Source: Marsupella aquatica
Lineage: Eukaryota > Plantae > Marchantiophyta
Assembly (NCBI GenBank): GCA_973895155.1
Contig: OZ316897.1
Location: 22,729,455-22,793,454, forward strand
DNA: 64,000 nt
Direction: 5' to 3'
Part shown: one piece after another, positions 1 to 64,000 of the stretch
How positions within the stretch are numbered: position 1 is the first letter of the stretch
Layout: the number at the start of each line of letters is the position of its first letter
The notes under the pieces: model-generated
What the model was told of the DNA's origin: nothing
The model's input: the letters and a program-made list of their open reading frames with translations, nothing else
The model's database searches: none
Position numbers and translations under genes: made by a program

Positions 1-519
1 CGAAGGAATTTGATCCAATCAAAGCTCGATAAGTGTTTCAGAACAAGATTAATCCATAGCTCAGTGAGAGCGTCATTGACTGAATAGCTCAGCTAACTAT
101 CAGGCGATTTAATTTATATCATTGGGTACACGACGAAGGATCCGTCAGCTCCGGAATTGCTTTAATCTCCATCGTACGACAAGGCTAAAACACCACTTTT
201 AATTTCAAGATTTGTTCTTCGAATACAAATTTTGTGACAATTTTTCTGACAACTTATATGCAGCAGTGCTCAATTAGTTTGCAGCAGTGCTCGTCAGCTT
301 CAGAAGCAGTTTCGTTCGCTTAAACTGACAAGTTTGGTACTGCATTTCGTGAAATTCATTTCAATGACTATGGATCTGGACTCGAGAAATTGACAATGAA
401 ATTTTCTTCCGTTGTTCGTATCTACTTAATATCGATCAGATGTTGAAATGGCTGATGACAATACATAGTACGACGGAAATTCACCGAGCGATAGGGACGG
501 ATCCTTGCCAATTACCTAC

Positions 520-1168
520 CTTCGTACAAGGAGTTCGGATGGAGGAACGCTACAGCGCTCCGGTCGTTGAGCACTTCCATGAGGGGGTCCAAATCCGGGT
601 TGCCAAGATACACTCCATTCGAGTTTCCAAGCAGAATCACACCAGCTGCCTTGAGTACATCTAGCGAGTAGATGGCCTCATCAACCGCCCCCTCCACGTC
701 CGGCAACGTCAGGGTGGCGAAGAACTGGAGCCGGCCCGGGTATTCCACCGACACATCACGCCCGAACTCGTTCAATTTCCGTGCCAACTCTCTCCTCTCT
801 GCTACCTCATGCGGGGCAAAGAACACCACGCTGGGAACCGAAATTGAGAGAACGGATGTCTTGACGTTGAACTTCGATTGCTCCTCGACGTGATAGCTCG
901 GACTCCAGACTGGGATCGGTACTCCACCAGAGGTGAGGTTTCTTTTCAACAAAATATCTCTATAGAACGGAGGAACGAAGTGTGCATGCACATCTATACG
1001 CCTCGAATCAGCAGCTCGAACTCCATGATCGCCATCTCCTCCTCCATAAGTTCCTGCGCCTGCAGCTCTCACCATGAAACCATCCGGCCAGCTGAAACTG
1101 AAAATGAAAATCGCCAATTGCAACGTCAGTCTCAAGGCCCTCACCACCGCCATGGTTAGTACGACCAT
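520..1168 (-). CDS. Amidohydrolase_2 family protein (ACMSD / 6-methylsalicylate-decarboxylase-like) with N-terminal signal peptide; exon 1 only, gene continues past the left window edge
   Basis: Motifs RIDVHAHFVPP (metal-binding HxH), ARKLNE, PGRLQFFATLTLPDV, GVYLGNPDLDPLMEVLN and FLHP. Hydrophobic leader MVVLTMAVVRALRLTLQLAIFIFSFS. Splice donor GTAGGT at 519-514. Confidence 0.85.
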
Positions 1169-1227
1169 CTTACGAATAGCAACAAGTAAAATGATGGGCG
1201 TCTGCATTCGTCCTGAGTAGCTAGATG

Positions 1228-1385
1228 CTCGTCCATGTTGATCGAGATGAAGATAGTTGAATGCACGGAGATCACTCGAGAAATCAATAGATTGAGAGAG
1301 GCTCGTCCATGTTGATCGAGATGTAGATAGTTGAATGCACGGAGAACATCACTGGAGAAATCAATAGATTCAGAGAGAAGCTCGA
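1228..1385. repeat. Two-copy ~73-bp direct tandem repeat just upstream of the amidohydrolase
   Basis: gctcgtccatgttgatcgagatg(a/t)agatagttgaatgcacggaga...gagaaatcaatagatt occurs twice in tandem. Confidence 0.85.
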
Positions 1386-2058
1386 ATTGTACTCCGTTCC
1401 TGAGGTTGACACGAAATTTTTCGAGAATCCATGATGGTAGGCCACCTTCCCGAAATGAGCCTCCCTTTAATTGCAGATGAAAATTCTTCACCTAAATGAG
1501 TATTTAGAATAACAATGATTTCATTGCACATCAACAACCGACAATTAAAACTTATTTAGAATAGAATGACTCATTTAGACTAAATAATTGGAACACTCAA
1601 TGATTTAAACAGAATAATTAGAAATATCATGGTATGGTATGAAGTGCCACATTATAGTGCGTCGCAAATTGCTTAATTTGATGTGCAATTAAGGGGACAC
1701 CAAGGATGGTAAACCAAGAGGTCTGCTCTACTTTATACTTTGCCTTTATGCTTTTTCTGACAATGTTTTTCCAACTTCCCCTAAACTAATTTTTTCCAAC
1801 TGTCTTCCCCTTATGGTAACTATATGGTTGTTTCAGTCTCCCAACTCCAATGTTTTTTGGTGATTATTTTTATTTGGGCCTCTGATGGCTGGCTTCCTTG
1901 TTACTTTTGCTATCATTCTGCAAATTACTTGAACCCCCCATATATATTCCATTTATATTTCACATGATGTAGAAATTGATCGAACCCCTTTAAGTTCATT
2001 TCTTTCTCTGCCACCTTTTCTCGCCCTTAGTTGAAGGGAAAAGAAAAACTAGTATTCC

Positions 2059-2125
2059 ATGCCCGATTTGAATTCACGACTCACTACCTCAAGGACACAA
2101 CAGGACTCTTCTACCACTGCATCAC
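2059..2125 (-). mobile_element. Possible degenerate tRNA-derived SINE head
   Basis: The minus strand reads tgatgcagtggtag...gtcgtgaattcaaatc, which resembles an A-box and B-box. No TSD or tail was found. Confidence 0.25.
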
Positions 2126-3150
2126 ATAGATCTACTGTGCAAACCACGTCCCTTATATCACATTTAAAGAAATCATTTTGACATTCCCATGACCCACAAC
2201 CTCCGCTGAGCCTGCCCTCTCCTCCTTGGCACAGAGTTTGAGATTTTTTGATGGGCTTAAATTTCCATGCTCGTCATCATTGCAAGTTGTATAGTTACTT
2301 TATATAATTTCCATTATCTTGCAACAAAATTTGTATTTTAATAAATTTAGAAATGATAGTATAACTTAGGTTTTATACATATCTTCAATAAGTTGAAATA
2401 GTCAAGCTCTAGAATGATGTAGCTATATCTGACCAAGGTGGGTGAAAATCACGGAATGTATATGCACCTTCAAGCTCATTTGGCTGAGATTAATTTTTAA
2501 CCTTGCTACCTTACTTGGGGACTTACTACCTTAGTTTATAAATTTGAAAAGAAAAAAACTTATTCCCAATTAAATTTTGCGAAGGAAATTTAAGAATGTT
2601 AAAATCATTTTGATGTAAACACCGGCTTTGGGTCCATGCATTACTTTCAAATTAAAAAGTAACAAAAACAAGCAAACTTATTTTAGCCTGTGACAAGTAC
2701 TAAAGCATGTATATAAGTACTAGGGGTTCCACTAAGTAACTAATTAATATGTTCTATCGTGAAAGAGCCCTTCAAGAACAACATGATCGAATGAATTGCC
2801 CAATGTCCTGCATGCTCAATGTGCAACTGCAAGCTCTAGACCAGCGGAGTTCAATCGAGTCTGCTACAGATTTCAAGAGGTATGCATGTGCAGCCCTCGT
2901 GATACATACAGCCTCAGTCTTCAGAATCTGGATATCCTAGGCCTTTCTGGAATTGTGTTACTTTCCTTCCACTCTATGGTACCTCGCTGCGAGATCCTGA
3001 ACCACCTCAATGCGAATATATTGTTCGATAATTAAGTTGGCGTGCCTGGATACTTCTAGACCCAGCACATCAGGTTTCTGGGTGCCATATATAACAAGTC
3101 CTAAGAAAGTTGTGATTAATTATGCGCGCTTCATCTTCACGACGTTCTCG

Positions 3151-3555
3151 ATGACTCCACTTGTGGCTCTTCTGCTTCTTTGCTGTGCCGTGTTCTCTGC
3201 TGAAGCTGCAGATTGCGTTACAAACAGTACTAACGTCATTCAGACTGCCAACCTCGTGAGCGATATCAAAAGCATTGCCACTAATACTCTAAACCCGCCA
3301 CTGCCCAATCCGGTGCGAATACTTGCTTCCCAAACAAAACGCATCGAATTCCCTACATCAACCTTCTGCATTGAAAATGACTACATGGCTGAGAGTGCCC
3401 GCGTCACATTAAGCGATATCGTTTCTGCAGCTGATGCAATCGTATCTCAATGCTGTCCTGGGGCTATTTGCCAGGGAGGCAGCTCCGTTATAGTCACTCG
3501 TCCCCTCGGAGCCGTGTTATTCTTGACTATTCAGCCATATTATACGAGCTGCTAG
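3151..3555 (+). CDS. Small secreted cysteine-rich protein (134 aa), fungal effector / KP4-Ecp2-like appearance
   Basis: Intronless ORF with signal peptide MTPLVALLLLCCAVFSAEA, 6 Cys in the mature part and the segment DIVSAADAIVSQCC...CQGG. TATA-like catatataac at ~3086. Confidence 0.75.
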   Translation: MTPLVALLLLCCAVFSAEAADCVTNSTNVIQTANLVSDIKSIATNTLNPPLPNPVRILASQTKRIEFPTSTFCIENDYMAESARVTLSDIVSAADAIVSQCCPGAICQGGSSVIVTRPLGAVLFLTIQPYYTSC

Positions 3556-6500
3556 TATGCTTACACCTTCAGCCATGATCGAGATGCAGAAATCAGCACA
3601 AGCACCCTATGCACTCACTACCAGCAATAGTTGCAATGTAAGTATGGCTTCAGGCAAGGAAATTGCACTTATCACTGGTACATTGTTGTGGGTCCATTGA
3701 ATGGATGCGGCAACAATCAAAATTTCTCTATCAATGGCTAATGAGCTAGATAGGGCTGAAAGTCCTTCTTCAATATCTTTGTACTACAAATTGATTTCCT
3801 GTTTCATTGTGTGACATCATCATCATTCCACTTAGGTTTAAAACACTCCACCACAAAGTAGACATCTAGTTTAATTCGATTGGTGTCTAGAAGCAATAAT
3901 TGAGATCTCAGTTGGAGTTTTGCCCTAAAGTTTACGCTTAACTGTGGGCAAAATCTTCACACTCAGCAATGGTTTTCTGAACCAGGGTCATATAATGTTT
4001 AGATATAGAGATGAGGTGAGATAAGTGTCTCTACTCCTCGTCTGTGATATGTTGTTCTCTTTTAGAAGCCAAAGGCTTAATAATTCGATCCACAGGGTTC
4101 AATCCTTTTGACTTTTTCTTATAATTGCATGTATGATTCGTTCCTCAGATCAATAGTTTTGAACCTGAAATCGCACCTACAGAGTTTGTTCATTCTTGAT
4201 CTCATGCATGCCGGCCCCATCAATTAGATCCCCTCATTTGTTAGTAGATTATTCACTAATAAGCTACCTGTGTGCCTGGATGAGTTTCTAGAAACTGCCT
4301 AGTTAACCGTACTTGGTTTCTAGACACCCTAAGCGTTTCAGCCATGATTGTGAGAGCCAATCAACGACTGATTTCACTCACTTTGCGTTTAATTTGGCCA
4401 CAGTGATTTGCACAGGAAATTAATCCTTTTATTTGAGATCGATGAGCTGTCAGCAAACGGTCCTCCACTCTTTCCCAATCGAAGGAGAGGACAAGATGTG
4501 ATCTATTTTCAGTTGGCATTTCTCTTGTGCCAAATTAACATGCTAAAGGAAATCTATCACAAGACGGATCTCAATAATATAATCTAGAATGAATGAGATT
4601 TGTGTAAAAGGGTAAAGCTTAGATTGAGAAGTCATTCGTCGATTAAGAATGTCATGATGACAAAACTACAAAATGTGTCAATTCTTATATATATCTATCT
4701 GCAATATAGTGGATGGTAATGTCCACAGCAACTGTTTACTTTGTGCATCCATTTTGGGTATAGGAATCTATTGATTTATTTTGGTGAAGAGACTCGTATG
4801 GGAGTTTTTGTGAATTCAAAGAGTACTGTTCCTAACCAGGATCATTGAATTTCTGAACTTTGGACCCTCCTTTTGCATCCCTAAACATTCTTAGAAAAAC
4901 AGTTTTCCTCAAACAACCATAACTAAGATTGTTGCATATGATGGCCTTGTAGACAAGCCTCTAACATGGAAGTGAAGGTGAAGAACATTAACTGTCTGAT
5001 TCAATCTACACTGCTCAAAATGCATCACAAGGGTGGGCCTAGATCAAACAATTTAAAATTCCAAAGCTCTCTAAGTCTACTGAGTAGACTAGTACCCGCT
5101 CAATCCTGTGCCAATGACATGAAAAAGGGGATTGATTTGTGAATCTAGAATACAGAGGAGGTCTTGTGTGATGCAAGTAGACAGGAAATTTGCTAGCCAG
5201 GAGAGGATTGCTAGCTAAGGAGTCATGGGAGTGGTTCTTAATGCTTTTTGATTTTGGCTGACTTTTGTATGTCTAGGACTCCATATGGCTGGCAACTTTG
5301 CTAGCCAAAAGAGCAGCCTGTCCCCAAATTGGGATACTTTTGCTAGCTAAACAATCACACCAAATCTAAGATAGTACTTAAACCAAGTTTTGGCTAGCTA
5401 GGAAATAACTTTGTGAGCAAAATGGTGGATAGTGAGTGTTTTTCCCTCCGTCCTATGAGAAACAAAAGTATAATTATACTGTAAGGAAGTCTTTTTCTTG
5501 TTTTCTGTCATGATAGTACGTGACACCAATACAAAGAGAACTTATGGCTAGAGCCCATGTTGTTGGCATTGAGACCTTCAAGCCAAACACACTCAAGCCA
5601 CTAAATTCCTGTTTATCTTCCCCAAAAGTTGTCCAAGTGTCCAATATTGTCCAAGCCCTTGAACTGGCCCTTGAACCACCCAATCCTTTGAGACACTAAA
5701 TCTATACTCCTTAACCTAAATAGGTTTTCTCCAATATGATCCAGACCTTTCAAGTAGCCAGTTAAAACCTGGGACATGAAACCTATACCCGCTTCCCCCA
5801 ACTTGTGTGCAGTAGTGTGTCAGTATATTATTCACTAGACACAGTCATTAATCAGTTGCAAGTTCCTTTTCAAAACACGACCTACAGTACAGATGATTTG
5901 GATCCAAACAAAGATTTGTTGGCAAATCCTAGCTGCCAATCAAGTTTGGATCCAAACCAGGATGGTTTCAATTCCCCGGCCTGTGGTTTTCTAGGAACAT
6001 CCTAGTTATACATCTTTACCAGAGTGCCCTGATTTCTTATATACTTACTGGATGGACTAGATGATCCAAAGGACGGTGAAAAGCAACAAAAGTAGTGATC
6101 TGATATAATGGCCCCCAAGTCCATGTCAATTATTATTTTCATGACTAGAACGTACAAAGACCCAAATTAAGTTTCTTTTGTTTTCTTTCCAAATTGGAGT
6201 CAGTATTTAATAACAATTGTTGGAAATAACCTTGACTGAGATACAAATAACATTATTTTAAAATTTTCATCTGAGCTCAAACTAAGGTTTAGATGTATGG
6301 GATCCCATGCAAGCTCACACTTTCAACCAACAATTTGAACAAGGTAGTGGCATTGTGAGTTTTTTTTGGAAGCAAACTGGAGTGCCAGTTCCTTGTTATT
6401 ATGATATATCTAGACTAGCTCCAGAGTAACCAAAATCTCTGCACTTTTGTGGCACTCTGTTGTGCTATGCATTCATTGAGGGAGTATTCATATCTATCAC

Positions 6501-7797
6501 TAGACCAATGCCAGTGTGTAACACAGAAGATGTTGAGATGAGATTCAAACCAACCAAGGAGGGAAAAAGAGTAAAAATGAGGAAAAGATATCAAAGTGAG
6601 AAAACTAAGTGAGTAGTTTAGGTACTCATTGGCTAACCTAACAGCAATAAGTTCAGCAGTAATTGGCAAGCAGGGAGTCCACCCTACAATTTAGCTGGTT
6701 GCAGTGAAACCGGAGTTTTGGACATTGAATGGGATAAACTTAGTTACATTCCACCGTGGGTGAGTACAATGTGTGTATTATGTGCAAAGCTCAGATAATT
6801 GAAGGGAATGGGCTTACTCCCCTCTTTTATAGGGGGAGTGACACTTATTTCACAGTTCACGTAAGACTGCAAGAAGGGTCTCACTAAATGGACAATTAGT
6901 AAGTGCAAATTCCTCTAAGTGCCAGTACTTAATATCCATGAGATACTGATCCAAAGGATTGCACTTACTACAGTAGTTGATTAGTGGCTTAGTTTAGGTG
7001 TACAGTGCACGTTGCACATATTGGTGAGAGGCAGGGGAATGTGTGATCACATGTAGAGTGTGTTGAGGGGAATCTAACATTTAGGATAGACCAGTACTGT
7101 CAAAGAACTCACACTCCCCTGCTGTAAATTAAGCCGACATTGCTCCAAAAGCAGAGACAAACTTTCTAAGTTCATTGGTCTACAGAACTCTCCCCACATT
7201 GAGACTTTACTAGCATGAGAAAAGAGGAAGAAGTACATTTAAGAAAAGGACCAATTTCCTGAAAAAGGCCAAACAAAGTACAATCGAATAAAAGCAAACG
7301 AAATACTCCTTTGACCCTCAGTTTAAGTGATTTGGAAAGGAAAGGCAAACACAGCAAAGGTAAATTAAATCAATTTTGAGCTCCTTTTATTAATTTTTAT
7401 CAGTACCAAAATAATGAAATTTAATGGCAAAAAGAAGCAACAATGGGTAAATAGAGGAAGACGTCTAATTATTCACATGTAGGTCCCAATATATTAGTGC
7501 CCATAGGTAGCTATTGCTATAGGACTGGTCCCATTTTTTTAATATATTAGCTTACATACAATGAGGGTCCAAACGGAAATGAAGCACCCAGTCTGCCAAA
7601 GAACAAAAACAGCCAAATCTGGGTGACATGATCCTAACTGCATGAGACCCAATAAGGGGAGAAGGGGCAGGATCACAATTACATGACTCCCCAAAAAGGG
7701 GAGAAGAGACAGGATCTCAAGTACATGAGACACACAAAACGGGAGAAAACAAGAGAAATGCCCCTGAAGACCAAAGAGCCAACATTCCTGAGTTCTG

Positions 7798-7923
7798 AAT
7801 AACTACAAAAACTCAGAAATTATGCTAACCTAGGTATTATCACTGTCTAAAATTCCTGATCAAGTCGCCAATAACTACAAAGAACTTAGAATATGCTAAC
7901 CTGGGTATCATCACTATCTAAAG
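7798..7923. repeat. Two-copy ~55-bp direct repeat
   Basis: aataactacaaa..act.agaa.tatgctaacct.ggtat.atcact.tctaaa appears twice. Confidence 0.7.
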
Positions 7924-8429
7924 TAGAGACTAGATCATCCTGCGAGCAACAAGACCCACCATCCATATCTTCTAGACTGAGACTAAAGTAACGAAATTAA
8001 GACTGTCTAAATGCTCAAGCAACAGCATACAACATTCATATCTTGTAGCTGTCCAAGTACGTACTAGTAGTGCCCACTGCAAGCTCTCTAGCTCTGGATG
8101 AATGGCTGGATTAATTGAATGACAATCACTATCTTGAAAGGTTTTGATAGCAGGCGACTTTGTTAATTGATCAAGCTCTTCGGCCAGGCATGTCAAGAAG
8201 TTGGAAGGACGGGCTCATTCCCACGGAGATTCTATTCCTCTTTCAATTGTTGGGCTGTCGACAATCTTTAGAACTGCATTGAGTTGTCGGAGAGACCCTC
8301 TTCCGTCCGCCCTACATAATTATATTATGCAGATCTCGAATAATTCTTAGGACCAGTTAAGGGAAGGGATCAACGAGAACCGCACTCAACGCCCTCGATC
8401 TTCTCCAATTGAAAGAAGGATCTCCTTCT

Positions 8430-9555
8430 ATGGATGTCCCCCCAGGAGATCCCGAGGTGCAAGCTCAAGGGGCTATGATGTCTGGCCTTCTCTTACAATT
8501 GTTATACCAAATTCCTGGAGGTATTGCTCGGCAGGTCATTGCACAGTGGAAATGGTTGCCAATGGAAGCGAAGACTTGCGTAGATGCTAAGAGTTATGTA
8601 GATGCTAAGAGTTGGGTACATGCTAAGAGATGTGTAGATGCTCTTGTTAAGATATACAAGGAGATCACAGTATTGTGGGAAGCAAAGGCAATAGACCCGC
8701 AGTTACAGACGAACTTGGTCACGGAAATCAGCCAAAATCTAGCACATAGGAGGGATTGGCAAGCGTCCTTTCTTAGATGTATTGGAGGTGGTGAGAAGAT
8801 AGAGCGAAAATTGAAGCTCGAGGTGGAAATAAAGCAAAAGGAGATTAAAGTTTTACGAAGTAAAATCCAGGAGCTTGAGTGGAAGATAACTTCAACACAA
8901 AAACACCTGTTAAAGTCGATCAATGTGATGAAAGAGAATTCCAGAGTGCTAAAATCTACTTTTTGGGAGAATGAAATCGCTATCAAACGCAAATTGAAGG
9001 AGAAAGACATGTTGATGGAACTTACTCGAATGAAGGACCAGGCGGATAAGTTACAGATAAAGGAAGCACACAAACTTGGTAATCCCTTGGAATAGATTCT
9101 CCTTGAATGATGGTCCAATTCGCATACTGTTGTGCCTTGTAATATTTGTGAATCTCGGAAAGAGGCTGTGGATAGTACCTGACATCTGACTATTATCTTA
9201 CGCTTTCTGTTTAGAGTGCGATGAATTACGATTGAAGGCAGAGAAAGCGGAAGCGTTTTCGAAAGAGGTTGTTCTCAAACGCTTCCAGACAGCAGTGGAA
9301 GACACTCTGTCAAAATCTATTCAAGTTGAGAAGGACCACTCGGGGACAACTTTGCGATCATTAACACCTCTCGAAAACGAGGTTCTTCGCCAACGCTCAC
9401 AGAAAGCAGTGGAGGTTGCTCTATCAAAATCTATTCGAGTTGTGATGGACCACTCAGGAACACGTTTGCGATCGGTAACACCCCTCGAACCTGAAAGTTC
9501 TACAGTTCAATCCATTCAATCAACAGAGTCTGCAAAACTGCCGTTTTTCACATAA
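8430..9555 (+). CDS. Two-exon orphan coiled-coil protein with internal repeats (exons 8430-9078 and 9215-9555)
   Basis: A GT(9079)..TTAG(9214) phase-1 intron joins the 228-aa and 107-aa ORFs in frame (KL|ECDELRLKAEK). Heptad-rich region, a (V)DAK repeat x4 and a ~38-aa repeat x2. Confidence 0.6.
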
Positions 9556-10478
9556 GCATTTGAAGTCTACCATTATTGAGTAAACATTGACAGTGCGTAT
9601 CATTATCCATACGACGAAGCCTTTTATGCATAATTGCAAGATTTGTTGAAGTCTTGCGCGAAGGGCAGCTTTTCAAACCAAACAACCATGGACCCACATT
9701 CCATTTGATTCTTGGGTAATGAAATGTCAGGCAGAAAGCACGAGCTGCGGAGCAGGTGGGGAAAGCGACGATATGATTTTTTCTGTCAAGTTGGAGCCTG
9801 AGACGGAGTCGCAAGACAAGGAAGATCTAGAAACTGAGACGATCCTGCAAAGGGCCCAGGTGAAAGAAATGATTAAATTCGTTCGCCTCGAGTAAAAATG
9901 CATCTGAAGTCACACTTTCAGCATTAACTTATGACTATCTTCAAGCCAAAATCAAATGATCGAAGATATTCAATGATGAACAATTCATGATTCCTCCTTA
10001 CTCTGACTCTGTGTTTATTCATGAAAATCTTCAGGCAGCCATCAAAAGGGCGAGAGACAGTGGGCAATATGTGTCACCGAATGTTGCTCCGAAGCCCCAG
10101 GGTGACGAGGAAACTGCTTCTGTGCGAAATGAAAGAAAGAAGACAAGGGTAACGTAGATTTGGAATGGCTAGCCGTGGACCGAATCATGATAAAACACGT
10201 GCAATTGATGATGTTATATGGGCTGCAGCATTTGTTCCGTGAACACGAGAACGCCATTTCTTGGCGAATTGCGACAGTTTCGTCTACCTGTAGGCTCATG
10301 AACAGTAAGTGCTGTAGCTGACAAGGAGAATTAAGCAACGGTGGCATGTCACGGACGGAGCCTACAGCTCGAAGACTTTTCGAATCGAAGGACAGGGTAG
10401 AAAGACCAATGACAATGCGTGGGCGACAGTATGCGTTCGTCTTTCCTTCTCAGACGATCTTACTCTTAATTAAAATCA

Positions 10479-11120
10479 CTTTTTTTTGCCTTGAAACCCA
10501 GGGGACGTCTTGCTTTGGAGCATGTATTTTTATGTTTGGTATGTATTTTTATGTTAGGTAGCCACAAGGGGACAATACCCAGCCGACTTCTTGCTTTGGA
10601 GCATGTATTTCTATGTAAGGCAGCCACATGGGGACTTCTTGCTTTGGAGCATGTATTTCTATGTACGGCAATCACAAGGGGACAATACTGAAGGGACTTC
10701 TTGCTTTGGAGCATGTATTTCTATGTAGGGCAGTCACAAGGGGACAATACCTAGGGATCAAGACAATACCCAGGGGGCAGGGGACCTCTTGCTTTGGAGC
10801 ATGTATTTCTATGTAGGGCAGCCACAAGGAAACAATACCCAGGGGACTTCTTGCTTTGGAGCATGTATTTCTATGTAGGGCAGCCACAAGGGAACAATAT
10901 CAGATAGGGACCCAAACCAGGAGGGAGTATTAAACCAGAACCCAAAGTGGGCAACCAGGGTAACCGTTGAGGAGATAATCAATACTCCCACCACTACACC
11001 CCACTCACACATACACACATACCCTCCACACTCCTTATATGTTGAGGGAGGATTGAACCTGGGACCTCTATGTTCTAGGACCTCTATGTTCTAGGCTCAT
11101 CCTCTGACAAAGCCAGTTGG
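10479..11120 (-). mobile_element. tRNA-derived SINE with internal VNTR, poly(A) tail and 13-bp TSD
   Basis: TSD ttaattaaaatca at 10466-10478 and 11121-11133. T8 at 10480-10487 is the minus-strand poly(A). B-box GGTTCAATCC on the minus strand at ~11051-11060. A second copy lies at 13.4-13.6 kb. Confidence 0.7.
10497..10900. repeat. ~60-bp VNTR, 6 copies, inside the SINE
   Basis: Core ttgctttggagcatgtatt at ~10510, 10591, 10639, 10701, 10789 and 10851, usually followed by ctatgtagggcagccacaaggggacaatac. Confidence 0.9.
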
Positions 11121-13446
11121 TTAATTAAAATCATTTTTGTAAAGTACCCAATCAAGCTTTGAGCATGTGTGGTTATGGGATTGCTAGGGGTTTATTCATT
11201 GTGGAAGTTGCTAGGGGTTTATTCATTGTGGAAGTTGTGCGTTGAGATAACTAATTGCCTTCTTGTGCCTTGAGATAACAAATTGCCTAAACTTAAGTTA
11301 AAGTGATGGGGCCCTGAAAATGGCCCCAGAATGTATTGTCAAATGTATTGTAGAGAATGGCCTAGACTGTATTCTAAACCAAATTGTATACTATATTGTT
11401 TAGCCTATTGTGACCACATACCGGTTTGGTCAGTTGGTCAGTGCCTTGGTGGTAAGAAAGTTAATTATCTGAGCAACTTCTTGGAGTTATGGGCTTATGG
11501 CTACAGTCCTGTCGGGTGTTCAGTCACAGTCTGTGGGTTTTCACTTTTCAGGCACTAATAAGCAGTGGGTGGAGTAGCTACGTTTGACATAATTAATTTG
11601 ACAGAAACTAGCAGTTGTACAGTTTGGACAAGATTGGATAGCAGTAACGTTAACTTCTCGTATAGGTTACGTTCCGGCGGGGACTAGCAGGGAAGGGACG
11701 ACGTCCTGTCCAACGATGCATGTGTGAACAGAATTATTCAAGGAGTTCTGCTCAGAACTACAAACTTGAATTGTTAATGTAACGCTACTGCGACTACCAA
11801 CTTATAATCGGATATTGAGCTTGCATCAAAAGTGTTCGATAGGCCGTAACGAGCCTACATCCACATAATTCTTTTGACATGGACCGTGGGTTTCGTTTGA
11901 TCTGTTTTCTTTTTTTTCACTTTTTGCATGGCATTTTATTCCAGGTTTTTTCATCATCCGTTTCGTGATGGAGAGGTTCATTTATGGATGTATACTGCTC
12001 GTAGGTGTGTTCTTCTATCGTCGGAGAAGATTCAGGCTTCATTAATCATGAGGGTGGCCCTGATCGGCTACAGCTTAGGTGAAATGCCCCGGGTAAAGCG
12101 ACGTTGTGCGCGAGGTTAAATCCTATCTCGACATGTTAGTTTCTGCACATATAGGTGGTGACTTCTTTTGGTGTTATGATTTCAGCTCTAGTTGGTTCAA
12201 AAGCCTTTTCAATGAAATGCTCTATTGCAACTCCCTGAGCACTGAGAAGTCCAAGAAGCAAGTCCAGGAAATCGAGTCATTAAATCGTACATCGAGGAAC
12301 CGAACTACATTATTTAGGCACCTACGTACATCCGGGCCTACGTCGAGACACCGACAGAGACATCGAAACACCTACATCCAGGCACCGACATCGAGACACC
12401 TGCATTTACCTTAGGCCAATAGAGTCATCGAGACACCTCCAATAGAACATTTGCTTAGGCCATCGAGTCATCCAGAAACTTCTCAGTCAAATCCAATCAT
12501 GCAATATGATGGTCCCGATGTTGGTTGCAAGTTCGGTAAACAAGTAAATCTCTCACGAAAAGTTCGGCCACCATTTCTTACAGTAACACAAACATATATA
12601 TGTCCATCATAACAAATTCTTAGCATACTAGCTTGAGAACCTGATTCGCCCACCTGTTAGGGTTATTTGAGCAGCCATGCAGATGTTCCTGTTGTTCGCG
12701 ATAAGGGCGTAGGGTTCGCTGAGAATACCGAAAATCTCAACTGGATGAATCGAAATTTCAAGCGCCGCGATTCCCTGAGATTAAAAGTGTCCTTTCACCA
12801 CGACAGTCTCGAGAACCCGAGAAATTGCGGGCGAACGCTCAGGCGAACATTAGTGACAGGAATTCTGAGATTTTCACCTCCACATCAGAGGCGAATACCC
12901 GCTGGCCAGGACTCTACGGCTGCTCCCCAAAAAATGCTTCCTCCGATCTGGTTTTCACTGGTCGATCATGTTAGACTGTCACAAGAATTGAACGTACTTT
13001 CGTGTGACAAGTTTGTTGAAAAAATCCAATGATGTCCATGTACGCAGCTACCAAGTGCTAGACACCACTCTGTGTACGATCTTTAGTCCAGCTCCACTGC
13101 CCGGATTCTTAGGGAGCGGTCCTCCTTGTGCATATGTTTACGTTGTGCTCCACTCCTTCAGCTACGGTTGCTTTTTTTGTGGCCACAGTTTTGTACCTTA
13201 GTCTTTGTCTCTTGCCTGCGTTACCTTTAGGCACATGTATTTAGATGGGCTCCCCGGCTGGGCACCTCCTTTCATTCTTCATATGGATCAAAAAATATCC
13301 GGACCTCAAAGTTTATAAAGTTTACAACTCGCACGAGATTCTAACAGAAGATGAGAGGATTCATATATATCTTCAACCATTTCAAACTCTTCCTATGTAT
13401 TAGAAGCGCAGCTGTACGAGGACACTAAATCGGATTCTCTTGCCAA

Positions 13447-13630
13447 AACATAAGGGAGGTGGAGGGTACGTGTGTGTGTGGGGGTGGGGTGTAGTGGTGG
13501 GAGTATTGATTATCTCCTCAGCCCTGGTTGCCCACTTTGGGTTCTGGTTTAATCCTCTCTCCCTCCTGGTCTGGGTCCTGTCTGATCCCTGGGTATTGTC
13601 CCCTTGTGGCTGCCCTACATAGAAATGCAT
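13447..13630 (+). mobile_element. Second, truncated copy of the same SINE in opposite orientation
   Basis: Its reverse complement matches 10863-11040 closely (ggagataatcaatactcccaccactacacccc; ttaaaccagaacccaaagtgggcaaccaggg; one VNTR unit). Confidence 0.75.
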
Positions 13631-15689
13631 AGCAGGACATCTATCCTCTGTTGGATGGGCCTGCTTTCGGTTTTCAAGGCAAAAAGAACATCGATGCAGG
13701 CGTTAGTCCACACCTTAGTTAGCAAGGTTGCAACTTGGGGCCTCCCGAATGGAGTACTAGGTACAGTAGTCCTTTGTGCTTCTTTCCAAACTCCCGGAAC
13801 AGAAATCCAGAAGATCTGCTTCCGTACGTGCTCCAGTGCTGATCTCGGACCTTGAAGGACTCGTTTTATCACTCCATCCATGATAATTATGATTGCATGG
13901 CCATTATTTCGCTTTCCCTGGTGGGACCGTGTTCTATGATAAACTTCTGTACACATTGCGTTGGTTCACAGAAAGAGCAGTCCACGAGTCCACTGGCCAT
14001 TCCCAAATTATTTATCCGAAATCTATAGACGGTCCTCCGTGTTGACCTGTATGGACGAGGTCGGGGACCACCGAATCGCTCGTAGCCCACGTCACCGAGT
14101 TCCCTAGCTTAGACGTTACGATCGCGGGCGCATCATTCGCTAACTGTAGACTGCCTAGGTGTGCAACCGAATCACGAATTTGGTCTCTTTTGCGCCAATT
14201 TAAGAAATGGAGTTGTTGAAAAAATAGTAAAATTCCATTCTCGTACGAACATGAGGATCAGCACAATCATTAGCTTTAACTGCCTCGCTGCTTTTGGAAT
14301 CGGTTTTGAAATATTCCCTCGGACGAATGATGGATCTCGTAAGGGGTCGACATGCACTCAATCAGGTCTAGAGGTTCCAAGGTCAGAATTTGAGCGCTTG
14401 CGTCAGATAAAGGTCTTATCTGTATTCAGCTTGCAATGGAACCCGTCGCAGGCGCTTTCCAACAAGCATACTGAATCGAGAACTGTATATCGAGAGGTAG
14501 ACATTGTACACACTCTCCCTGTGATAGCAGAAATTGCAAAGTTCAAAACGAATTATCGCATGATTCTAACAAGCTCGTTCATCAAAGACCGGACAGATTA
14601 GTTTCAAAACACCTACCGATGGAACAGAGCATGGAACTCTGTATGTAGTACCGGATGAGACCTTAATGCAGATGTTCTCCTGTCATAGAAATTATCTAAA
14701 ACTTTGGATCAGGATTTCATTCTTCTGAATCAAATTGTCAATAGTGTAAAAGGTAGAAGAAGGCCGGCTGCAAGGGCAGGTTTCGATCAGGACCTCGCGA
14801 CCGATTTAAATCTAATTGGAGGCTAGTGAGCGTCACGTTTATCAGTGGGGGCAGCTGCATAGCCTTCACATTTCCATTGCGATAAGGATAGTCGTCTCAT
14901 GCTATCTTTAGGCTTCGCCAAACATTTCGGAACCCGTGGCGCAGAATCGTCCCAAAGCATGCATCAGCTGGCGGTATCCCCAGATACTTGCGTCTAGTAT
15001 CCAAAATCAAGCGTTACTTGTTTTATTTTGTGAATCACTTTTAGTTGCAAACGAATACCTTTTTGACAGCAAAGATGAGCTACGATTCCTTCGGTCCTCT
15101 TGTCTGCTCTTTTTGAGCGAGTTCTGCCATCGTCCGTAAATCTGACACCAAAGAAGCATTTAAATCGTCTGTAAAACTGACAGCAAAGAAGGTCTATTCC
15201 TTCCTCTTGTGTCGACTTTCAGACCACAGTTATGCATACGGTGTGTGCATACCAATCCTAGAAAAAGCACCTCACCTTCATTGCTCGTGGGAAGCTAGAT
15301 GGTCGAATGAACAGGCCCCAACGTCAGTCATGCGTGACGAACGCCTTACAAAAGCTCAGAGACGTGGCAGTTGCGATCAATTGAAAAACACAACTAAATT
15401 GAAAGTACGGGCGAGACTCGCTGAGAAAGGCTGCATGTCCTCTAACGCCGTTCAGTATCAGCCTTTCAGATAAGCAGGTTCTGCAGTGTTATAAATGCTG
15501 ATATCGGAGGGAAATTGTACTGTGAATTCCCTTCCAGTCGACGTTGTTGGCTATGGCATGGCCCGGTCGACTTGAGCTCGAGTTAATTGGAGAGCAAGGC
15601 AGGCAGGGCATGGGCAGGGGAGCAATCTGATCGAGAGCTTCACTCGGAGAATTGCACTGGGACGCTAAGTGATTTCGTCGGGACATTCT

Positions 15690-18600
15690 ATGGCAGAACC
15701 CAGAAAACCGCCGCAGCCAGGGAGCCAGGCTGAGCCGCCGCGGTCACAATCAACAATTCTCGAGAACCCTCTCGCATACAAGAGCGACCAGGAAATTCTC
15801 GCTGACGTGCAGCAGTTCTGCAAAGAGAACGAAGGGCTGAGTGGTCATGTTGACTTGTTCAAGCGGGCCGCACTGCTAGCAGCAAATCCGAAGGCCTTTG
15901 AGGAGCGCAATGACATCAGCGAGGAGGACAGAATCATCCTTCGCGAGGAGATCACGCACAAATGGAGACAGCCGTGGTCGCTGTATTACATTTCGGCGAT
16001 GTCGTCTCTTGCAGCTGTGGTGCAGGGAATGGATGAGTCTGTCGTCAACGGGGCGCAGGTTTTCTATTATGCGGCGTTCGGAATTAACAAAGATTCCGAT
16101 ACCATCATCCAGGGTTTGGTCAACTCGGCGCCATACTTGTGCTGCTTCGTTCTGGCCTGTTGGCTAACGGCTCCCATGAACAGACATTTCGGTCGTCGTG
16201 GCACGATCTGGATCTCGTGCCTTGTTGCGGGTAATGCCTGGCTGCCATTATATCGCAATGAGTCCTCTAGCTACGTACAGTACATGATTACAAATCCTGA
16301 GTCACAAATTCATAGCCTATTGATTACAGGGCGCAATTGGCATCGGCTCAGTCTCTTTTAAAGTCACTGAGCTGATCTTCTCAGGGTGATGACATTAAAT
16401 CATGTAATCTTCAAGTATAGACCTGGTTTTAATTGATAGTAAGTTGTCTATTTAATTAATGCCGGGTGAGATGCCGGGTGAATATTGATGAATAGCTTAA
16501 CGAAAGTAGTTCTGCAGACATGGACGTACAATGAATACGTTCGGAGTCGATGCAAACCAACTTCTGGATCAATAGCCTCGTTAGAAACCCAGTTCTTGCG
16601 TTCGTTAACCCTTAAAGATTTCTCTTATCTATGTACCTGACCAGTCGCATATTTACTTGATTAATGATCTCTTTAAAGTCAGTAGAGTTAAGAATGTTGC
16701 TCGTACTAAATGGGTCAATTCTAATTCGTCAAGATTTTGGAAGATTTAGGTAATTGATATCGTCCTCGATTTCGTCAAATCTTTCAAGATAAGTTCATTC
16801 CCACGGGTGATTACTGAGGAGAAGGTACTTGAAGTCAGGCAAGTTCTAGTTAGATGATCAATGAAATTGAAAGTGTCAAATGTACTCATAACTGATCTTG
16901 TGCTGAATATATTTTATAGGGCTTGCTTCCATTTGGGAAGCGTTCACTTACTCCTGGCCACAACTATTCATAGCTCGATTTGTTCTCGGGATCGGTATCG
17001 GACCAAAGTCCTCTACCGCACCCATCTACACTGCCGAATGCTCACCTGCGCCAATCCGTGGCGCGCTTGTTATGATGTGGCAAATGTGGACCGCTTTCGG
17101 AATCATGCTCGGATACGTCGTCGGTGTCATCTTTGCCCCACCGAGAGTGCCGACCGATGTTGCCTGGAGGCTAATGCTCGGGAGCACGGTGGTGGCCCCG
17201 ATCATTGTTTGCTCCATGATCTACATCGGCCCTGAATCGCCTCGCTGGTATGTAAAGAAGGACCGGTACCACGATGCCTTGAAGGCGATGTGCCGTCTTC
17301 GTCGTAGCGAGCTCCAGGCCGCTCGTGATCTCTACTATATGCGTGCTGTCCTCCAGGCCGAACACGAGCTCACGAAGGGCAGGAACCTGCTGAAGGAGCT
17401 GGTTATGGTGCCACGAAATCGACGTGCAATGGTCGGGTCGGGTCTGGTCATGTTTATGCAGCAGTTCTGTGGAGTCAACGTTATTGCTTACTACTCCTCC
17501 ACCATTTTCATCAACGCCGGCTTCGGAATAACCAGCGCGCTCTATGCATCTCTTGGAACAGGTTTGCTATTCTGCCCAGAGCCAATTAAGGTTATGCGTG
17601 ACTGTGCCTTACAAAACAGAGTCGCGAATGAATCAAAATTACCATCCAAAGAAGCCGTCAGTTTCAACCTGTTGTCAGTTGTGTGTATGAAAGTTGAGAT
17701 CCAAACAAGCCTTGAGTCAGTTTGAAATCATTGAATATGTTATCGGTGGTCACCTATCAGATCTTGGCTGAGAAAGCTTGATGTTTGATGTTCACAGTAA
17801 TTGGCACCATGTTGAATCAATGATTATGTATCCAAGTTTTGTACTAGGAAACAGATTTCCTACTTGTATGTGGGGCTGCATTGGAACCTACTTCAAGGTG
17901 AGGAAATTTACAGAGGACTACTACTTCTCCCAAGGTCTGGCTGGTCTATGATCGGAAATTGCTAAAGTTAGTATGTGTATAAGCCCCATGTATAGGTCTC
18001 CTCCTTGGAACTGGTTCCCCCGTAAGTTTACTGCAAATTGCAAATGGATATAGTAATATCTGATCCCTACATTGTAAGTTATGGAAATAGTTGTAGCTTA
18101 GGGGTAGGAGTATCTGACTTCTTGGGTTCAAGTACTAATGTGAGGGTCTTCCTCTAATATTAACCGTAGGGATTTGTTCGGTTTACGTGCACATTTTCCT
18201 TTTGCATATTATCATATGAAAATGTCAAATTTTCTTGTGGGACCAACCCTAGCCTTATTATAGGTGAGATCCGTTGTTGAAAATAGGTTCACTTCCTTAC
18301 ATTGTCAAACCCGAGGCAATGTTTCTTGAAGCTGAGATTAATGATTGAACTGAAGTTGAATTTGGGACCAAACTTTTATCACGGGCAAATTCATTGCTGG
18401 CATCAGTTAATCCAGACGAACTGAAGGAGTGTCTAAAATCACGGAGGGTGATTTTTTTCCACAATAATATGTGTCCAATTTTACTCGAAGCTTTGGCGAT
18501 GATGAGGAATTTAGCAAAACTCTCTTTGTGATACACAGTTGATGTCGAAGACTGACTCAGCTCTGGAATGTTGGGATTTTTTGTCAGGGATACTTAACTG

Positions 18601-19216
18601 GTTGTTTGCCATTCCGGCCCTCTACACAATCGACACGTTCGGCCGCAGGAAGCTGTTGCTGATAACGTTCCCGCTGATGTCAATGTCTCTGCTCATCACC
18701 GGGTTCGCGTTCTTCCTTCCCGCCACAGACGCAACTGGGCACTACAACAAGACGAGAATTTCCATCGTCATGCTCGGCATATACCTGTTTGAAGTGTTCT
18801 ACTCGCCCGGAGAAGGCCCCGTTCCATTCACGTACTCCGCGGAGGCTTTTCCTCTCTACGTTCGTGAATTGGGCATGTCATACGCAACAGCTGTTTGTTG
18901 GGGTTTCAACTTTGTCTTGGCCATCACGTTCCCCAAGTTGTTGGTCGCATTCAAGCCCCAAGGCGCTTTCGGATACTATGCTGCGTGGTGTCTCATTGGC
19001 TGGGTGGCAGTGTTTCTCATTTTGCCCGAGACGAAGTCCCTCACTCTGGAAGAGCTCGATACGGTGTTTTCTGTCCCTCACAGAAAGCACATGAGGTACC
19101 AGCTTTCGGTGCTCAAGTACCATATCAACCGCATTCTCGGCAGGCACCCCGAGCCACTGCCGCCTCTCTATGCCATCTCCGAAAAGGTTCTCGATCGAGA
19201 GCTAAACACAATGTAG
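15690..19216 (+). CDS. MFS sugar porter (polyol / myo-inositol transporter), fungal-type; 3 exons 15690-16230, 16920-17561, 18588-19216
   Basis: Phase-consistent GT-AG introns. Motifs QGMDESVVNGAQ, FGRRG, ARFVLGIGIGPKS..PIYTAE..P..IRGALVMMWQ, PESPRW, MQQFCGVNVIAYYS, IDTFGRRKLL, YSPGEGPVPFTYSAEAFPL and LPETK.LTLEEL. Confidence 0.95.
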
Positions 19217-22200
19217 GATGGTGAATCATGCTTTAGTAGTTGTATCTCTAGCTAGGGTGTCGGCTTATTCTTGTAGTTTATTTTCAACATCAGTCCGTCA
19301 AATGTGCCATTCTTGTAATTTATCATTAACATCAGTGTGTCGATCATATATCGGAGAGGGAGCAAAATTTGTGTACATTTTGAAAACACTGTCTCGATCA
19401 ATTGTTTACTTCAGCAGACAGTGCTTGTAGTTTATTCTCTTTCTGGCTTCTCACCGTTGTCTTACATATACTTGGCAAGCTCTCCGCAAGCTCTCTTGCC
19501 TGCTTGCATGTGATATGGGTAGCTTCTTTTGGTGGACTATAAATTAAACCAACAGAAGTCAGTCCCATGAAGTAGTTTGCTGAGTGTATCAGAGGGTGGT
19601 GGTAGAAATAGCTTAAATTGTATGCAGGAGGTTACACATAATTGAATTCCGGCCGCATAAGCCTGTAGAAAAGCTAGGCCACCGGCATACCCAGCCAGAG
19701 CAAGCTTTTGCGAGGTTTGCATCCATGCTTGCCTCCATGGGTACACAACATCATCACTTATCTCTAAAAATTTAGAATCTCAGTTGAGGAGTTGAGATAG
19801 TACCTTTGCACCTCTGTGCATCTCAACTGGATAATTGAGGTTGACTCAATCTCAACTGACCTCGCCGAGATGGACATACGGACCCAAAAAACCCAAAAAT
19901 TTGAAATGAAAAAAAAAAATGAAAAAAAAAAATGGAATTTTTTTCTCCCATCTCGGCTGGCCCTGTACAGTACGGACTTTTCTCGCGCTGCAGCTTGGCG
20001 GCCTCTCTAAGATGAGGTGACAGTTGATATCAGATTGATTGATGAAAGTGAATGATAATTGATGAGATTATTTATCTCTGACTTTGAACATCGATAATTA
20101 GTGGGCCTTCACAAGAACTCCGGGGCACCAGTTCTTTTTTGTTCTATGTGTGAGATGTAAGTGCAGCCATTCAAATGTGGGAACACTTAAAATCAAGACC
20201 TATCTTAGTCATATGTCACTTCCCTTCTTCTTGTCTGCACATTTATGCCTTTAGTCAGTGTGTTTCCAGTTCATTGCTTCCCTAGTTCCCTCTGTTTTTT
20301 GGTCTCCACCACCACTTTCAATTATGCTTGAGAAGTTATTCAAAGTGGCTTTTCATTGCAAACTACAAATAAACCTCACTTTCAATTATACTTGAGAAGT
20401 TATTGTCTAGAGTCTTCACTCTAGAGAGCAAGCTTTCAAAGTAACTTGATTGCTAATTATAAATAAACCCTCTTTTTTTGTCTCCACCCTCACTTCTTGA
20501 GAGTAGCCTGTCAAAGTAGCAAAGTAGCTTTCTATTGCGAATTATAATTAAAGTAGCCGCTGTTAGTGGATATCAATCTAAACAACACAAAGAACTTGAC
20601 AACTAAACTAATTGTCCAGCTCAATGACAATCACTACATTGAGTATAAAGTCAACTTGATCCTATGGAGCGACTAAGTAAACTCATTGCCTTGCTCAACC
20701 ACAACCAATACATTCATTACACTGACTGTAATTTCAAGTCGATCTTAATATGGACTGAAGTCTGATGAACTAGTTACCACAGCATCTCGTAGCATCTCGT
20801 AGCCAGTCTTGCCTTGCTGCCTGGCCATATTATAAATAGAGTAGACTGGTATGCTATTCGATGATGACTTTTCTCAGCATTTGTTTCTCCTTGAATGGAC
20901 AATTTCTCTACAAGATCAAAAAGCTAGAATGTTAGAGCATCTCCAAGTGCCTACTCTATTTCGTTACCCTATACATTAAATCCAGCAGGAAGGAGTTGCC
21001 TTTTTTTAGTGTATTGTATATAGCAAAATACAGTGTAAAGAGTTACTTTGTTTAACCATATTGTATATACTTTGCTAGGATATGCCAAAATGCAAGCCCA
21101 TTAGTTAGTATGATTTTTATTAAGTCCTCACATAGACACCGTTGGATACTAATCATTAGATCTTGGACAGCCTACAACTGAAATTTGTATGCACTGACTC
21201 TACAATTTGCTCAAATACAATTATACCACTAACCAAAAAAACTCATTAATAAGCTCACAATTTAAGACCCTTCCAATAACCCATTGGGATTGCCTTGGTT
21301 GCACAACCTTATTGGGTTTGGTCAACATGCAGTTATAGTAGACTGGCAACCCACTCACTGTTGACGATGCTCTTAATACCAGGGCAGTCTATCAAATGAG
21401 ACAATGACATAAGTCCTACTGGAGCTAACCAGAGCCAGACCCATGTAGATCAGATTGACTAGGGTGATAAAGTGAGCATAGAGAAAGGAGGAGTCCTGGC
21501 TACTCTACTTTCATTGACCATTCATTAGATCTGACTAACATTAACCCAGGTCAGAGAACTTTGTTGGGGATCCAAGCATGGACATGATTGTGCACAAATG
21601 TGCTCCTTTAGCAAGTGTTTTTTGTTGGTTGATAGTAAAGGAGGTGTTTGGGACATATCAAACCTAAGGTCATCCAAGTATATAAAATGCTTCATATGAT
21701 TCATAATGTATCCTAAAAGCCATTTCGGTAACAATAACACAGACTGAGTGCCCACTTCATTGTAAGTGGATTTGTATTTCCATAGGCTGTATGCAGGGTA
21801 CTTCAGGCCTGCCCACGAGCATTTGTTGACCTCCTCATAGAGGTCAACTAGAGTAACTCCATTTGATCTATTAATGTTCCATTGACCATTTCAACCAAAC
21901 AGGAGCCAAGAAGGTGGGTTGCAAATATACAAAGGATAATAAGAGTTTGCATTTTATACAGGGAATAAAGTTTGACTTACACAGAATCCACTATTAATTT
22001 AGTTGGTGTTGCTCAAAATCTGACACCTCAAATTTGACCAGGCAAGGTGCAAGGGTCAATATTTGTTTGACATGGAAGAAAAGAAACCAGTCGTGCATCA
22101 CCGTCCCTAAGGGAAGACTCCTGGATTTGTCATTATTTTGCATCACCTGTCCAAACACACAAATAAAACAGTAATCCATGGAGCATATTATAACATGTTC

Positions 22201-22774
22201 ATCCTGCCTGTAGCAAATGAAGAGGACAGTTATTATATCTATATAATATTAATAATATAAATTAAAAAAATATATCGGGGAGAATATATTTCAAGTGCAA
22301 AAGTGTTGCTGTTTTTTGTCCTCATGAACCCCACTGAGAAGGGGAACAAGAAAGGCCATCAAATAAAATAACACCCCAACAAGAGCAGGGCCAGTACAGT
22401 AGTTGTTAATGTCAAGCGACAAAACAAGGGCCAGCTTTATGGCGGAAAATTAATCCTGCCTCTGAAAGTACTCATTATTTCAACAACTGAATATATTGTG
22501 TGAAATTGTGAATATATCCCAATGCCCATCCGACACTGTCTACTTTCTATAATAAATGCTACTGAGTGAAGGCATTGTCAAGCACTCAAGCATCTGGATA
22601 TTAAGTGAGATTTTCTATTGGGGGGCTTTGGGTGCTCCTCTGGTGTCAGTGAAACAAGGAATTGGCTGGCATACCCTCCAGTTTTCACTGTCATCTTGTC
22701 AGACAAGATGTCTATTTCAAATGATAACTTGTCTGTTCAAAAATGACCTATTTATTCAATATTTCTTTATATTT

Positions 22775-23115
22775 CCCAGCCGGGATCAAAAATTCCCAAA
22801 CCATCTCCGACCCGGTCCCAAACTCTCCCGACCCCTCCCAGCCCGGTCGCAAACTCTCCCGGTTAAGCGAGCCGGCCCCCTGTTTGGGGTCGGGGCCGGG
22901 GAGAAGGGTGGGGCTTGGGGAAGAAGTGTCGGGGCTCGGGGAGAATGGTCGGGGTTGGGGAAGAATTAAGCTGGCCAGGGAGAAGGGTTAAGGAATTTAA
23001 TCAGCTGGGGAGAAGGGTCGGGGCTTGGGGAGAAGGGTCAGGGCAGGGCCGGACCGGGGCTGGGGAGAAGGGGTTGGGGAAGGGTCAGGCCGGGCCGTGC
23101 CAGGATCGACCGGGG
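22775..23115. repeat. GC-rich island: C-rich arm followed by G-run repeats (ggggagaagggtcggggc)
   Basis: Abrupt GC rise within AT-rich DNA. ggg(g)agaaggg(t/g) is repeated about 6 times with many G3-G4 runs. Confidence 0.6.
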
Positions 23116-25479
23116 TGACATGTGTCATTTGTCAGACCTCAGAGGCCCTATTTGTCCGACAAGTCCAAACCGGGGCGTACCCCCTAGCTCTTTTGTTTAG
23201 GTAGTAAACTTGTCTAGAGTTTAAGTCAGCATTTCAAGTCCTATTTCCATGGAGTGATTGTCATGGACAACTGCAATGATTTTTGGACTATTTTCTTCAT
23301 GCTTGAACTAACAAATACTGACCAAAAGGAAAAAATACTCCTGTAGCTGGAAATCAAAGAGACAAGGAATAGAAGCCACTGCAATTGTTGGTTGACTTAG
23401 AGTGGACATCTCCACGAAAAGAGGATCAGATTTTCATGTCTACTAACTGCCCATTTAGGATGGACTCTAAAAGGACCTTCGATTTTGTGCAGTCGATACA
23501 ACCAGAATGTTGTAGTTTTTGGATAGGGAAGGTGGTGGTCTGGGGCAGTGCTTTCCATAAACTTTGTTCAGCAAGTTACCAGAGCAGAGGGACACTTTCA
23601 TCAACTGCAACACCTACACATCCCGCTACACATCCACCCCTGCCACTTTGCAATTATGAGGGCGCCAAACTTATTTGTTGCGAAAGGAACTCCGTGGTAA
23701 TGAAGTAACTAAACAGAAGGGTACAAAAATGAAAAATTACTACTTTCTAACTCTTTGGGAATGGCTGGGGATGATTAGTAGGAAAACTTATTGTCTGTAA
23801 CCAGGAAATAAGCCAGTCTGATCACACCAGTTCCATTGATTAACTGGGATTTATTGTCCAGCTTCGTTCTACAGACGCTAATATGGGAGTATATTTCTGG
23901 CAACACGACTTGTCAGGATCGGGTTTCTCTATCGAAGAGGCAAAGGGGAGGAGACCCCTAACAAGATGCTCGACCAACTGGCATTAACAGCCAGGAGGAG
24001 AAGACCTAATATTAAAACAAAAGATTGTTGGTAAGCACAAGGGAGATAACTCACTGTAGCAAACTCCATCCTAAATGATACGGTAAGATCCATGGGGGTT
24101 GCAGACACCAATTTGCTCTTCCCTAGCCCTACTGCCTGTTTCTGCATTTGATATTGAGGTGAAGGTGTCACAAAGAGACCCTACCGTCCATTGTTTTCTC
24201 AGAATGAACAATTTTTCATGATCTTACCTAAATCAGTCCCGTGGATTCCTCCCAGGTGGACTTCCATGGTGCAAACCTAAATTATTGTAACTGTGAATGG
24301 AGGCAAGTTTTAAAGTGTGACAAATGGACATGGCTCTTTGGCATGAACAAGTACCTCCATGTTAGAATCCAAGTCACTAATTTGCTCTTTATGTGCTTAT
24401 GTAAGTTATAGGTCACTCCATGGTCTTGCATGGAGTGTCCATCTTTTGTTTGTGTCAGGGACCTTTAGGACCTTGCACTGGACAAAGGAAGTTACAAGCA
24501 ATTCCACAGCAGAATTACTTGGTTGGCTTGTCCGGGGGCTTGTCTTTTTTTACCTTCTGTGGAATCAGTGGCAGAACTTTTACCACCAAAGGCAGCAAAG
24601 GGTCTTGGATCCAACACCAGCTTCTTGTACGTCTACACAGAAATAACATGCGTCTTCTATCCTTGCCACACACTCTAACTATTTACATTTCTATCAATTG
24701 GTTTTTTCAAAAACTTGCAAACAATAAAAACATACAAGCATTTTGATCATGTAAAACATTGATAACTAGCACAACATCAAAATGGTAACTTTGTTTTACC
24801 TAATTCTTTGCTGCTCTAAAATTTACCATTCTATTTGTTGATCTTTTTACTGTTATCGAGTATAACGGTTTTTTTTGCCTTGCATCAAACACAAACAGTT
24901 GTGTTTGTTTTTTGTTGAAAACATCATAACATTGTTCCCATGGGGGAAGGAGCTTCCCATGGGGGTCTGTCAATAAATACAACAAATTTTCAGAAAGCGA
25001 GCCCGATGGCCCCATCAATACCCGGCCAGGGGGTGAATGTCACCCAAGCAAGAGGAACAGACAAGACAGAGACCACAGCCAGGGGAGATCTCCACACAAA
25101 ACACCCATTTACTCAGCCCATGCCATCCTGAGCAACCACGCCACAGGAAGGTCACTCCCTCAAATTCCAAAAATTATGGGGTTTCATTCCACTATGTCAA
25201 ATGCTACTCTGATGCAAGGTAGTCAACTGAAGTCAGATCAAAACTTAAATTAACAAAAATTAAAAAGTGTTCATGCTGAGCAGTTCAGATGGCTTCTCTA
25301 AAAACACAATACAAACTCCATATAGAGTCAATCACTCACTCACACTTTGGCTGTCCTAAACCCCAAACAAACAAGTGAAAGTCAGCTTTGACTGAGGAAA
25401 AAAAATGGGAAAAAAAACAAAGAAAAATAAATCATTCTGGCTTTGTTATACTTTGGTGGTCAACATGGCCTCTCTTTAC

Positions 25480-26050
25480 TTTAAGTCATGATATCTTCTA
25501 CTCAACAACATTTTTTATGCAATGAAATCTTTCTAATAAACATTATCTTTTACTCAAGCTATCGCTTGCACCAGGATAATTTTTCTCAACTCATCTTTAG
25601 CCCAATGTCATCTATTACCCATTGATATTTTTTGACAAACAATATCTTTTAGTAAATCACAGGTTTTGCGCAATGATATATTTTACTTAATGACATATTT
25701 TATGCAATGATTATTTTTACTAAATGACATCTTTTACTTAACAACATCTTCTGCGCGACAACATCGTTACTTAACAAGGTCTATTGAGCAACCACATACT
25801 TATTTAACGACATCTTTTACTTAACACTATCTTTTTGCGACATGACATATTTTATTAAGGACATCTTTTGGGCAACCACATGTTTTACTTAACTACATCT
25901 TTTATTTAAGGACATATTTAATGCAAAGACATGTTTACTGAATAACATCTTATGGCCAACCCTTTTGGGCAACCACATATTTTACTTAACCACATCTTTA
26001 TTTAAGGACATGTTTACTGAACAACAGCTTCTGGGCAAAGCTTATGGGCA
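25480..26050. repeat. Degenerate AT-rich minisatellite (~17-18 bp subunits, acatcttttacttaac / ttttgcgcaatga)
   Basis: Recurrent ttttacttaa, acatcttt and gcaa(t/c) words over ~570 bp. Confidence 0.65.
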
Positions 26051-27703
26051 ACTCACGGGGATTGAACTCATAGAATAGAAGACAATCGAATACAATGCAT
26101 ATTTGGGGACAACAAGACAGACAAATTTTGTGTTTCGAAAAACTAGTGAGCTATGCAAAATTGCTGTCTACATAGAAGGCAATGTTGAGAACTCTATTCT
26201 TCTGCTGAATTGCACTGAAGTTTCACTTTTCCTCATCTCCTAGTTTATTAGACAGTCTCGATCCCACTACAGATTCGTTTCGGAGTGTGTCGAGGTTTAT
26301 CAATCGTGCCGCTTGGTCCAGACACCAACGTCTCCAGAGAGATTGCAAAACTGCGCAGATGCAAACTTGAAAAATCTGATCGATCACGCGTATTTTCCCT
26401 GTACTGCGCTCTCTCGAAGAGCAATCGTACTGTACCAGTGCATTTAAGCGCCTTTTTCCACAGTGTTCGATTCGATGTCGAGCAGAGAATTTGATTTGAT
26501 CACACACAGGAAGTCCACTACTGTACTGGAACCACGGCAGATATGTTATTGCTGCATTGATTGATTCCCCGAGTTGGAATTTCCAGTCGAGTCGATAGTC
26601 ATTAGTTCTGCGTACCGCCCTCCTTCTCCTCCACTAGTGCAGTCCGTGAGCGGTTGTTGACACATTACTCTCTGCACAAGGAAAGTTTTTGATTGGGTAC
26701 CGTACTCGTCCATCGAGCTATGCTGGCTTGCATTCAGCCCCAAACAGCAAACCGCAGCTGCACCGCTGCATCATGGAGAACCTCAGTCAGACAGGCGGAC
26801 AGCAAGCTATGGCCGGCCAGCGGGCCAGATGTCGATGCCTTGTTGTACTCAACCTGTAGAGTTTAGCGCCATGTTGCTGTCTGTACATTAGTACATACGT
26901 CCCATGGACTTCTGGTCATGATATATCAATTTCTTCTTGGTTGAGGAGTGGCTGGCTAGCTAGCTACAGTAGCTGGACCGGTCCAACATGTTGCTGCGTA
27001 CATGAATGACAACGTAGGCCGGGTAGATTTCGCCATAAATGATCCCCAACGGTTCCGCGGTCCCGCTGAGGCGATGAGCGGAAGCTGGTAGCGGGCATTG
27101 CAGCACATTCAATTCATGGCCTTCCGCCTCGTGCGAACTGTACACTGCATCGATCGGTTGTAACCTCAGTAGCTCGCTCCTGCAGTGTGACAGCCAGCAT
27201 ATGTGGCTGCAGGAGCGGCTTCTTCAGGAGACTTTTGGAGGCACTATTTATTGCTCTCTATTCTCGTTGGATTACCACAAGGCGAACTTCGATCTATCTT
27301 TTGCACTCGCATTCAGTCGCCGCTGCTACCTCTGGTACGTGTGTGAAGGCAAGTTCAGTTCTTTCTGGAGCTAGAGTTGACCATGTGTGCTCTCAGGATA
27401 TGTCATCTCTTTTGCTCTTGTCACTGTTCCTTCCGGTGCAGAGCCCATCTCGATCCACTGCGGTCAATCATAGCTTACTGTCAAATCTTGGCGACGTTGT
27501 TTTTTGTCTGATGCTTAGGGGTTCATTAGTCTACAAGAATCTGCAATTTATGTGGACGTTGCTCATCGTTGTATCCCACATCAACAACCACTGCGGTATT
27601 TAAATTGAATTATTTGTCTAACATGTTTGGTTTCAATCTTCATACAGATCAACTGAGTGTTACCTCGTCATACTCATCTATCAACATTCACAGTCCAGAC
27701 ACC

Positions 27704-28048
27704 ATGGGGTGCATTGGAATCGCTAATGGCAAGTGTGCTCTGGCTTTGGCCGTGCTCTTTGTGATCATGCTCCTCAACGTGGAGCTCAGTCAAGCCGACG
27801 ACTGCAATAAGAGCGCTATCATAAGCTCCTTGAGACCCTGCTTGGGTTCGTCAACTGACCCCGACCGCGACAGCGTCTGCTGCGGTGCCATGAGAAACGT
27901 CATGATCTATCAGAAGCCCTCGGGCGCATGCATCTGTGCTCTTGTGGACGATGAATCAGCAGCTGCGATGGGTATGAATCCTGCAGTTGCGAAGAAAGTG
28001 ATAGGAAAGTGCGTCGGAGCTTCATCAATCCCACCATGCTTGGATTGA
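27704..28048 (+). CDS. Non-specific lipid transfer protein (eight-cysteine motif), secreted
   Basis: Signal peptide followed by C-Xn-C-Xn-CC-Xn-CIC-Xn-C-Xn-C. Intronless. Confidence 0.85.
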   Translation: MGCIGIANGKCALALAVLFVIMLLNVELSQADDCNKSAIISSLRPCLGSSTDPDRDSVCCGAMRNVMIYQKPSGACICALVDDESAAAMGMNPAVAKKVIGKCVGASSIPPCLD

Positions 28049-28890
28049 TTTAACTGCAACATTGATGACCATCGTTTCGGAAGAGTGACTTCCAGCGACT
28101 GTGCCACGCCACTATACGGCTAGTTGAGACTACCGAACTGTTGCGGTAGTATCAGCCATAGCCTAGCTTTACGGACGAAGGCACTTTTTCCATTCGTTAA
28201 AACTTCGTTAGATTTGGCGGGTTTGCCGCGGCAGGGTCGAGGTTTTGTAGTCCAGAAACGTTTCTTTGCCTACGATAATGTTTCGCGGAATTTGGTCAAG
28301 TGGTAACTCTTGGGAAATGTGATGTCTGTCTTCATGATTTGTGCGAATAAATATGGATGATAATTTTTGGGGTAAATGTGGTGTCCGTCTTCTCCATGAT
28401 CTGTGCGAATAAATAATGTCGATTATAATTTTCCGATAGTTGTAATGGTCGTATATTATTACTCGGGTGTACATTCCTCCTGTAATATTTTGCATGTGCA
28501 CTGGTTATTTTGTGCTCTATTATTAGGTTTGTTGTGCCTGTCATGACCGCTCTCTCGATTAATTCGTGTAGAAGAGAGGTCCTCGTTACACATCAAAGAA
28601 GTCAAAAGAATCTAATGAAGATGTTCCTCTTCATTACAATCCGAAATCCGAATGTCTGGACAGTCCTAAGGCTGCAGCAGCTACACTTCAAAACATTTCA
28701 AACGTGGGGAGACATCTAGTTTACAGGTTTAACAAATTCTTTGGATGAGAGTTTGACAGTCTAGGATGAAATTTACATGTATTGATCGTGCATACTGTAG
28801 AACTGCAGACTGTACATATCTACGATAGCACTTCCTTGATTGAAATGCAGCATTTGTCGAAGACCGCAAGCTGCGTGACCGTGGCAGCAT

Positions 28891-31800
28891 CTAGTGGGGG
28901 GAAGAATGTTGAACATGGCAGATCCTTGGTCTAGCAATGACCTCGAGAGGATGAAGCTTTTGGGTGGTGAAATAAACTTCATCTTCAAGGAAAGATATAT
29001 GTTGCTGAGGTAAGGTGAAGTGGAAGCGCTGCACGAAAGCGGCGATGAAACTGCAGACGACTGTAGTCGCTTGCGACACTCCGGCACACCTCCGCTTGCG
29101 ACACTCCGGCACACCTCCGCTTGCCCAGCCCGAAAGGAATCAGCTGGAAGTTCTGCACTCCCATGTCCAGTTCTGGAGTATTCATGAGTCGGTCCGGAAT
29201 CCATTCGTCCGATTTGGTCCATCTCTTCTTGTCGTGGTGCATCCCGTATACGTTGATCAGCAGCTGATCTTGCAAGGACGACAATGACGGTGGCAAATCC
29301 GTTCAGATTCCAGGCTCACGTAAAATCTTGATTCTAATGCTGGTACTGATTGCCTGTTACCCTCGTTCCAATTCCACTCAACGAAACATTGCACATCATG
29401 AACTTCTCACATGAATCGTCGATTACCGTTTACCATATTGAAAGTTAAAGCGATACTTATTATAAGCTCACTTCTAGACACTAGAACTGCCCTTAACTAG
29501 ACACTAGAAATACCCATAAATCTTTAGTGTTTAAATTGTACACCACCCTAAACTATAGACTACAGTAGAACAGCCCACAAATCTTTAACCCGAATACCAA
29601 TCTTGGGCTACGAAATAGTTCTAATGAGATCTAAATGGGTAAATAATAATACATGTCATGCACACGACATAAATCAAAGTCTGAACCTTAGTGAAAAGAG
29701 AATTATCCTCGTTAGTTTTTTATCGCAATAGTTTTTCTTACGTGTAAATTTCTACATTTGAAGTGAGGAATTTCCTAACATTTAGTGTGGGATTGTCTCA
29801 TTTACACACTTCCGAGCTTTCGCCCACTTTAGTGTTAGCATGATAGTATGAGTTTTATCAACATGAGAGTGTGACTACATTTTGTTTTGGGTAAGTTCTT
29901 AAATGGTAGTGTCCTTGGAGATGCTCGCCATTTGAGAGACTTGTTGTAGCTTGCGGCACGCCAGGGCACGTCTGGTGACTTGCATGTGTTACTCAGTACC
30001 TTCCCTATTGCGGCACAGTTCTCTTCCTCATTCTGACCATACAGATCTACTACCGTTTAAGACTAATGGAATCGGTGTTCATCTGGTGTTCACTTTTTCG
30101 TCCCGTAAACAAGGCCGAGAACAATGGTGCTTTATTGTGAGGAGTACCATTTTGCCATACGTCTCGCTTGAAATGTTTTCTTCAAGTTTGTGCATTAAGC
30201 TTTCGAATTTAAAGTCTTGCCAGTCAAAGGTAACAGCTTGGCCGGTGGGCCCCTACTCTGGCTTGTTCAGTGTGAACGTCAAATCCTGGAAATAATCGAG
30301 GCCATGATTAACATCGTAGAGGTTTCCTGGGTCCGTACAACACCACAGAACCTACTGGTAAGAATCTGAGAATCGTGGAAAAATGGACGAACCTGCCAGC
30401 CCTTGGGAATGTCGTAGCCACCGATGGTGATGTCCTCCTCCACCTCACGCGGTAGCAATATACCAACCGGACTATGGAATCTCAACGTCTCCTTGAAAAT
30501 GGCGTCCAGGAGTGGCAGATTGGGTAGGTCGCTTTCCGTCACCATGCGGCTCCCCACCACCTTCTGAATCTCTTGGTACAGCCGATCCTGCGTGAATCAA
30601 GCCTGGATCAATCTACATTCTAGGTAGCAACAGTACACCGTAGTAAAATGCTAAACATTCGTCCGGAAGTCAGACCATGTCTAGATACAAATCTGGAATT
30701 CTGCAACTACCGTGGCCAGCAGCAAATACTTGAAAATACAAATGGAACATTTGGAGTGGATGGCTGAAAAAATACAGTGAGAAAAATTCTAGAACACATC
30801 GTTAGATGTTTTCAGTTGGGTTTGATAATGGTCGTTTGGAACAGCTAGCTTGAACCACACTACTTTTCAGCATTGAAGACTAATGGCCATTATAATGTGG
30901 GAAAACTTATCGTCCCACTGCATCGCCGGCTGAGCTTGCTAGTTAGCTCCCTAACACGGCTGTGCTGGCAACACATGTGCTCCAAGTTCTGTACTAATAT
31001 TAACGGGCAGTGACAATGGTACTGCGTCTGCGTTGTGTCAAATTAATGGCGTTACCACTTCAGAATTTCCCCGAAAAGCCTACTCTATGTTGTGTTCATT
31101 AACCTGTTCAATCTTCTTTATGGTGAGTTTCAAATGTCTATGATCCAATTGCCTATTTACCACTATAATACTCCCAAAAAGTGAAATGAACCCTTTATAA
31201 ATTATTGATAAAAATGACCAAACCAATTTTGACTTTTCATCAAAACATTATTTTTCTTTTCACTCCTTCAGATTAATTTATTCATACACCCCATCTGAAA
31301 TATCTGCCCAAGCTGCCCTCCTCAATTGCCCCAGATAAAAAATTTAATTTAACTAATTCATATTTTAAATTTAAAAAAGGAAAAACTTTTAATTATTGTA
31401 TTAATATAAGAATAAAATATAAAATAACTATTTCCTTAAAGATTAAAAAACTTAGAAAAAAAATTAAAATAAATTCTATCATTTTGTTGTGATTGGACTT
31501 TGTGATAAGATAGTATATCCCCTTTGCACCCCCCGAAAACAACGTTAATATTTTAAATGACCAAATTGATAGCAATAACAGCCATGCATCTAAAATTTTG
31601 CAATCACAAATGTGACTCCATAAATAACCCAATCATAACAATAACAGACCTAGTCTAATAATAACACTTCTTATATTAGCTAACTTGCAATTCTCTACCT
31701 TATGTTCTGTTTTCTTTACCTTCTGTTATGTTAGCATTTTTGTGCAACAAGAAACAAAAAAGAGAATGACAACGGAAAGTAAATGTATGTATGAAGTTAG

Positions 31801-34800
31801 TTGATTGCAACGACAATCATGTGATACTGTAGACTGTATATTCATAATAACACCATGGTGGGGGAATGTCAACGATAAGTGATGACAACGGATAAGTGAT
31901 GACAACGCGCGATTGAAGCATTCACACAACATCTTCTCTCATTTAAACAATATTTTGGTAGTTAAATTAAAAAAGTCTTAGAAGCGGCCAACAGCAATTT
32001 CACGAGACGGAATTGGGTTGCATCATGAACACACATGTGACTGGGTACGCAAGAAACACCTATGATCCGTGGTGATGGTGGATGCCTGGGGACCAGGACT
32101 GACGTAATTATTCTAGTACTGGTTATCCGAAGGGAAACTGGTCTCACATTGAATTTTGGACATACCTGAACATGCTGATCCTTCGCAAGTTCATATATCG
32201 CCCATTCTGAAGTGACGAGAGTAGTGTCGGAGCTCTCAATGATCGGCTCCCAGGTGAGTAGCTCGACTTTCAAACTGCTAAGATCCGTCTCGACTGTCAA
32301 CAAATGTTCCAGAAATCCGCCTGTCGGGCCCTGCATTCATTTTATTTCATTCAAGAGCAAAGTTTGTTAAGCACAGGAATACACCCATCCGACCCCGTAT
32401 TCGTTTTAATTATGTCATTCAAAAGCACCGTTTGTTAGACCGCGTCATATCATGTGCTGACCGTTTCCTAAAGAACTAGAACTGAAAATCTAAGTAGCTC
32501 GAGACCGGGATCTCGACCAAGCCTCGCATTCAATTAGTGGTTTTAGAGAGGGAGGAAAGTAACCCAGATTATCAATCTACAGTCCTGGCCTGTCTCAATG
32601 GTATCATCCTCGATCGACAGAGTCCTTATGTGTAACGGCAGTCAAAACCGGAGAGATTCAACCTTCTACCCCGCCTTATACGGTTGGAAACTGGGTATCT
32701 AGTCTAGAGAATATATGGGAAGATATGGGGTTCAATGGTAATTTCGTTCTTGAATAACGTCCGTGTACAAACCTGCAACTCGAGATGTCGGCGTTTCTGT
32801 TCGATGAGAGCCCGGACCACGAAACATTTCTTTTTTTCCAAGTCCACTACTTTCTTCTTGAAGTCGGGGTTTGGGAGCCATTTGAGCAACGGTAGAAAAT
32901 CCCGCCAGTCCACAAAGACGCTAGACTTCATGGGAGTCACGACCAGATGGTCAAATATGTCCCATAGCCCCAATTTTCCCAACTCCAGCACGTCCACACT
33001 CTCCGGAATGTACCCCAAGATCTGAGGAAAGAATTCGTTAGAACGAGATAACACGAATCAGCTGCTTGTCACAACAAATCACACCAAGGTATCATGTGTT
33101 TATAGTGTCGACGTAGTTCACATCGAGCAAACACAAGGAAGTCCCACGTACAGTATGAGCTAGAAGTTTGGTGAACTTAGGAATTGGTATCGAAAATGCT
33201 CTAACCTCGGGTCTAACCCTGTATGTATGAGAAATCGGAGGGCAAGGGACAGGAACTAAGAAGAAAGCCGCGAATCTGCCAGAGGCGATCACTTCTAAGC
33301 ATATGAAGGGGCTGGAAGGGGAAGTGCTAACAATTCGCTAAGAGGAAGTCAAACTTTGCTATTAATGATCAAACCATCAAACTTTTCTTGTGATTGCTGG
33401 AATGCGCAGAGTCCCGCTGCGGGGCAGGTTCATCCTGAGAGTAAAGTCTTCAACCGAGCAATGTTTAAAGAGGCAGTAGGAAAGGGATCAGATACCAATT
33501 ATGAAACCTTTTGGCACGGGTAGAAAGGAATTGAAGAAAAGGGTTGAAGTAATATATGGTCATGATCAGTCAATTGTAGCAAGACGACGCATGAATGGAT
33601 GATAGCCAGAGATAGAGAACCTGATGCATCACGGAGGGGAAGATGTAGTGCTTGATAGATTCCCTGACGTTCACCAAGCCAGATGATCCCTTTAGTTTCA
33701 GTACGACTCCATCCACAGCACTCTCCAGCAATTTCTCTCGAAGGGAACTCAAAGATTTCTGCGCAGCAAGTCAGCCAATTGAAGAGATTTTGTGCGAAGC
33801 TCGACGATTGCCAACATATATGACGTTTTCTCTCGTGACATGCTCTGAACTTAGACCCGATCTGCCTAAAAACTAGCCAAATAATTGTCCATCACAAATT
33901 TATTCGAATATATCAACCTTCCACGGTACGTTCTTGCTCCTTAAAACAGATCAGCACGAGCTCTGAGAGGTTTTTGAACGAGCGAGAAGAAACTGTTTAG
34001 ACAAGAGAAAAACCCAAACCTGGGGAACAGGTGCCAGAACTCGGCTTGAAAGCAGTTTCTTCAGCTTGCGGTACTCATCGCCATAATCAGCCGTCGCCAG
34101 GAGGCCCTTGTCCGAAGTCCAAACTTTCAGATTACTCAGAAGGCCTCTCTTGGACACACTTTCATACTTCGTCACGGCAGCCTTTACTTTCATCCATGCC
34201 ACCAAGTTTCAGAGAAGTTCATCGAGTTCTTGAACGATCAAAGGGGACGATTGTGCAGTTATCTGGTGTGAGGACTACGTGACTACTAACTTCAAGTGGA
34301 TCATGATTCACAGTAAAAACTTTTAATTATGATAATGAACGATTGGTTACCTCCTTAGCAAGCTCTGGAGAGGACAGGACGACGTATCTGAAGGGACCGA
34401 GCTTGAGCCGAAAAATGGGCCCAAATTTCTCGGAGAATTCGGTGATTGTTCGGTAAGGCTTCACCGATTTCAGCTGCAGCAAGTTTCCAATAAGTGGCAA
34501 CCCACCCGGCACACCTGTACATGATATTTGATGCACAGTTCAGAAAATCGATTAAGGCGAACGTGTTGTACGAAAACGCTCACCATGTATAGAAACAGAA
34601 AATTAATAAATAAATTTCCCGTGACCGTGCGTTAATACTCTCGATTAAAATAGTAACGCAAGATCCAAAATACTTCCCGCAAGATCTTTCAAAGATTTAT
34701 CTAGTTTCAATACTGTCCCAGGAGCCGACTATACATGACCGCCTAAGGAGAACGACCGAAGCCAAGGGAAGTCTTTCAGTCTCCAGGAACAGGGAAAGAA

Positions 34801-35191
34801 AAGTCTATCTGAAATCAAAGTTCTGAATATTCAAGACATCAACAAATTTGGGGCTAGGCGTATCAGTGATCATAAACGTACTGAATATTAATTCATTCAT
34901 CGCAGTCTGCTATGGACGTACCGACCAACTTGAAGAGCTGGACACTGGCCACAACCGACCTGGAGGATAGTACTTCCGTGTCTTGGAGAATCGACTTCTG
35001 AACAGAGTGGTGAAGCTGCCCACCACAAGCACGAGGACTAAGAAGAGAACCGTGAACAAAGACCGCTGTTGCAGCTCCCCTGGCAGAGTGGGAACAATTT
35101 GATTCACAGAGCTCCGAAGAAACTGATCTGCAGAAGCCGCCAAGTCTTTCACTGCCTCTCCCCAAATCTGCTTGGAATTGGGCTGTGCCAT
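28891..35191 (-). pseudogene. CYP701: Cytochrome P450 CYP701 family (ent-kaurene oxidase-like), 8 exons, frameshifted in the last exon
   Basis: Exons 35191-34960, 34514-34351, 34181-34020, 33758-33621, 33021-32773, 32330-32166, 30587-30393 and 29263-28891. Motifs PGGLPLIGNLLQLK, VDWRDFLP, WEPIIESSDTTLVTSEWAIYELAK (CYP701 I-helix), KETLR and FGLGKRRCAG. A 25-bp tandem duplication at 29068-29117 shifts the frame. Confidence 0.88.
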
Positions 35192-35849
35192 GACGAACTG
35201 ATTGATACGGTCAATAGCTGAGCACTTGATTGACGCCGCCTCACTGACGGGGTATGAACATGTACACAGTACGTAGCGTACAGCAGCGACCTTGAAGCTC
35301 GTCAGCCTGAACTCTGGGGCGGGGTCTTCATACTGATCACGTATATATGCAGTCCTTGTCACCGTCAGCAAACACAGACCGGTGCAGATAACATTGTGAC
35401 AGCATCAATCTACCGATCATACTAGCCGAATGTTACAAGCCGAATGGTGAAGGCCAAAATTGATGGTCAGGGACTTTCTGATATCAGGATTTTGATTTCC
35501 AATTGAAATCAGCGCTCGAGTCTCCTGTTTCCAGTACTGTTTCTCCCCAAGGTCGCGCCGCTGAAAACGCCCCTTTCTAGGACGAGGCTACGTACCGGAT
35601 GTGAGTATATCCGAATCAAGACACGGAAGTACTATCCTCCACAAACTCTGGGATAAATTGCGAGGCTCATCCGATCAATGTTTCTCATTTGACAGCCCTT
35701 CCCGAGTTGTCCTTCTCTGCGTGCTAGAACTCCTGCTGACCGTAAGATTTCAAGCACTTCGCATGAGGGCTTCTCAAACCCTTGAAACCTTGAAGTTGCG
35801 GAATAAATTCACTCCAAAACTAGTCACAGGTCAGGAGTGCGCCACACTT

Positions 35850-36290
35850 ATTTTTGTGTCCATCATTTTTTCCCCGGGTATTAATTCTTCGCGGTTGGGA
35901 CAGGAATATGCAAATTCTCATTTTTGTGTCCGTCAGAATTGGTCACTTGCAGATACGCATTTTTGTGTCCGTCAGAAATGGTCAAGGGTCCAAAGTGATA
36001 TTCATTTATGTATTGGTCAAGTGTCCAGAGTGTGCAAGTATTCTGAATATTTTTGTATTGGTCAAGGGTCCAGAGTGTGCAGATAATCATTTTTGTATTG
36101 GTCAAGGGTCCAGAGTGTGGTCCAGAGTGTGCAGATACTCATTTTTGTATTGGTCAAGTGTCCAGAGTGTGCAGATAATCATTTTTGTATTGGTCAAGGG
36201 TCCAGAGTGTGCAGATACTCATTTTTGAGCGCGCCACTGTTTTCCCTGGTCAAGGGTCAAGAGTCAGTGTGCAGATACTCATTTTTGGGG
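35850..36290. repeat. ~40-bp tandem repeat array (roughly 9-10 units)
   Basis: Unit atttttgtattggtcaagggtccagagtgtgcagata(c/a)tc, degenerate at both ends. Confidence 0.9.
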
Positions 36291-36336
36291 GTGACAGGAG
36301 ACAAAAAGGAAAGGTTTGAGACCCCCTTCTGATGCT

Positions 36337-36800
36337 GCATTCTGAGCCAGCCATCCTCATAAAATGTATGTTCTGATTACCCACCCAGGCAGGACCTTTA
36401 GCTCATCACACTCTTAGATCTTTTCATGTTACTTTTCTTTTCCTCTTTTGGTGCTTTTGGGTTTCCCGTTGCACACTTGTTTTGAGTTTGGTGTTCCTAC
36501 ACTTTGTACATCGTTTGCTTAGCTTGTTTCAATCTCATTGTACTTTGTGTGGCTCTTTTTTGTAGACACACTTCTGCGGGTGTTCAACATTGAGAGCGGT
36601 TCAAGCACTGACGCTGCACTACTGAGGGGCCTGGCATCTGAGCAACGGAGCCATCCTCACTGAAAATTATTTTATTATTACCCACCCGAGCAAGATCTGT
36701 AGCTCATCACACACATATACTCTTAGATTTTCACATTTTCTGTTCCTCTTTCTATGCTTTCAGGTTTTCCCAATCAACACGTCTTTTGAACTTGGTGTTT
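36337..36800. repeat. Two diverged ~165-bp direct repeats (36337-36500 and 36634-36800)
   Basis: Shared agccatcctca, attacccaccc, tagctcatcacac, actcttagat and ttggtgtt blocks. Confidence 0.7.
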
Positions 36801-36934
36801 GGTCCTTACTTGTCAGGTTTTGGTTGTGGTTGGCTTTTTCTAGGGTCCTTTGGGCTCCTTGCATGGCTCTTTGGTTTTTTCTCCTTGATTGATTCTCTCG
36901 CCTTGATTGGGTTCTTTACCTTATGATCATGTTT

Positions 36935-37440
36935 TTTTGGCATAATATTTGCCACTGATTTCATTCTATTTATCACTATGCCACTATTTTTGTTTGGATG
37001 TGGGCTGAAAAAACTAACCCAGGGGTAACGTACTCCTTTGCATCCAATGGCTGTCATCACACCCAATTTACTATCACATGGTCTGGCTCTCCCTCAATGT
37101 GACTTTGACCATCCGGGTGACCATCCTGAGGAGGATTGGGCCAAAGACTACACATAGGCACGGGGTGACATTAGATAGAGGCCGTGTGTAGGCTTGGGGG
37201 ACAGGACCATGCAACCCACCCCTTAGTCAGCTGACCCAAGGGTGTTCAAGGTCATATTGAGTGAGACCCAGGTCTTGATTAATTAGGAAACTTGGTGGGA
37301 CAATAGCCATTGTGTGTGAAGAACCCTAACGTAGACTAAGCTAGTTCTCTTAACCAACAACAACAATAGTAACATGATTGTGATGAATAGAAAACAATTG
37401 GCAATGTATGTATTAAGCCATGTATTGAGCCACAAAAAAC
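36935..37440. mobile_element. Degenerate foldback / MITE-like element with long imperfect inverted arms
   Basis: tctggctctccctcaatgtgactttg (~37082) pairs with caaggtcatattgagtgagacccagg (~37247). ttctatttatcactatg (~36965) pairs with the 37370-37400 region. Confidence 0.5.
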
Positions 37441-37529
37441 TATCAACTTAGTAAATCTCAATTTTATTATTACTACACTGAGGACCTGTAGCTAATCAAT
37501 CCAACAATCTTAGATTCTTTTCCCCACAT

Positions 37530-37785
37530 TTTGAACTGGGGGGGGGTCACTATATGAAGGGTCATACATCATGTGCGATGGTTTGGGTCATTTATGACCC
37601 CCCTAACTCACTTTCTATAAAGTTGTATGACACCAATGATGTGATGACACATGCATTTTGCAATTAAACAACCCTATGTTTCCATTGAAGACTTAATAAG
37701 TCTTCCGCCAAAACCATTTAATGACCCTATACTTTGTCGCACGTGATATGCCATTTCCATGCAAGTGACTCCCCCGAGATTTTGA
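37530..37785. mobile_element. MITE-like element with ~65-bp imperfect inverted arms
   Basis: ggggggtcact...catcatgtgcga...gggtcatt is mirrored by aatgaccc...tcgcacgtgatatg...agtgactccccc. A related motif recurs at ~47910 and ~48100. Confidence 0.5.
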
Positions 37786-38876
37786 ATCTGATGTTTGTCC
37801 ACTTAATACCTCTTTAGCTTGTTCAACTCGACATTTTCTCTCGCCTCTCTTTTGTTTTTCCCTCATATGGTACTTTGTTTCAAATAGGACTTTTTTGTAA
37901 ATAAAGTTCCCATCTTGCTTCCCGTGTGTTCATTATTTAGAGCCATTCAATCACTTGAATTGATGCTCCAATGAACTGCGTCATTCTACTTAACATTTGA
38001 GTTTGCACAAACTCAGATGAAAGACTATGTATTTGATGTTTGTTATTTAAGTGTGAATTTGAGCTTTTTAATTATGAATTGTACGAATAAAGCATCAAAT
38101 ACATTCAATACGTCAAGAGTTAGAATTATAGCATAATTCAAAGGAAAGTCATGTTTGTGTGAACTAGAATCCGGGATGGACTGATAGGTTGTCTATGAAG
38201 CCCCCATGGACAAACCAAACTTGGATGAACTTGACTCAAACACACATGCATGCTTGGATACTATGTTTTAAACTTGTGTACAAAAATACCCTGTCAGATC
38301 ATCACTTCTGTCCAACTATCCAAAAGTACCATGTCAAAGCACCATGTCTGTCCATTTTTGTCCAAGGGTACCATGTACCATCATTTTTTGCAAGCCTCAT
38401 TGTATCTCGTAATATTCTATTCTCTCAAGCTAGTCACTTTAACCATTTTTTTAGAGATCAATAAAAAATATGAAATATGTAAGGTATGTTTAGATATTTG
38501 TAGGCCTTATCTGGCCTTTATGGTAAATCACAAGGACGATATGCATGGTCGAGGAGTTGGGGATTTCCCCACCTAACTTGGTGAATCAGTGTACCATAAC
38601 AAAGAAGTGGGGATTCCGGACATCTTAGGTAATTTGGTTGAAAATACCCATGCTTTCCCATACATAACGAGGGATTTGATACTTCTAGCAGTTCAACGTT
38701 TCCCTGGGGTAATTTGCCTATGTGTCCCACAGGCGTGACATTTGGGGCGTTTCCCGTAATATACCCAACTATAGAAGGGTTTAGCGCCTCCGCATTTCCC
38801 CACATTTGCGTGTTTATTTGTATAAGCCGGAGGCAGTTGGCATAATCCAGGTCCTTGGATGGTCGCGCTCTCCGCA

Positions 38877-39865
38877 ACATCCGTGTGCATATTACTCGCA
38901 TACCGTGGGGTATCGCTGGGGTATTTGGGATGTCAGCGTCCAATTGCCGCTCTCCAAGTGGCTTCGCTGAGGTGTGCAGGATGATATTCATCTCCACCAT
39001 CCAATTTTGTTGTGGTAAAGTGGGGATTCCGTGTGCATATTACCCGCATACCGTGGGGTATCGCTGGGGTATTTGGGATGTCAGCGTCCAATTGCCGCTC
39101 TCCAAGTGGCTTCGCTGAGGTGTGCAGGATGATATTTATCTCCACCATCCAATTTTGCTGTGGTAAAGTGGGGATTCCGTGTGCATATTACCCGCATACT
39201 GTGGGGTATCTCTGGGGTATTTGGGTTGTCAGCATCCAATTGCCGCTCTCCAAGTGGCTTCGCTGGCAGCCCTGGAGGTGCGCAGGATGATATGCATCTC
39301 CACCGTCCAATTTTGCTATGGCTAAGTGGGGATTCCGTGTGCATATTACCCGCATACATTAGTGTATCTCTGGGGTATTTGGGTTTTCAGCGTCCAATGG
39401 CCGCTCTCCAGGTGGCCTCGCTGGCAGCCCTGGAGGTGTGCAGGATGATATGCATCTCCACCATCCAAATTTCCTGTTGTAAAGTGGGGGTTCTGTGTGC
39501 ATATTACCCGCATACCCTGGGGTAGATCGTTGGGGTATTTGGTATGCCACTTCCAATTGCCACTCTCCAGGTGGCTTCGCTAACAGCCCTGGAGGTTTGC
39601 AGGATGATATGCATCTTCACCGTCCAGATTTCCTATGTCGAAGCGGGGATTACTTGTGCATTTTACCTGCATACTGTGGGGTATTTGTAGGGTATTTTTG
39701 ATTCCATGCTTCTTGCTGCGTCAAATTGCATCCGCATCGTCAAATTCCAGGATAATGTGCATCCGCATCGTCCAAATTGCCTACGGTGAAGTGGGGATTC
39801 ACGATGTAACGCCTATGTATTGTGGGGTATTGGGGGATCCTCACGTATTACCAATGGGGTATTAA
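38877..39865. repeat. 148-159-bp satellite, ~6.5 copies, GGGGTAT-rich
   Basis: tgtgcat anchors at ~38881, 39029, 39177, 39335, 39494 and 39652. The first two units are nearly identical and later ones diverge progressively. Confidence 0.95.
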
Positions 39866-40098
39866 AAATGTCTGGCGTCCCCAGATGAATTGCATCGAAA
39901 ACCATCCAGTCATATTGCCAATGAATACCATGAAATGTCGATGGGTATCGTGAATGTAAGGTTCTTTATTGGGCCCAGCTTACGCAAATCAAATTTCTAA
40001 TATGGTTTTGAATCATTTCCTCATAGCGTTGTAAATAAGATCACAGTGAGTTAAGTAGCATTCATTTGTACATTAGAAACTAAGTACGTTAGCAACTC

Positions 40099-40101
<3 letters not shown>

Positions 40102-40172
<71 letters not shown>
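40102..40172. repeat. Compound (TC)n(AT)n microsatellite
   Basis: Read directly from the sequence. Confidence 0.97.
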
Positions 40173-40175
<3 letters not shown>

Positions 40176-40291
40176 AAACACGAAGCAAGTAGTGGTGGCC
40201 CTTGGTCAATATATAATGCAATCATATTCATAACCTGTCTAGCTTGTGCCGTTCATAGAGCGATGCAGGTATGCTATCTATGTAGTGAGTA

Positions 40292-43200
40292 CTATACCTC
40301 TTCCCCAGCTTTCTTCATAGCATTTTCAGGGAAGATCCTTTGTTGGCCATCGGCATTTAAAGCCGGAAGATGTGTAGCGATCACTACATTCTGCTCTACA
40401 ATCCACCTGGCCACCATGTCCAATAACTCTGATGCATTCTTCTGAGCGTGTTTGGTGAATGGCTTGGGGGTAGTCTTTGACCGCTTGTTCGTATCTGCTA
40501 CAAACGTGCGCAATTTGGCCTCCACTTCGCAGGTCTTCATCAAACCCATGGCTCTCATGCACAATACTAGTTTGGCGTCTTTGGTGAGCTTTTCAAAATT
40601 CTGCAAAAGTTACAGTCTTTGGTGAGCTTTTTAAAATATGGTAGTACACCAATGACAAGCTATAAATGATTATTTACAGAATCGTGCAAAACTTCTCAGT
40701 ATATGCTTACTATATTGGAGTCTCCAGAAGCCTGGGACTTGTTACTTCTTGTCGACCGGGTTCCTTGAGCACACAAAACTTCTTCCTGGTTTGCCTGTAC
40801 ATATATAATGACCACATAATGAGACCACAAGAGTACATTCCACACATACAATTTCTGTCTACACATTGTACACAATGATCGCTGCAACCTAATAAAGACT
40901 GCTGGCTTACAATGGATGGAAATAAGAAATCATACCATGTTTTTGCCGGTCAACAACCGTTCCCTTGCATCCTCCTGTACCTTTGTTGAAATAGCTCTAA
41001 ATGAAGGTACGTTTTCTTTGCTTGGGTTCGGACCCTTGCCTCTTCGTGCTCTACTCAATGGTTGATTTAGGTCCCGAATGCTTGCAAGGACTCCACCTTG
41101 TTCCTTCTCGATCTTAACCTACCATGCATATGTGGATGTGCAAATCATTGTATATATTGGTGAACCTAGGCTCAAAGTAGAATGAATTGCAAAGTCATAT
41201 ACATCACTTACAATAGAACTTTTAGGCCATTATAATAATTGCAATATACAAAACTTATACATACAATGATATATGATATATACCTTGGACAGTAGCGGGT
41301 TGTTTCCCCCTGTAGGATTGCTCTCAATCTTTTGTCTTTTTACCTGAAAAATAAGTATAAAGCAAACTCGGTGTCTTAATTTTAATTACGTACGTATGAT
41401 ATATAAGAATGCAACTAGCATGACAAAATACTCGTACCTCCGGTTCCGGTTGATCGTTAGGACTTATATTAGTGTCTTCATCATCCTCGTCAGATTCAAT
41501 GTAAAGTTGGGTGGATGTAGTGAAGCAATCAACTTGCAAGTTGATAGTTGATGTTGACGATGTTTTCTCCTGGCTACATGTAGTGGTATCCAGTACTTCA
41601 GTATCCTCGCTTGGCTCTCCATCGCTGGACCTGACCGCATCATCTGCTTTGCTTTCCTCTCTATGCTCTACTTCCACCCCTCCCTCTGCATCTTCTTCAT
41701 GGCCAGCTAATGCCAACACTCGCTTCTTTGGTTTTGAAAGAGGGTTTTCCTCAACGTCAGGCATCTCCGGTAACCCCGCTCCATTGGAGGCCTTTCTTGA
41801 GACAGCAGAACCCTCAGGAGAGGGACCTATCTCTGGTAACCCCGCTCCATTGGAGGCCTTTCCTGAGACAGCAGAACCCTCAGGAGAGGGACCTATCTCC
41901 GGTAACCCGCTCTCTTGGAGGTCTTTCCTGAGACAGCAGAACCCTGAGGAGAGGGACCTGAATACGATTGGCATACTTTATGAGCCAGATTGGGACTCAT
42001 GGAACAATATGCTCTCGGAACAAAAATGGACATGTCCTGCAATATGTACATGCACATCAATAGTGACGGTGCACGAGTGCCAAGGAATCTTGCAATATAA
42101 ATATATTGTAGAAAACCACATTCATTCAACATCTCTACCTCTCGATACATATCGACTGGGCAACATGAAAAAACCTGCAGAACCCAGAGAAGCAGATTCA
42201 TTCCGATGCAATGAACCTAGGGTTGGTAAATGCATATATATATTTATATATGTATATGGCACCATACTTACTGGTTTTAAGTGCCCAAACTGTACCATCT
42301 GCGGACCCTTTGAAGGTGTCATTAATGGCACCCAGTAAGGCGCCAACAATGACGGATTACCATCAGACAAGGCCTTCATGAACTTAATCTTCCACCATCT
42401 CACTTTCTTAATAACATGGACGCTCTCTGGTATTCCACGACCAACAACCTCTCCACTATACTGCCCCCTATACCTTACAGACTTATCGGCGTCTCTCATT
42501 TGCAGTTCTACCAAGGTCACCTTTAATGCATACGCACGAAGTTCCACAAAAATCTATGGGTATGATTGTCCATGTCCAATGGCAATCGCTTCATCTGCAT
42601 CTGGTTCTACCTTCATATCTGCAAAATCAGTCAGCTCCTTTTTTCGGGCCGTAGGGATGGCACCTGCAATGAAATTCAGTGCAAGTACTTGAGGTTAATT
42701 CCAGGGTATTTCCAGGTTATTTCCAAGTTGCGAAAGATAGAACACAGTTCATTGCCAAAATCAATGGCACTGCGCTAACTAATGAATGGGAATCTGTCAG
42801 TACGTACCTTCCTTGATTTTTGCATTTGCTTTCCTCCATTCATGCTTTCTGGCCAAGGCATCTCATGTTTAGATCTGGTTTCTGGACACTCAAATTTGAG
42901 AGGTGAAAGTTCGTGCATTCTACTCTGAACATACAATCGACAATTCTCTTTTGTCTTTGTGTCAGACTTGAAATCTGCACTGAGGTATTCGTATATCTCC
43001 TTGTCGGTGGCGAAATTCGCAAACCAATTCCTCACCGTTATGTAATTTGCCTTGTGAGCTTGGTGCGCTTCTACATGCTTAGAAGCCAGAATGGACCGTC
43101 CTCCAAATTTGTTGGTCACATTGAAGATGTCCTCTGCCAAAGGATAGAACTGTGCATAGCAGCGTCGAAACACACATCAGCGTGTATTCAATCAAACAAA

Positions 43201-43774
43201 GAAACTACCATTGTGCACTGCATTAGATGCCTTCGCGTGATTATCAGAAGTGGTCCTTGCCGTGGTCGCAATGGATTTCAATAGGCTAATTTAATGTCAC
43301 GGGAGACAAACAACTTACTTGATGATGCTTGGTAGAACCAATCATAGACGTCTCTCTCTCCGGCGCATCAGGAGTGCGGGTATTTTCAGCAGGCCTGATA
43401 GACTTGTGCTCTTCTTCACCAGAGCTCTCCTTTCAATTCGTATCACGTTTAGATAGTGTCTTCATTGGCGGCAACGGTGATGGCTACAGCGGTGATGGCT
43501 ACAGCGGTGATGGCTGTAGCTGTGATGGCTGTGTGACTCAAGTATTGTTGCTCCCGTTGCATTCATTCACCCATCTCCTCAACTTCTTCCTGTGCACCCA
43601 TGTCTTCATCCCCACACTGTCAAAGAAAAGTTGCCAATCATCCCCATCCATACAGAAGAAGCTTTCCCCAGTAAGATCCAACTCCTCAATTTTGGGAGTG
43701 TACATTGTCGATTCTAAACATCGATCAATGTTTTCACACAATTCCTTACACGTAAGCCTGCTCCATTCATGCAT
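40292..43774 (-). pseudogene. Multi-exon transposon accessory gene(s): N-terminal SAM-like domain, QPSPL repeat, TnpA/Tnp1(En/Spm)-like segment, 23-aa repeat and acidic region
   Basis: WS..C..LC...Y..KIEELDLTGESFFCMD.DDW..F..SVGMKTWVHRKKLRRWV fits the SAM pattern. GEVVGRGIPESVH..KVRWWKIKF..ALSD....LLAPY resembles Tnp1/DUF8039. 69-bp repeat x3 at 41760-41960. GT donors at 43318 and ~42806. Several in-frame stops. The exact exon structure is uncertain. Confidence 0.5.
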
Positions 43775-46170
43775 TGCAACTCTGTTTCAATCAACATCAA
43801 TCAAATGTAGGAAACTCTAAAGATCGACTTCACTCCAGGCGTACGCGTAGCAGAAATAGTGAAATACAGAGGGGGACTTAAAACAAAAAGGGAGTATTAC
43901 ACCAAGCGCACTCACTGCCTCTCTCGTTCATCGTTTGTTTGAATCGCCCACCCGCACGTGTTGAAGGTAAAGGCTACGGGTTCATTGTCCGTTTGAATCA
44001 CCCGCCCACGCGTGTTCAAGGTAAAGGCTGCAAGGAAAGTAGTGCATGTGTTGCCCGTCTCAAAGCTGGTCCTCGTTAGTTTTGAACTGACCGCCCTGGT
44101 CCAAATTAATAATGTCACTCTTCAAAATGCGATATATCCACAGTCCATTGCGTCAACCGCATCGCTGATTTTGTTTCTATCCAGCCGATTTAGGCCGGGG
44201 ATTTAGGAGTTGCGGTCATGATTATACAGCTGGGAAATTTTCCCTCACTCTACTATTCTAGGCCTAACTCAAAAGTCCACGCAGTTTGGATTACTATGAC
44301 AAGCTAGGACAAGATACAAACTATTCCCATGGAGACTAGCGCAGCCTGCGCTTCGGGAAAGTAAAGCCGCCAGCTACGATGACCTTTTGATCAATCAGAA
44401 GCCTATGTGGCAAATACCCTACATAGGATACCAAGAAGATAAGGCTGGCCTCAGTTTCCCTCCAGTTTCAGAGGGATTGTTTCCGCGGGAACGATTCCAA
44501 AGGTACTAAAGAGTGGAGGTCATTGACCGTAGCTCACACCTCCCACTCTAAGTGTTCGATCCTCCTCTGTGCGAGCTCAGACAACTTCAGAATAAGTTTT
44601 ACAAGTTCGCGCCCGATAACATCATCCAAAACGTGGAAGTCCACAGGCCACCTGCGGATCTTCGTACTACGTGGGAGAATTCTCTGTCAAATCCCATGCC
44701 ACCTTGTGCGATATCCTGTAATGTGTTTTGGATTTGGTAGAAATTATTGGCAGCACTCGGAGTCAATTCTTTTGATTGCAATAGTTTTTGCTTATGATTT
44801 GAGTTTGAAATGTGCTCACAGGTCAAATACAGGGTTCTCGTATACTTCAAAGCGAAAGCAAATCTTACCTAACCCTTTACCACCCACTTCTTCCTTAGCC
44901 CGGGCTTACTAGGCTACGCAGGTCATATGAAACAGGTAGAGCATTAATATCAGAGGAAGTGAAGAAGCGAATGTGACGTATTTTGTTCTGCCGGTGCGAG
45001 GTATGTGCGAGGTATGTGAGGGGTATGTTTGGGGTATTTGTGGTTATGCTCATTCCAACACTTATGTTACAAGGTTAGTATGAGAATGAACTCGGATATT
45101 TAGAACAGACCACACTTTTTGAGTCTTTGAGATTACAATTGAAGCAATATACATCATGAGCGCCATGCTGACAAAGGTGTTGTGGCATCGTCCGAGGCCG
45201 ATGCTTGTTTTGTGGCAACCGCCCGGGTTGCCTTGACAGGTAACCGGGTTGCCAGTATGCTGTCCACCCCCCCTTGCCAACCGGTATGCAATGGTAAGTT
45301 GTCGCAAAAGAGAATTTTACAACCTATTTTACGCATATGGAATTTTTCGTCTATTTTTTCATGATTACTTACTTCTTCATTGAGTTGCAGGCGTTGCCCC
45401 GGCCTTCAAAGTGCGAACTCCATTATTCATTTACATACATTACCCATCAATTCTCCATAAATATAATGAACACCTACTGGAACAAGAACACATCTGCCAT
45501 AAATGTATTGTTTGGGGTCACGTTGTTTTTACGGTTGTCTGTATGCTTGTGTTTTTTTTCCCTTCCTGGTTGTTGGGATCGATGGAGCCGCGGATCCGCC
45601 CAATGAGTTTCAGGTGTTTCTCTGTTTTTTGGTCTGTTGATGTCCAGACATTGGGGAGGGGCCCTTACCCAATTCTCCGTGAACTATGATGACCCAATAC
45701 ATGATGTCGCTGCGATCCGCAAAAGCGCTATAGTGGCTGAGTTCTATTTGCTGTCCTATATCAGAGTTTGAAGTTGGAAGTTTTCCTTGAGAAATTGCGC
45801 ACAAATTGCAAAATGAAAAATTGCCGAGATCCATTCATCAATTAAACACTAGCCGAGACCCATTCATCGATTAAACACCAGCCGATTAACACCCAATTAC
45901 TTTCTGGTATGTTTTAACAAACGCATCGTGGACATCACAACCTTCATTTAACAGATGCAGGTCCGAGCCCCCCTTTATTGCACATTGAAAATAAGTCGAC
46001 CATTCACATACATACATTCTGGTCCCACTTGCCCCACAAACCAAGCATACACGTTATGCCATATCAAACCAAAATGGCAGGTCATTGCATGGCCTGTAGG
46101 AACCTTACAAACTAAAAGACTCCTGCCCAAAATGCCAAACCATCGTACGTTGTGCTTGCATCTGGTCACA

Positions 46171-46875
46171 TCAGATATGAGTTGCATCCAAACTATCAAG
46201 CAGGTCCTGCAATCTACATCTAACAGAACTAAGTTGCGACGCCGTGGCCGGGTCTGAAGCATTAATAGATGATCTTGAAGATTCTGCTATATGCCTCCCT
46301 CGTGCAGTATGATAACTCGAAGGTACATTGTCCGTCTTCAACTTCGTCTTCCGTGGAGTGACAGAATTAGGCACCACAGAATGCAAGATCTCACAGTCGT
46401 CATCGCTTACAGGTGACAAGGAATTAATAATGGCCTCACCGTCTTTGCAGCGGATCACTACGTCCACACATTCCATCTTTGCTGTAGCTCTATGGACAGT
46501 AGCAAACTGGACAAAGTCTTCCTTCTCGCTAAAATCCTGCGGAGGCATCCCTATGAGATCAGTTGCTGCATCAAAAATCTTAGCTCGCACTGGAGGTACG
46601 TGTGGCCCGATAGTAGAGTCAACCAGGAACACCTCAAAACGATACCTTTCTGTCCAGGGCCTAGCAGCAACCGAATTATGGGGACATCGACTTGACCCTT
46701 CAACAGTGCGATTACACATCCACCCAGGTGTCACGAAGCGAGTGCATCCATGGTATAGAAACTTCCGCGGAAAATCGATTGGAGCATCAAAATTGACCAC
46801 AAAAACCCTCATTGATGGGAAGGTCCTCGTTTCTCCAGCATTGCAGCAGCCAACGACATCTTTAAGTGTGGCCAT
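46171..46875 (-). CDS. RPA70 C-terminal (DBD-C)-like Zn-binding OB-fold protein, intronless and intact
   Basis: LYHGC-x9-CNRTV-x5-CPH...RYRFEVFLVDST...IFDAATDLIGM matches the Rep_fac-A_C pattern YxAC..CxKKV...C..RY.l.v.v.D.TG...F...Ae.llG. Confidence 0.7.
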   Translation of the reverse strand: MATLKDVVGCCNAGETRTFPSMRVFVVNFDAPIDFPRKFLYHGCTRFVTPGWMCNRTVEGSSRCPHNSVAARPWTERYRFEVFLVDSTIGPHVPPVRAKIFDAATDLIGMPPQDFSEKEDFVQFATVHRATAKMECVDVVIRCKDGEAIINSLSPVSDDDCEILHSVVPNSVTPRKTKLKTDNVPSSYHTARGRHIAESSRSSINASDPATASQLSSVRCRLQDLLDSLDATHI

Positions 46876-47859
46876 GTCTCTGAAAAGAGCCACCCAGCAG
46901 AAATCCAAACAATAGTGGCGAAGGGCAGGCACTCAGCCGGGCGCAAGCACTACTCAGGAAGGGACGAATACCGATCTGCAATGGTTGCGAATCAAATGAC
47001 AAGCCGGACTGCAGAACACTCGACAAATTGTGTAGAGTTGTCACTAGATAAGTACATTATCGTGGGGTGCAAAGTGAATGCAAGTAGAGGATCCAGAAGG
47101 GAGACCCGGAGTTTAGGGCCGAGTTTTGGGAGACGTTGATTTTACGGGGATGTTGACTTTACGGAAGCGGAGCTTTGGGAGACGTTCATTTTAGAGAGAC
47201 GCGGAGTTTTTCTCTTGGGAGACATGGCGGACACTTCGTGTACTTGGGCACGTTTTAATGGAGTAAATATGCGGCAAAATAAATCAAATAAAAAAGACTT
47301 TGTCTCCTTCCGTTCTAAATTTCTCACCCTTCCCCTAACATAAATCTGAGTTTTCATTTTCTGAAGGCATTGGCTGAACTTGTGGGAGCTTTCCTTACAT
47401 ACATTGAATCTTATAGAGGTTGCTATATGGCTGAACTTGTGATGAGGGGCCTAAAACAGGGCCCATAATAATGTCTACAATACTTCGTCAGTGCCATGTG
47501 CCACATGTTTCAAATGTTGGATCTAGGCCCTTATATTGCCAGTTATATGGACCATTGGCACACTTTATGTCACATCATGATGACTTACAAGGGGAGAGTT
47601 TTTAACACATTTTCCTGCTTTTAAGGTGAAGTTATAAGGGTTTTTGAAGAGGAGGGACACAAAAGCATTGGGTGAGGCAGGGGTCATTTTGCTTTTTAAA
47701 ACTCTATTTTCTTTTCTTAGGGGGGGGGGGGGGGGTCATCACGCACTTAGTATATATTATTACATAAATATGAGAAACATAAAAATAAGATTGGAAATGA
47801 TTATCATTTCCTTGCCAAGTCCTGTGAAACGCGACCAAACATACAGCTAGGCAGGCGTA

Positions 47860-48136
47860 TTAATTAATTTAAGGATGAAACATGGAGGTAGCTCAGGGTG
47901 GGTGGGGGTGGGGGTCACTTCCACCCATTAAATGTTCACATCATGTGCAAATGATTGAAGTAAGGGGCCTTTTATTCATTACCCTAACCCTAAACCCTAA
48001 ACCCTAAGACTTGCGCACATATATGCATGCATGCATATGTGGAAGGTTAATTAATTTAAGGATGAAGTATGGAGGTAGCTCAGGGTGGGTGGGGGTGCGG
48101 GTCACTTCCACAAATTAAATGTTCACATCATGTGCA
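47860..48136. repeat. Two ~90-bp direct repeats flanking a short telomere-type tract (47982-48007)
   Basis: ttaattaatttaaggatgaa..atggaggtagctcagggtgggtggggg...catcatgtgca occurs twice, with ccctaa-ccctaaa-ccctaaa-ccctaa between the copies. Confidence 0.85.
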
Positions 48137-50005
48137 CCAAAGTATGGGGCGTTTCAGTCATTATTAATTTGTAAGGAAGTGCTTAGAAGTAGGGATGAAG
48201 TAAGGGGGTAACAATTCAAAAAGTCCCACTTTTCATCACACAATTCATTGGTTGCCACATGTCAATAAATGATTGGTGGGTTTTGTGACATTCCTATTCC
48301 TTTTTGAGAGAGTGATTAAATCAAACATGCATGTTCGCAGATGCATGTATAACAAGTTCCGTGATCCTAAGGTGAACTTGGGAGGTAGCTAGGTAGGTAC
48401 CAATTGTCTCAGTCCCTTAACAATAGAACTTATAAAGCGCCAACTACAAGGTAGATCGAGTGAAACCTCTTAATTAAACTGGAACTCCATGGCTGATCAT
48501 GTGGATGAGAAAACTCATGACCAGTATGTCAAATAATAAGCATGTATGCCATTTGTCATGACTTATACGTACTATCCTCTATTCATGTTTGTGCAAAGAA
48601 CAGGTAGTGAAGGCTAGCTAGTATGATATGTCAATGGAAGGGTAATTTAAGGATTAATAATCCGTAATCTAAGGATTTTGAAGGTTGACCATCATTAACA
48701 AGTGTGACACTATATAAGAAGTGATCGAGAGTAAATACATGCCATTCTATATTCAAGTAAGTTAGATTACTTTTGGTGACAAGCAGATAGACTCTGAATT
48801 GATGTGTGTAACTTAACATTTTACAAATGAAGCTCAATTACATTTCAAACTTTATTAAAGTTTGACGAATTGAAAAGCGGATTATGTACGTAATTATAAA
48901 ATCAAAATCAAAGTAGAATCCCTCGGCCCTCCCTCTTTTGCTACATTAAGTGAACCCCCCTGAGAACAAACCCCCCCATGTATATCGTTTGATGCATTAA
49001 AAATGCCTTGTTATGCATGTAAAAACATTACTTATCCTATCACATTAGATCCTTTTGTAAATTAGTACTAGAAAATTATTGTTCTTCCTGTGTTAATTTG
49101 TCTAAAACTCTGGTAGCTTATAGACTTCATGAAGGTAAACAAACTAGTACTAAAATGAATTAACAAAGGGAATATTAGGCTACACTATATCCCTAGAGGA
49201 ATATTCCATAGTCTACATTACTTATTTAAACTTCAATATATTGCGCCATTACTCTATCTTCATTTAAGAAGGGGGTATCAACCAATGACCTATTTTCAAA
49301 TGGTACATTGGGGGTCCTTAACCCCAAAACAAATTGACATGAGCACGTAAGATTGAGGCAGCAGGGTATTTCAGGGTCACACAATAATTAGTATGTGTGA
49401 CACTAATCTTGTGACATTTGAGATGGCTGATGTCGTGGCCAGCCCCTATAACCAGCTGGTATGCATTTGGTGAACTGGAATGCCATTAAAAAGCTTGGAT
49501 GACAATTCTATTTACATAGACCATATTGTAAGAAAGGATGGGTCATATACAAAATAAATAAAGACCTAGACAGGGCCCAACAGCAATTTCAATGTCCCAA
49601 CAATAATAAAAAACATGCACTTTGAACCAAATATGTCAATAAACTCCTAGAGTAAGCTGCCCAAGAAAGAAACCATACACATGAACTTCAAATTTGAATA
49701 GCATAAGCATGAATTCAACATGGTGAGTGACTGCCTTAGAGGGATTAGAGGCAGTGGCCCTGGGCTTGCAGGGTCAACGATAAGGTTTCCCACCTAGCAC
49801 ATTCGCTCACATGCAACAAGGACGTTTGAATGCTTTCCCGGAGTCATGAATGTCGTGGGCCCCACCTAATTATGCACAGTATTCAACATAATAATGAACT
49901 TCTCCAATCGTCCTTCCGACAATCCCACCGCGCACATCCACCTCCTGATGAATTCTGAATCAACTTCGTTGCAATATTTTGTACACAGGAACGGCAGTGT
50001 GCACC

Positions 50006-53000
50006 ATGACGCCAGAACCGAAGGAACAATGCACCTGTCAGTACAAATGTTTGCGCTTACGGGATGGGTATGATTTTGTGAGCCCAAGGAATCAAAGACG
50101 ACATGCAAACTATGACAAGACAGGCAGGGTCATTCCTGCAAAGTTTTTAGTGGACCATGGGCATCCGGATGGCCATGGCCTATCGCATCAAGACGGTCAT
50201 TCTGCCAGCTTCTTAGGTGTTCAAATGTCCCGACAAGAACATAGATATACGGCCCCAACTTTGTTGTACAGGGCACTTACAGGAGGAGACGGGAATGATG
50301 ACGTTGGAAGAAACGATTTGTAGGACCTGGATGTTGATGGGATTGGTCAGACGCTTCCCATGCAGTATGGTATCCACATAATGCCTCAAAGAATACTGAC
50401 CGTGGACGAAGCAATTTATCGACAGACTTGTAGATTACAATCAATGCTTGACGAGGCTAAAATGCCTCAGGCATTGCAGGTAGCATTTTGAAAATGCTAT
50501 TCGGGAAGATTCAGATTCCCCCATCTACAAATTTGACACCTTCACCCGACCCTCCATCCGACATGGCAAATGTAGGACTGGGTGCACTCCTGAGGCACGC
50601 TCAGTGTGACGTGGGACGGAGGACGCCATGGAATTGATGCATTGTCATCATTCAAGGGTTTGTGTGGCACGTTTGAGGCATATGGTATGCCAAAAATGCA
50701 GCGGTGGAGAATGTGTATTGGACAGAAGCCAAACTGGCATGCTCTCGTAGTCCTAAAGCTGTCGCACCAAGATGACTACAATGTCCGAACTGGATTGAAG
50801 TGTAGTTGTTCAATCGCAGGGACGAAGTGGCATCTAGCCAGGGATTGTTTGCGTTGTTCGGAACGTTGCCCATTTGATGGTTGCAGCACGGCTCGCAAGG
50901 AGATGCTCTGGTTTGAATATTTCCCCATTGGTCCCATGTTGCGGAAGTTATGTAGCAGTCGATCTGTTTGTCATGAGTTCCAGGCAATGTGGAGGGACAA
51001 AGATAAGTGGTTTAAGAAGGATTCCATGCCAAGACCTGTGTACAAGGAATGGTGGGATGGCTACCATGCTTCCGAGCTATCCTACTTTTGGGACACTGGC
51101 ACACAGTTTGAGATTCCCGTGTTATGCCGAAACTGTTATGCTTGCTATTCAACAACACCAAATAAATGTCCTGAGTTGTTGGATACTGCCAACTGGGATA
51201 ATGTCAGCAAACAATACAACTTCCAATGCTCAGATTGCGGATCTCGAGTCACGGCCCCGAAACAATTTGCAAAGGTTAGTGATTTCTTCTTGCGTTACTG
51301 TTGTTGCGCACTTTTGTATGACCAGGGTATGGTATGGGTATTTTTAGGGTATTTATGGGTTATGATAGAGTAACTTTTGTCTAACTAGTGTGACCCACCG
51401 CATGCAGAGTGATCCCCAAAATATTGCACTCATGGCACACTGGGATGGATTTCAGTCTGCCAAGACTGCCCACAAAAGCACTTGGACTGTAGAGGTCCAA
51501 GTTTTAAGCGCTGGGTCTCAAACCAAAATTCCACCTATCCCTGTTCTTTTTATCCCGCCATGTGATGACGACGACGTAGGAAAAAAAAAGCTGAAATGCT
51601 TGGATGCTTTCTTAGAACCATTCATAAGAGAACTGGAGGAGTTGTTTGTGGATGGGATAGAGGTGGATTACAATTACCCTGTGGAATTATTGGCTGAAGA
51701 GGATAATGTACCGAATGACTCCAGGTGTGTGCTACAAGCACTGTTAGCAGTTTTCACTGGAGATCATCCCGCACAATGTAAATTTGGGGGCTGGAATGTT
51801 ATAGGTTATTCCGCTTGTAGGAATTGTAAAATGAGCACTCGATGGATGAAGTGCAAGTTTGATCATCCTCAAAAGGAGACTGACCAATCACAACCCCGAG
51901 GTTTTCTGGGAAGGGCTGTGTATGACAACAATAGGATGCAGATGAGATATCCACCACCTACACGGAAAATTGAAGAGGTGAGGGAGGCGGCCAGGAACAT
52001 GACCAGGGCAGGAACAACTACAGAGAGGATGAAGATAAGCAGGGAGTGCAGGATTTCAAACATGACCAGGGCTTGGCGACTACATGAGCTTACTGGATTT
52101 TGTTTGAGCAAGGATCTGGTGTATGATACAATGCATATCCTTGCCTTGTGCCTTTTCAAGAAATACTGCGAGCTTCTAGTTTTGAGTGTTCCCCGTCAAC
52201 ATCAAAAACAGTTTGAAGATGCTCTGGAGGAGGTTACTGCTAGGAAACCGAGAGGTTTTGATGGAAGGTGGCCTAAACAACCTTTTGAAAGATTGGGATA
52301 CTTCAAGGCTGAAGAGTTCACGCGATTCATATTGTATTGTCTGCCTCATATCCTCCAACAGATGGACATTAGTGTCCACTCTGACCTTGGGACGCTTGGG
52401 ATTCTTTTGGTAGAGATTGCACGCCTCTTTTATATCAGAAGTAGACAAGAGGGTTGGACTACAGCCACATTGAAAAAAGGCAGGTCTCTACTGGCTTCTT
52501 GGAGAGTTCGCTCAGAAGAGGCTTGGGGCCCAAATGGAGCAATTCTAGAGCATGTTGCTGGTGAGTCATTTTGTTTACACTTGCTACATGACCATGATGA
52601 TAGTGGGTATTCATTGTTGGTCGATCCATCATTGCACTGAGGTGATGTTCTAATCCCAATGTGTTTTGATCCCAATTTTTAGGGAGCGGAGAGATATTTG
52701 ATGGGATAGAACGACATGGCCCACACTATGTTTATTGGTGCTACCACTTCGAGAGGATGGTATCAGACTATGGACGCACCAGAATAAATCAGAAGGACCA
52801 GGAAGTCACTTATTCTCAGATTCATTTTGCACGACGCTTTTTCACAAAAATATCGTCGTACATTTGGGAAGATGACGATGGACTTTTCCCTCATCAGAGG
52901 GCTTTGGAGAAAGTTCATGCATCCCTGCGTGTCCCTGCGGAGCATCGTAAGGAGCACAGGTGCAGAGTCACTGTACCACCATCTGAATGCCCACACTGGC

Positions 53001-54052
53001 ACGGGAATTCAGTGCCAATAGTTTCAAGTCAAATTCTAGCGATGGAATTGTGGGATAGTATGATATCCTCTGTGGAGTCATATGGTTGCAAGCACATGTT
53101 GTTGAGCAAAGGGGTTGGCATAGGCTCAAACAGGAAGCTGACAAAGAAACTGGGGTTGTCCGCCAGGATGTCATTGAAGCAGCATTGGACAGATGTTGGA
53201 GTATTCAACATCAGTGAGGACCACGAAATTAGTGAATCTTGCACTCCATTGCGATCAGCTGTGTGGAGAGCTGAAGTGTACATGCCTGGCGATCACGTTG
53301 TTGTACTGGTAGATGGGAGTACAGATGCTTCACATCCTCAAAACTGGAAAGCAGTACTCCAAAAGATTTTCATGCACGATTTCGATGGCCACATGGACAT
53401 ATTCTTTGAGGTGGATTGGTATAAACAACAGTATACACAGGATCCTTGGCAAAATTTATTGTCTTGGGAACGAGATGAGTATTCCCTGTTTACTCTTTTG
53501 GAACCAAAAGTATATCACGCACATGGCAACAACTGTAGGCCTATGTCAAGAATTCTACACAAGTTCTTCCCAATTCAAAGAGGCGGGAGGGAGGTTGTAG
53601 CCTTGGAGATTGGAGATACTTTAGTACGGGAACTCCCTACCACAATTGCAAACTGCCCTCCTTTCCCAAAGGTAGGGGACATAATGATTGCAATAGCGGA
53701 CTCACTTTCCGTCCCTGACCTGTGTGTTGTAAGGGAAGTCCTCCTTCCCAGGTGCGATGCAGCAACGGAAATGCAAGCGGGGGATGTAGGAGTGGACGGT
53801 GCTTCTGACGAGGAGGAGGAGGGAGGGGATGACATGGCATAATTGCACAATGCAAATGATACTGAGAAGGACCTCGGGAAGGTTGGTGTGAGCTGGTTGT
53901 CTGTACAGGGTTCTCGGTCAAGTTGCCCAATCTACAAGGCAGTGTCACAAATTGATGAACACATCACCTTTCAAAGATTAGTTGCGTTGAGGCTTGATTT
54001 TCGTGCAATTGGACTTCACCATGGTATCCCTGTACGGTGGAATACCGTATAG
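50006..54052 (+). pseudogene. CACTA/EnSpm Tnp2-like (Transposase_21-type) DDE transposase, disrupted; introns 51275-51407 and 52561-52682
   Basis: N-terminal CxCxxxC. Motifs NIALMAHWDGFQ..S.W, LDAFLEPFIRELEELF.DG, GDHPAQCK..G....Y.AC..C, YDTMH, FKAEEF and HGP..V.WCYHFER. In-frame stops at 50321 and 53840 and frameshifts near 50480-50600. Confidence 0.85.
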
Positions 54053-54798
54053 TAATACCATGGAAAGTCCCAAGTACGACAAAAAGAAAGATACTATGGG
54101 ATATGACAACACTTGAGAGGCGCCGTTTTGTCAATAATTGAATACTGACCAGGATGCAGACCGTAGGATGTGCGAGATGCAGGTCAGACGTGAGCCTGTG
54201 ATGGTGACACTATAGTGCTTCGCACGGGGTATGATCGGGGACGGCACGGGTCACGAATATCATTGGATTCTGGGTCGGACGTGACATAATGGATGGGTAT
54301 TACCAGGTTACTTGGGAACGTGATAAAATGTATGTTGGGGGAGTGAAAGGGCGGTGCCACCGATCGGAGACAGAATCTATGTTGTGAGATCTACTACTGA
54401 AATTGCAGTGACTAAATGATGCATGCCACTGCGCACATGAATGCCCTATGAGGAATTCCTTATAAGCTTTGGGCAATGGTGCGAGCTCCTGAGCTCCAGT
54501 CTTTGATTGTGTAGGTTTCGTAAATCTTTGTGGCTGACAAGTCTGCCATTGGATAACACTTGGGGTGTTAGCGACGGAAGCAAGTATCGACGAGCGCGGG
54601 TGACGTTGGAGGATTGGTGAAAGTATGGTTCATCGACATGATCATCCAGCGCCGGTCGCATTGTTGATGCAGAGCGACGAGGATATCACAGATCGTATGT
54701 ACCCCTCTTTCACTCAACTCCTTTGGTTCTTAATTCCGCATGAAGTATATTGATCAATTGTTAGAATGGCGCAACTAAGGCCTGCTTTGTTTGTACAG

Positions 54799-57700
54799 TC
54801 GTGACGGAGACGATTTGGAAGTCATGCTCGGGGAGGGTAATACGGCATTATCTAGCGATGGCCCCTGCAGACCCTAAACCCTAAACCCTAAACCCTAAAC
54901 CCTAAAGCTAGAAAAGCTGGTTTGGTTCCATGTTTTGAACTCGACTGGCCCAGAGTTGCAATTCCTACTATAAAGGAGTTCGCAGTAGGGTATGATCAAG
55001 GTCAAAACTGTGTGTCATTCTGGGGTGCAACTCACACATTCAACAGAGAGGTATTGCGAGCTGCATTTGCTTTTCCATCTGGAGAATGGGCCCGATTTAA
55101 ACCTGGGTTGGGCCAAGGTCAACTAAATTCCATGTTTTCTGCCAAGACGAAAGGCAACCCATACAGTCTAGACAAAATCACTGCGCCATATATGCAATGG
55201 TGTGGGATAATCAGGGCAATTTCTGAATTGCTCTCAGGCAAGAGCAAACCCACTCAAGTCACCTCAAAAGACATGTGGGTATACTGGGCGTATTGGTGGG
55301 ATACGATTAGGGTACGTGATCATTTTAGAGGAGCTGAAACTCCCGTGGTGAAGCCCGATTGGGCACATTTGGTGTACGATAATCTGACGAGTGAGATCCT
55401 CAAGTTAAAGTCACACCTATCGAAGAATGGTGTCGTAGACAAACGACTTCCTTGCTACTGTGGCACTGCTATCACGCAGATTCTTGTACACTACGGGTAT
55501 TCGCTGGAGGAGCTTATGGTCGAACAACACGAAGATGATCATGAGGAGGACGACAAGGAGGAAGGGGACAATGGCTCACAAGAGGACGAGGAAGGGGAGG
55601 CTGGCTCACAAGAGGACAAGGACGGGGACAGTGGCTCACAGGAGGATGAGGAAAGGGATGACGGATCACGAGAGGACGAGGAAGGAGAAGATGGCTCACG
55701 AGAGGATGAGGAAGGGGATGGTGCGTCTGACGGTGAGGGGCAGCCATCGGAGGTTGCGCCCCAATTCTCCAGGGATGAACATAAATGTCCTCAGGGTGAG
55801 CACAAATCGCCGCCCTCTGTGCCAGAGTGCATGCGTGTTCTATCACAGCACATACGTGCGCTAGAGGTTGATCTTGCAGAAAAATTGGACATGCTACGAG
55901 AAGCAGTGGAGAATCATAAAAAATTGGTCCTCGATTTGATGAAAGAAAACGACAGATAGAGAGTCCGCATATTAGAATTGGAATGGCAGGTTGGGTTGCA
56001 TTCAGAACAAGTTGGCAGTGAGACATCGAGTGGAGAAGGTGAGAGCGGAGGTGACAAGAGATGTTGTGAGGTTCTGGTAGGTCTTGGTGCCAGGGTACAT
56101 GCAGGTTATGATGCAGAGGCATCACAGCGTAGCCCAATTTCAGAGTTACCGCCAGTTTCTGGTGTTCCAGCTATAGTAGAGGTACCAGCAGCAGCACCAG
56201 CAGAAGCAGGTACTTTCCCAATTTATTATTCTGGTGTTCCAGCTATAGTAGAAGTACCAGTAGCAGCACCAGCAGAAGCAGGTACTTTCCCAATTCATTA
56301 TCCTACTTCAAAGATACAACGAGAGGAGTCTATGTCGAGTGGAGGTGACTCACCAGTTTTGGTAGAGTTACAGGCAGCCGCACCACCAGTACTGGCAGAG
56401 GTACCGGCATCAGAAGAAGTGATGTCACTTTTAGAAGGAGAGGCACCAAATGCTGCACCAACATCAAAAGTAGAGGTCTCAGCTACAGAGGAGGACAAAT
56501 CGTCGGGTACAATTGCATCAGAAGTACCAGGGTCACCTCCGATTTCTGTTCTATTTCATGTTCCAACTAAGAGTCCGGGATGGGAGGCTAGGATGAGTCA
56601 CATTTCACGACAACCAAATTTTCCTCGTGCTTCAAAGAGAGGGCGAGAGGACTCTATTCCGAGTGGCAGTCACTCACCAGCGAAGAGGAGGGCTATTGAA
56701 GTGGAGGAAGAGGAAAAGGTAGAGGAAGAAGAAGAAGAAGATGAAGTGGAGGATGACGAGCATTCAGAACAAGACATTCACTGGGAAGAGTGTGCCACAG
56801 AGAGTGGAAAGGTTAGCGATTTTTTTTCCTTTGTTGTGTGATTACTGTTTTTTCAGAAACAATGTTCAAGCATATCTAACTTGGCTGTGAGCGGGATCCG
56901 CAGATTGATATCCAAGGGTCTCACTTGACAGAGGAGGCATGCCCTCCACCTGGTACAATGACTACAGCTCTATATCCACACCAACGGATTGGTCTTGCAT
57001 GGATGTTGGAATGCGAATCCGGAAAAAGCTCTCCAATTGGTGGGATGTTGGCGGAGGACCAGGTACAAAAGCCCCCAAATTAAGCCGAAGTCGCACTCAT
57101 TATTTTCATTCAGCGGGATACTTTGGGGGTATTTTTGGATTATGTTAGGGGTACGCGCGCACCTTGTCTGCAAGTGATTGTTTCCCTGACCATTTTCTTG
57201 GCTTGGATTTTTTTAGGGAATGGGGAAAACCATGCATGTCATAGCGCTATTTCTCGCGAATCGCCCTCATAAGTGTGGGCCAACTTTTGTCCAGCCAGCG
57301 TGGTGATTCAATGGGCCAAGAAATAGCTGCAAGGACCTCCAAGATAGCAAAAGTGAAGGTCCTCCTCTACCACAACAAGAGGAATAAAGACATCAACTTT
57401 ATTTCAAGCCATGACGTGGTTGTCACTACGTACTCAATCATGACAGGGGAGTCTCCCATTGCTCCAAAGACGTCCAGTGTGCCAAAAGGGAGTATGAAGA
57501 GACCTGTAAAAAAACCTAGACTTTCAGGTCCACTGTTAAAGATTAATTGGCTTAGAGTAGTCCTGGATGAGTGTCATGTCATGAAAAATAAAACTAGTCA
57601 AAATTTCAAGGCCTCGCGTTGTCTCAAGGTAGAGAGGAGGTGGTGCCTAAGCGGTACACCCATACAGAACGAGGCTTCTGATCTGTTTCCTTACTTCAGT

Positions 57701-59577
57701 TTTTTGAGGTATTATCCTCTAGGAGAGTGGAAGGAATTCTCACAGTTAAAGAAGCTGCTGAAGACAAGGCCAAAGATAGCGAATGGCATCCTCTCGAAAC
57801 ACTTGGTTGCGATTGCGCTCAGGAGAGACAAAAGTAAGCATGCATGCATATATCATGGTAGAGTTCACTTTGTTTAATCCCAAGCCTGATTTCTTTATCA
57901 ATTGTGCGTTTACCCTGCCACTGTGCTTACATGCAGGCATACTCCCACTGCCCCCTAAGATGATCGAGGTGCAAATTGTTGAATGGAGAACACAGCAAGA
58001 ACGAAACGCTTATTTTGATCAGGAGGAAAAGAGTAAGGAGTTATACAAGGTACATAAGGCTCTTAAGAATCCCCAATGTTGAAGACGTATGAGAGTTCAA
58101 TTTGATCCCTTGAAGGTGTCTGTTCGGTGGTAATTAATGTGCCTGTAATGTTGTAGGAATTCCGTGATGCTGAAAGAGGTGCCTTATCAAATGTGTTGAG
58201 CGTTCTGCTCCGGTTGCGACAATTTGCAGTGCACCCGAAACTTCCTTCCTTATGTAAAATTCGCGAAGAGGAGATCGAGAACAAAGTGCAAAGAACGCCC
58301 CTTAGTGAGCCTCAACGAGCCCGACTCGTGTCAGAGTTTCAGCAATTAAAGATTGGAAGTGCTTGCGTGGACTACAAGGTGAGTACAGTCACTCTGGGTA
58401 TGGGGTATGATTGGGGTATTTCAGTTAACGTGCTTTGCCTAACAATTTTTGCACACACTCACTTTAACGGTTGGATTGTGCAGGGGGGCTTGATTGGAAG
58501 TCCATTTCAGATTTCTGGCTGTGGCCATGTATACTGTGGCATTTGTGCAATAAACCGGGAAGCTGGAACCTGCAAATCGGCAAAATGTTCAAAATACGTG
58601 ACAGCCCAGGTCCTATACAGGCCAGCTGATTTGAGGCTAGTGAATGGTGGTGCGGAGTCAAAAGGGAAGGTGCGAAGAGAATATGATGTCCGACACCCAC
58701 CTTCTCCAAAATTTGATGCAGTCTTGGAATACCTAAAGTCGATTCCGCTGGACACTACAGGACAGGGCAGCAGCGAAAGCTTTGTGCCCAGGCAGAAGGC
58801 TCTTGTTTTCTCACAATGGACTTCGTGTCTCAACATGCTTGAGCCACACATTCTGAAGGCTGGTCTAAAGTTCACAAGGATTGATGGAGGAATGAATTCC
58901 AATGTCAGAGAACAAGCCTTGAATGATTTCAAGATGACCCCAGAGGTACAACCGTCATTATCCGTGCAGATCGATGTCTGTATTTGTTCAAAGGGTAAAC
59001 TCTTTATATTCTAATTAAATTGTTTCTACTCATTTCATGCAGATCAGCATTATCCTCTTGTCCTTGATGGCAACGAACACAGGACTCAACATCACTGAGG
59101 CTACACATGTTCTTATGGTAGACGGGTGGTGGAATCCCACGGTAGAGGACCAAGCCGTCGATCGGTCACATCGTATAGGGAAAATAAGGCCGGTGAAAGT
59201 CGTCAGGTTTATCGCCGAAGATTCGATTGAGTTGAAGATTTTGGAGCTGCAGGTAAGATTAGAAGTGCTTGTGTGGACTGCAATGTGAATAAAGTCACTC
59301 TGTGTATGGGGTATTATTGGGGTATTATTGGGGTATTTCGGTTCATGTGCTTTGCCTAACAATTCCTGCACGCACTCACTAGTAATGATGAATTACGAAT
59401 TCCATATATGTGGTCTCTAATTGTATGCATGTTGCATGTTTTGTGCAGAACAAAAAATGAGTGATGATCAGGGCCATCATGTATGGCTGTGCAACCGGGA
59501 AAAAAGATAACATGGAACAAAATCTGGAGTTCATACTGGGAGAGAATCGGCAACAGAGGTTCAATGCATCAGAGTAG
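54799..59577 (+). pseudogene. Fusion gene: plant transposon-protein-like N-terminal domain, acidic repeats and coiled coil spliced to a RAD5/RIS1(FRG)-type SNF2-RING helicase; disrupted
   Basis: Exons ~54799-56811, 56904-57062, 57217-57833, 57937-58049, 58157-58378, 58484-58945, 59043-59252 and 59449-59577, all with GT-AG borders. Motifs LYPHQRIGLAWM, GGMLAEDQ|GMGKT, W.RVVLDECH, RRWCLSGTPIQN, LLRLRQ, CGHVYC..C, KALVFSQWT, GLNITEA.HV and WWNP..EDQAVDR.HRIG. Stops at 55957 and 59458 and two frameshifts near 57285-57315. Confidence 0.85.
54872..54906. repeat. Perfect interstitial telomeric tract (CCCTAAA)5
   Basis: Five exact Arabidopsis-type telomere units. Confidence 0.97.
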
Positions 59578-61429
59578 CTAGATGAGTTTTAGCTAAGGTT
59601 CTCTTCGGTGCTTGAGTCAGTTAGGCAGTGACACTCTTACTGTTCGTTTACTTGTCAGTGCCACTCTCGTTTCCTCCCGTTGTGATTTTAGTGCAGCGGG
59701 ACAACGATGAGACTAGGAGGACAGAGCCTGAGTGGGTCTTTCCTTGCCACATATGTACCTGTTCGAGCCTCCTGTGGGAGCATTATGAATTGAACACTTC
59801 ATCTTTGAATCATGTCCATTGTTTCTCATGTCCAATGTTTCTTTGGTATTCTTTCTTGTGTTCTTTTGTGTGTGTTTAGGGTTTAGGTTATGCACTTGCA
59901 AGACACACCGAATGATTATCCTAGGGACATAGATAATTTACAAGCATAGCAGCCCGTCCACTACAAGGAGATTTGGTTCCCTACTAAATATGGGACAAAT
60001 ACCTTACCATGAATCGCTTTGATATGAGGGGAATGAATTCCCAACTCATCTTCTGGAAATTACCCCCAATAGTAAGGGGGCGGGGAGCATGAGGTACGTT
60101 GGGGTTAATTTCCCTACTTACCCCCTATATTCCCCTCTTTCAAACTCCTAACCTTGCAGATCTTCCTTGTGAATAAACTTATGTTTAGACTAAGCTCTTC
60201 ACAATTTACTCATAGCGCCTCAAGTAGTTTGTTCAATGAGCAAAAGCAAAATTAACTCAATTTTTTTCAAGAATATTTTTATGTTTATAGTAGATCGCAA
60301 AACTCCTACAAAAGGGGGAAACAAGCACCACAATGACCCATGAACCAACATAACAATTTCCACTAGGAAAACAGGGGACAAATCTTGATTTTCATAGAGA
60401 ATTGCTCTTGAGATGGAATACTATTTTCCATAGAGTGTTGGCCTTGTGTTAAGGAGCCGGGGTTTGACTTATTTTGTTGCAGCAAAGCTAACTCAGATTT
60501 TAAACTATGAGGGTATTGTTGAGAAATCCTATTTTTCAGAGAGCGTTGCTCTTGTTACAATAAGCGCTTTGAGTACTTTGCCGTCGTAGAGGTCTCAAAA
60601 ATTTCAAATTATAGAGTACTAGTTGTACACCTTTATTTCATTTCATGCATTTTTTCAGTTCACTTTTAGGTGCACATAGTCTCCTAACATAATTAAAATG
60701 TAGGTAAATAGCTAATGAGCACATTTATTACCTAGATTTTCTCATCATTATGTGTAAGATGCTCAGTTTATGTGTCACAGTCCATGGGGATGTTGGGAGA
60801 CAACCTCCTAGTCCATCCGGGCTTTGGTTTCTGTTTTTGTATGCTATTTTTTAATCACTTTGGGGAAAATCATGAAAATATTGAAAAGAGAATTCAGGCC
60901 TTGGACTCATGATTTATAAGGCTTCTTGTTATGGACCTCCATTAGGGGTACCTTGCAAAATTCCTGGTACAAGAGAGTGTCACATCAGCAAGTATGACAC
61001 GGGGTGTGACGACAAACCGAATACAACACGATTTTGGACCGACCGAGAAGTGTGTCGTTTAGCCCGATTCCATTTTTTTTCTAAGGCAATGCAATCTTTG
61101 ATAAAACGCCCGCAAAATTAAAAAAACATCAGTTGCCTACATTGCATCGCCACAAGAATGCAGGGAGCGATATGTGCATCGGGTTTTACATTTGGAACGT
61201 AATAAATTCCAAACTATGAGTAGCTTGCTCCCAACTAAGTAATCGAGGATCGACCACGCACTAACCTGAGTTAGTGCAAACTTAACCATGGTTAACAAGG
61301 GAAAATAACCATGGTTAGAGCATTCCCTATATATAAAGAGGAGCAGGCTGCCCATAAATGGTTTATTTTCTCTAGAGCTCCTATCAAGTCTTACATTCCT
61401 CCCATGAGATTTGATTCTTTCTCAAGAAA

Positions 61430-61830
61430 ACCCGATAAATTTATCGGAACTTCCATTCTAGGTTGAGTATCATCTATGTAAGGTTTACTCGTCATTTGGT
61501 ATTAATGTCCTAATCCGAGCGGACTACGATAAATTTATCGCATTCCACATTCCTCTACTGCATTGAATATGTTTGAACCTGAACATCTGATAAAATTATC
61601 AGAGTGCGCATGCATAGACTGGATTTAGGGTTTTCTTAGACTCCGATAAATTTATCGGAGTCTTCATTCCTATGCCGGATTGAGGATTGTTTGAGACTCC
61701 GATAAATTTATTGGAGGCTTCATTCCTGTAATGGATTGAAAATGATTTTCAAAGAACATCCGATAAAAATATCAGAGTGCATATTCCTGCACTGGATCCA
61801 CAAAAAATCTTCATTATATAAATTTATTGG
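61430..61830. repeat. Array of ~55-95-bp units built on the palindrome CCGATAAATTTATCGG
   Basis: Palindrome or variants at ~61432, 61528, 61588, 61643, 61699, 61760 and 61818. Confidence 0.8.
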
Positions 61831-61879
61831 AGTCTTCATTCTAATCCAAAGTTTGGTTTGTGAAAGGGTATAACTAACA

Positions 61880-62190
61880 TGCCAGGAAACAGTAAAAAGG
61901 AAACAACAAACAATAAACAGTAAACAGCAAATGGATTAAAAAATTTGAATTTTTTTTGAATTTTGTTTTGAATTTTTTTGTTTTGAATTTTTTTTGTTTG
62001 TTTGTGTTTTTGATATTTTTTACTAGCGCCCCAAGCTAGTAATAGTAGTGTCTGACGCTAGCCAAAAATGATCATTTTTAAAAATATTTTGAAAATTTTG
62101 AGTTTTAATGAGAAAATTTTTATATTTCATTTTTGCTCGTAACAGTAAAATTTTGCTCATAACAGGAAATCATTTTCCTGTTTCCTGGCA
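61880..62190. mobile_element. MITE-like element, ~310 bp, AT-rich, ~20-bp TIRs
   Basis: Left end tgccaggaaacagtaaaaag; reverse complement of right end tgccaggaaacaggaaaatg. No clear TSD. Confidence 0.6.
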
Positions 62191-62419
62191 CGGTGTAAAG
62201 CCTTTGTGAAAAATTTGAGTCATTGTAGGTGAATGCGGGGGTGAATGCGAAGTGAAATCAACTTATCGCACCCAACTGACTAGTATTATTCTTGACTGTT
62301 GTTTTGCGACTCATCTTACTCTATGATGTCACAGTCTCGCTAAATGACAAAATAGCAAAGAATGGTATATTTTCTTGGATATCCAATTTGACTCTTAGAT
62401 GATTATCTTGGCAAAATTC

Positions 62420-62735
62420 TGTAGTTTTGAAATTTGAGGGATAAATCTATCAATGTTGGTATTTCAAAATATATTTTCTTCATATGGATGTTTGTAGTTT
62501 TGGAATTTAAACGATAAATTTATCTGACGTTGGTATTGCAAAATGGATTTTTTTTGTGGATGTTTGCAGTTTTGGAATTTAAGCAATAAATTTATGTGAT
62601 GTTGGTATTGCAAAATAGATTTTCTTCATATGGATGTTTGCAATTTTGGAATTTAAGCAATAAATTTATCTGATGTTGGTATTGCTAGCAAGTATTTGTG
62701 TCGTCCGCAGTTTTAGCGATAATTTTATCGGACTG
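62420..62735. repeat. ~72-bp tandem repeat (4-5 copies) carrying the same GATAAATTTATC core
   Basis: Unit gttttggaatttaa..(g/a)ataaatttat.tga.gttggtattgcaaaat...ggatgtttg. Confidence 0.8.
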
Positions 62736-64000
62736 CATATTGCGGTTGCGACAACGACATGTTGCTATACATGTGTGTGTGGTTACTATGGTCTATTGTG
62801 GAGGTAATTGCGAGGTGAGTTTGACAAACTGTGTGGTAACTTCTTAGCGACTAAGATGTAAAAAAATTACGGTAAATAACCAAAAAGTGGAAGAATTGGA
62901 ATTTGGTTGGAACTTTCATGGTTCAAATCTGGAGTCCAATACTCATATTGGACATTGCTCAAAAAACGGATATGAATTTCTAGACCATTCATATATCTTT
63001 CGAGAGCATGAATTTGAGGTTTTGGCGAAAGATTTTTGGATCTAATTTTCCCATGATAAATTCAATGTTTGTGACCATGAATTCAGTGGTTTTGACCATT
63101 CCCAAATTTCCTTATTCAATCCAAACTCTGATACAAATTACATTATTTTCTTGAAAACCAGTTTGTCATGAAAAAAGTGCCGATTTTGCGAGATTCAGAG
63201 GAAAATAAAAGCACACCTCTTGTTTGCGGAAATAGTTCTTGTTTGATCGGAAATCGTGTTATACAAGGGTTTTGCAAAGAAAAATAACTTCCCAAATCAT
63301 GTTTGTGACAATTTTTGTGTAAATCCTGGGTCGCCATGTCGTAAATTCTGAGTATAAATATAAACCAAATACAAAAGAAATGATGTTTTCTTTTAACACT
63401 AACCATTTTATTTACTTAAATTTGATTTTTGTTAGCTCAATTACTTTGTATAACATTTGCTGTATTTTCATATTAAATTACACTAACCTTTATATAAGTC
63501 AGTGTTTAAAATAATGCCTGGGTAATTAAGTAACTACCCTTAAAACAAATAACCAGTTAATTAGGATAGGCAGGTGATCCTATTAGCTTGAATGAGAAGA
63601 CAGCAGGCTACTCTGTTGTATCACAAAGGCAGAAATTAGTTGGTGCTTTCTGCTCCATGGCTACATCAATGTTTTGGCTCCAAATCCTTGTCATTCCTGA
63701 GATTCATAAGACATTACAATTTTTAGCAAAAAACAATTTTGTCAACTCACCTGGATACTTAGACATTCTACCACTAGTGGCAGGCATGAGCTCCCATAAA
63801 TTCCCCTCAATGAACTTTCCAAAAGTATCCAACACTTCTACTGCATGTAAAGAAAATATAAAATATTTCCTTAAACTGCAATGTCATTCATTTGAGAAAC
63901 GGAGATTGAGTAGAGTTTTCTTGAACCCTGCTCGTTGACTAGTACATTCCAGGATATACCTCCAGTGTATTGTGAGGATGGGATTAATTTTAGTGTCAAA

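Follow-up and report, generated by a model that had tools for sequence, protein, structure and literature searches.

What kind of mobile element could hold a transposase together with a chromatin remodeller and genes for SAM-like and putative OB-fold proteins, and what would such a cargo do for it? The question is raised by a 22.7-kb unit within the 64,000-nucleotide window (the whole stretch of DNA analysed here). A sequence-only reading had noted these genes together; this overall observation is confirmed, and its interpretation as a whole is partly supported.

The unit (Table 1) is a genuine DNA transposon. Its ends, previously placed at 38160 and 60830, were correct within one base according to the limits of contig matches and the alignment of the ends. 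No other site in 60 kb matches the reverse complement of the final 60 nt as well as the left end does (score 44, where 15 shuffles gave at most 31), and 25 of the first 36 positions are identical in an ungapped comparison, so that terminal inverted repeats, as expected for EnSpm/CMC elements, are present in degenerate form. Of three public contigs reaching the right end, two continue unlike the window beyond 60832 and one terminates at 60831; no empty site was seen. The 3-bp duplication of EnSpm/CMC elements is found as TGT on both flanks, at a single locus where 3 bp may agree by chance. On the other hand, the termini GAACT and GAAAC are not the canonical CACTA/CACTG, and a search anchored on these found no CACT-anchored pair with a duplication. 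The former designation as a CACTA-like, cargo-bearing EnSpm element therefore holds for a large EnSpm-type element with SNF2 cargo between its ends, but not for CACTA termini. Aligning the end regions locally without an anchor gave an alternative pair at 38485/60143, which was rejected because its top score of 46 barely exceeded that of shuffled sequences (43).

Table 1. Features of the element, in window positions.
Feature	Position	Strand	Remarks
Candidate target-site duplication, left copy TGT	38158-38160	.	same 3 bases at 60832-60834
Whole element	38161-60831		22.7 kb; degenerate ~50-bp inverted ends, TGT flanks
Left terminal inverted repeat	38161-38212	+	degenerate; starts GAACT (not CACTA)
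Subterminal tandem array	38880-39860	+	148/158-bp units with GGGGTAT pairs 11 bp apart
Multi-exon accessory gene, N-terminal SAM-like domain	40295-43774	-	several in-frame stops; exon limits approximate
Intergenic 11-bp phased motif cluster	44982-45050	+	
Single-exon ORF, putative RPA70C-type zinc-ribbon OB fold	46171-46875	-	intact; 234 aa
EnSpm/Tnp2 DDE transposase	50006-54052	+	~1,260 aa; introns 51275-51407, 52561-52682
5' part of accessory gene	54625-56811	+	predicted VANC/PMD-like domain 54913-55506, acidic linker, coiled coil, low-complexity spacer
CHR27/CHR28-like SNF2-RING-helicase exons	56904-59577	+	joined in frame to upstream exon by GT-AG (gene model)
Right subterminal region	60170-60780	+	degenerate repeats, number variable among copies; contig joints skipping or going back 33-211 bases
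Right terminal inverted repeat	60780-60831	-	terminates GTTTC; three contigs cease to match at 60831-60832
Candidate target-site duplication, right copy TGT	60832-60834	.	equals left copy

The transposase, formerly called Tnp2-like, is of the Tnp2 DDE type. It scores above the cut-off of Pfam PF02992 (30.7 bits against 28.6), and 26 homologues align along 50012-54040. Motifs WDGF, DHPAQCK, YDTMH and WCYHFER are all present, WDGF being shared by 24 and DHPAQCK by 23 of these homologues. Relatives of this transposase occur in liverworts and ferns. No Plavaka family is listed for the ORFs of the window or for the 18 of the 26 homologues that were scanned. The gene is damaged by stops at 50321 and 53840 and by frame breaks in its 5' exon.

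Downstream lies the SNF2-RING helicase that had also been recognized before, inside the element ends, with matches to the SNF2 and Helicase_C domains and a weak match to RING. It has the SNF2-RING-helicase order and DQ Walker A of CHR27/CHR28, which are its top database matches, and retains all motor motifs at only 31-36% identity to the plant proteins. In a tree of 34 of the 120 matches, with bryophyte and RAD5/RAD16 rows absent, it sits on a branch of 4.21 and does not fall within the angiosperm clade; its neighbour, at an open fork, is Coccomyxa. Flat high-depth contigs from two studies carry the gene without four lesions of the window copy, namely its frame breaks around 57.3 kb, its Tyr in the RING and the stop in its last exon. 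Among the differences listed inside the element, 25 of 36 are T-for-C or A-for-G, 23 of these 25 in CG or CHG context; of the mutational decay formerly ascribed to the entire unit, only that of the SNF2 part is shown. In-frame stops lying one C-to-T step from sense codons were rejected as evidence of decay, because this is true of all stop codons.

Upstream, in the same orientation, the domain at 54913-55506 is predicted to adopt the VANC/PMD fold, like the anti-silencing protein VANC (PDB 9LNK). The N-terminal domain found no match in Foldseek searches of PDB and viral structures or in a second-look alignment; at the sequence level, none of the 23 alignment members matches DUF1985 at E up to 1, and PF10536 (PMD) does not match the VANC-like domain. 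The coiled coil that follows spans a TAG at 55957, and the VANC-like domain and the SNF2-RING part are likely one protein, read across this TAG and the 56812-56903 intron.

A shared non-coding motif had been said to tie the unit together, and this is borne out. GGGGTAT occurs 21 times on the plus strand of the element and never on the minus strand, once outside it, and in none of the 21 cases within the exon model. Ten copies lie beyond the tandem array, whereas 200 simulated runs gave 0.84 on average and never more than 5. Clusters are located in transposase intron 1 (51325-51360), in SNF2 introns (58396-58420 and 59309-59337) and in an intron of the SAM gene (phased, at 42704). Most independent sites are in internal introns, and the right end has no array. 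A short motif of this kind, specific to its family and arrayed in tandem in non-coding DNA, also marks VANDAL/VANC systems.

Since the element carries a transposase, a remodeller likely fused to a VANC-like domain and phased intron motifs, it likely directs a remodeller captured from the host to its own DNA and so escapes silencing. As a joint explanation, in which the window holds a decayed member of a repeated 22.7-kb EnSpm-type transposon practising VANDAL-like anti-silencing through its own remodeller, this is our leading reading, held at somewhat less than even confidence. The ends, the transposase, the intact motor motifs, the motif arrays and the fold match were observed, and the further steps are our inference. 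The VANC/PMD-like domain would attach to the GGGTAT arrays, phased at 11 bp, within non-coding DNA of the element itself, where motif copies spaced by one helical turn would fit a coiled-coil oligomer, and would recruit the SNF2-RING remodeller there, undoing host silencing. In the two most tentative steps, the remodeller might act on nucleosomes or displace the CHR27/28-SUVR complex of the host, so that the element's ends and its four genes stay open, and the OB protein might handle single-stranded DNA at excision with the SAM protein as scaffold. Counter-silencing, suggested before in general terms, thereby gains a specific though modelled basis in the predicted fold and the phased arrays.

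Alternatively, though we consider it unlikely, the cargo could be a transposition and repair kit, in which the SNF2-RING protein acts like RAD5/HLTF with the OB protein, repairing the donor gap or remodelling forks, and the SAM protein binds the motifs as a TnpA analogue, assembling the transpososome. RAD5 indeed tops the solved-structure matches (E 1.4e-10), an OB-fold lead lies in the same element and one motif array is subterminal, like TnpA sites. However, the best database matches are CHR27/28 with their DQ Walker A, and RAD5 may merely be the nearest solved relative, as no CHR27/28 chain was among the PDB matches. The mostly intronic sites and the array-free right end also argue against it, the effect of Spm TnpA being confined to termini in the accessible part of its source (bioRxiv 10.64898/2026.08.24.746577).

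The 46875-46171 ORF is likely an RPA70C-type OB fold, as a lead: in the ESM Atlas, Rep_fac-A_C appears at rank 4 (0.90), together with POT1, CTC1 and MEIOB clusters and with low recognition at 1609, and its single-sequence model is unusable (pLDDT 33). Neither Pfam nor PDB gave a match, nor did 227 candidates include a homologue. For the exon at 43774 the Atlas gave SAM (0.88), also as a lead, and Pfam and PDB searches of the SAM-gene exons returned no match, lending no support to its former TnpA-like identity. Both genes previously described as SAM and RPA-like exist, their names resting on Atlas leads.

It is quite improbable that the element is a composite, with only the transposase and the VANC-like/SNF2 gene mobile and the SAM and RPA-like genes derived from a nested or adjacent element. 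The left genes lack homologues by sequence and are oppositely oriented across an AT-rich 3-kb gap, and the comparison with other copies covers the element beyond its left 18.6 kb. Nevertheless, the matching inverted end and TGT sit left of both genes, and the element's phased, strand-specific motif recurs in the left array, in the spacer and within the intron of the SAM gene. The Rep/helicase gene of a Helitron was found neither beside the OB gene nor among 20 scanned ORFs of the element.

Even less probable is that the element captured the SNF2, OB and SAM sequences from the host as neutral pieces, or that these are single-copy genes of the host enclosed by chance ends. In run X2 the main contigs reach depths of 227-265 against 10-20 for diverged ones (about 13-27x), and in X1 455-531 against 29-34 (14-19x), although depth is not copy number and one contig holds most SNF2 positions in X2. 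Depth does not drop past the right end, since the sequence that adjoins it is a further repeat. Variant contigs are numerous (1183, 588 and 1499), and the preserved motor motifs and the element's motif in SNF2 introns also speak against neutrality. Cover in run X6 is patchy, and runs X5-X7 contribute small shares. No locus was found in viral and prokaryote collections; a metagenome scan gave two contigs of ~1.3 kb, too short to show gene neighbours.

Least probable, a retained silencing role by which the element restrains itself or rivals would agree with host CHR27/28 promoting silencing and with MAIL1/MAIN as silencing factors (accessible part of PMC5418596), but the transposon-borne structural match is an anti-silencing protein, and later work showed that PMD-C proteins act against Polycomb (accessible part of bioRxiv 2024.09.27.615353).

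VANDAL-like anti-silencing, the preferred reading, can be set against known systems. With VANDAL/VANC of Arabidopsis Mutator-like elements the element shares the predicted accessory-domain fold followed by a coiled coil, and short motifs that lie in introns, in spacers and in terminal tandem repeats and that vary from one related family to another. It differs in its EnSpm-type rather than MuDR transposase, in having inverted repeats and a 3-bp duplication rather than Mutator-type non-TIR ends, in lacking a DUF1985 sequence match, in carrying a captured SNF2-RING motor in place of the Ulp1 of KIU-type VANC, and in its non-seed-plant lineage, VANC being described as dicot-specific in the accessible part of PMC13547354. 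The PMD (MAIN/MAIL1) domains, reported structural kin of VANC and repeatedly transposon-borne, are placed by the accessible source text in angiosperm Gypsy and MULE elements, not in EnSpm elements or SNF2 fusions. Angiosperm CACTA/Spm elements (TnpD plus TnpA) share the Tnp2 domain, DDE motifs, 3-bp duplication and subterminal repeats, whereas here the ends differ, no TnpA was detected, there are internal motif arrays, and the four genes form two divergent pairs.

Anti-silencing that depends on sequence is an established property of eudicot VANDAL elements and also, at the termini, of Spm TnpA; the 2017 VANC paper called it an open question how marks are removed once binding has occurred. In this element the whole chain is testable, because a predicted reader and a candidate effector lie in one gene and the likely target motif is visible in the sequence. 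If true, VANC-like systems would extend to another transposon superfamily, probably into liverworts, a silencing-pathway remodeller would be turned against its host, and a natural programmable remodeller would be on offer. Searches of openly readable full texts turned up no CACTA/EnSpm element described with a SNF2 or VANC/PMD domain, though one could be recorded in Repbase, in papers behind subscription or in supplementary files at bioRxiv. More doubtfully, non-seed plants may harbour a giant EnSpm lineage whose anti-silencing evolved independently of VANDAL, with a VANC/PMD-fold reader fused to a hijacked RdDM-pathway CHR27/28 as a transposon-encoded, sequence-programmed, ATP-driven remodeller and ubiquitin ligase, each family co-evolving its own helically phased array. 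Compared with host CHR27/28 (FRG, RIS1-type), a transposon-type domain replaces the N-terminus, the branch is very long and the gene lies in a repeat.

Size and cargo by themselves are not new, because giant multi-gene EnSpm/Plavaka elements are known from red algae (17-19 kb with three accessory genes in Bostrychia; 16-20 kb with 4-5 ORFs in Chondrus). These are of the same size class and also combine a transposase of EnSpm type with several accessory genes that have roles in chromatin, and for both, binding of their own internal repeat arrays is proposed, but their cargo is methylase-SET and ParB-2OG oxygenase instead of SNF2-RING, VANC-like, OB and SAM, and the present transposase scores with Tnp2.

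The sequence-only reading had placed a CACTA-like transposon at 38160..60830, and its span is borne out. When the 60 bases ending at 60831 were reverse-complemented, the top match in the first 60 kb lay at 38161 (score 44 vs 22-31 in 15 shuffled controls), the inverted ends being identical at 25/36 of the first 36 positions without gaps. TGT is present at both flanks, contigs from two studies (n = 2) follow the window to 60832 and then diverge, and a third contig terminates at 60831. These three are only about 80-90% alike and are among the loose ends listed, beyond which there are 894 more; record coordinates were taken as window-oriented on the basis of records stopping at exon ends. Contig depth stays high past the right end because another repeat adjoins there, a different high-depth sequence (60835-62700) in which palindromic motifs occur beside tandem units of 56 and 74 bp. 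The element is 22,671 bp long, and since its ends are GAACT and GAAAC, canonical CACTA identity is ruled out. The Tnp2-like transposase is confirmed by a PF02992 match exceeding its cut-off and by DDE motifs, and its EnSpm family membership implies cut-and-paste transposition. Its 26 homologues (17 from Riccia sorocarpa, 42-56%; 8 from Adiantum nelumboides, 35-41%; 1 unnamed) match no other part of the window, and the nearest named relatives of the element's proteins are from liverworts and a fern, which points to a non-seed plant as the probable host.

Features of the window, with positions as read on the forward strand
Feature	Position	Strand	Details
Amidohydro_2 gene	512-1348		N-terminal hydrophobic stretch
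Sugar_tr transporter	15669-19216		
SAM-like gene	43774-40295	-	SAM-like domain at start (high Atlas score); several stops
Transposase	50006-54052		two introns, two in-frame stops, 5' frame breaks
SNF2 gene exons	56904-59577		Walker A (split by an intron between GGMLAEDQ and GMGKT), DECH, SGTPIQN, motifs IV, V, VI
Phased motif clusters	38908, 39679, 42704, 44999, 51325, 58403, 59309		

The unit is indeed tied together by a single non-coding motif: the element contains 21 copies of GGGGTAT, every one on the + strand and outside the exon model (0/21 inside), and the remaining 41 kb contain one. With the array left out, exact GGGTAT pairs at most 40 bp apart are spaced by 11 or 22 in 8/10 cases. 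The phased clusters, none of which lies on the - strand or outside the element, collapse to five independent sites, 194/200 simulations produced no phased cluster at all, and a motif-blind periodicity scan found lag-11 at four sites within the element and none elsewhere. Motif direction follows the element rather than the gene, since the SAM gene (-) holds a + cluster in an intron. In a metagenome contig with a transposase relative (L001, 41%), the corresponding intron contains a TGTTAT array with 14-bp phasing and lacks GGGTAT; in a more distant relative with an intron (L002:118-977, 37%), no lag-11 array was found. In the homologue cluster whose exon carries the VANC-like domain (P0027), the ORF sequence read through to either side of this exon yields, once back-translated, a third motif arrayed at 11 nt (52/55 matches; shuffles ≤36; other periods 21-26); no other cluster among 30 proteins scanned showed this. 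Two introns of the SNF2 gene share a duplicated 126-bp segment of exon-end sequence plus motif cluster (58349-58463, 59255-59380; 80% alike), and such duplication may be a route for array spread.

In regard to function, our leading, though tentative, reading is that the VANC-like domain would oligomerise via a coiled coil on motif copies one helical turn apart, and would direct a motor of CHR27/28 type, captured together with its RING, to promoters, introns and the left end of the element, where the motor could shift nucleosomes or oust a host complex. The motif layout is as in VANDAL/VANC, where the 9-base motif recognised by VANC21 lies in introns, spacers and terminal repeats, and other motifs serve the related families (PMC5735166). 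The literature already describes anti-silencing by VANC, fusions of VANC with Ulp1 and PMDs carried by Gypsy/MULE elements (PMC5735166, PMC10398659, PMC13317346, PMC5418596, PMC12973397, PMC13547354, two bioRxiv papers), giant red algal EnSpm elements bearing chromatin-related accessory genes (bioRxiv 2025.02.11.637652, PMC6431247), and Spm TnpA action confined to termini (bioRxiv 10.64898/2026.08.24.746577). An EnSpm element with an SNF2 or VANC/PMD domain was not found in the full-text literature searched, Repbase and bioRxiv supplements lying outside this scope. We regard the element as a novel form among giant EnSpm transposons, one whose mode of action is probably VANDAL/VANC-like although it does not belong to VANDAL/VANC.

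Alternatively, the cargo could serve repair and transposition, which we consider rather unlikely. Here the intact 234-aa ORF is relevant: its neighbouring Atlas clusters are OB folds (Rep_fac-A_C with a high score, POT1, CTC1, MEIOB), recognition being low, and sequence searches with it gave no match. The SAM and RPA70C consensus patterns were compared by eye, and the proposed TnpA likeness of the SAM gene gained no support from Pfam/PDB comparisons of its exons. Both genes lie inside the element ends and share the motif; that the element is a composite seems improbable.

As for the motor of the favoured delivery reading, named SNF2 matches are mostly CHR27/CHR28 (best 120 of 221), for which we take FRG and RIS1 to be synonyms, with 31-36% identity across about 600 residues. 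Among the same best 120 of 221, Walker A reads DQ in 85 and DM in 2, and is unreadable by pattern in 33. When 34 of the best 120 were put in a tree, the protein had a branch length of 4.21 and fell outside the angiosperm clade, unplaced. Sequence words of 50600-59500 occur in seven public runs, about half of them in four. Contigs cover the SNF2 gene at flat depth (227-265 in run X2, 455-531 in X1; other listed records 10-20 and 29-34), a ratio that suggests roughly 13-27 near-identical copies, depth being no copy number. In these deep contigs, 8 added letters span the pair of frame breaks close to 57.3 kb, the RING has a Cys codon, RIGQ has its Gln, and an Arg codon stands where the last exon of the window copy has a stop; the lesions are therefore private to the window copy. 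Next to such contigs, a neutral cargo appears very unlikely, and self-silencing, which the described silencing-promoting role of host CHR27/CHR28 would favour, is the least probable.

Shared mutational decay had been claimed for the whole unit; it holds for the SNF2 part, where alone it is shown, the comparison with other copies having covered 56800-61940. From the 40 listed of 309 contig-vs-window differences, 4 past the element end were discarded, and 25/36 of those kept are T-for-C or A-for-G, in CG (14), CHG (9) or CHH (2) context, with CG or CHG accounting for 23/25. Such changes are those of a methylated copy in decay. At nearly all listed places in 56800-60200, one alternative letter is common to organisms A (X1, X3) and B (X2), which are either near kin or share a recently transferred family. 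Plant telomere-type 7-bp repeats occur at 47981-48007 (about 4 copies) and 54871-54906 (5 copies); the latter disrupts the reading frame where the VANC-like domain begins, a place at which its homologues run on uninterrupted, and may be a telomerase-healed break.

Left of the element, ordinary plant genes are found (amidohydrolase, sugar transporter, lipid-transfer protein, P450). The Amidohydro_2 family is common in microbes, and the transporter, with its fungal-looking N-terminus, is a possible case of horizontal transfer. A 25-nt piece of what is likely the first exon of the P450 gene has a perfect inverted copy 630 bp away (34961-34985 and 35617-35641); the two arms pair in the predicted fold, the full 801-nt region being unremarkable (z -1.1); small-RNA or hairpin control is possible. 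At 10496-13634, 2.4 kb are bounded by long (193 bp, 83%) inverted repeats that come with subterminal ones of 48-62 bp, likely a non-autonomous TIR element, and tandem arrays of 17-bp and 40-bp units beyond the element (25495-26050 and 35900-36300) are probably termini of other transposons.

Follow-up and report, generated by a model that had tools for sequence, protein, structure and literature searches.

A multi-copy transposable element of the CACTA/EnSpm type in the liverwort Marsupella aquatica carries a short motif, GGGTAT, almost exclusively on one strand and in small arrays that advance by 11 bp, which is one turn of the helix. A selected, family-specific recognition code, made up of predicted binding sites, is supported by the recurrence of the same core, strand and 11-bp step at unrelated sites within the element, by the lack of such arrays in the host DNA beside it, and by a sister family in which the motif is swapped in the orthologous intron. 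On balance it seems probable that this code is read by a protein encoded by the element itself, which would keep the element active or transcriptionally open. The analysis concerns a window of 64,000 nucleotides (contig OZ316897.1, positions 22,729,455 to 22,793,454 of the forward strand; all coordinates below are positions within the window) and, within it, one degenerate copy of the element with stops and frameshifts.

Strand bias and phasing of the motif

The features of the element are as follows.

37541..60821, no strand assigned: multi-copy CACTA/EnSpm-type element (minimum extent; the left edge is the start of repeated DNA in contigs, and the right end may pass 61.3 kb)
38880..39960, plus strand: satellite with units of 148-159 bp, each with one or two copies of GGGTAT, pairs being 11 bp apart
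40291..43774, minus strand: predicted accessory gene A, eight exons drawn by eye, with a presumed SAM-like N-terminus, a conserved, mostly helical domain of ~100 aa and acidic repeats; broken in this copy
42693..42725, plus strand: phased array lying antisense within gene A (intron 2)
44329..45790, plus strand: possible degenerate gene D (three-frame reading by eye), the predicted intron of which contains the 45.0-kb array
44997..45048, plus strand: phased array in that predicted intron, four units at 11 bp and a fifth at 10 bp
46171..46875, minus strand: intact ORF, OB-fold candidate (ESM Atlas rank 3, Rep_fac-A_C 0.90, recognition 1585, which is weak)
50006..53842, plus strand: transposase gene with two introns, the 5' part containing stops and 998 codons from 50594 being open when spliced
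51325..51363, plus strand: phased array of four units, transposase intron 1
54624..59592, plus strand: predicted fusion gene with a Transposase_32/ATHILA-like N-terminal domain, acidic and Ala/Pro repeats, SNF2_N, RING and Helicase_C
55275..55318, plus strand: phased array of four units inside the coding ORF, reading WVYWAYWWDTIRVR
57116..57155, plus strand: phased array in an SNF2 intron
58396..58421, plus strand: phased array in an SNF2 intron, a duplicate of the array at 59308..59338
59308..59338, plus strand: phased array of three exact units in the last SNF2 intron

All GGGTAT sites named in the original prediction are present (45021/45032, 51325/51336/51347, 54227/54295, 57127, 58396/58403/58414 and 59309/59320/59331), and the one or two copies that it gave per satellite unit were confirmed, with 13 plus-strand copies and one minus-strand copy in 38880-39960. 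The plus-strand bias that it described also holds for the body of the element without the satellite (39961-59400), where 24 copies lie on the plus strand and one on the minus strand, compared to 4.4 and 3.5, respectively, expected from 100 dinucleotide shuffles (Poisson 6e-11; strand p 1.5e-6), and where GGGTAT ranks first among 3910 hexamers for strand asymmetry. After merging of neighbouring sites and of a duplicated pair of arrays, 16 plus-strand loci stand against one on the minus strand (p 2.7e-4; range 39961-60830). In the host DNA (1-37500) the motif is at its expected level (8 plus, 10 minus), which means that, within the window, the objection that it might be equally frequent in host DNA is not borne out: the body is enriched and the host is not. 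Left of the satellite all three exact copies are on the minus strand, and weaker copies near 60.0-60.1 kb lie on both strands. The satellite has 12 sites that score at least 10 and the body 25; a further three lie in 37541-38879 and one in 59601-60830, none of these last four being phased.

The clusters had been expected to lie outside exons, which applies to 18 of the 24 body sites (non-exonic bases make up 41%; p 7e-4, with exons drawn by eye) but not to the four-unit array at 55277-55315, which is inside a coding ORF. This coding array has 20 matches out of 24, a number reached by none of 2000 synonymous resamplings and exceeding the maximum of 16 in 120 host windows. The predicted clusters at 58396-58420 and 59305-59340 both exist, but they are products of one duplication (58349-58463 and 59255-59380 are 80% identical) and the 58.4- and 59.3-kb arrays are therefore not independent, while the one placed at ~54225-54300 consists of two single sites (54227 and 54295) which, at 68 bp apart, do not form a phased array by the rule used. 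The array at 42693-42725 had been missed; it is in an intron of a minus-strand gene, yet on the plus strand, so that the motif is oriented with the element whatever the direction of transcription. In the SNF2 gene model, three of the eight introns hold arrays, and in the plus-strand genes the intronic motif lies 17-56 nt from donors. Intron 2 of the window's own transposase has one motif and no array. None of 17 core 7-mers contains a CG or CHG, and symmetric methylation would consequently not block binding.

Phased arrays were found seven times in the body and, as pairs, five times in the satellite, with none on either strand of the 37.5 kb of host DNA, and arrays at other spacings between 7 and 19 bp occur zero to two times. 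If one mismatch is tolerated, pairs in the body number 12 at 11 bp, seven at 22 bp, three at 33 bp and at most two at any other distance, compared to at most two pairs at any distance on the host strands. Similarly, 11 of 17 gaps of up to 40 bp between neighbours in the element are 11 or 22 bp (p 1e-8, with the 59.3-kb copy removed), while multiples of 11 account for 2 of 18 and 1 of 13 gaps on the two host strands. GGTAT is present in all three of the body's short tandem duplications of period 11, as against none of the 25 with periods of 8-10 and 12-16. The consensus unit is approximately TGGGGTATTTT, in which the core is fixed and the linkers are loose, and flanking sequence is common to one pair of arrays only. 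Linkers were also seen to be similar within each array. The satellite units, of 148 and 158-159 bp, differ in length by about one turn; a long-range helical phase across the satellite was not supported (resultant 0.48 at 10.5 bp, 0.68 at 11.3 and 0.62 at 9.9).

Motifs of related families

Named relatives of the transposase come from Calypogeia fissa (74% over 37% of the query), Riccia sorocarpa (36-55%) and Adiantum, and a metagenome scan for relatives returned 32 loci. In the two closest of these (L001 and L002, 63% and 71% protein identity) GGGTAT is absent, and transposase intron 2 contains two copies of GGTTCAT at a distance of 11 bp, i.e. the motif of this sister family is GGTTCATG at the same step of 11 bp. 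These loci (1.0 and 1.4 kb) are near-copies of each other and provide two motif units only. For the other relatives, arrays were deduced from protein tails (i.e. read-through of introns) and not from DNA. Of the codon-forced bases in the tails of P0001 and P0063, 32 of 39 and 40 of 56, respectively, keep a period of 11 (0/2000 shuffles), and both tails fit GGTTCAT, with different numbers of units. The nearest protein is P0003 (76%), whose tail is compatible with five GGTAY at steps of 10-11 bp (0/3000 shuffles) and not with GGTTCAT. P0005 is compatible with GGTTCA at three sites, which are 17 bp apart and unphased, and the short tails of P0002, P0004 and P0006 (14-27 residues) contain neither motif.

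The transposase tree was built from 28 sequences, i.e. the window and 27 chosen by hand out of 52 matches. In this tree the window groups with P0003 (support 94/91), and the GGTTCATG carriers fall in a group of P0001, P0010, P0005 and Calypogeia P0033 (97/98), the intron of P0033 not being visible, so that, judged from these sequences, the type of motif follows the transposase tree. The window also nests with the Calypogeia protein in a 95/93 group, in agreement with a liverwort host. Further away, inspection of the 30 remaining loci (L003-L032) gave no clear excess at 11 bp. A distant family (L007 and L012) has an array of another motif at 19-21 bp in intron 1, and L011 has eight GGGTAT on the plus strand and none on the minus strand, scattered and unphased, a skew that is taken as chance. 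When the whole element was compared with the 32 loci by tblastx, one stray match was obtained outside the transposase.

Extent of the element and its candidate readers

The left edge of the element is placed at 37541, where the repeated DNA opens with a G-run. Over 33000-36618 the summed contig depth of run X2 is 15-30, and over 39204-47992 it reaches 151-301 (which is not to be equated with copy number), and 15 contigs of this run have loose ends that are unlike one another before 37541. Together, the step in depth and the differing flanks (contigs of runs X1, X2 and X4) identify dispersed repeated DNA, for the left part only: the contigs of the four runs were aligned to 33000-48500, hence the read support covers the left half of the element. 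Long contigs diverge from the window by ~1-2%, and other copies have extra letters at 42851, where the frame of gene A breaks in the window copy. CACTA/EnSpm elements are marked by short terminal inverted repeats that start with CACTA/G (or CCC) and by target site duplications of 2-3 bp. A search of the window for such repeats and duplications yielded no convincing CACTA-type pair, and the right end is unmapped. The inverted similarity that links 38.0-38.6 kb and 60.1-61.3 kb is patchy only (38168-38211 with 60780-60824, and 37997-38016 with 61266-61285). The inverted repeat 38168/60824 was rejected as the end of the element; it looks like a block within a longer, decayed similarity, given that the flank is partly common to the contigs that end at 38174 (agreement 0.55). 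No match was obtained in an Rfam scan of 37000-64000, and the viral contigs searched held no relative of the element. Many other tandem repeats, including telomere-type ones, are present inside the element.

The transposase matches Transposase_21 (PF02992) in Pfam with an E-value of 2.2e-7 (30.7 bits, cut-off 28.6) and contains WDG, GDHPA, YDTMH and FER, which we take to be the catalytic motifs, so that by its predicted protein the element has the Transposase_21-type DDE transposase of CACTA/EnSpm. In the fusion gene a long ORF is joined to the SNF2 exons by an in-frame, phase-0 GT..AG intron (a predicted splice), and the window copy has one stop and at least one frameshift. The SNF2/helicase part contains GMGKT, DECH and QAVDRSHRIGK, with Pfam matches to SNF2 (E 5.8e-25), Helicase_C (E 2.9e-6) and zf-RING (E 0.015). 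Its best solved relative is RAD5 (E 2.5e-10); RAD5 is a repair translocase and not a classical remodeler. For the N-terminal 208 residues, sequence searches returned no relatives, and language-model features (ESM Atlas) suggest Transposase_32 (0.87, 25% of members) and ATHILA (0.86, 17%), a likeness that is a lead only. Since we take Transposase_32/ATHILA to be PMD-related, this domain might be of PMD kinship.

The seven predicted introns of gene A are all GT..AG, and two of its six homologues share the N-terminal region. A model of its conserved domain (114 residues folded, pLDDT 80) matched no known fold (best Z 3.4, Foldseek E 3.5), and the SAM-like label of its N-terminus, which we assigned by eye from a sequence signature, found no support in Pfam or PDB sequence searches. 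Gene D has no Pfam match below E 0.04. The ORF at 46171-46875 likely has an RPA1-C/POT1-like OB fold according to the language model; it has no sequence match in Pfam or PDB, and its single-sequence model has a pLDDT of 32. Among the ORFs scanned (single exons of a degenerate copy, in which a remote fold might escape notice), Pfam gave no match to the VANC domains (DUF1985, DUF287) or to the TnpA family, and neither the Pfam scans nor the fold comparison of gene A identified a DNA-binding domain. As readers, the transposase, gene A and the Transposase_32/ATHILA-like domain of the predicted SNF2 fusion are candidates, and the choice between these is one of the two least certain points of the analysis.

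Explanations for the arrays and known systems

The arrays are probably binding sites for an element-encoded protein, which would coat one face of the helix. With direct repeats spaced by one turn, every site faces the same way, an arrangement that would suit cooperative binding. One core, strand and step at unrelated sites, retained even in coding sequence and exchanged from one family to another, fits a protein reader that co-evolves with its motif. The bound protein would likely hold its own family transcriptionally open, with silencing perhaps being lost through the SNF2 ATPase, which is among the least certain parts of the proposal. New units would arise by local 11-bp duplication and be kept since a cooperative or oligomeric reader binds them; slippage would thus account for the multiplication of units and not for which of them survive, and joint change of reader and motif would give each family a separate address. 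More specifically, a PMD/VANC-like reader fused to the RAD5-like SNF2, or a SAM-polymerising partner, might assemble head-to-tail on the polar 11-bp arrays and load the motor one-way, the core being rewritten per family while the step is kept, a scheme which we regard as rather unlikely in this full form.

Rather than opposing silencing, the arrays could serve transposition as such (synapsis of the ends, cis-loading or target immunity), with the transposase or an accessory protein bound to them. A TnpA-TnpD transpososome has been modelled for Spm3, in the part of that work considered (PMC13547354), and the polarity tracks the element, with all exact copies to the left of the satellite, three in number, reversed and weaker copies on both strands near 60.0-60.1 kb; still, this is unlikely, as most arrays lie 5-20 kb inside the element, in introns, while the ends have scattered singles only. 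That the arrays are neutral products of slippage and duplication, spread within the element and read by nothing, would agree with the alikeness of linkers within arrays, the plain duplication of one array pair, the unequal unit numbers of P0001 and P0063, the abundance of other tandem repeats in the element, and the 19-21-bp intron array of the distant family. It is nevertheless distinctly unlikely, because it leaves unexplained why one core, strand and step recur at unrelated sites, why an array stands in frame in an exon, why the collapsed polarity is 16:1, and why a sister family has the same step with a different core. It is very unlikely that the signal is structural, i.e. that alternating G-rich and AT-rich half-turns position or exclude nucleosomes and SNF2 acts without a sequence reader: the 11-bp period and the satellite units of near-nucleosome length (148 and 158-159 bp, ~one turn apart) would be expected, but the arrays span just 2-5 turns, the satellite has no long-range phase, and neither strand polarity nor a fixed core would be needed.

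Recruitment of a host DNA-binding factor in place of an element protein is about as hard to credit. Although the element yielded no identifiable DNA-binding domain, and host PMD proteins act via motifs against Polycomb, as far as the cited portion of the report goes (10.1101/2024.09.27.615353), 37.5 kb of host DNA with several genes has no arrays and the motif differs between related element families. A role of the G-rich strand in single-stranded form, as G-quadruplexes or as sites for an RPA/POT1-like OB-fold protein, might be read from the OB-fold-like ORF, the telomere-type repeats and the fit of the 51325 and 55277 arrays to a four-G-run pattern, but it is scarcely credible considering that the other five body arrays do not fit, that the sister motif GGTTCATG has two Gs, and that a fixed helical step points to double-stranded DNA. 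The chance of a splicing signal at the RNA level (G-runs or decoy G|GTAT donors), for which the enrichment in introns and the distance of 17-56 nt from donors in plus-strand genes would speak, is close to negligible, since the motif is antisense in gene A, occurs in the satellite as well, and GTAT is found at none of the eight clean predicted donors (out of nine).

An element-encoded reader, as preferred here, has precedents. VANC targets are in tandem repeats of introns and are family-specific, and VANC resembles MAIN/PMD in predicted structure (PMC5735166; PMC10398659; for the structure PMC13547354; each as far as the cited portions go). As in these VANDAL elements of Arabidopsis, where the motif is short, lies in tandem repeats of introns and intergenic DNA, differs between related families and varies in repeat number between copies, and where accessory proteins have tandem peptide repeats (PMC5735166 and PMC10398659, same portions), the window element has its motif in tandem repeats of non-coding parts including introns, one array being exonic, and a motif that differs between families according to the DNA of L001/L002, the arrays deduced for P0001, P0063 and P0003, and the tree. 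Varying repeat numbers and tandem peptide repeats in accessory proteins are common to both as well. The window unit TGGGGTATTAT even has GTATTAY in common with YAGTATTAY of VANDAL, which is probably chance. On the other hand, the transposase is of the MuDR type there and of the CACTA type (Transposase_21) here, DUF1985/DUF287 are without a match, and the single orientation, fixed 11-bp step and SNF2 cargo set the window element apart, spacing and orientation of the motif going unmentioned in the portions cited for VANDAL; moreover, binding and hypomethylation were demonstrated for VANDAL, while for the window element they are predictions.

The Spm/CACTA elements share the transposase superfamily, and in the portion of the preprint considered their TnpA, in Arabidopsis, binds and demethylates family-specific clusters of 6-10-bp motifs that track element phylogeny (10.64898/2026.08.24.746577). 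Self-recognition in a CACTA lineage, which the original prediction offered as something new, is thus already described. TnpA, however, is reported there to be restricted to flowering plants and to act on termini only, whereas the window arrays lie inside the element, in which no TnpA-like protein was recognised. TnpA is marked by two tandem tri-helical HTH motifs, and the 114 folded residues of gene A gave best matches of Z 3.4 and Foldseek E 3.5. Terminal motif clusters of the Spm type were not found in the window element, the satellite of which starts 1.3 kb from the left edge and the right end of which is unmapped. The main text of that preprint makes no mention of liverworts, mosses, ferns or spacing. 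Giant Plavaka (EnSpm) elements of red algae are alike in their type (EnSpm) and size (~20 kb), in carrying several accessory genes, and in having tandem arrays for which self-binding has been proposed, but in the cited portion they have ParB/2OG-oxygenase and methylase-SET cargo and inverted-repeat arrays beside one gene (10.1101/2025.02.11.637652), compared to the SNF2-RING, OB-fold-like and SAM-like cargo and the direct phased arrays throughout the window element. Host PMD proteins (MAIN, MAIL1 and MAIL2) likewise form protein-motif modules opposing silencing, except that, in the portion cited, they are host genes with single promoter motifs (10.1101/2024.09.27.615353). On present evidence, the element would seem to work like the VANC, TnpA and Plavaka systems, but by the features tested it belongs to neither the VANC nor the TnpA system. 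Of the convergent self-recognition system originally proposed, the selected, family-specific code is supported, while VANC or TnpA domains are absent from the Pfam matches. What is new is the internal, VANDAL-like placement, the single orientation, the helical step and the liverwort host; a literature search on liverwort CACTA, SNF2 cargo of EnSpm/Plavaka, helical spacing of TnpA and VANC21, with most subscription papers outside its scope, gave no description of the element or of phased arrays.

Should an element protein read the arrays, sequence-specific self-recognition among transposons would extend to non-vascular plants, beyond VANC of dicots and TnpA of angiosperms. It would then be predicted that Calypogeia fissa elements encoding P0033 carry GGTTCATG arrays at 11 bp. 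The combination of a fixed step and a swappable core would offer a clean test of how a reader changes its specificity, which is an open point for VANC, and the fusion of a reader to SNF2, if true, would be a natural programmable remodeler.

Edges and flanks of the element

At the left edge of the CACTA/EnSpm-type element, the summed contig depth over 37541-38170 (which does not translate into a copy number) is far above that of the element body, and the contigs leave it with many loose ends that are unlike each other. This region, which opens with a 62-bp stretch bordered by GGGGGGTCA and the reverse complement of GGGGGGTCA, is either a small repeat in its own right or a terminus that non-autonomous derivatives have in common.

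Further left, in host DNA, more degenerate tandem arrays are found at 35900-36300 and 25640-26050, with units of 40/52 bp and 17 bp, as well as a perfect 25-nt inverted repeat (34961-34985 and 35617-35641) that links the first exon of a host gene, presumably P450-like, to DNA 630 bp away. Two host open reading frames also lie on this side, which resemble an amidohydrolase and a fungal-type sugar transporter:

512-1348, host open reading frame
15669-19216, host open reading frame

To the right of the minimum extent of the element, 61430-62700 carries a different motif family, GATAAATTTATC, which is near-palindromic and is contained in 56-bp and 74-bp repeats; perhaps this is the subterminal region of some other element.

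Repeats inside the element

A second start resembling the left edge, a G-run followed by TCA, lies within 47720-48500, where a 90-bp direct repeat is also present and the depth climbs, and this segment is possibly a nested insertion. Short runs of plant telomere-type repeats occur at 47981-48007 and in the 5' part of the predicted helicase fusion gene, and these could be telobox-like sites. In addition, 58349-58463 is duplicated as 59255-59380 (i.e. the end of an SNF2 exon and the start of its intron were copied into the last intron).

Motif arrays in related genes

The read-through tail of P0056, a homologue of the accessory gene at 40291..43774 (-), is compatible with four GGTTCAT copies at spacings of 7, 20 and 14 bp which, judging from the protein tail, would lie on the sense strand of its gene. 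GGTTCAT would be common to P0056 and the sister clade, but its copies in P0056 do not keep strictly to an 11-bp step.

In a distant family (35%), intron 1 of the transposase gene is itself a degenerate array, as seen at two metagenome loci (L007:9375-9881 and L012:9321-9888). The array consists of 24-27 units of ~20 bp each, built around GCCCACTGG, and is possibly the same kind of code as that of the element, only with two turns per step.
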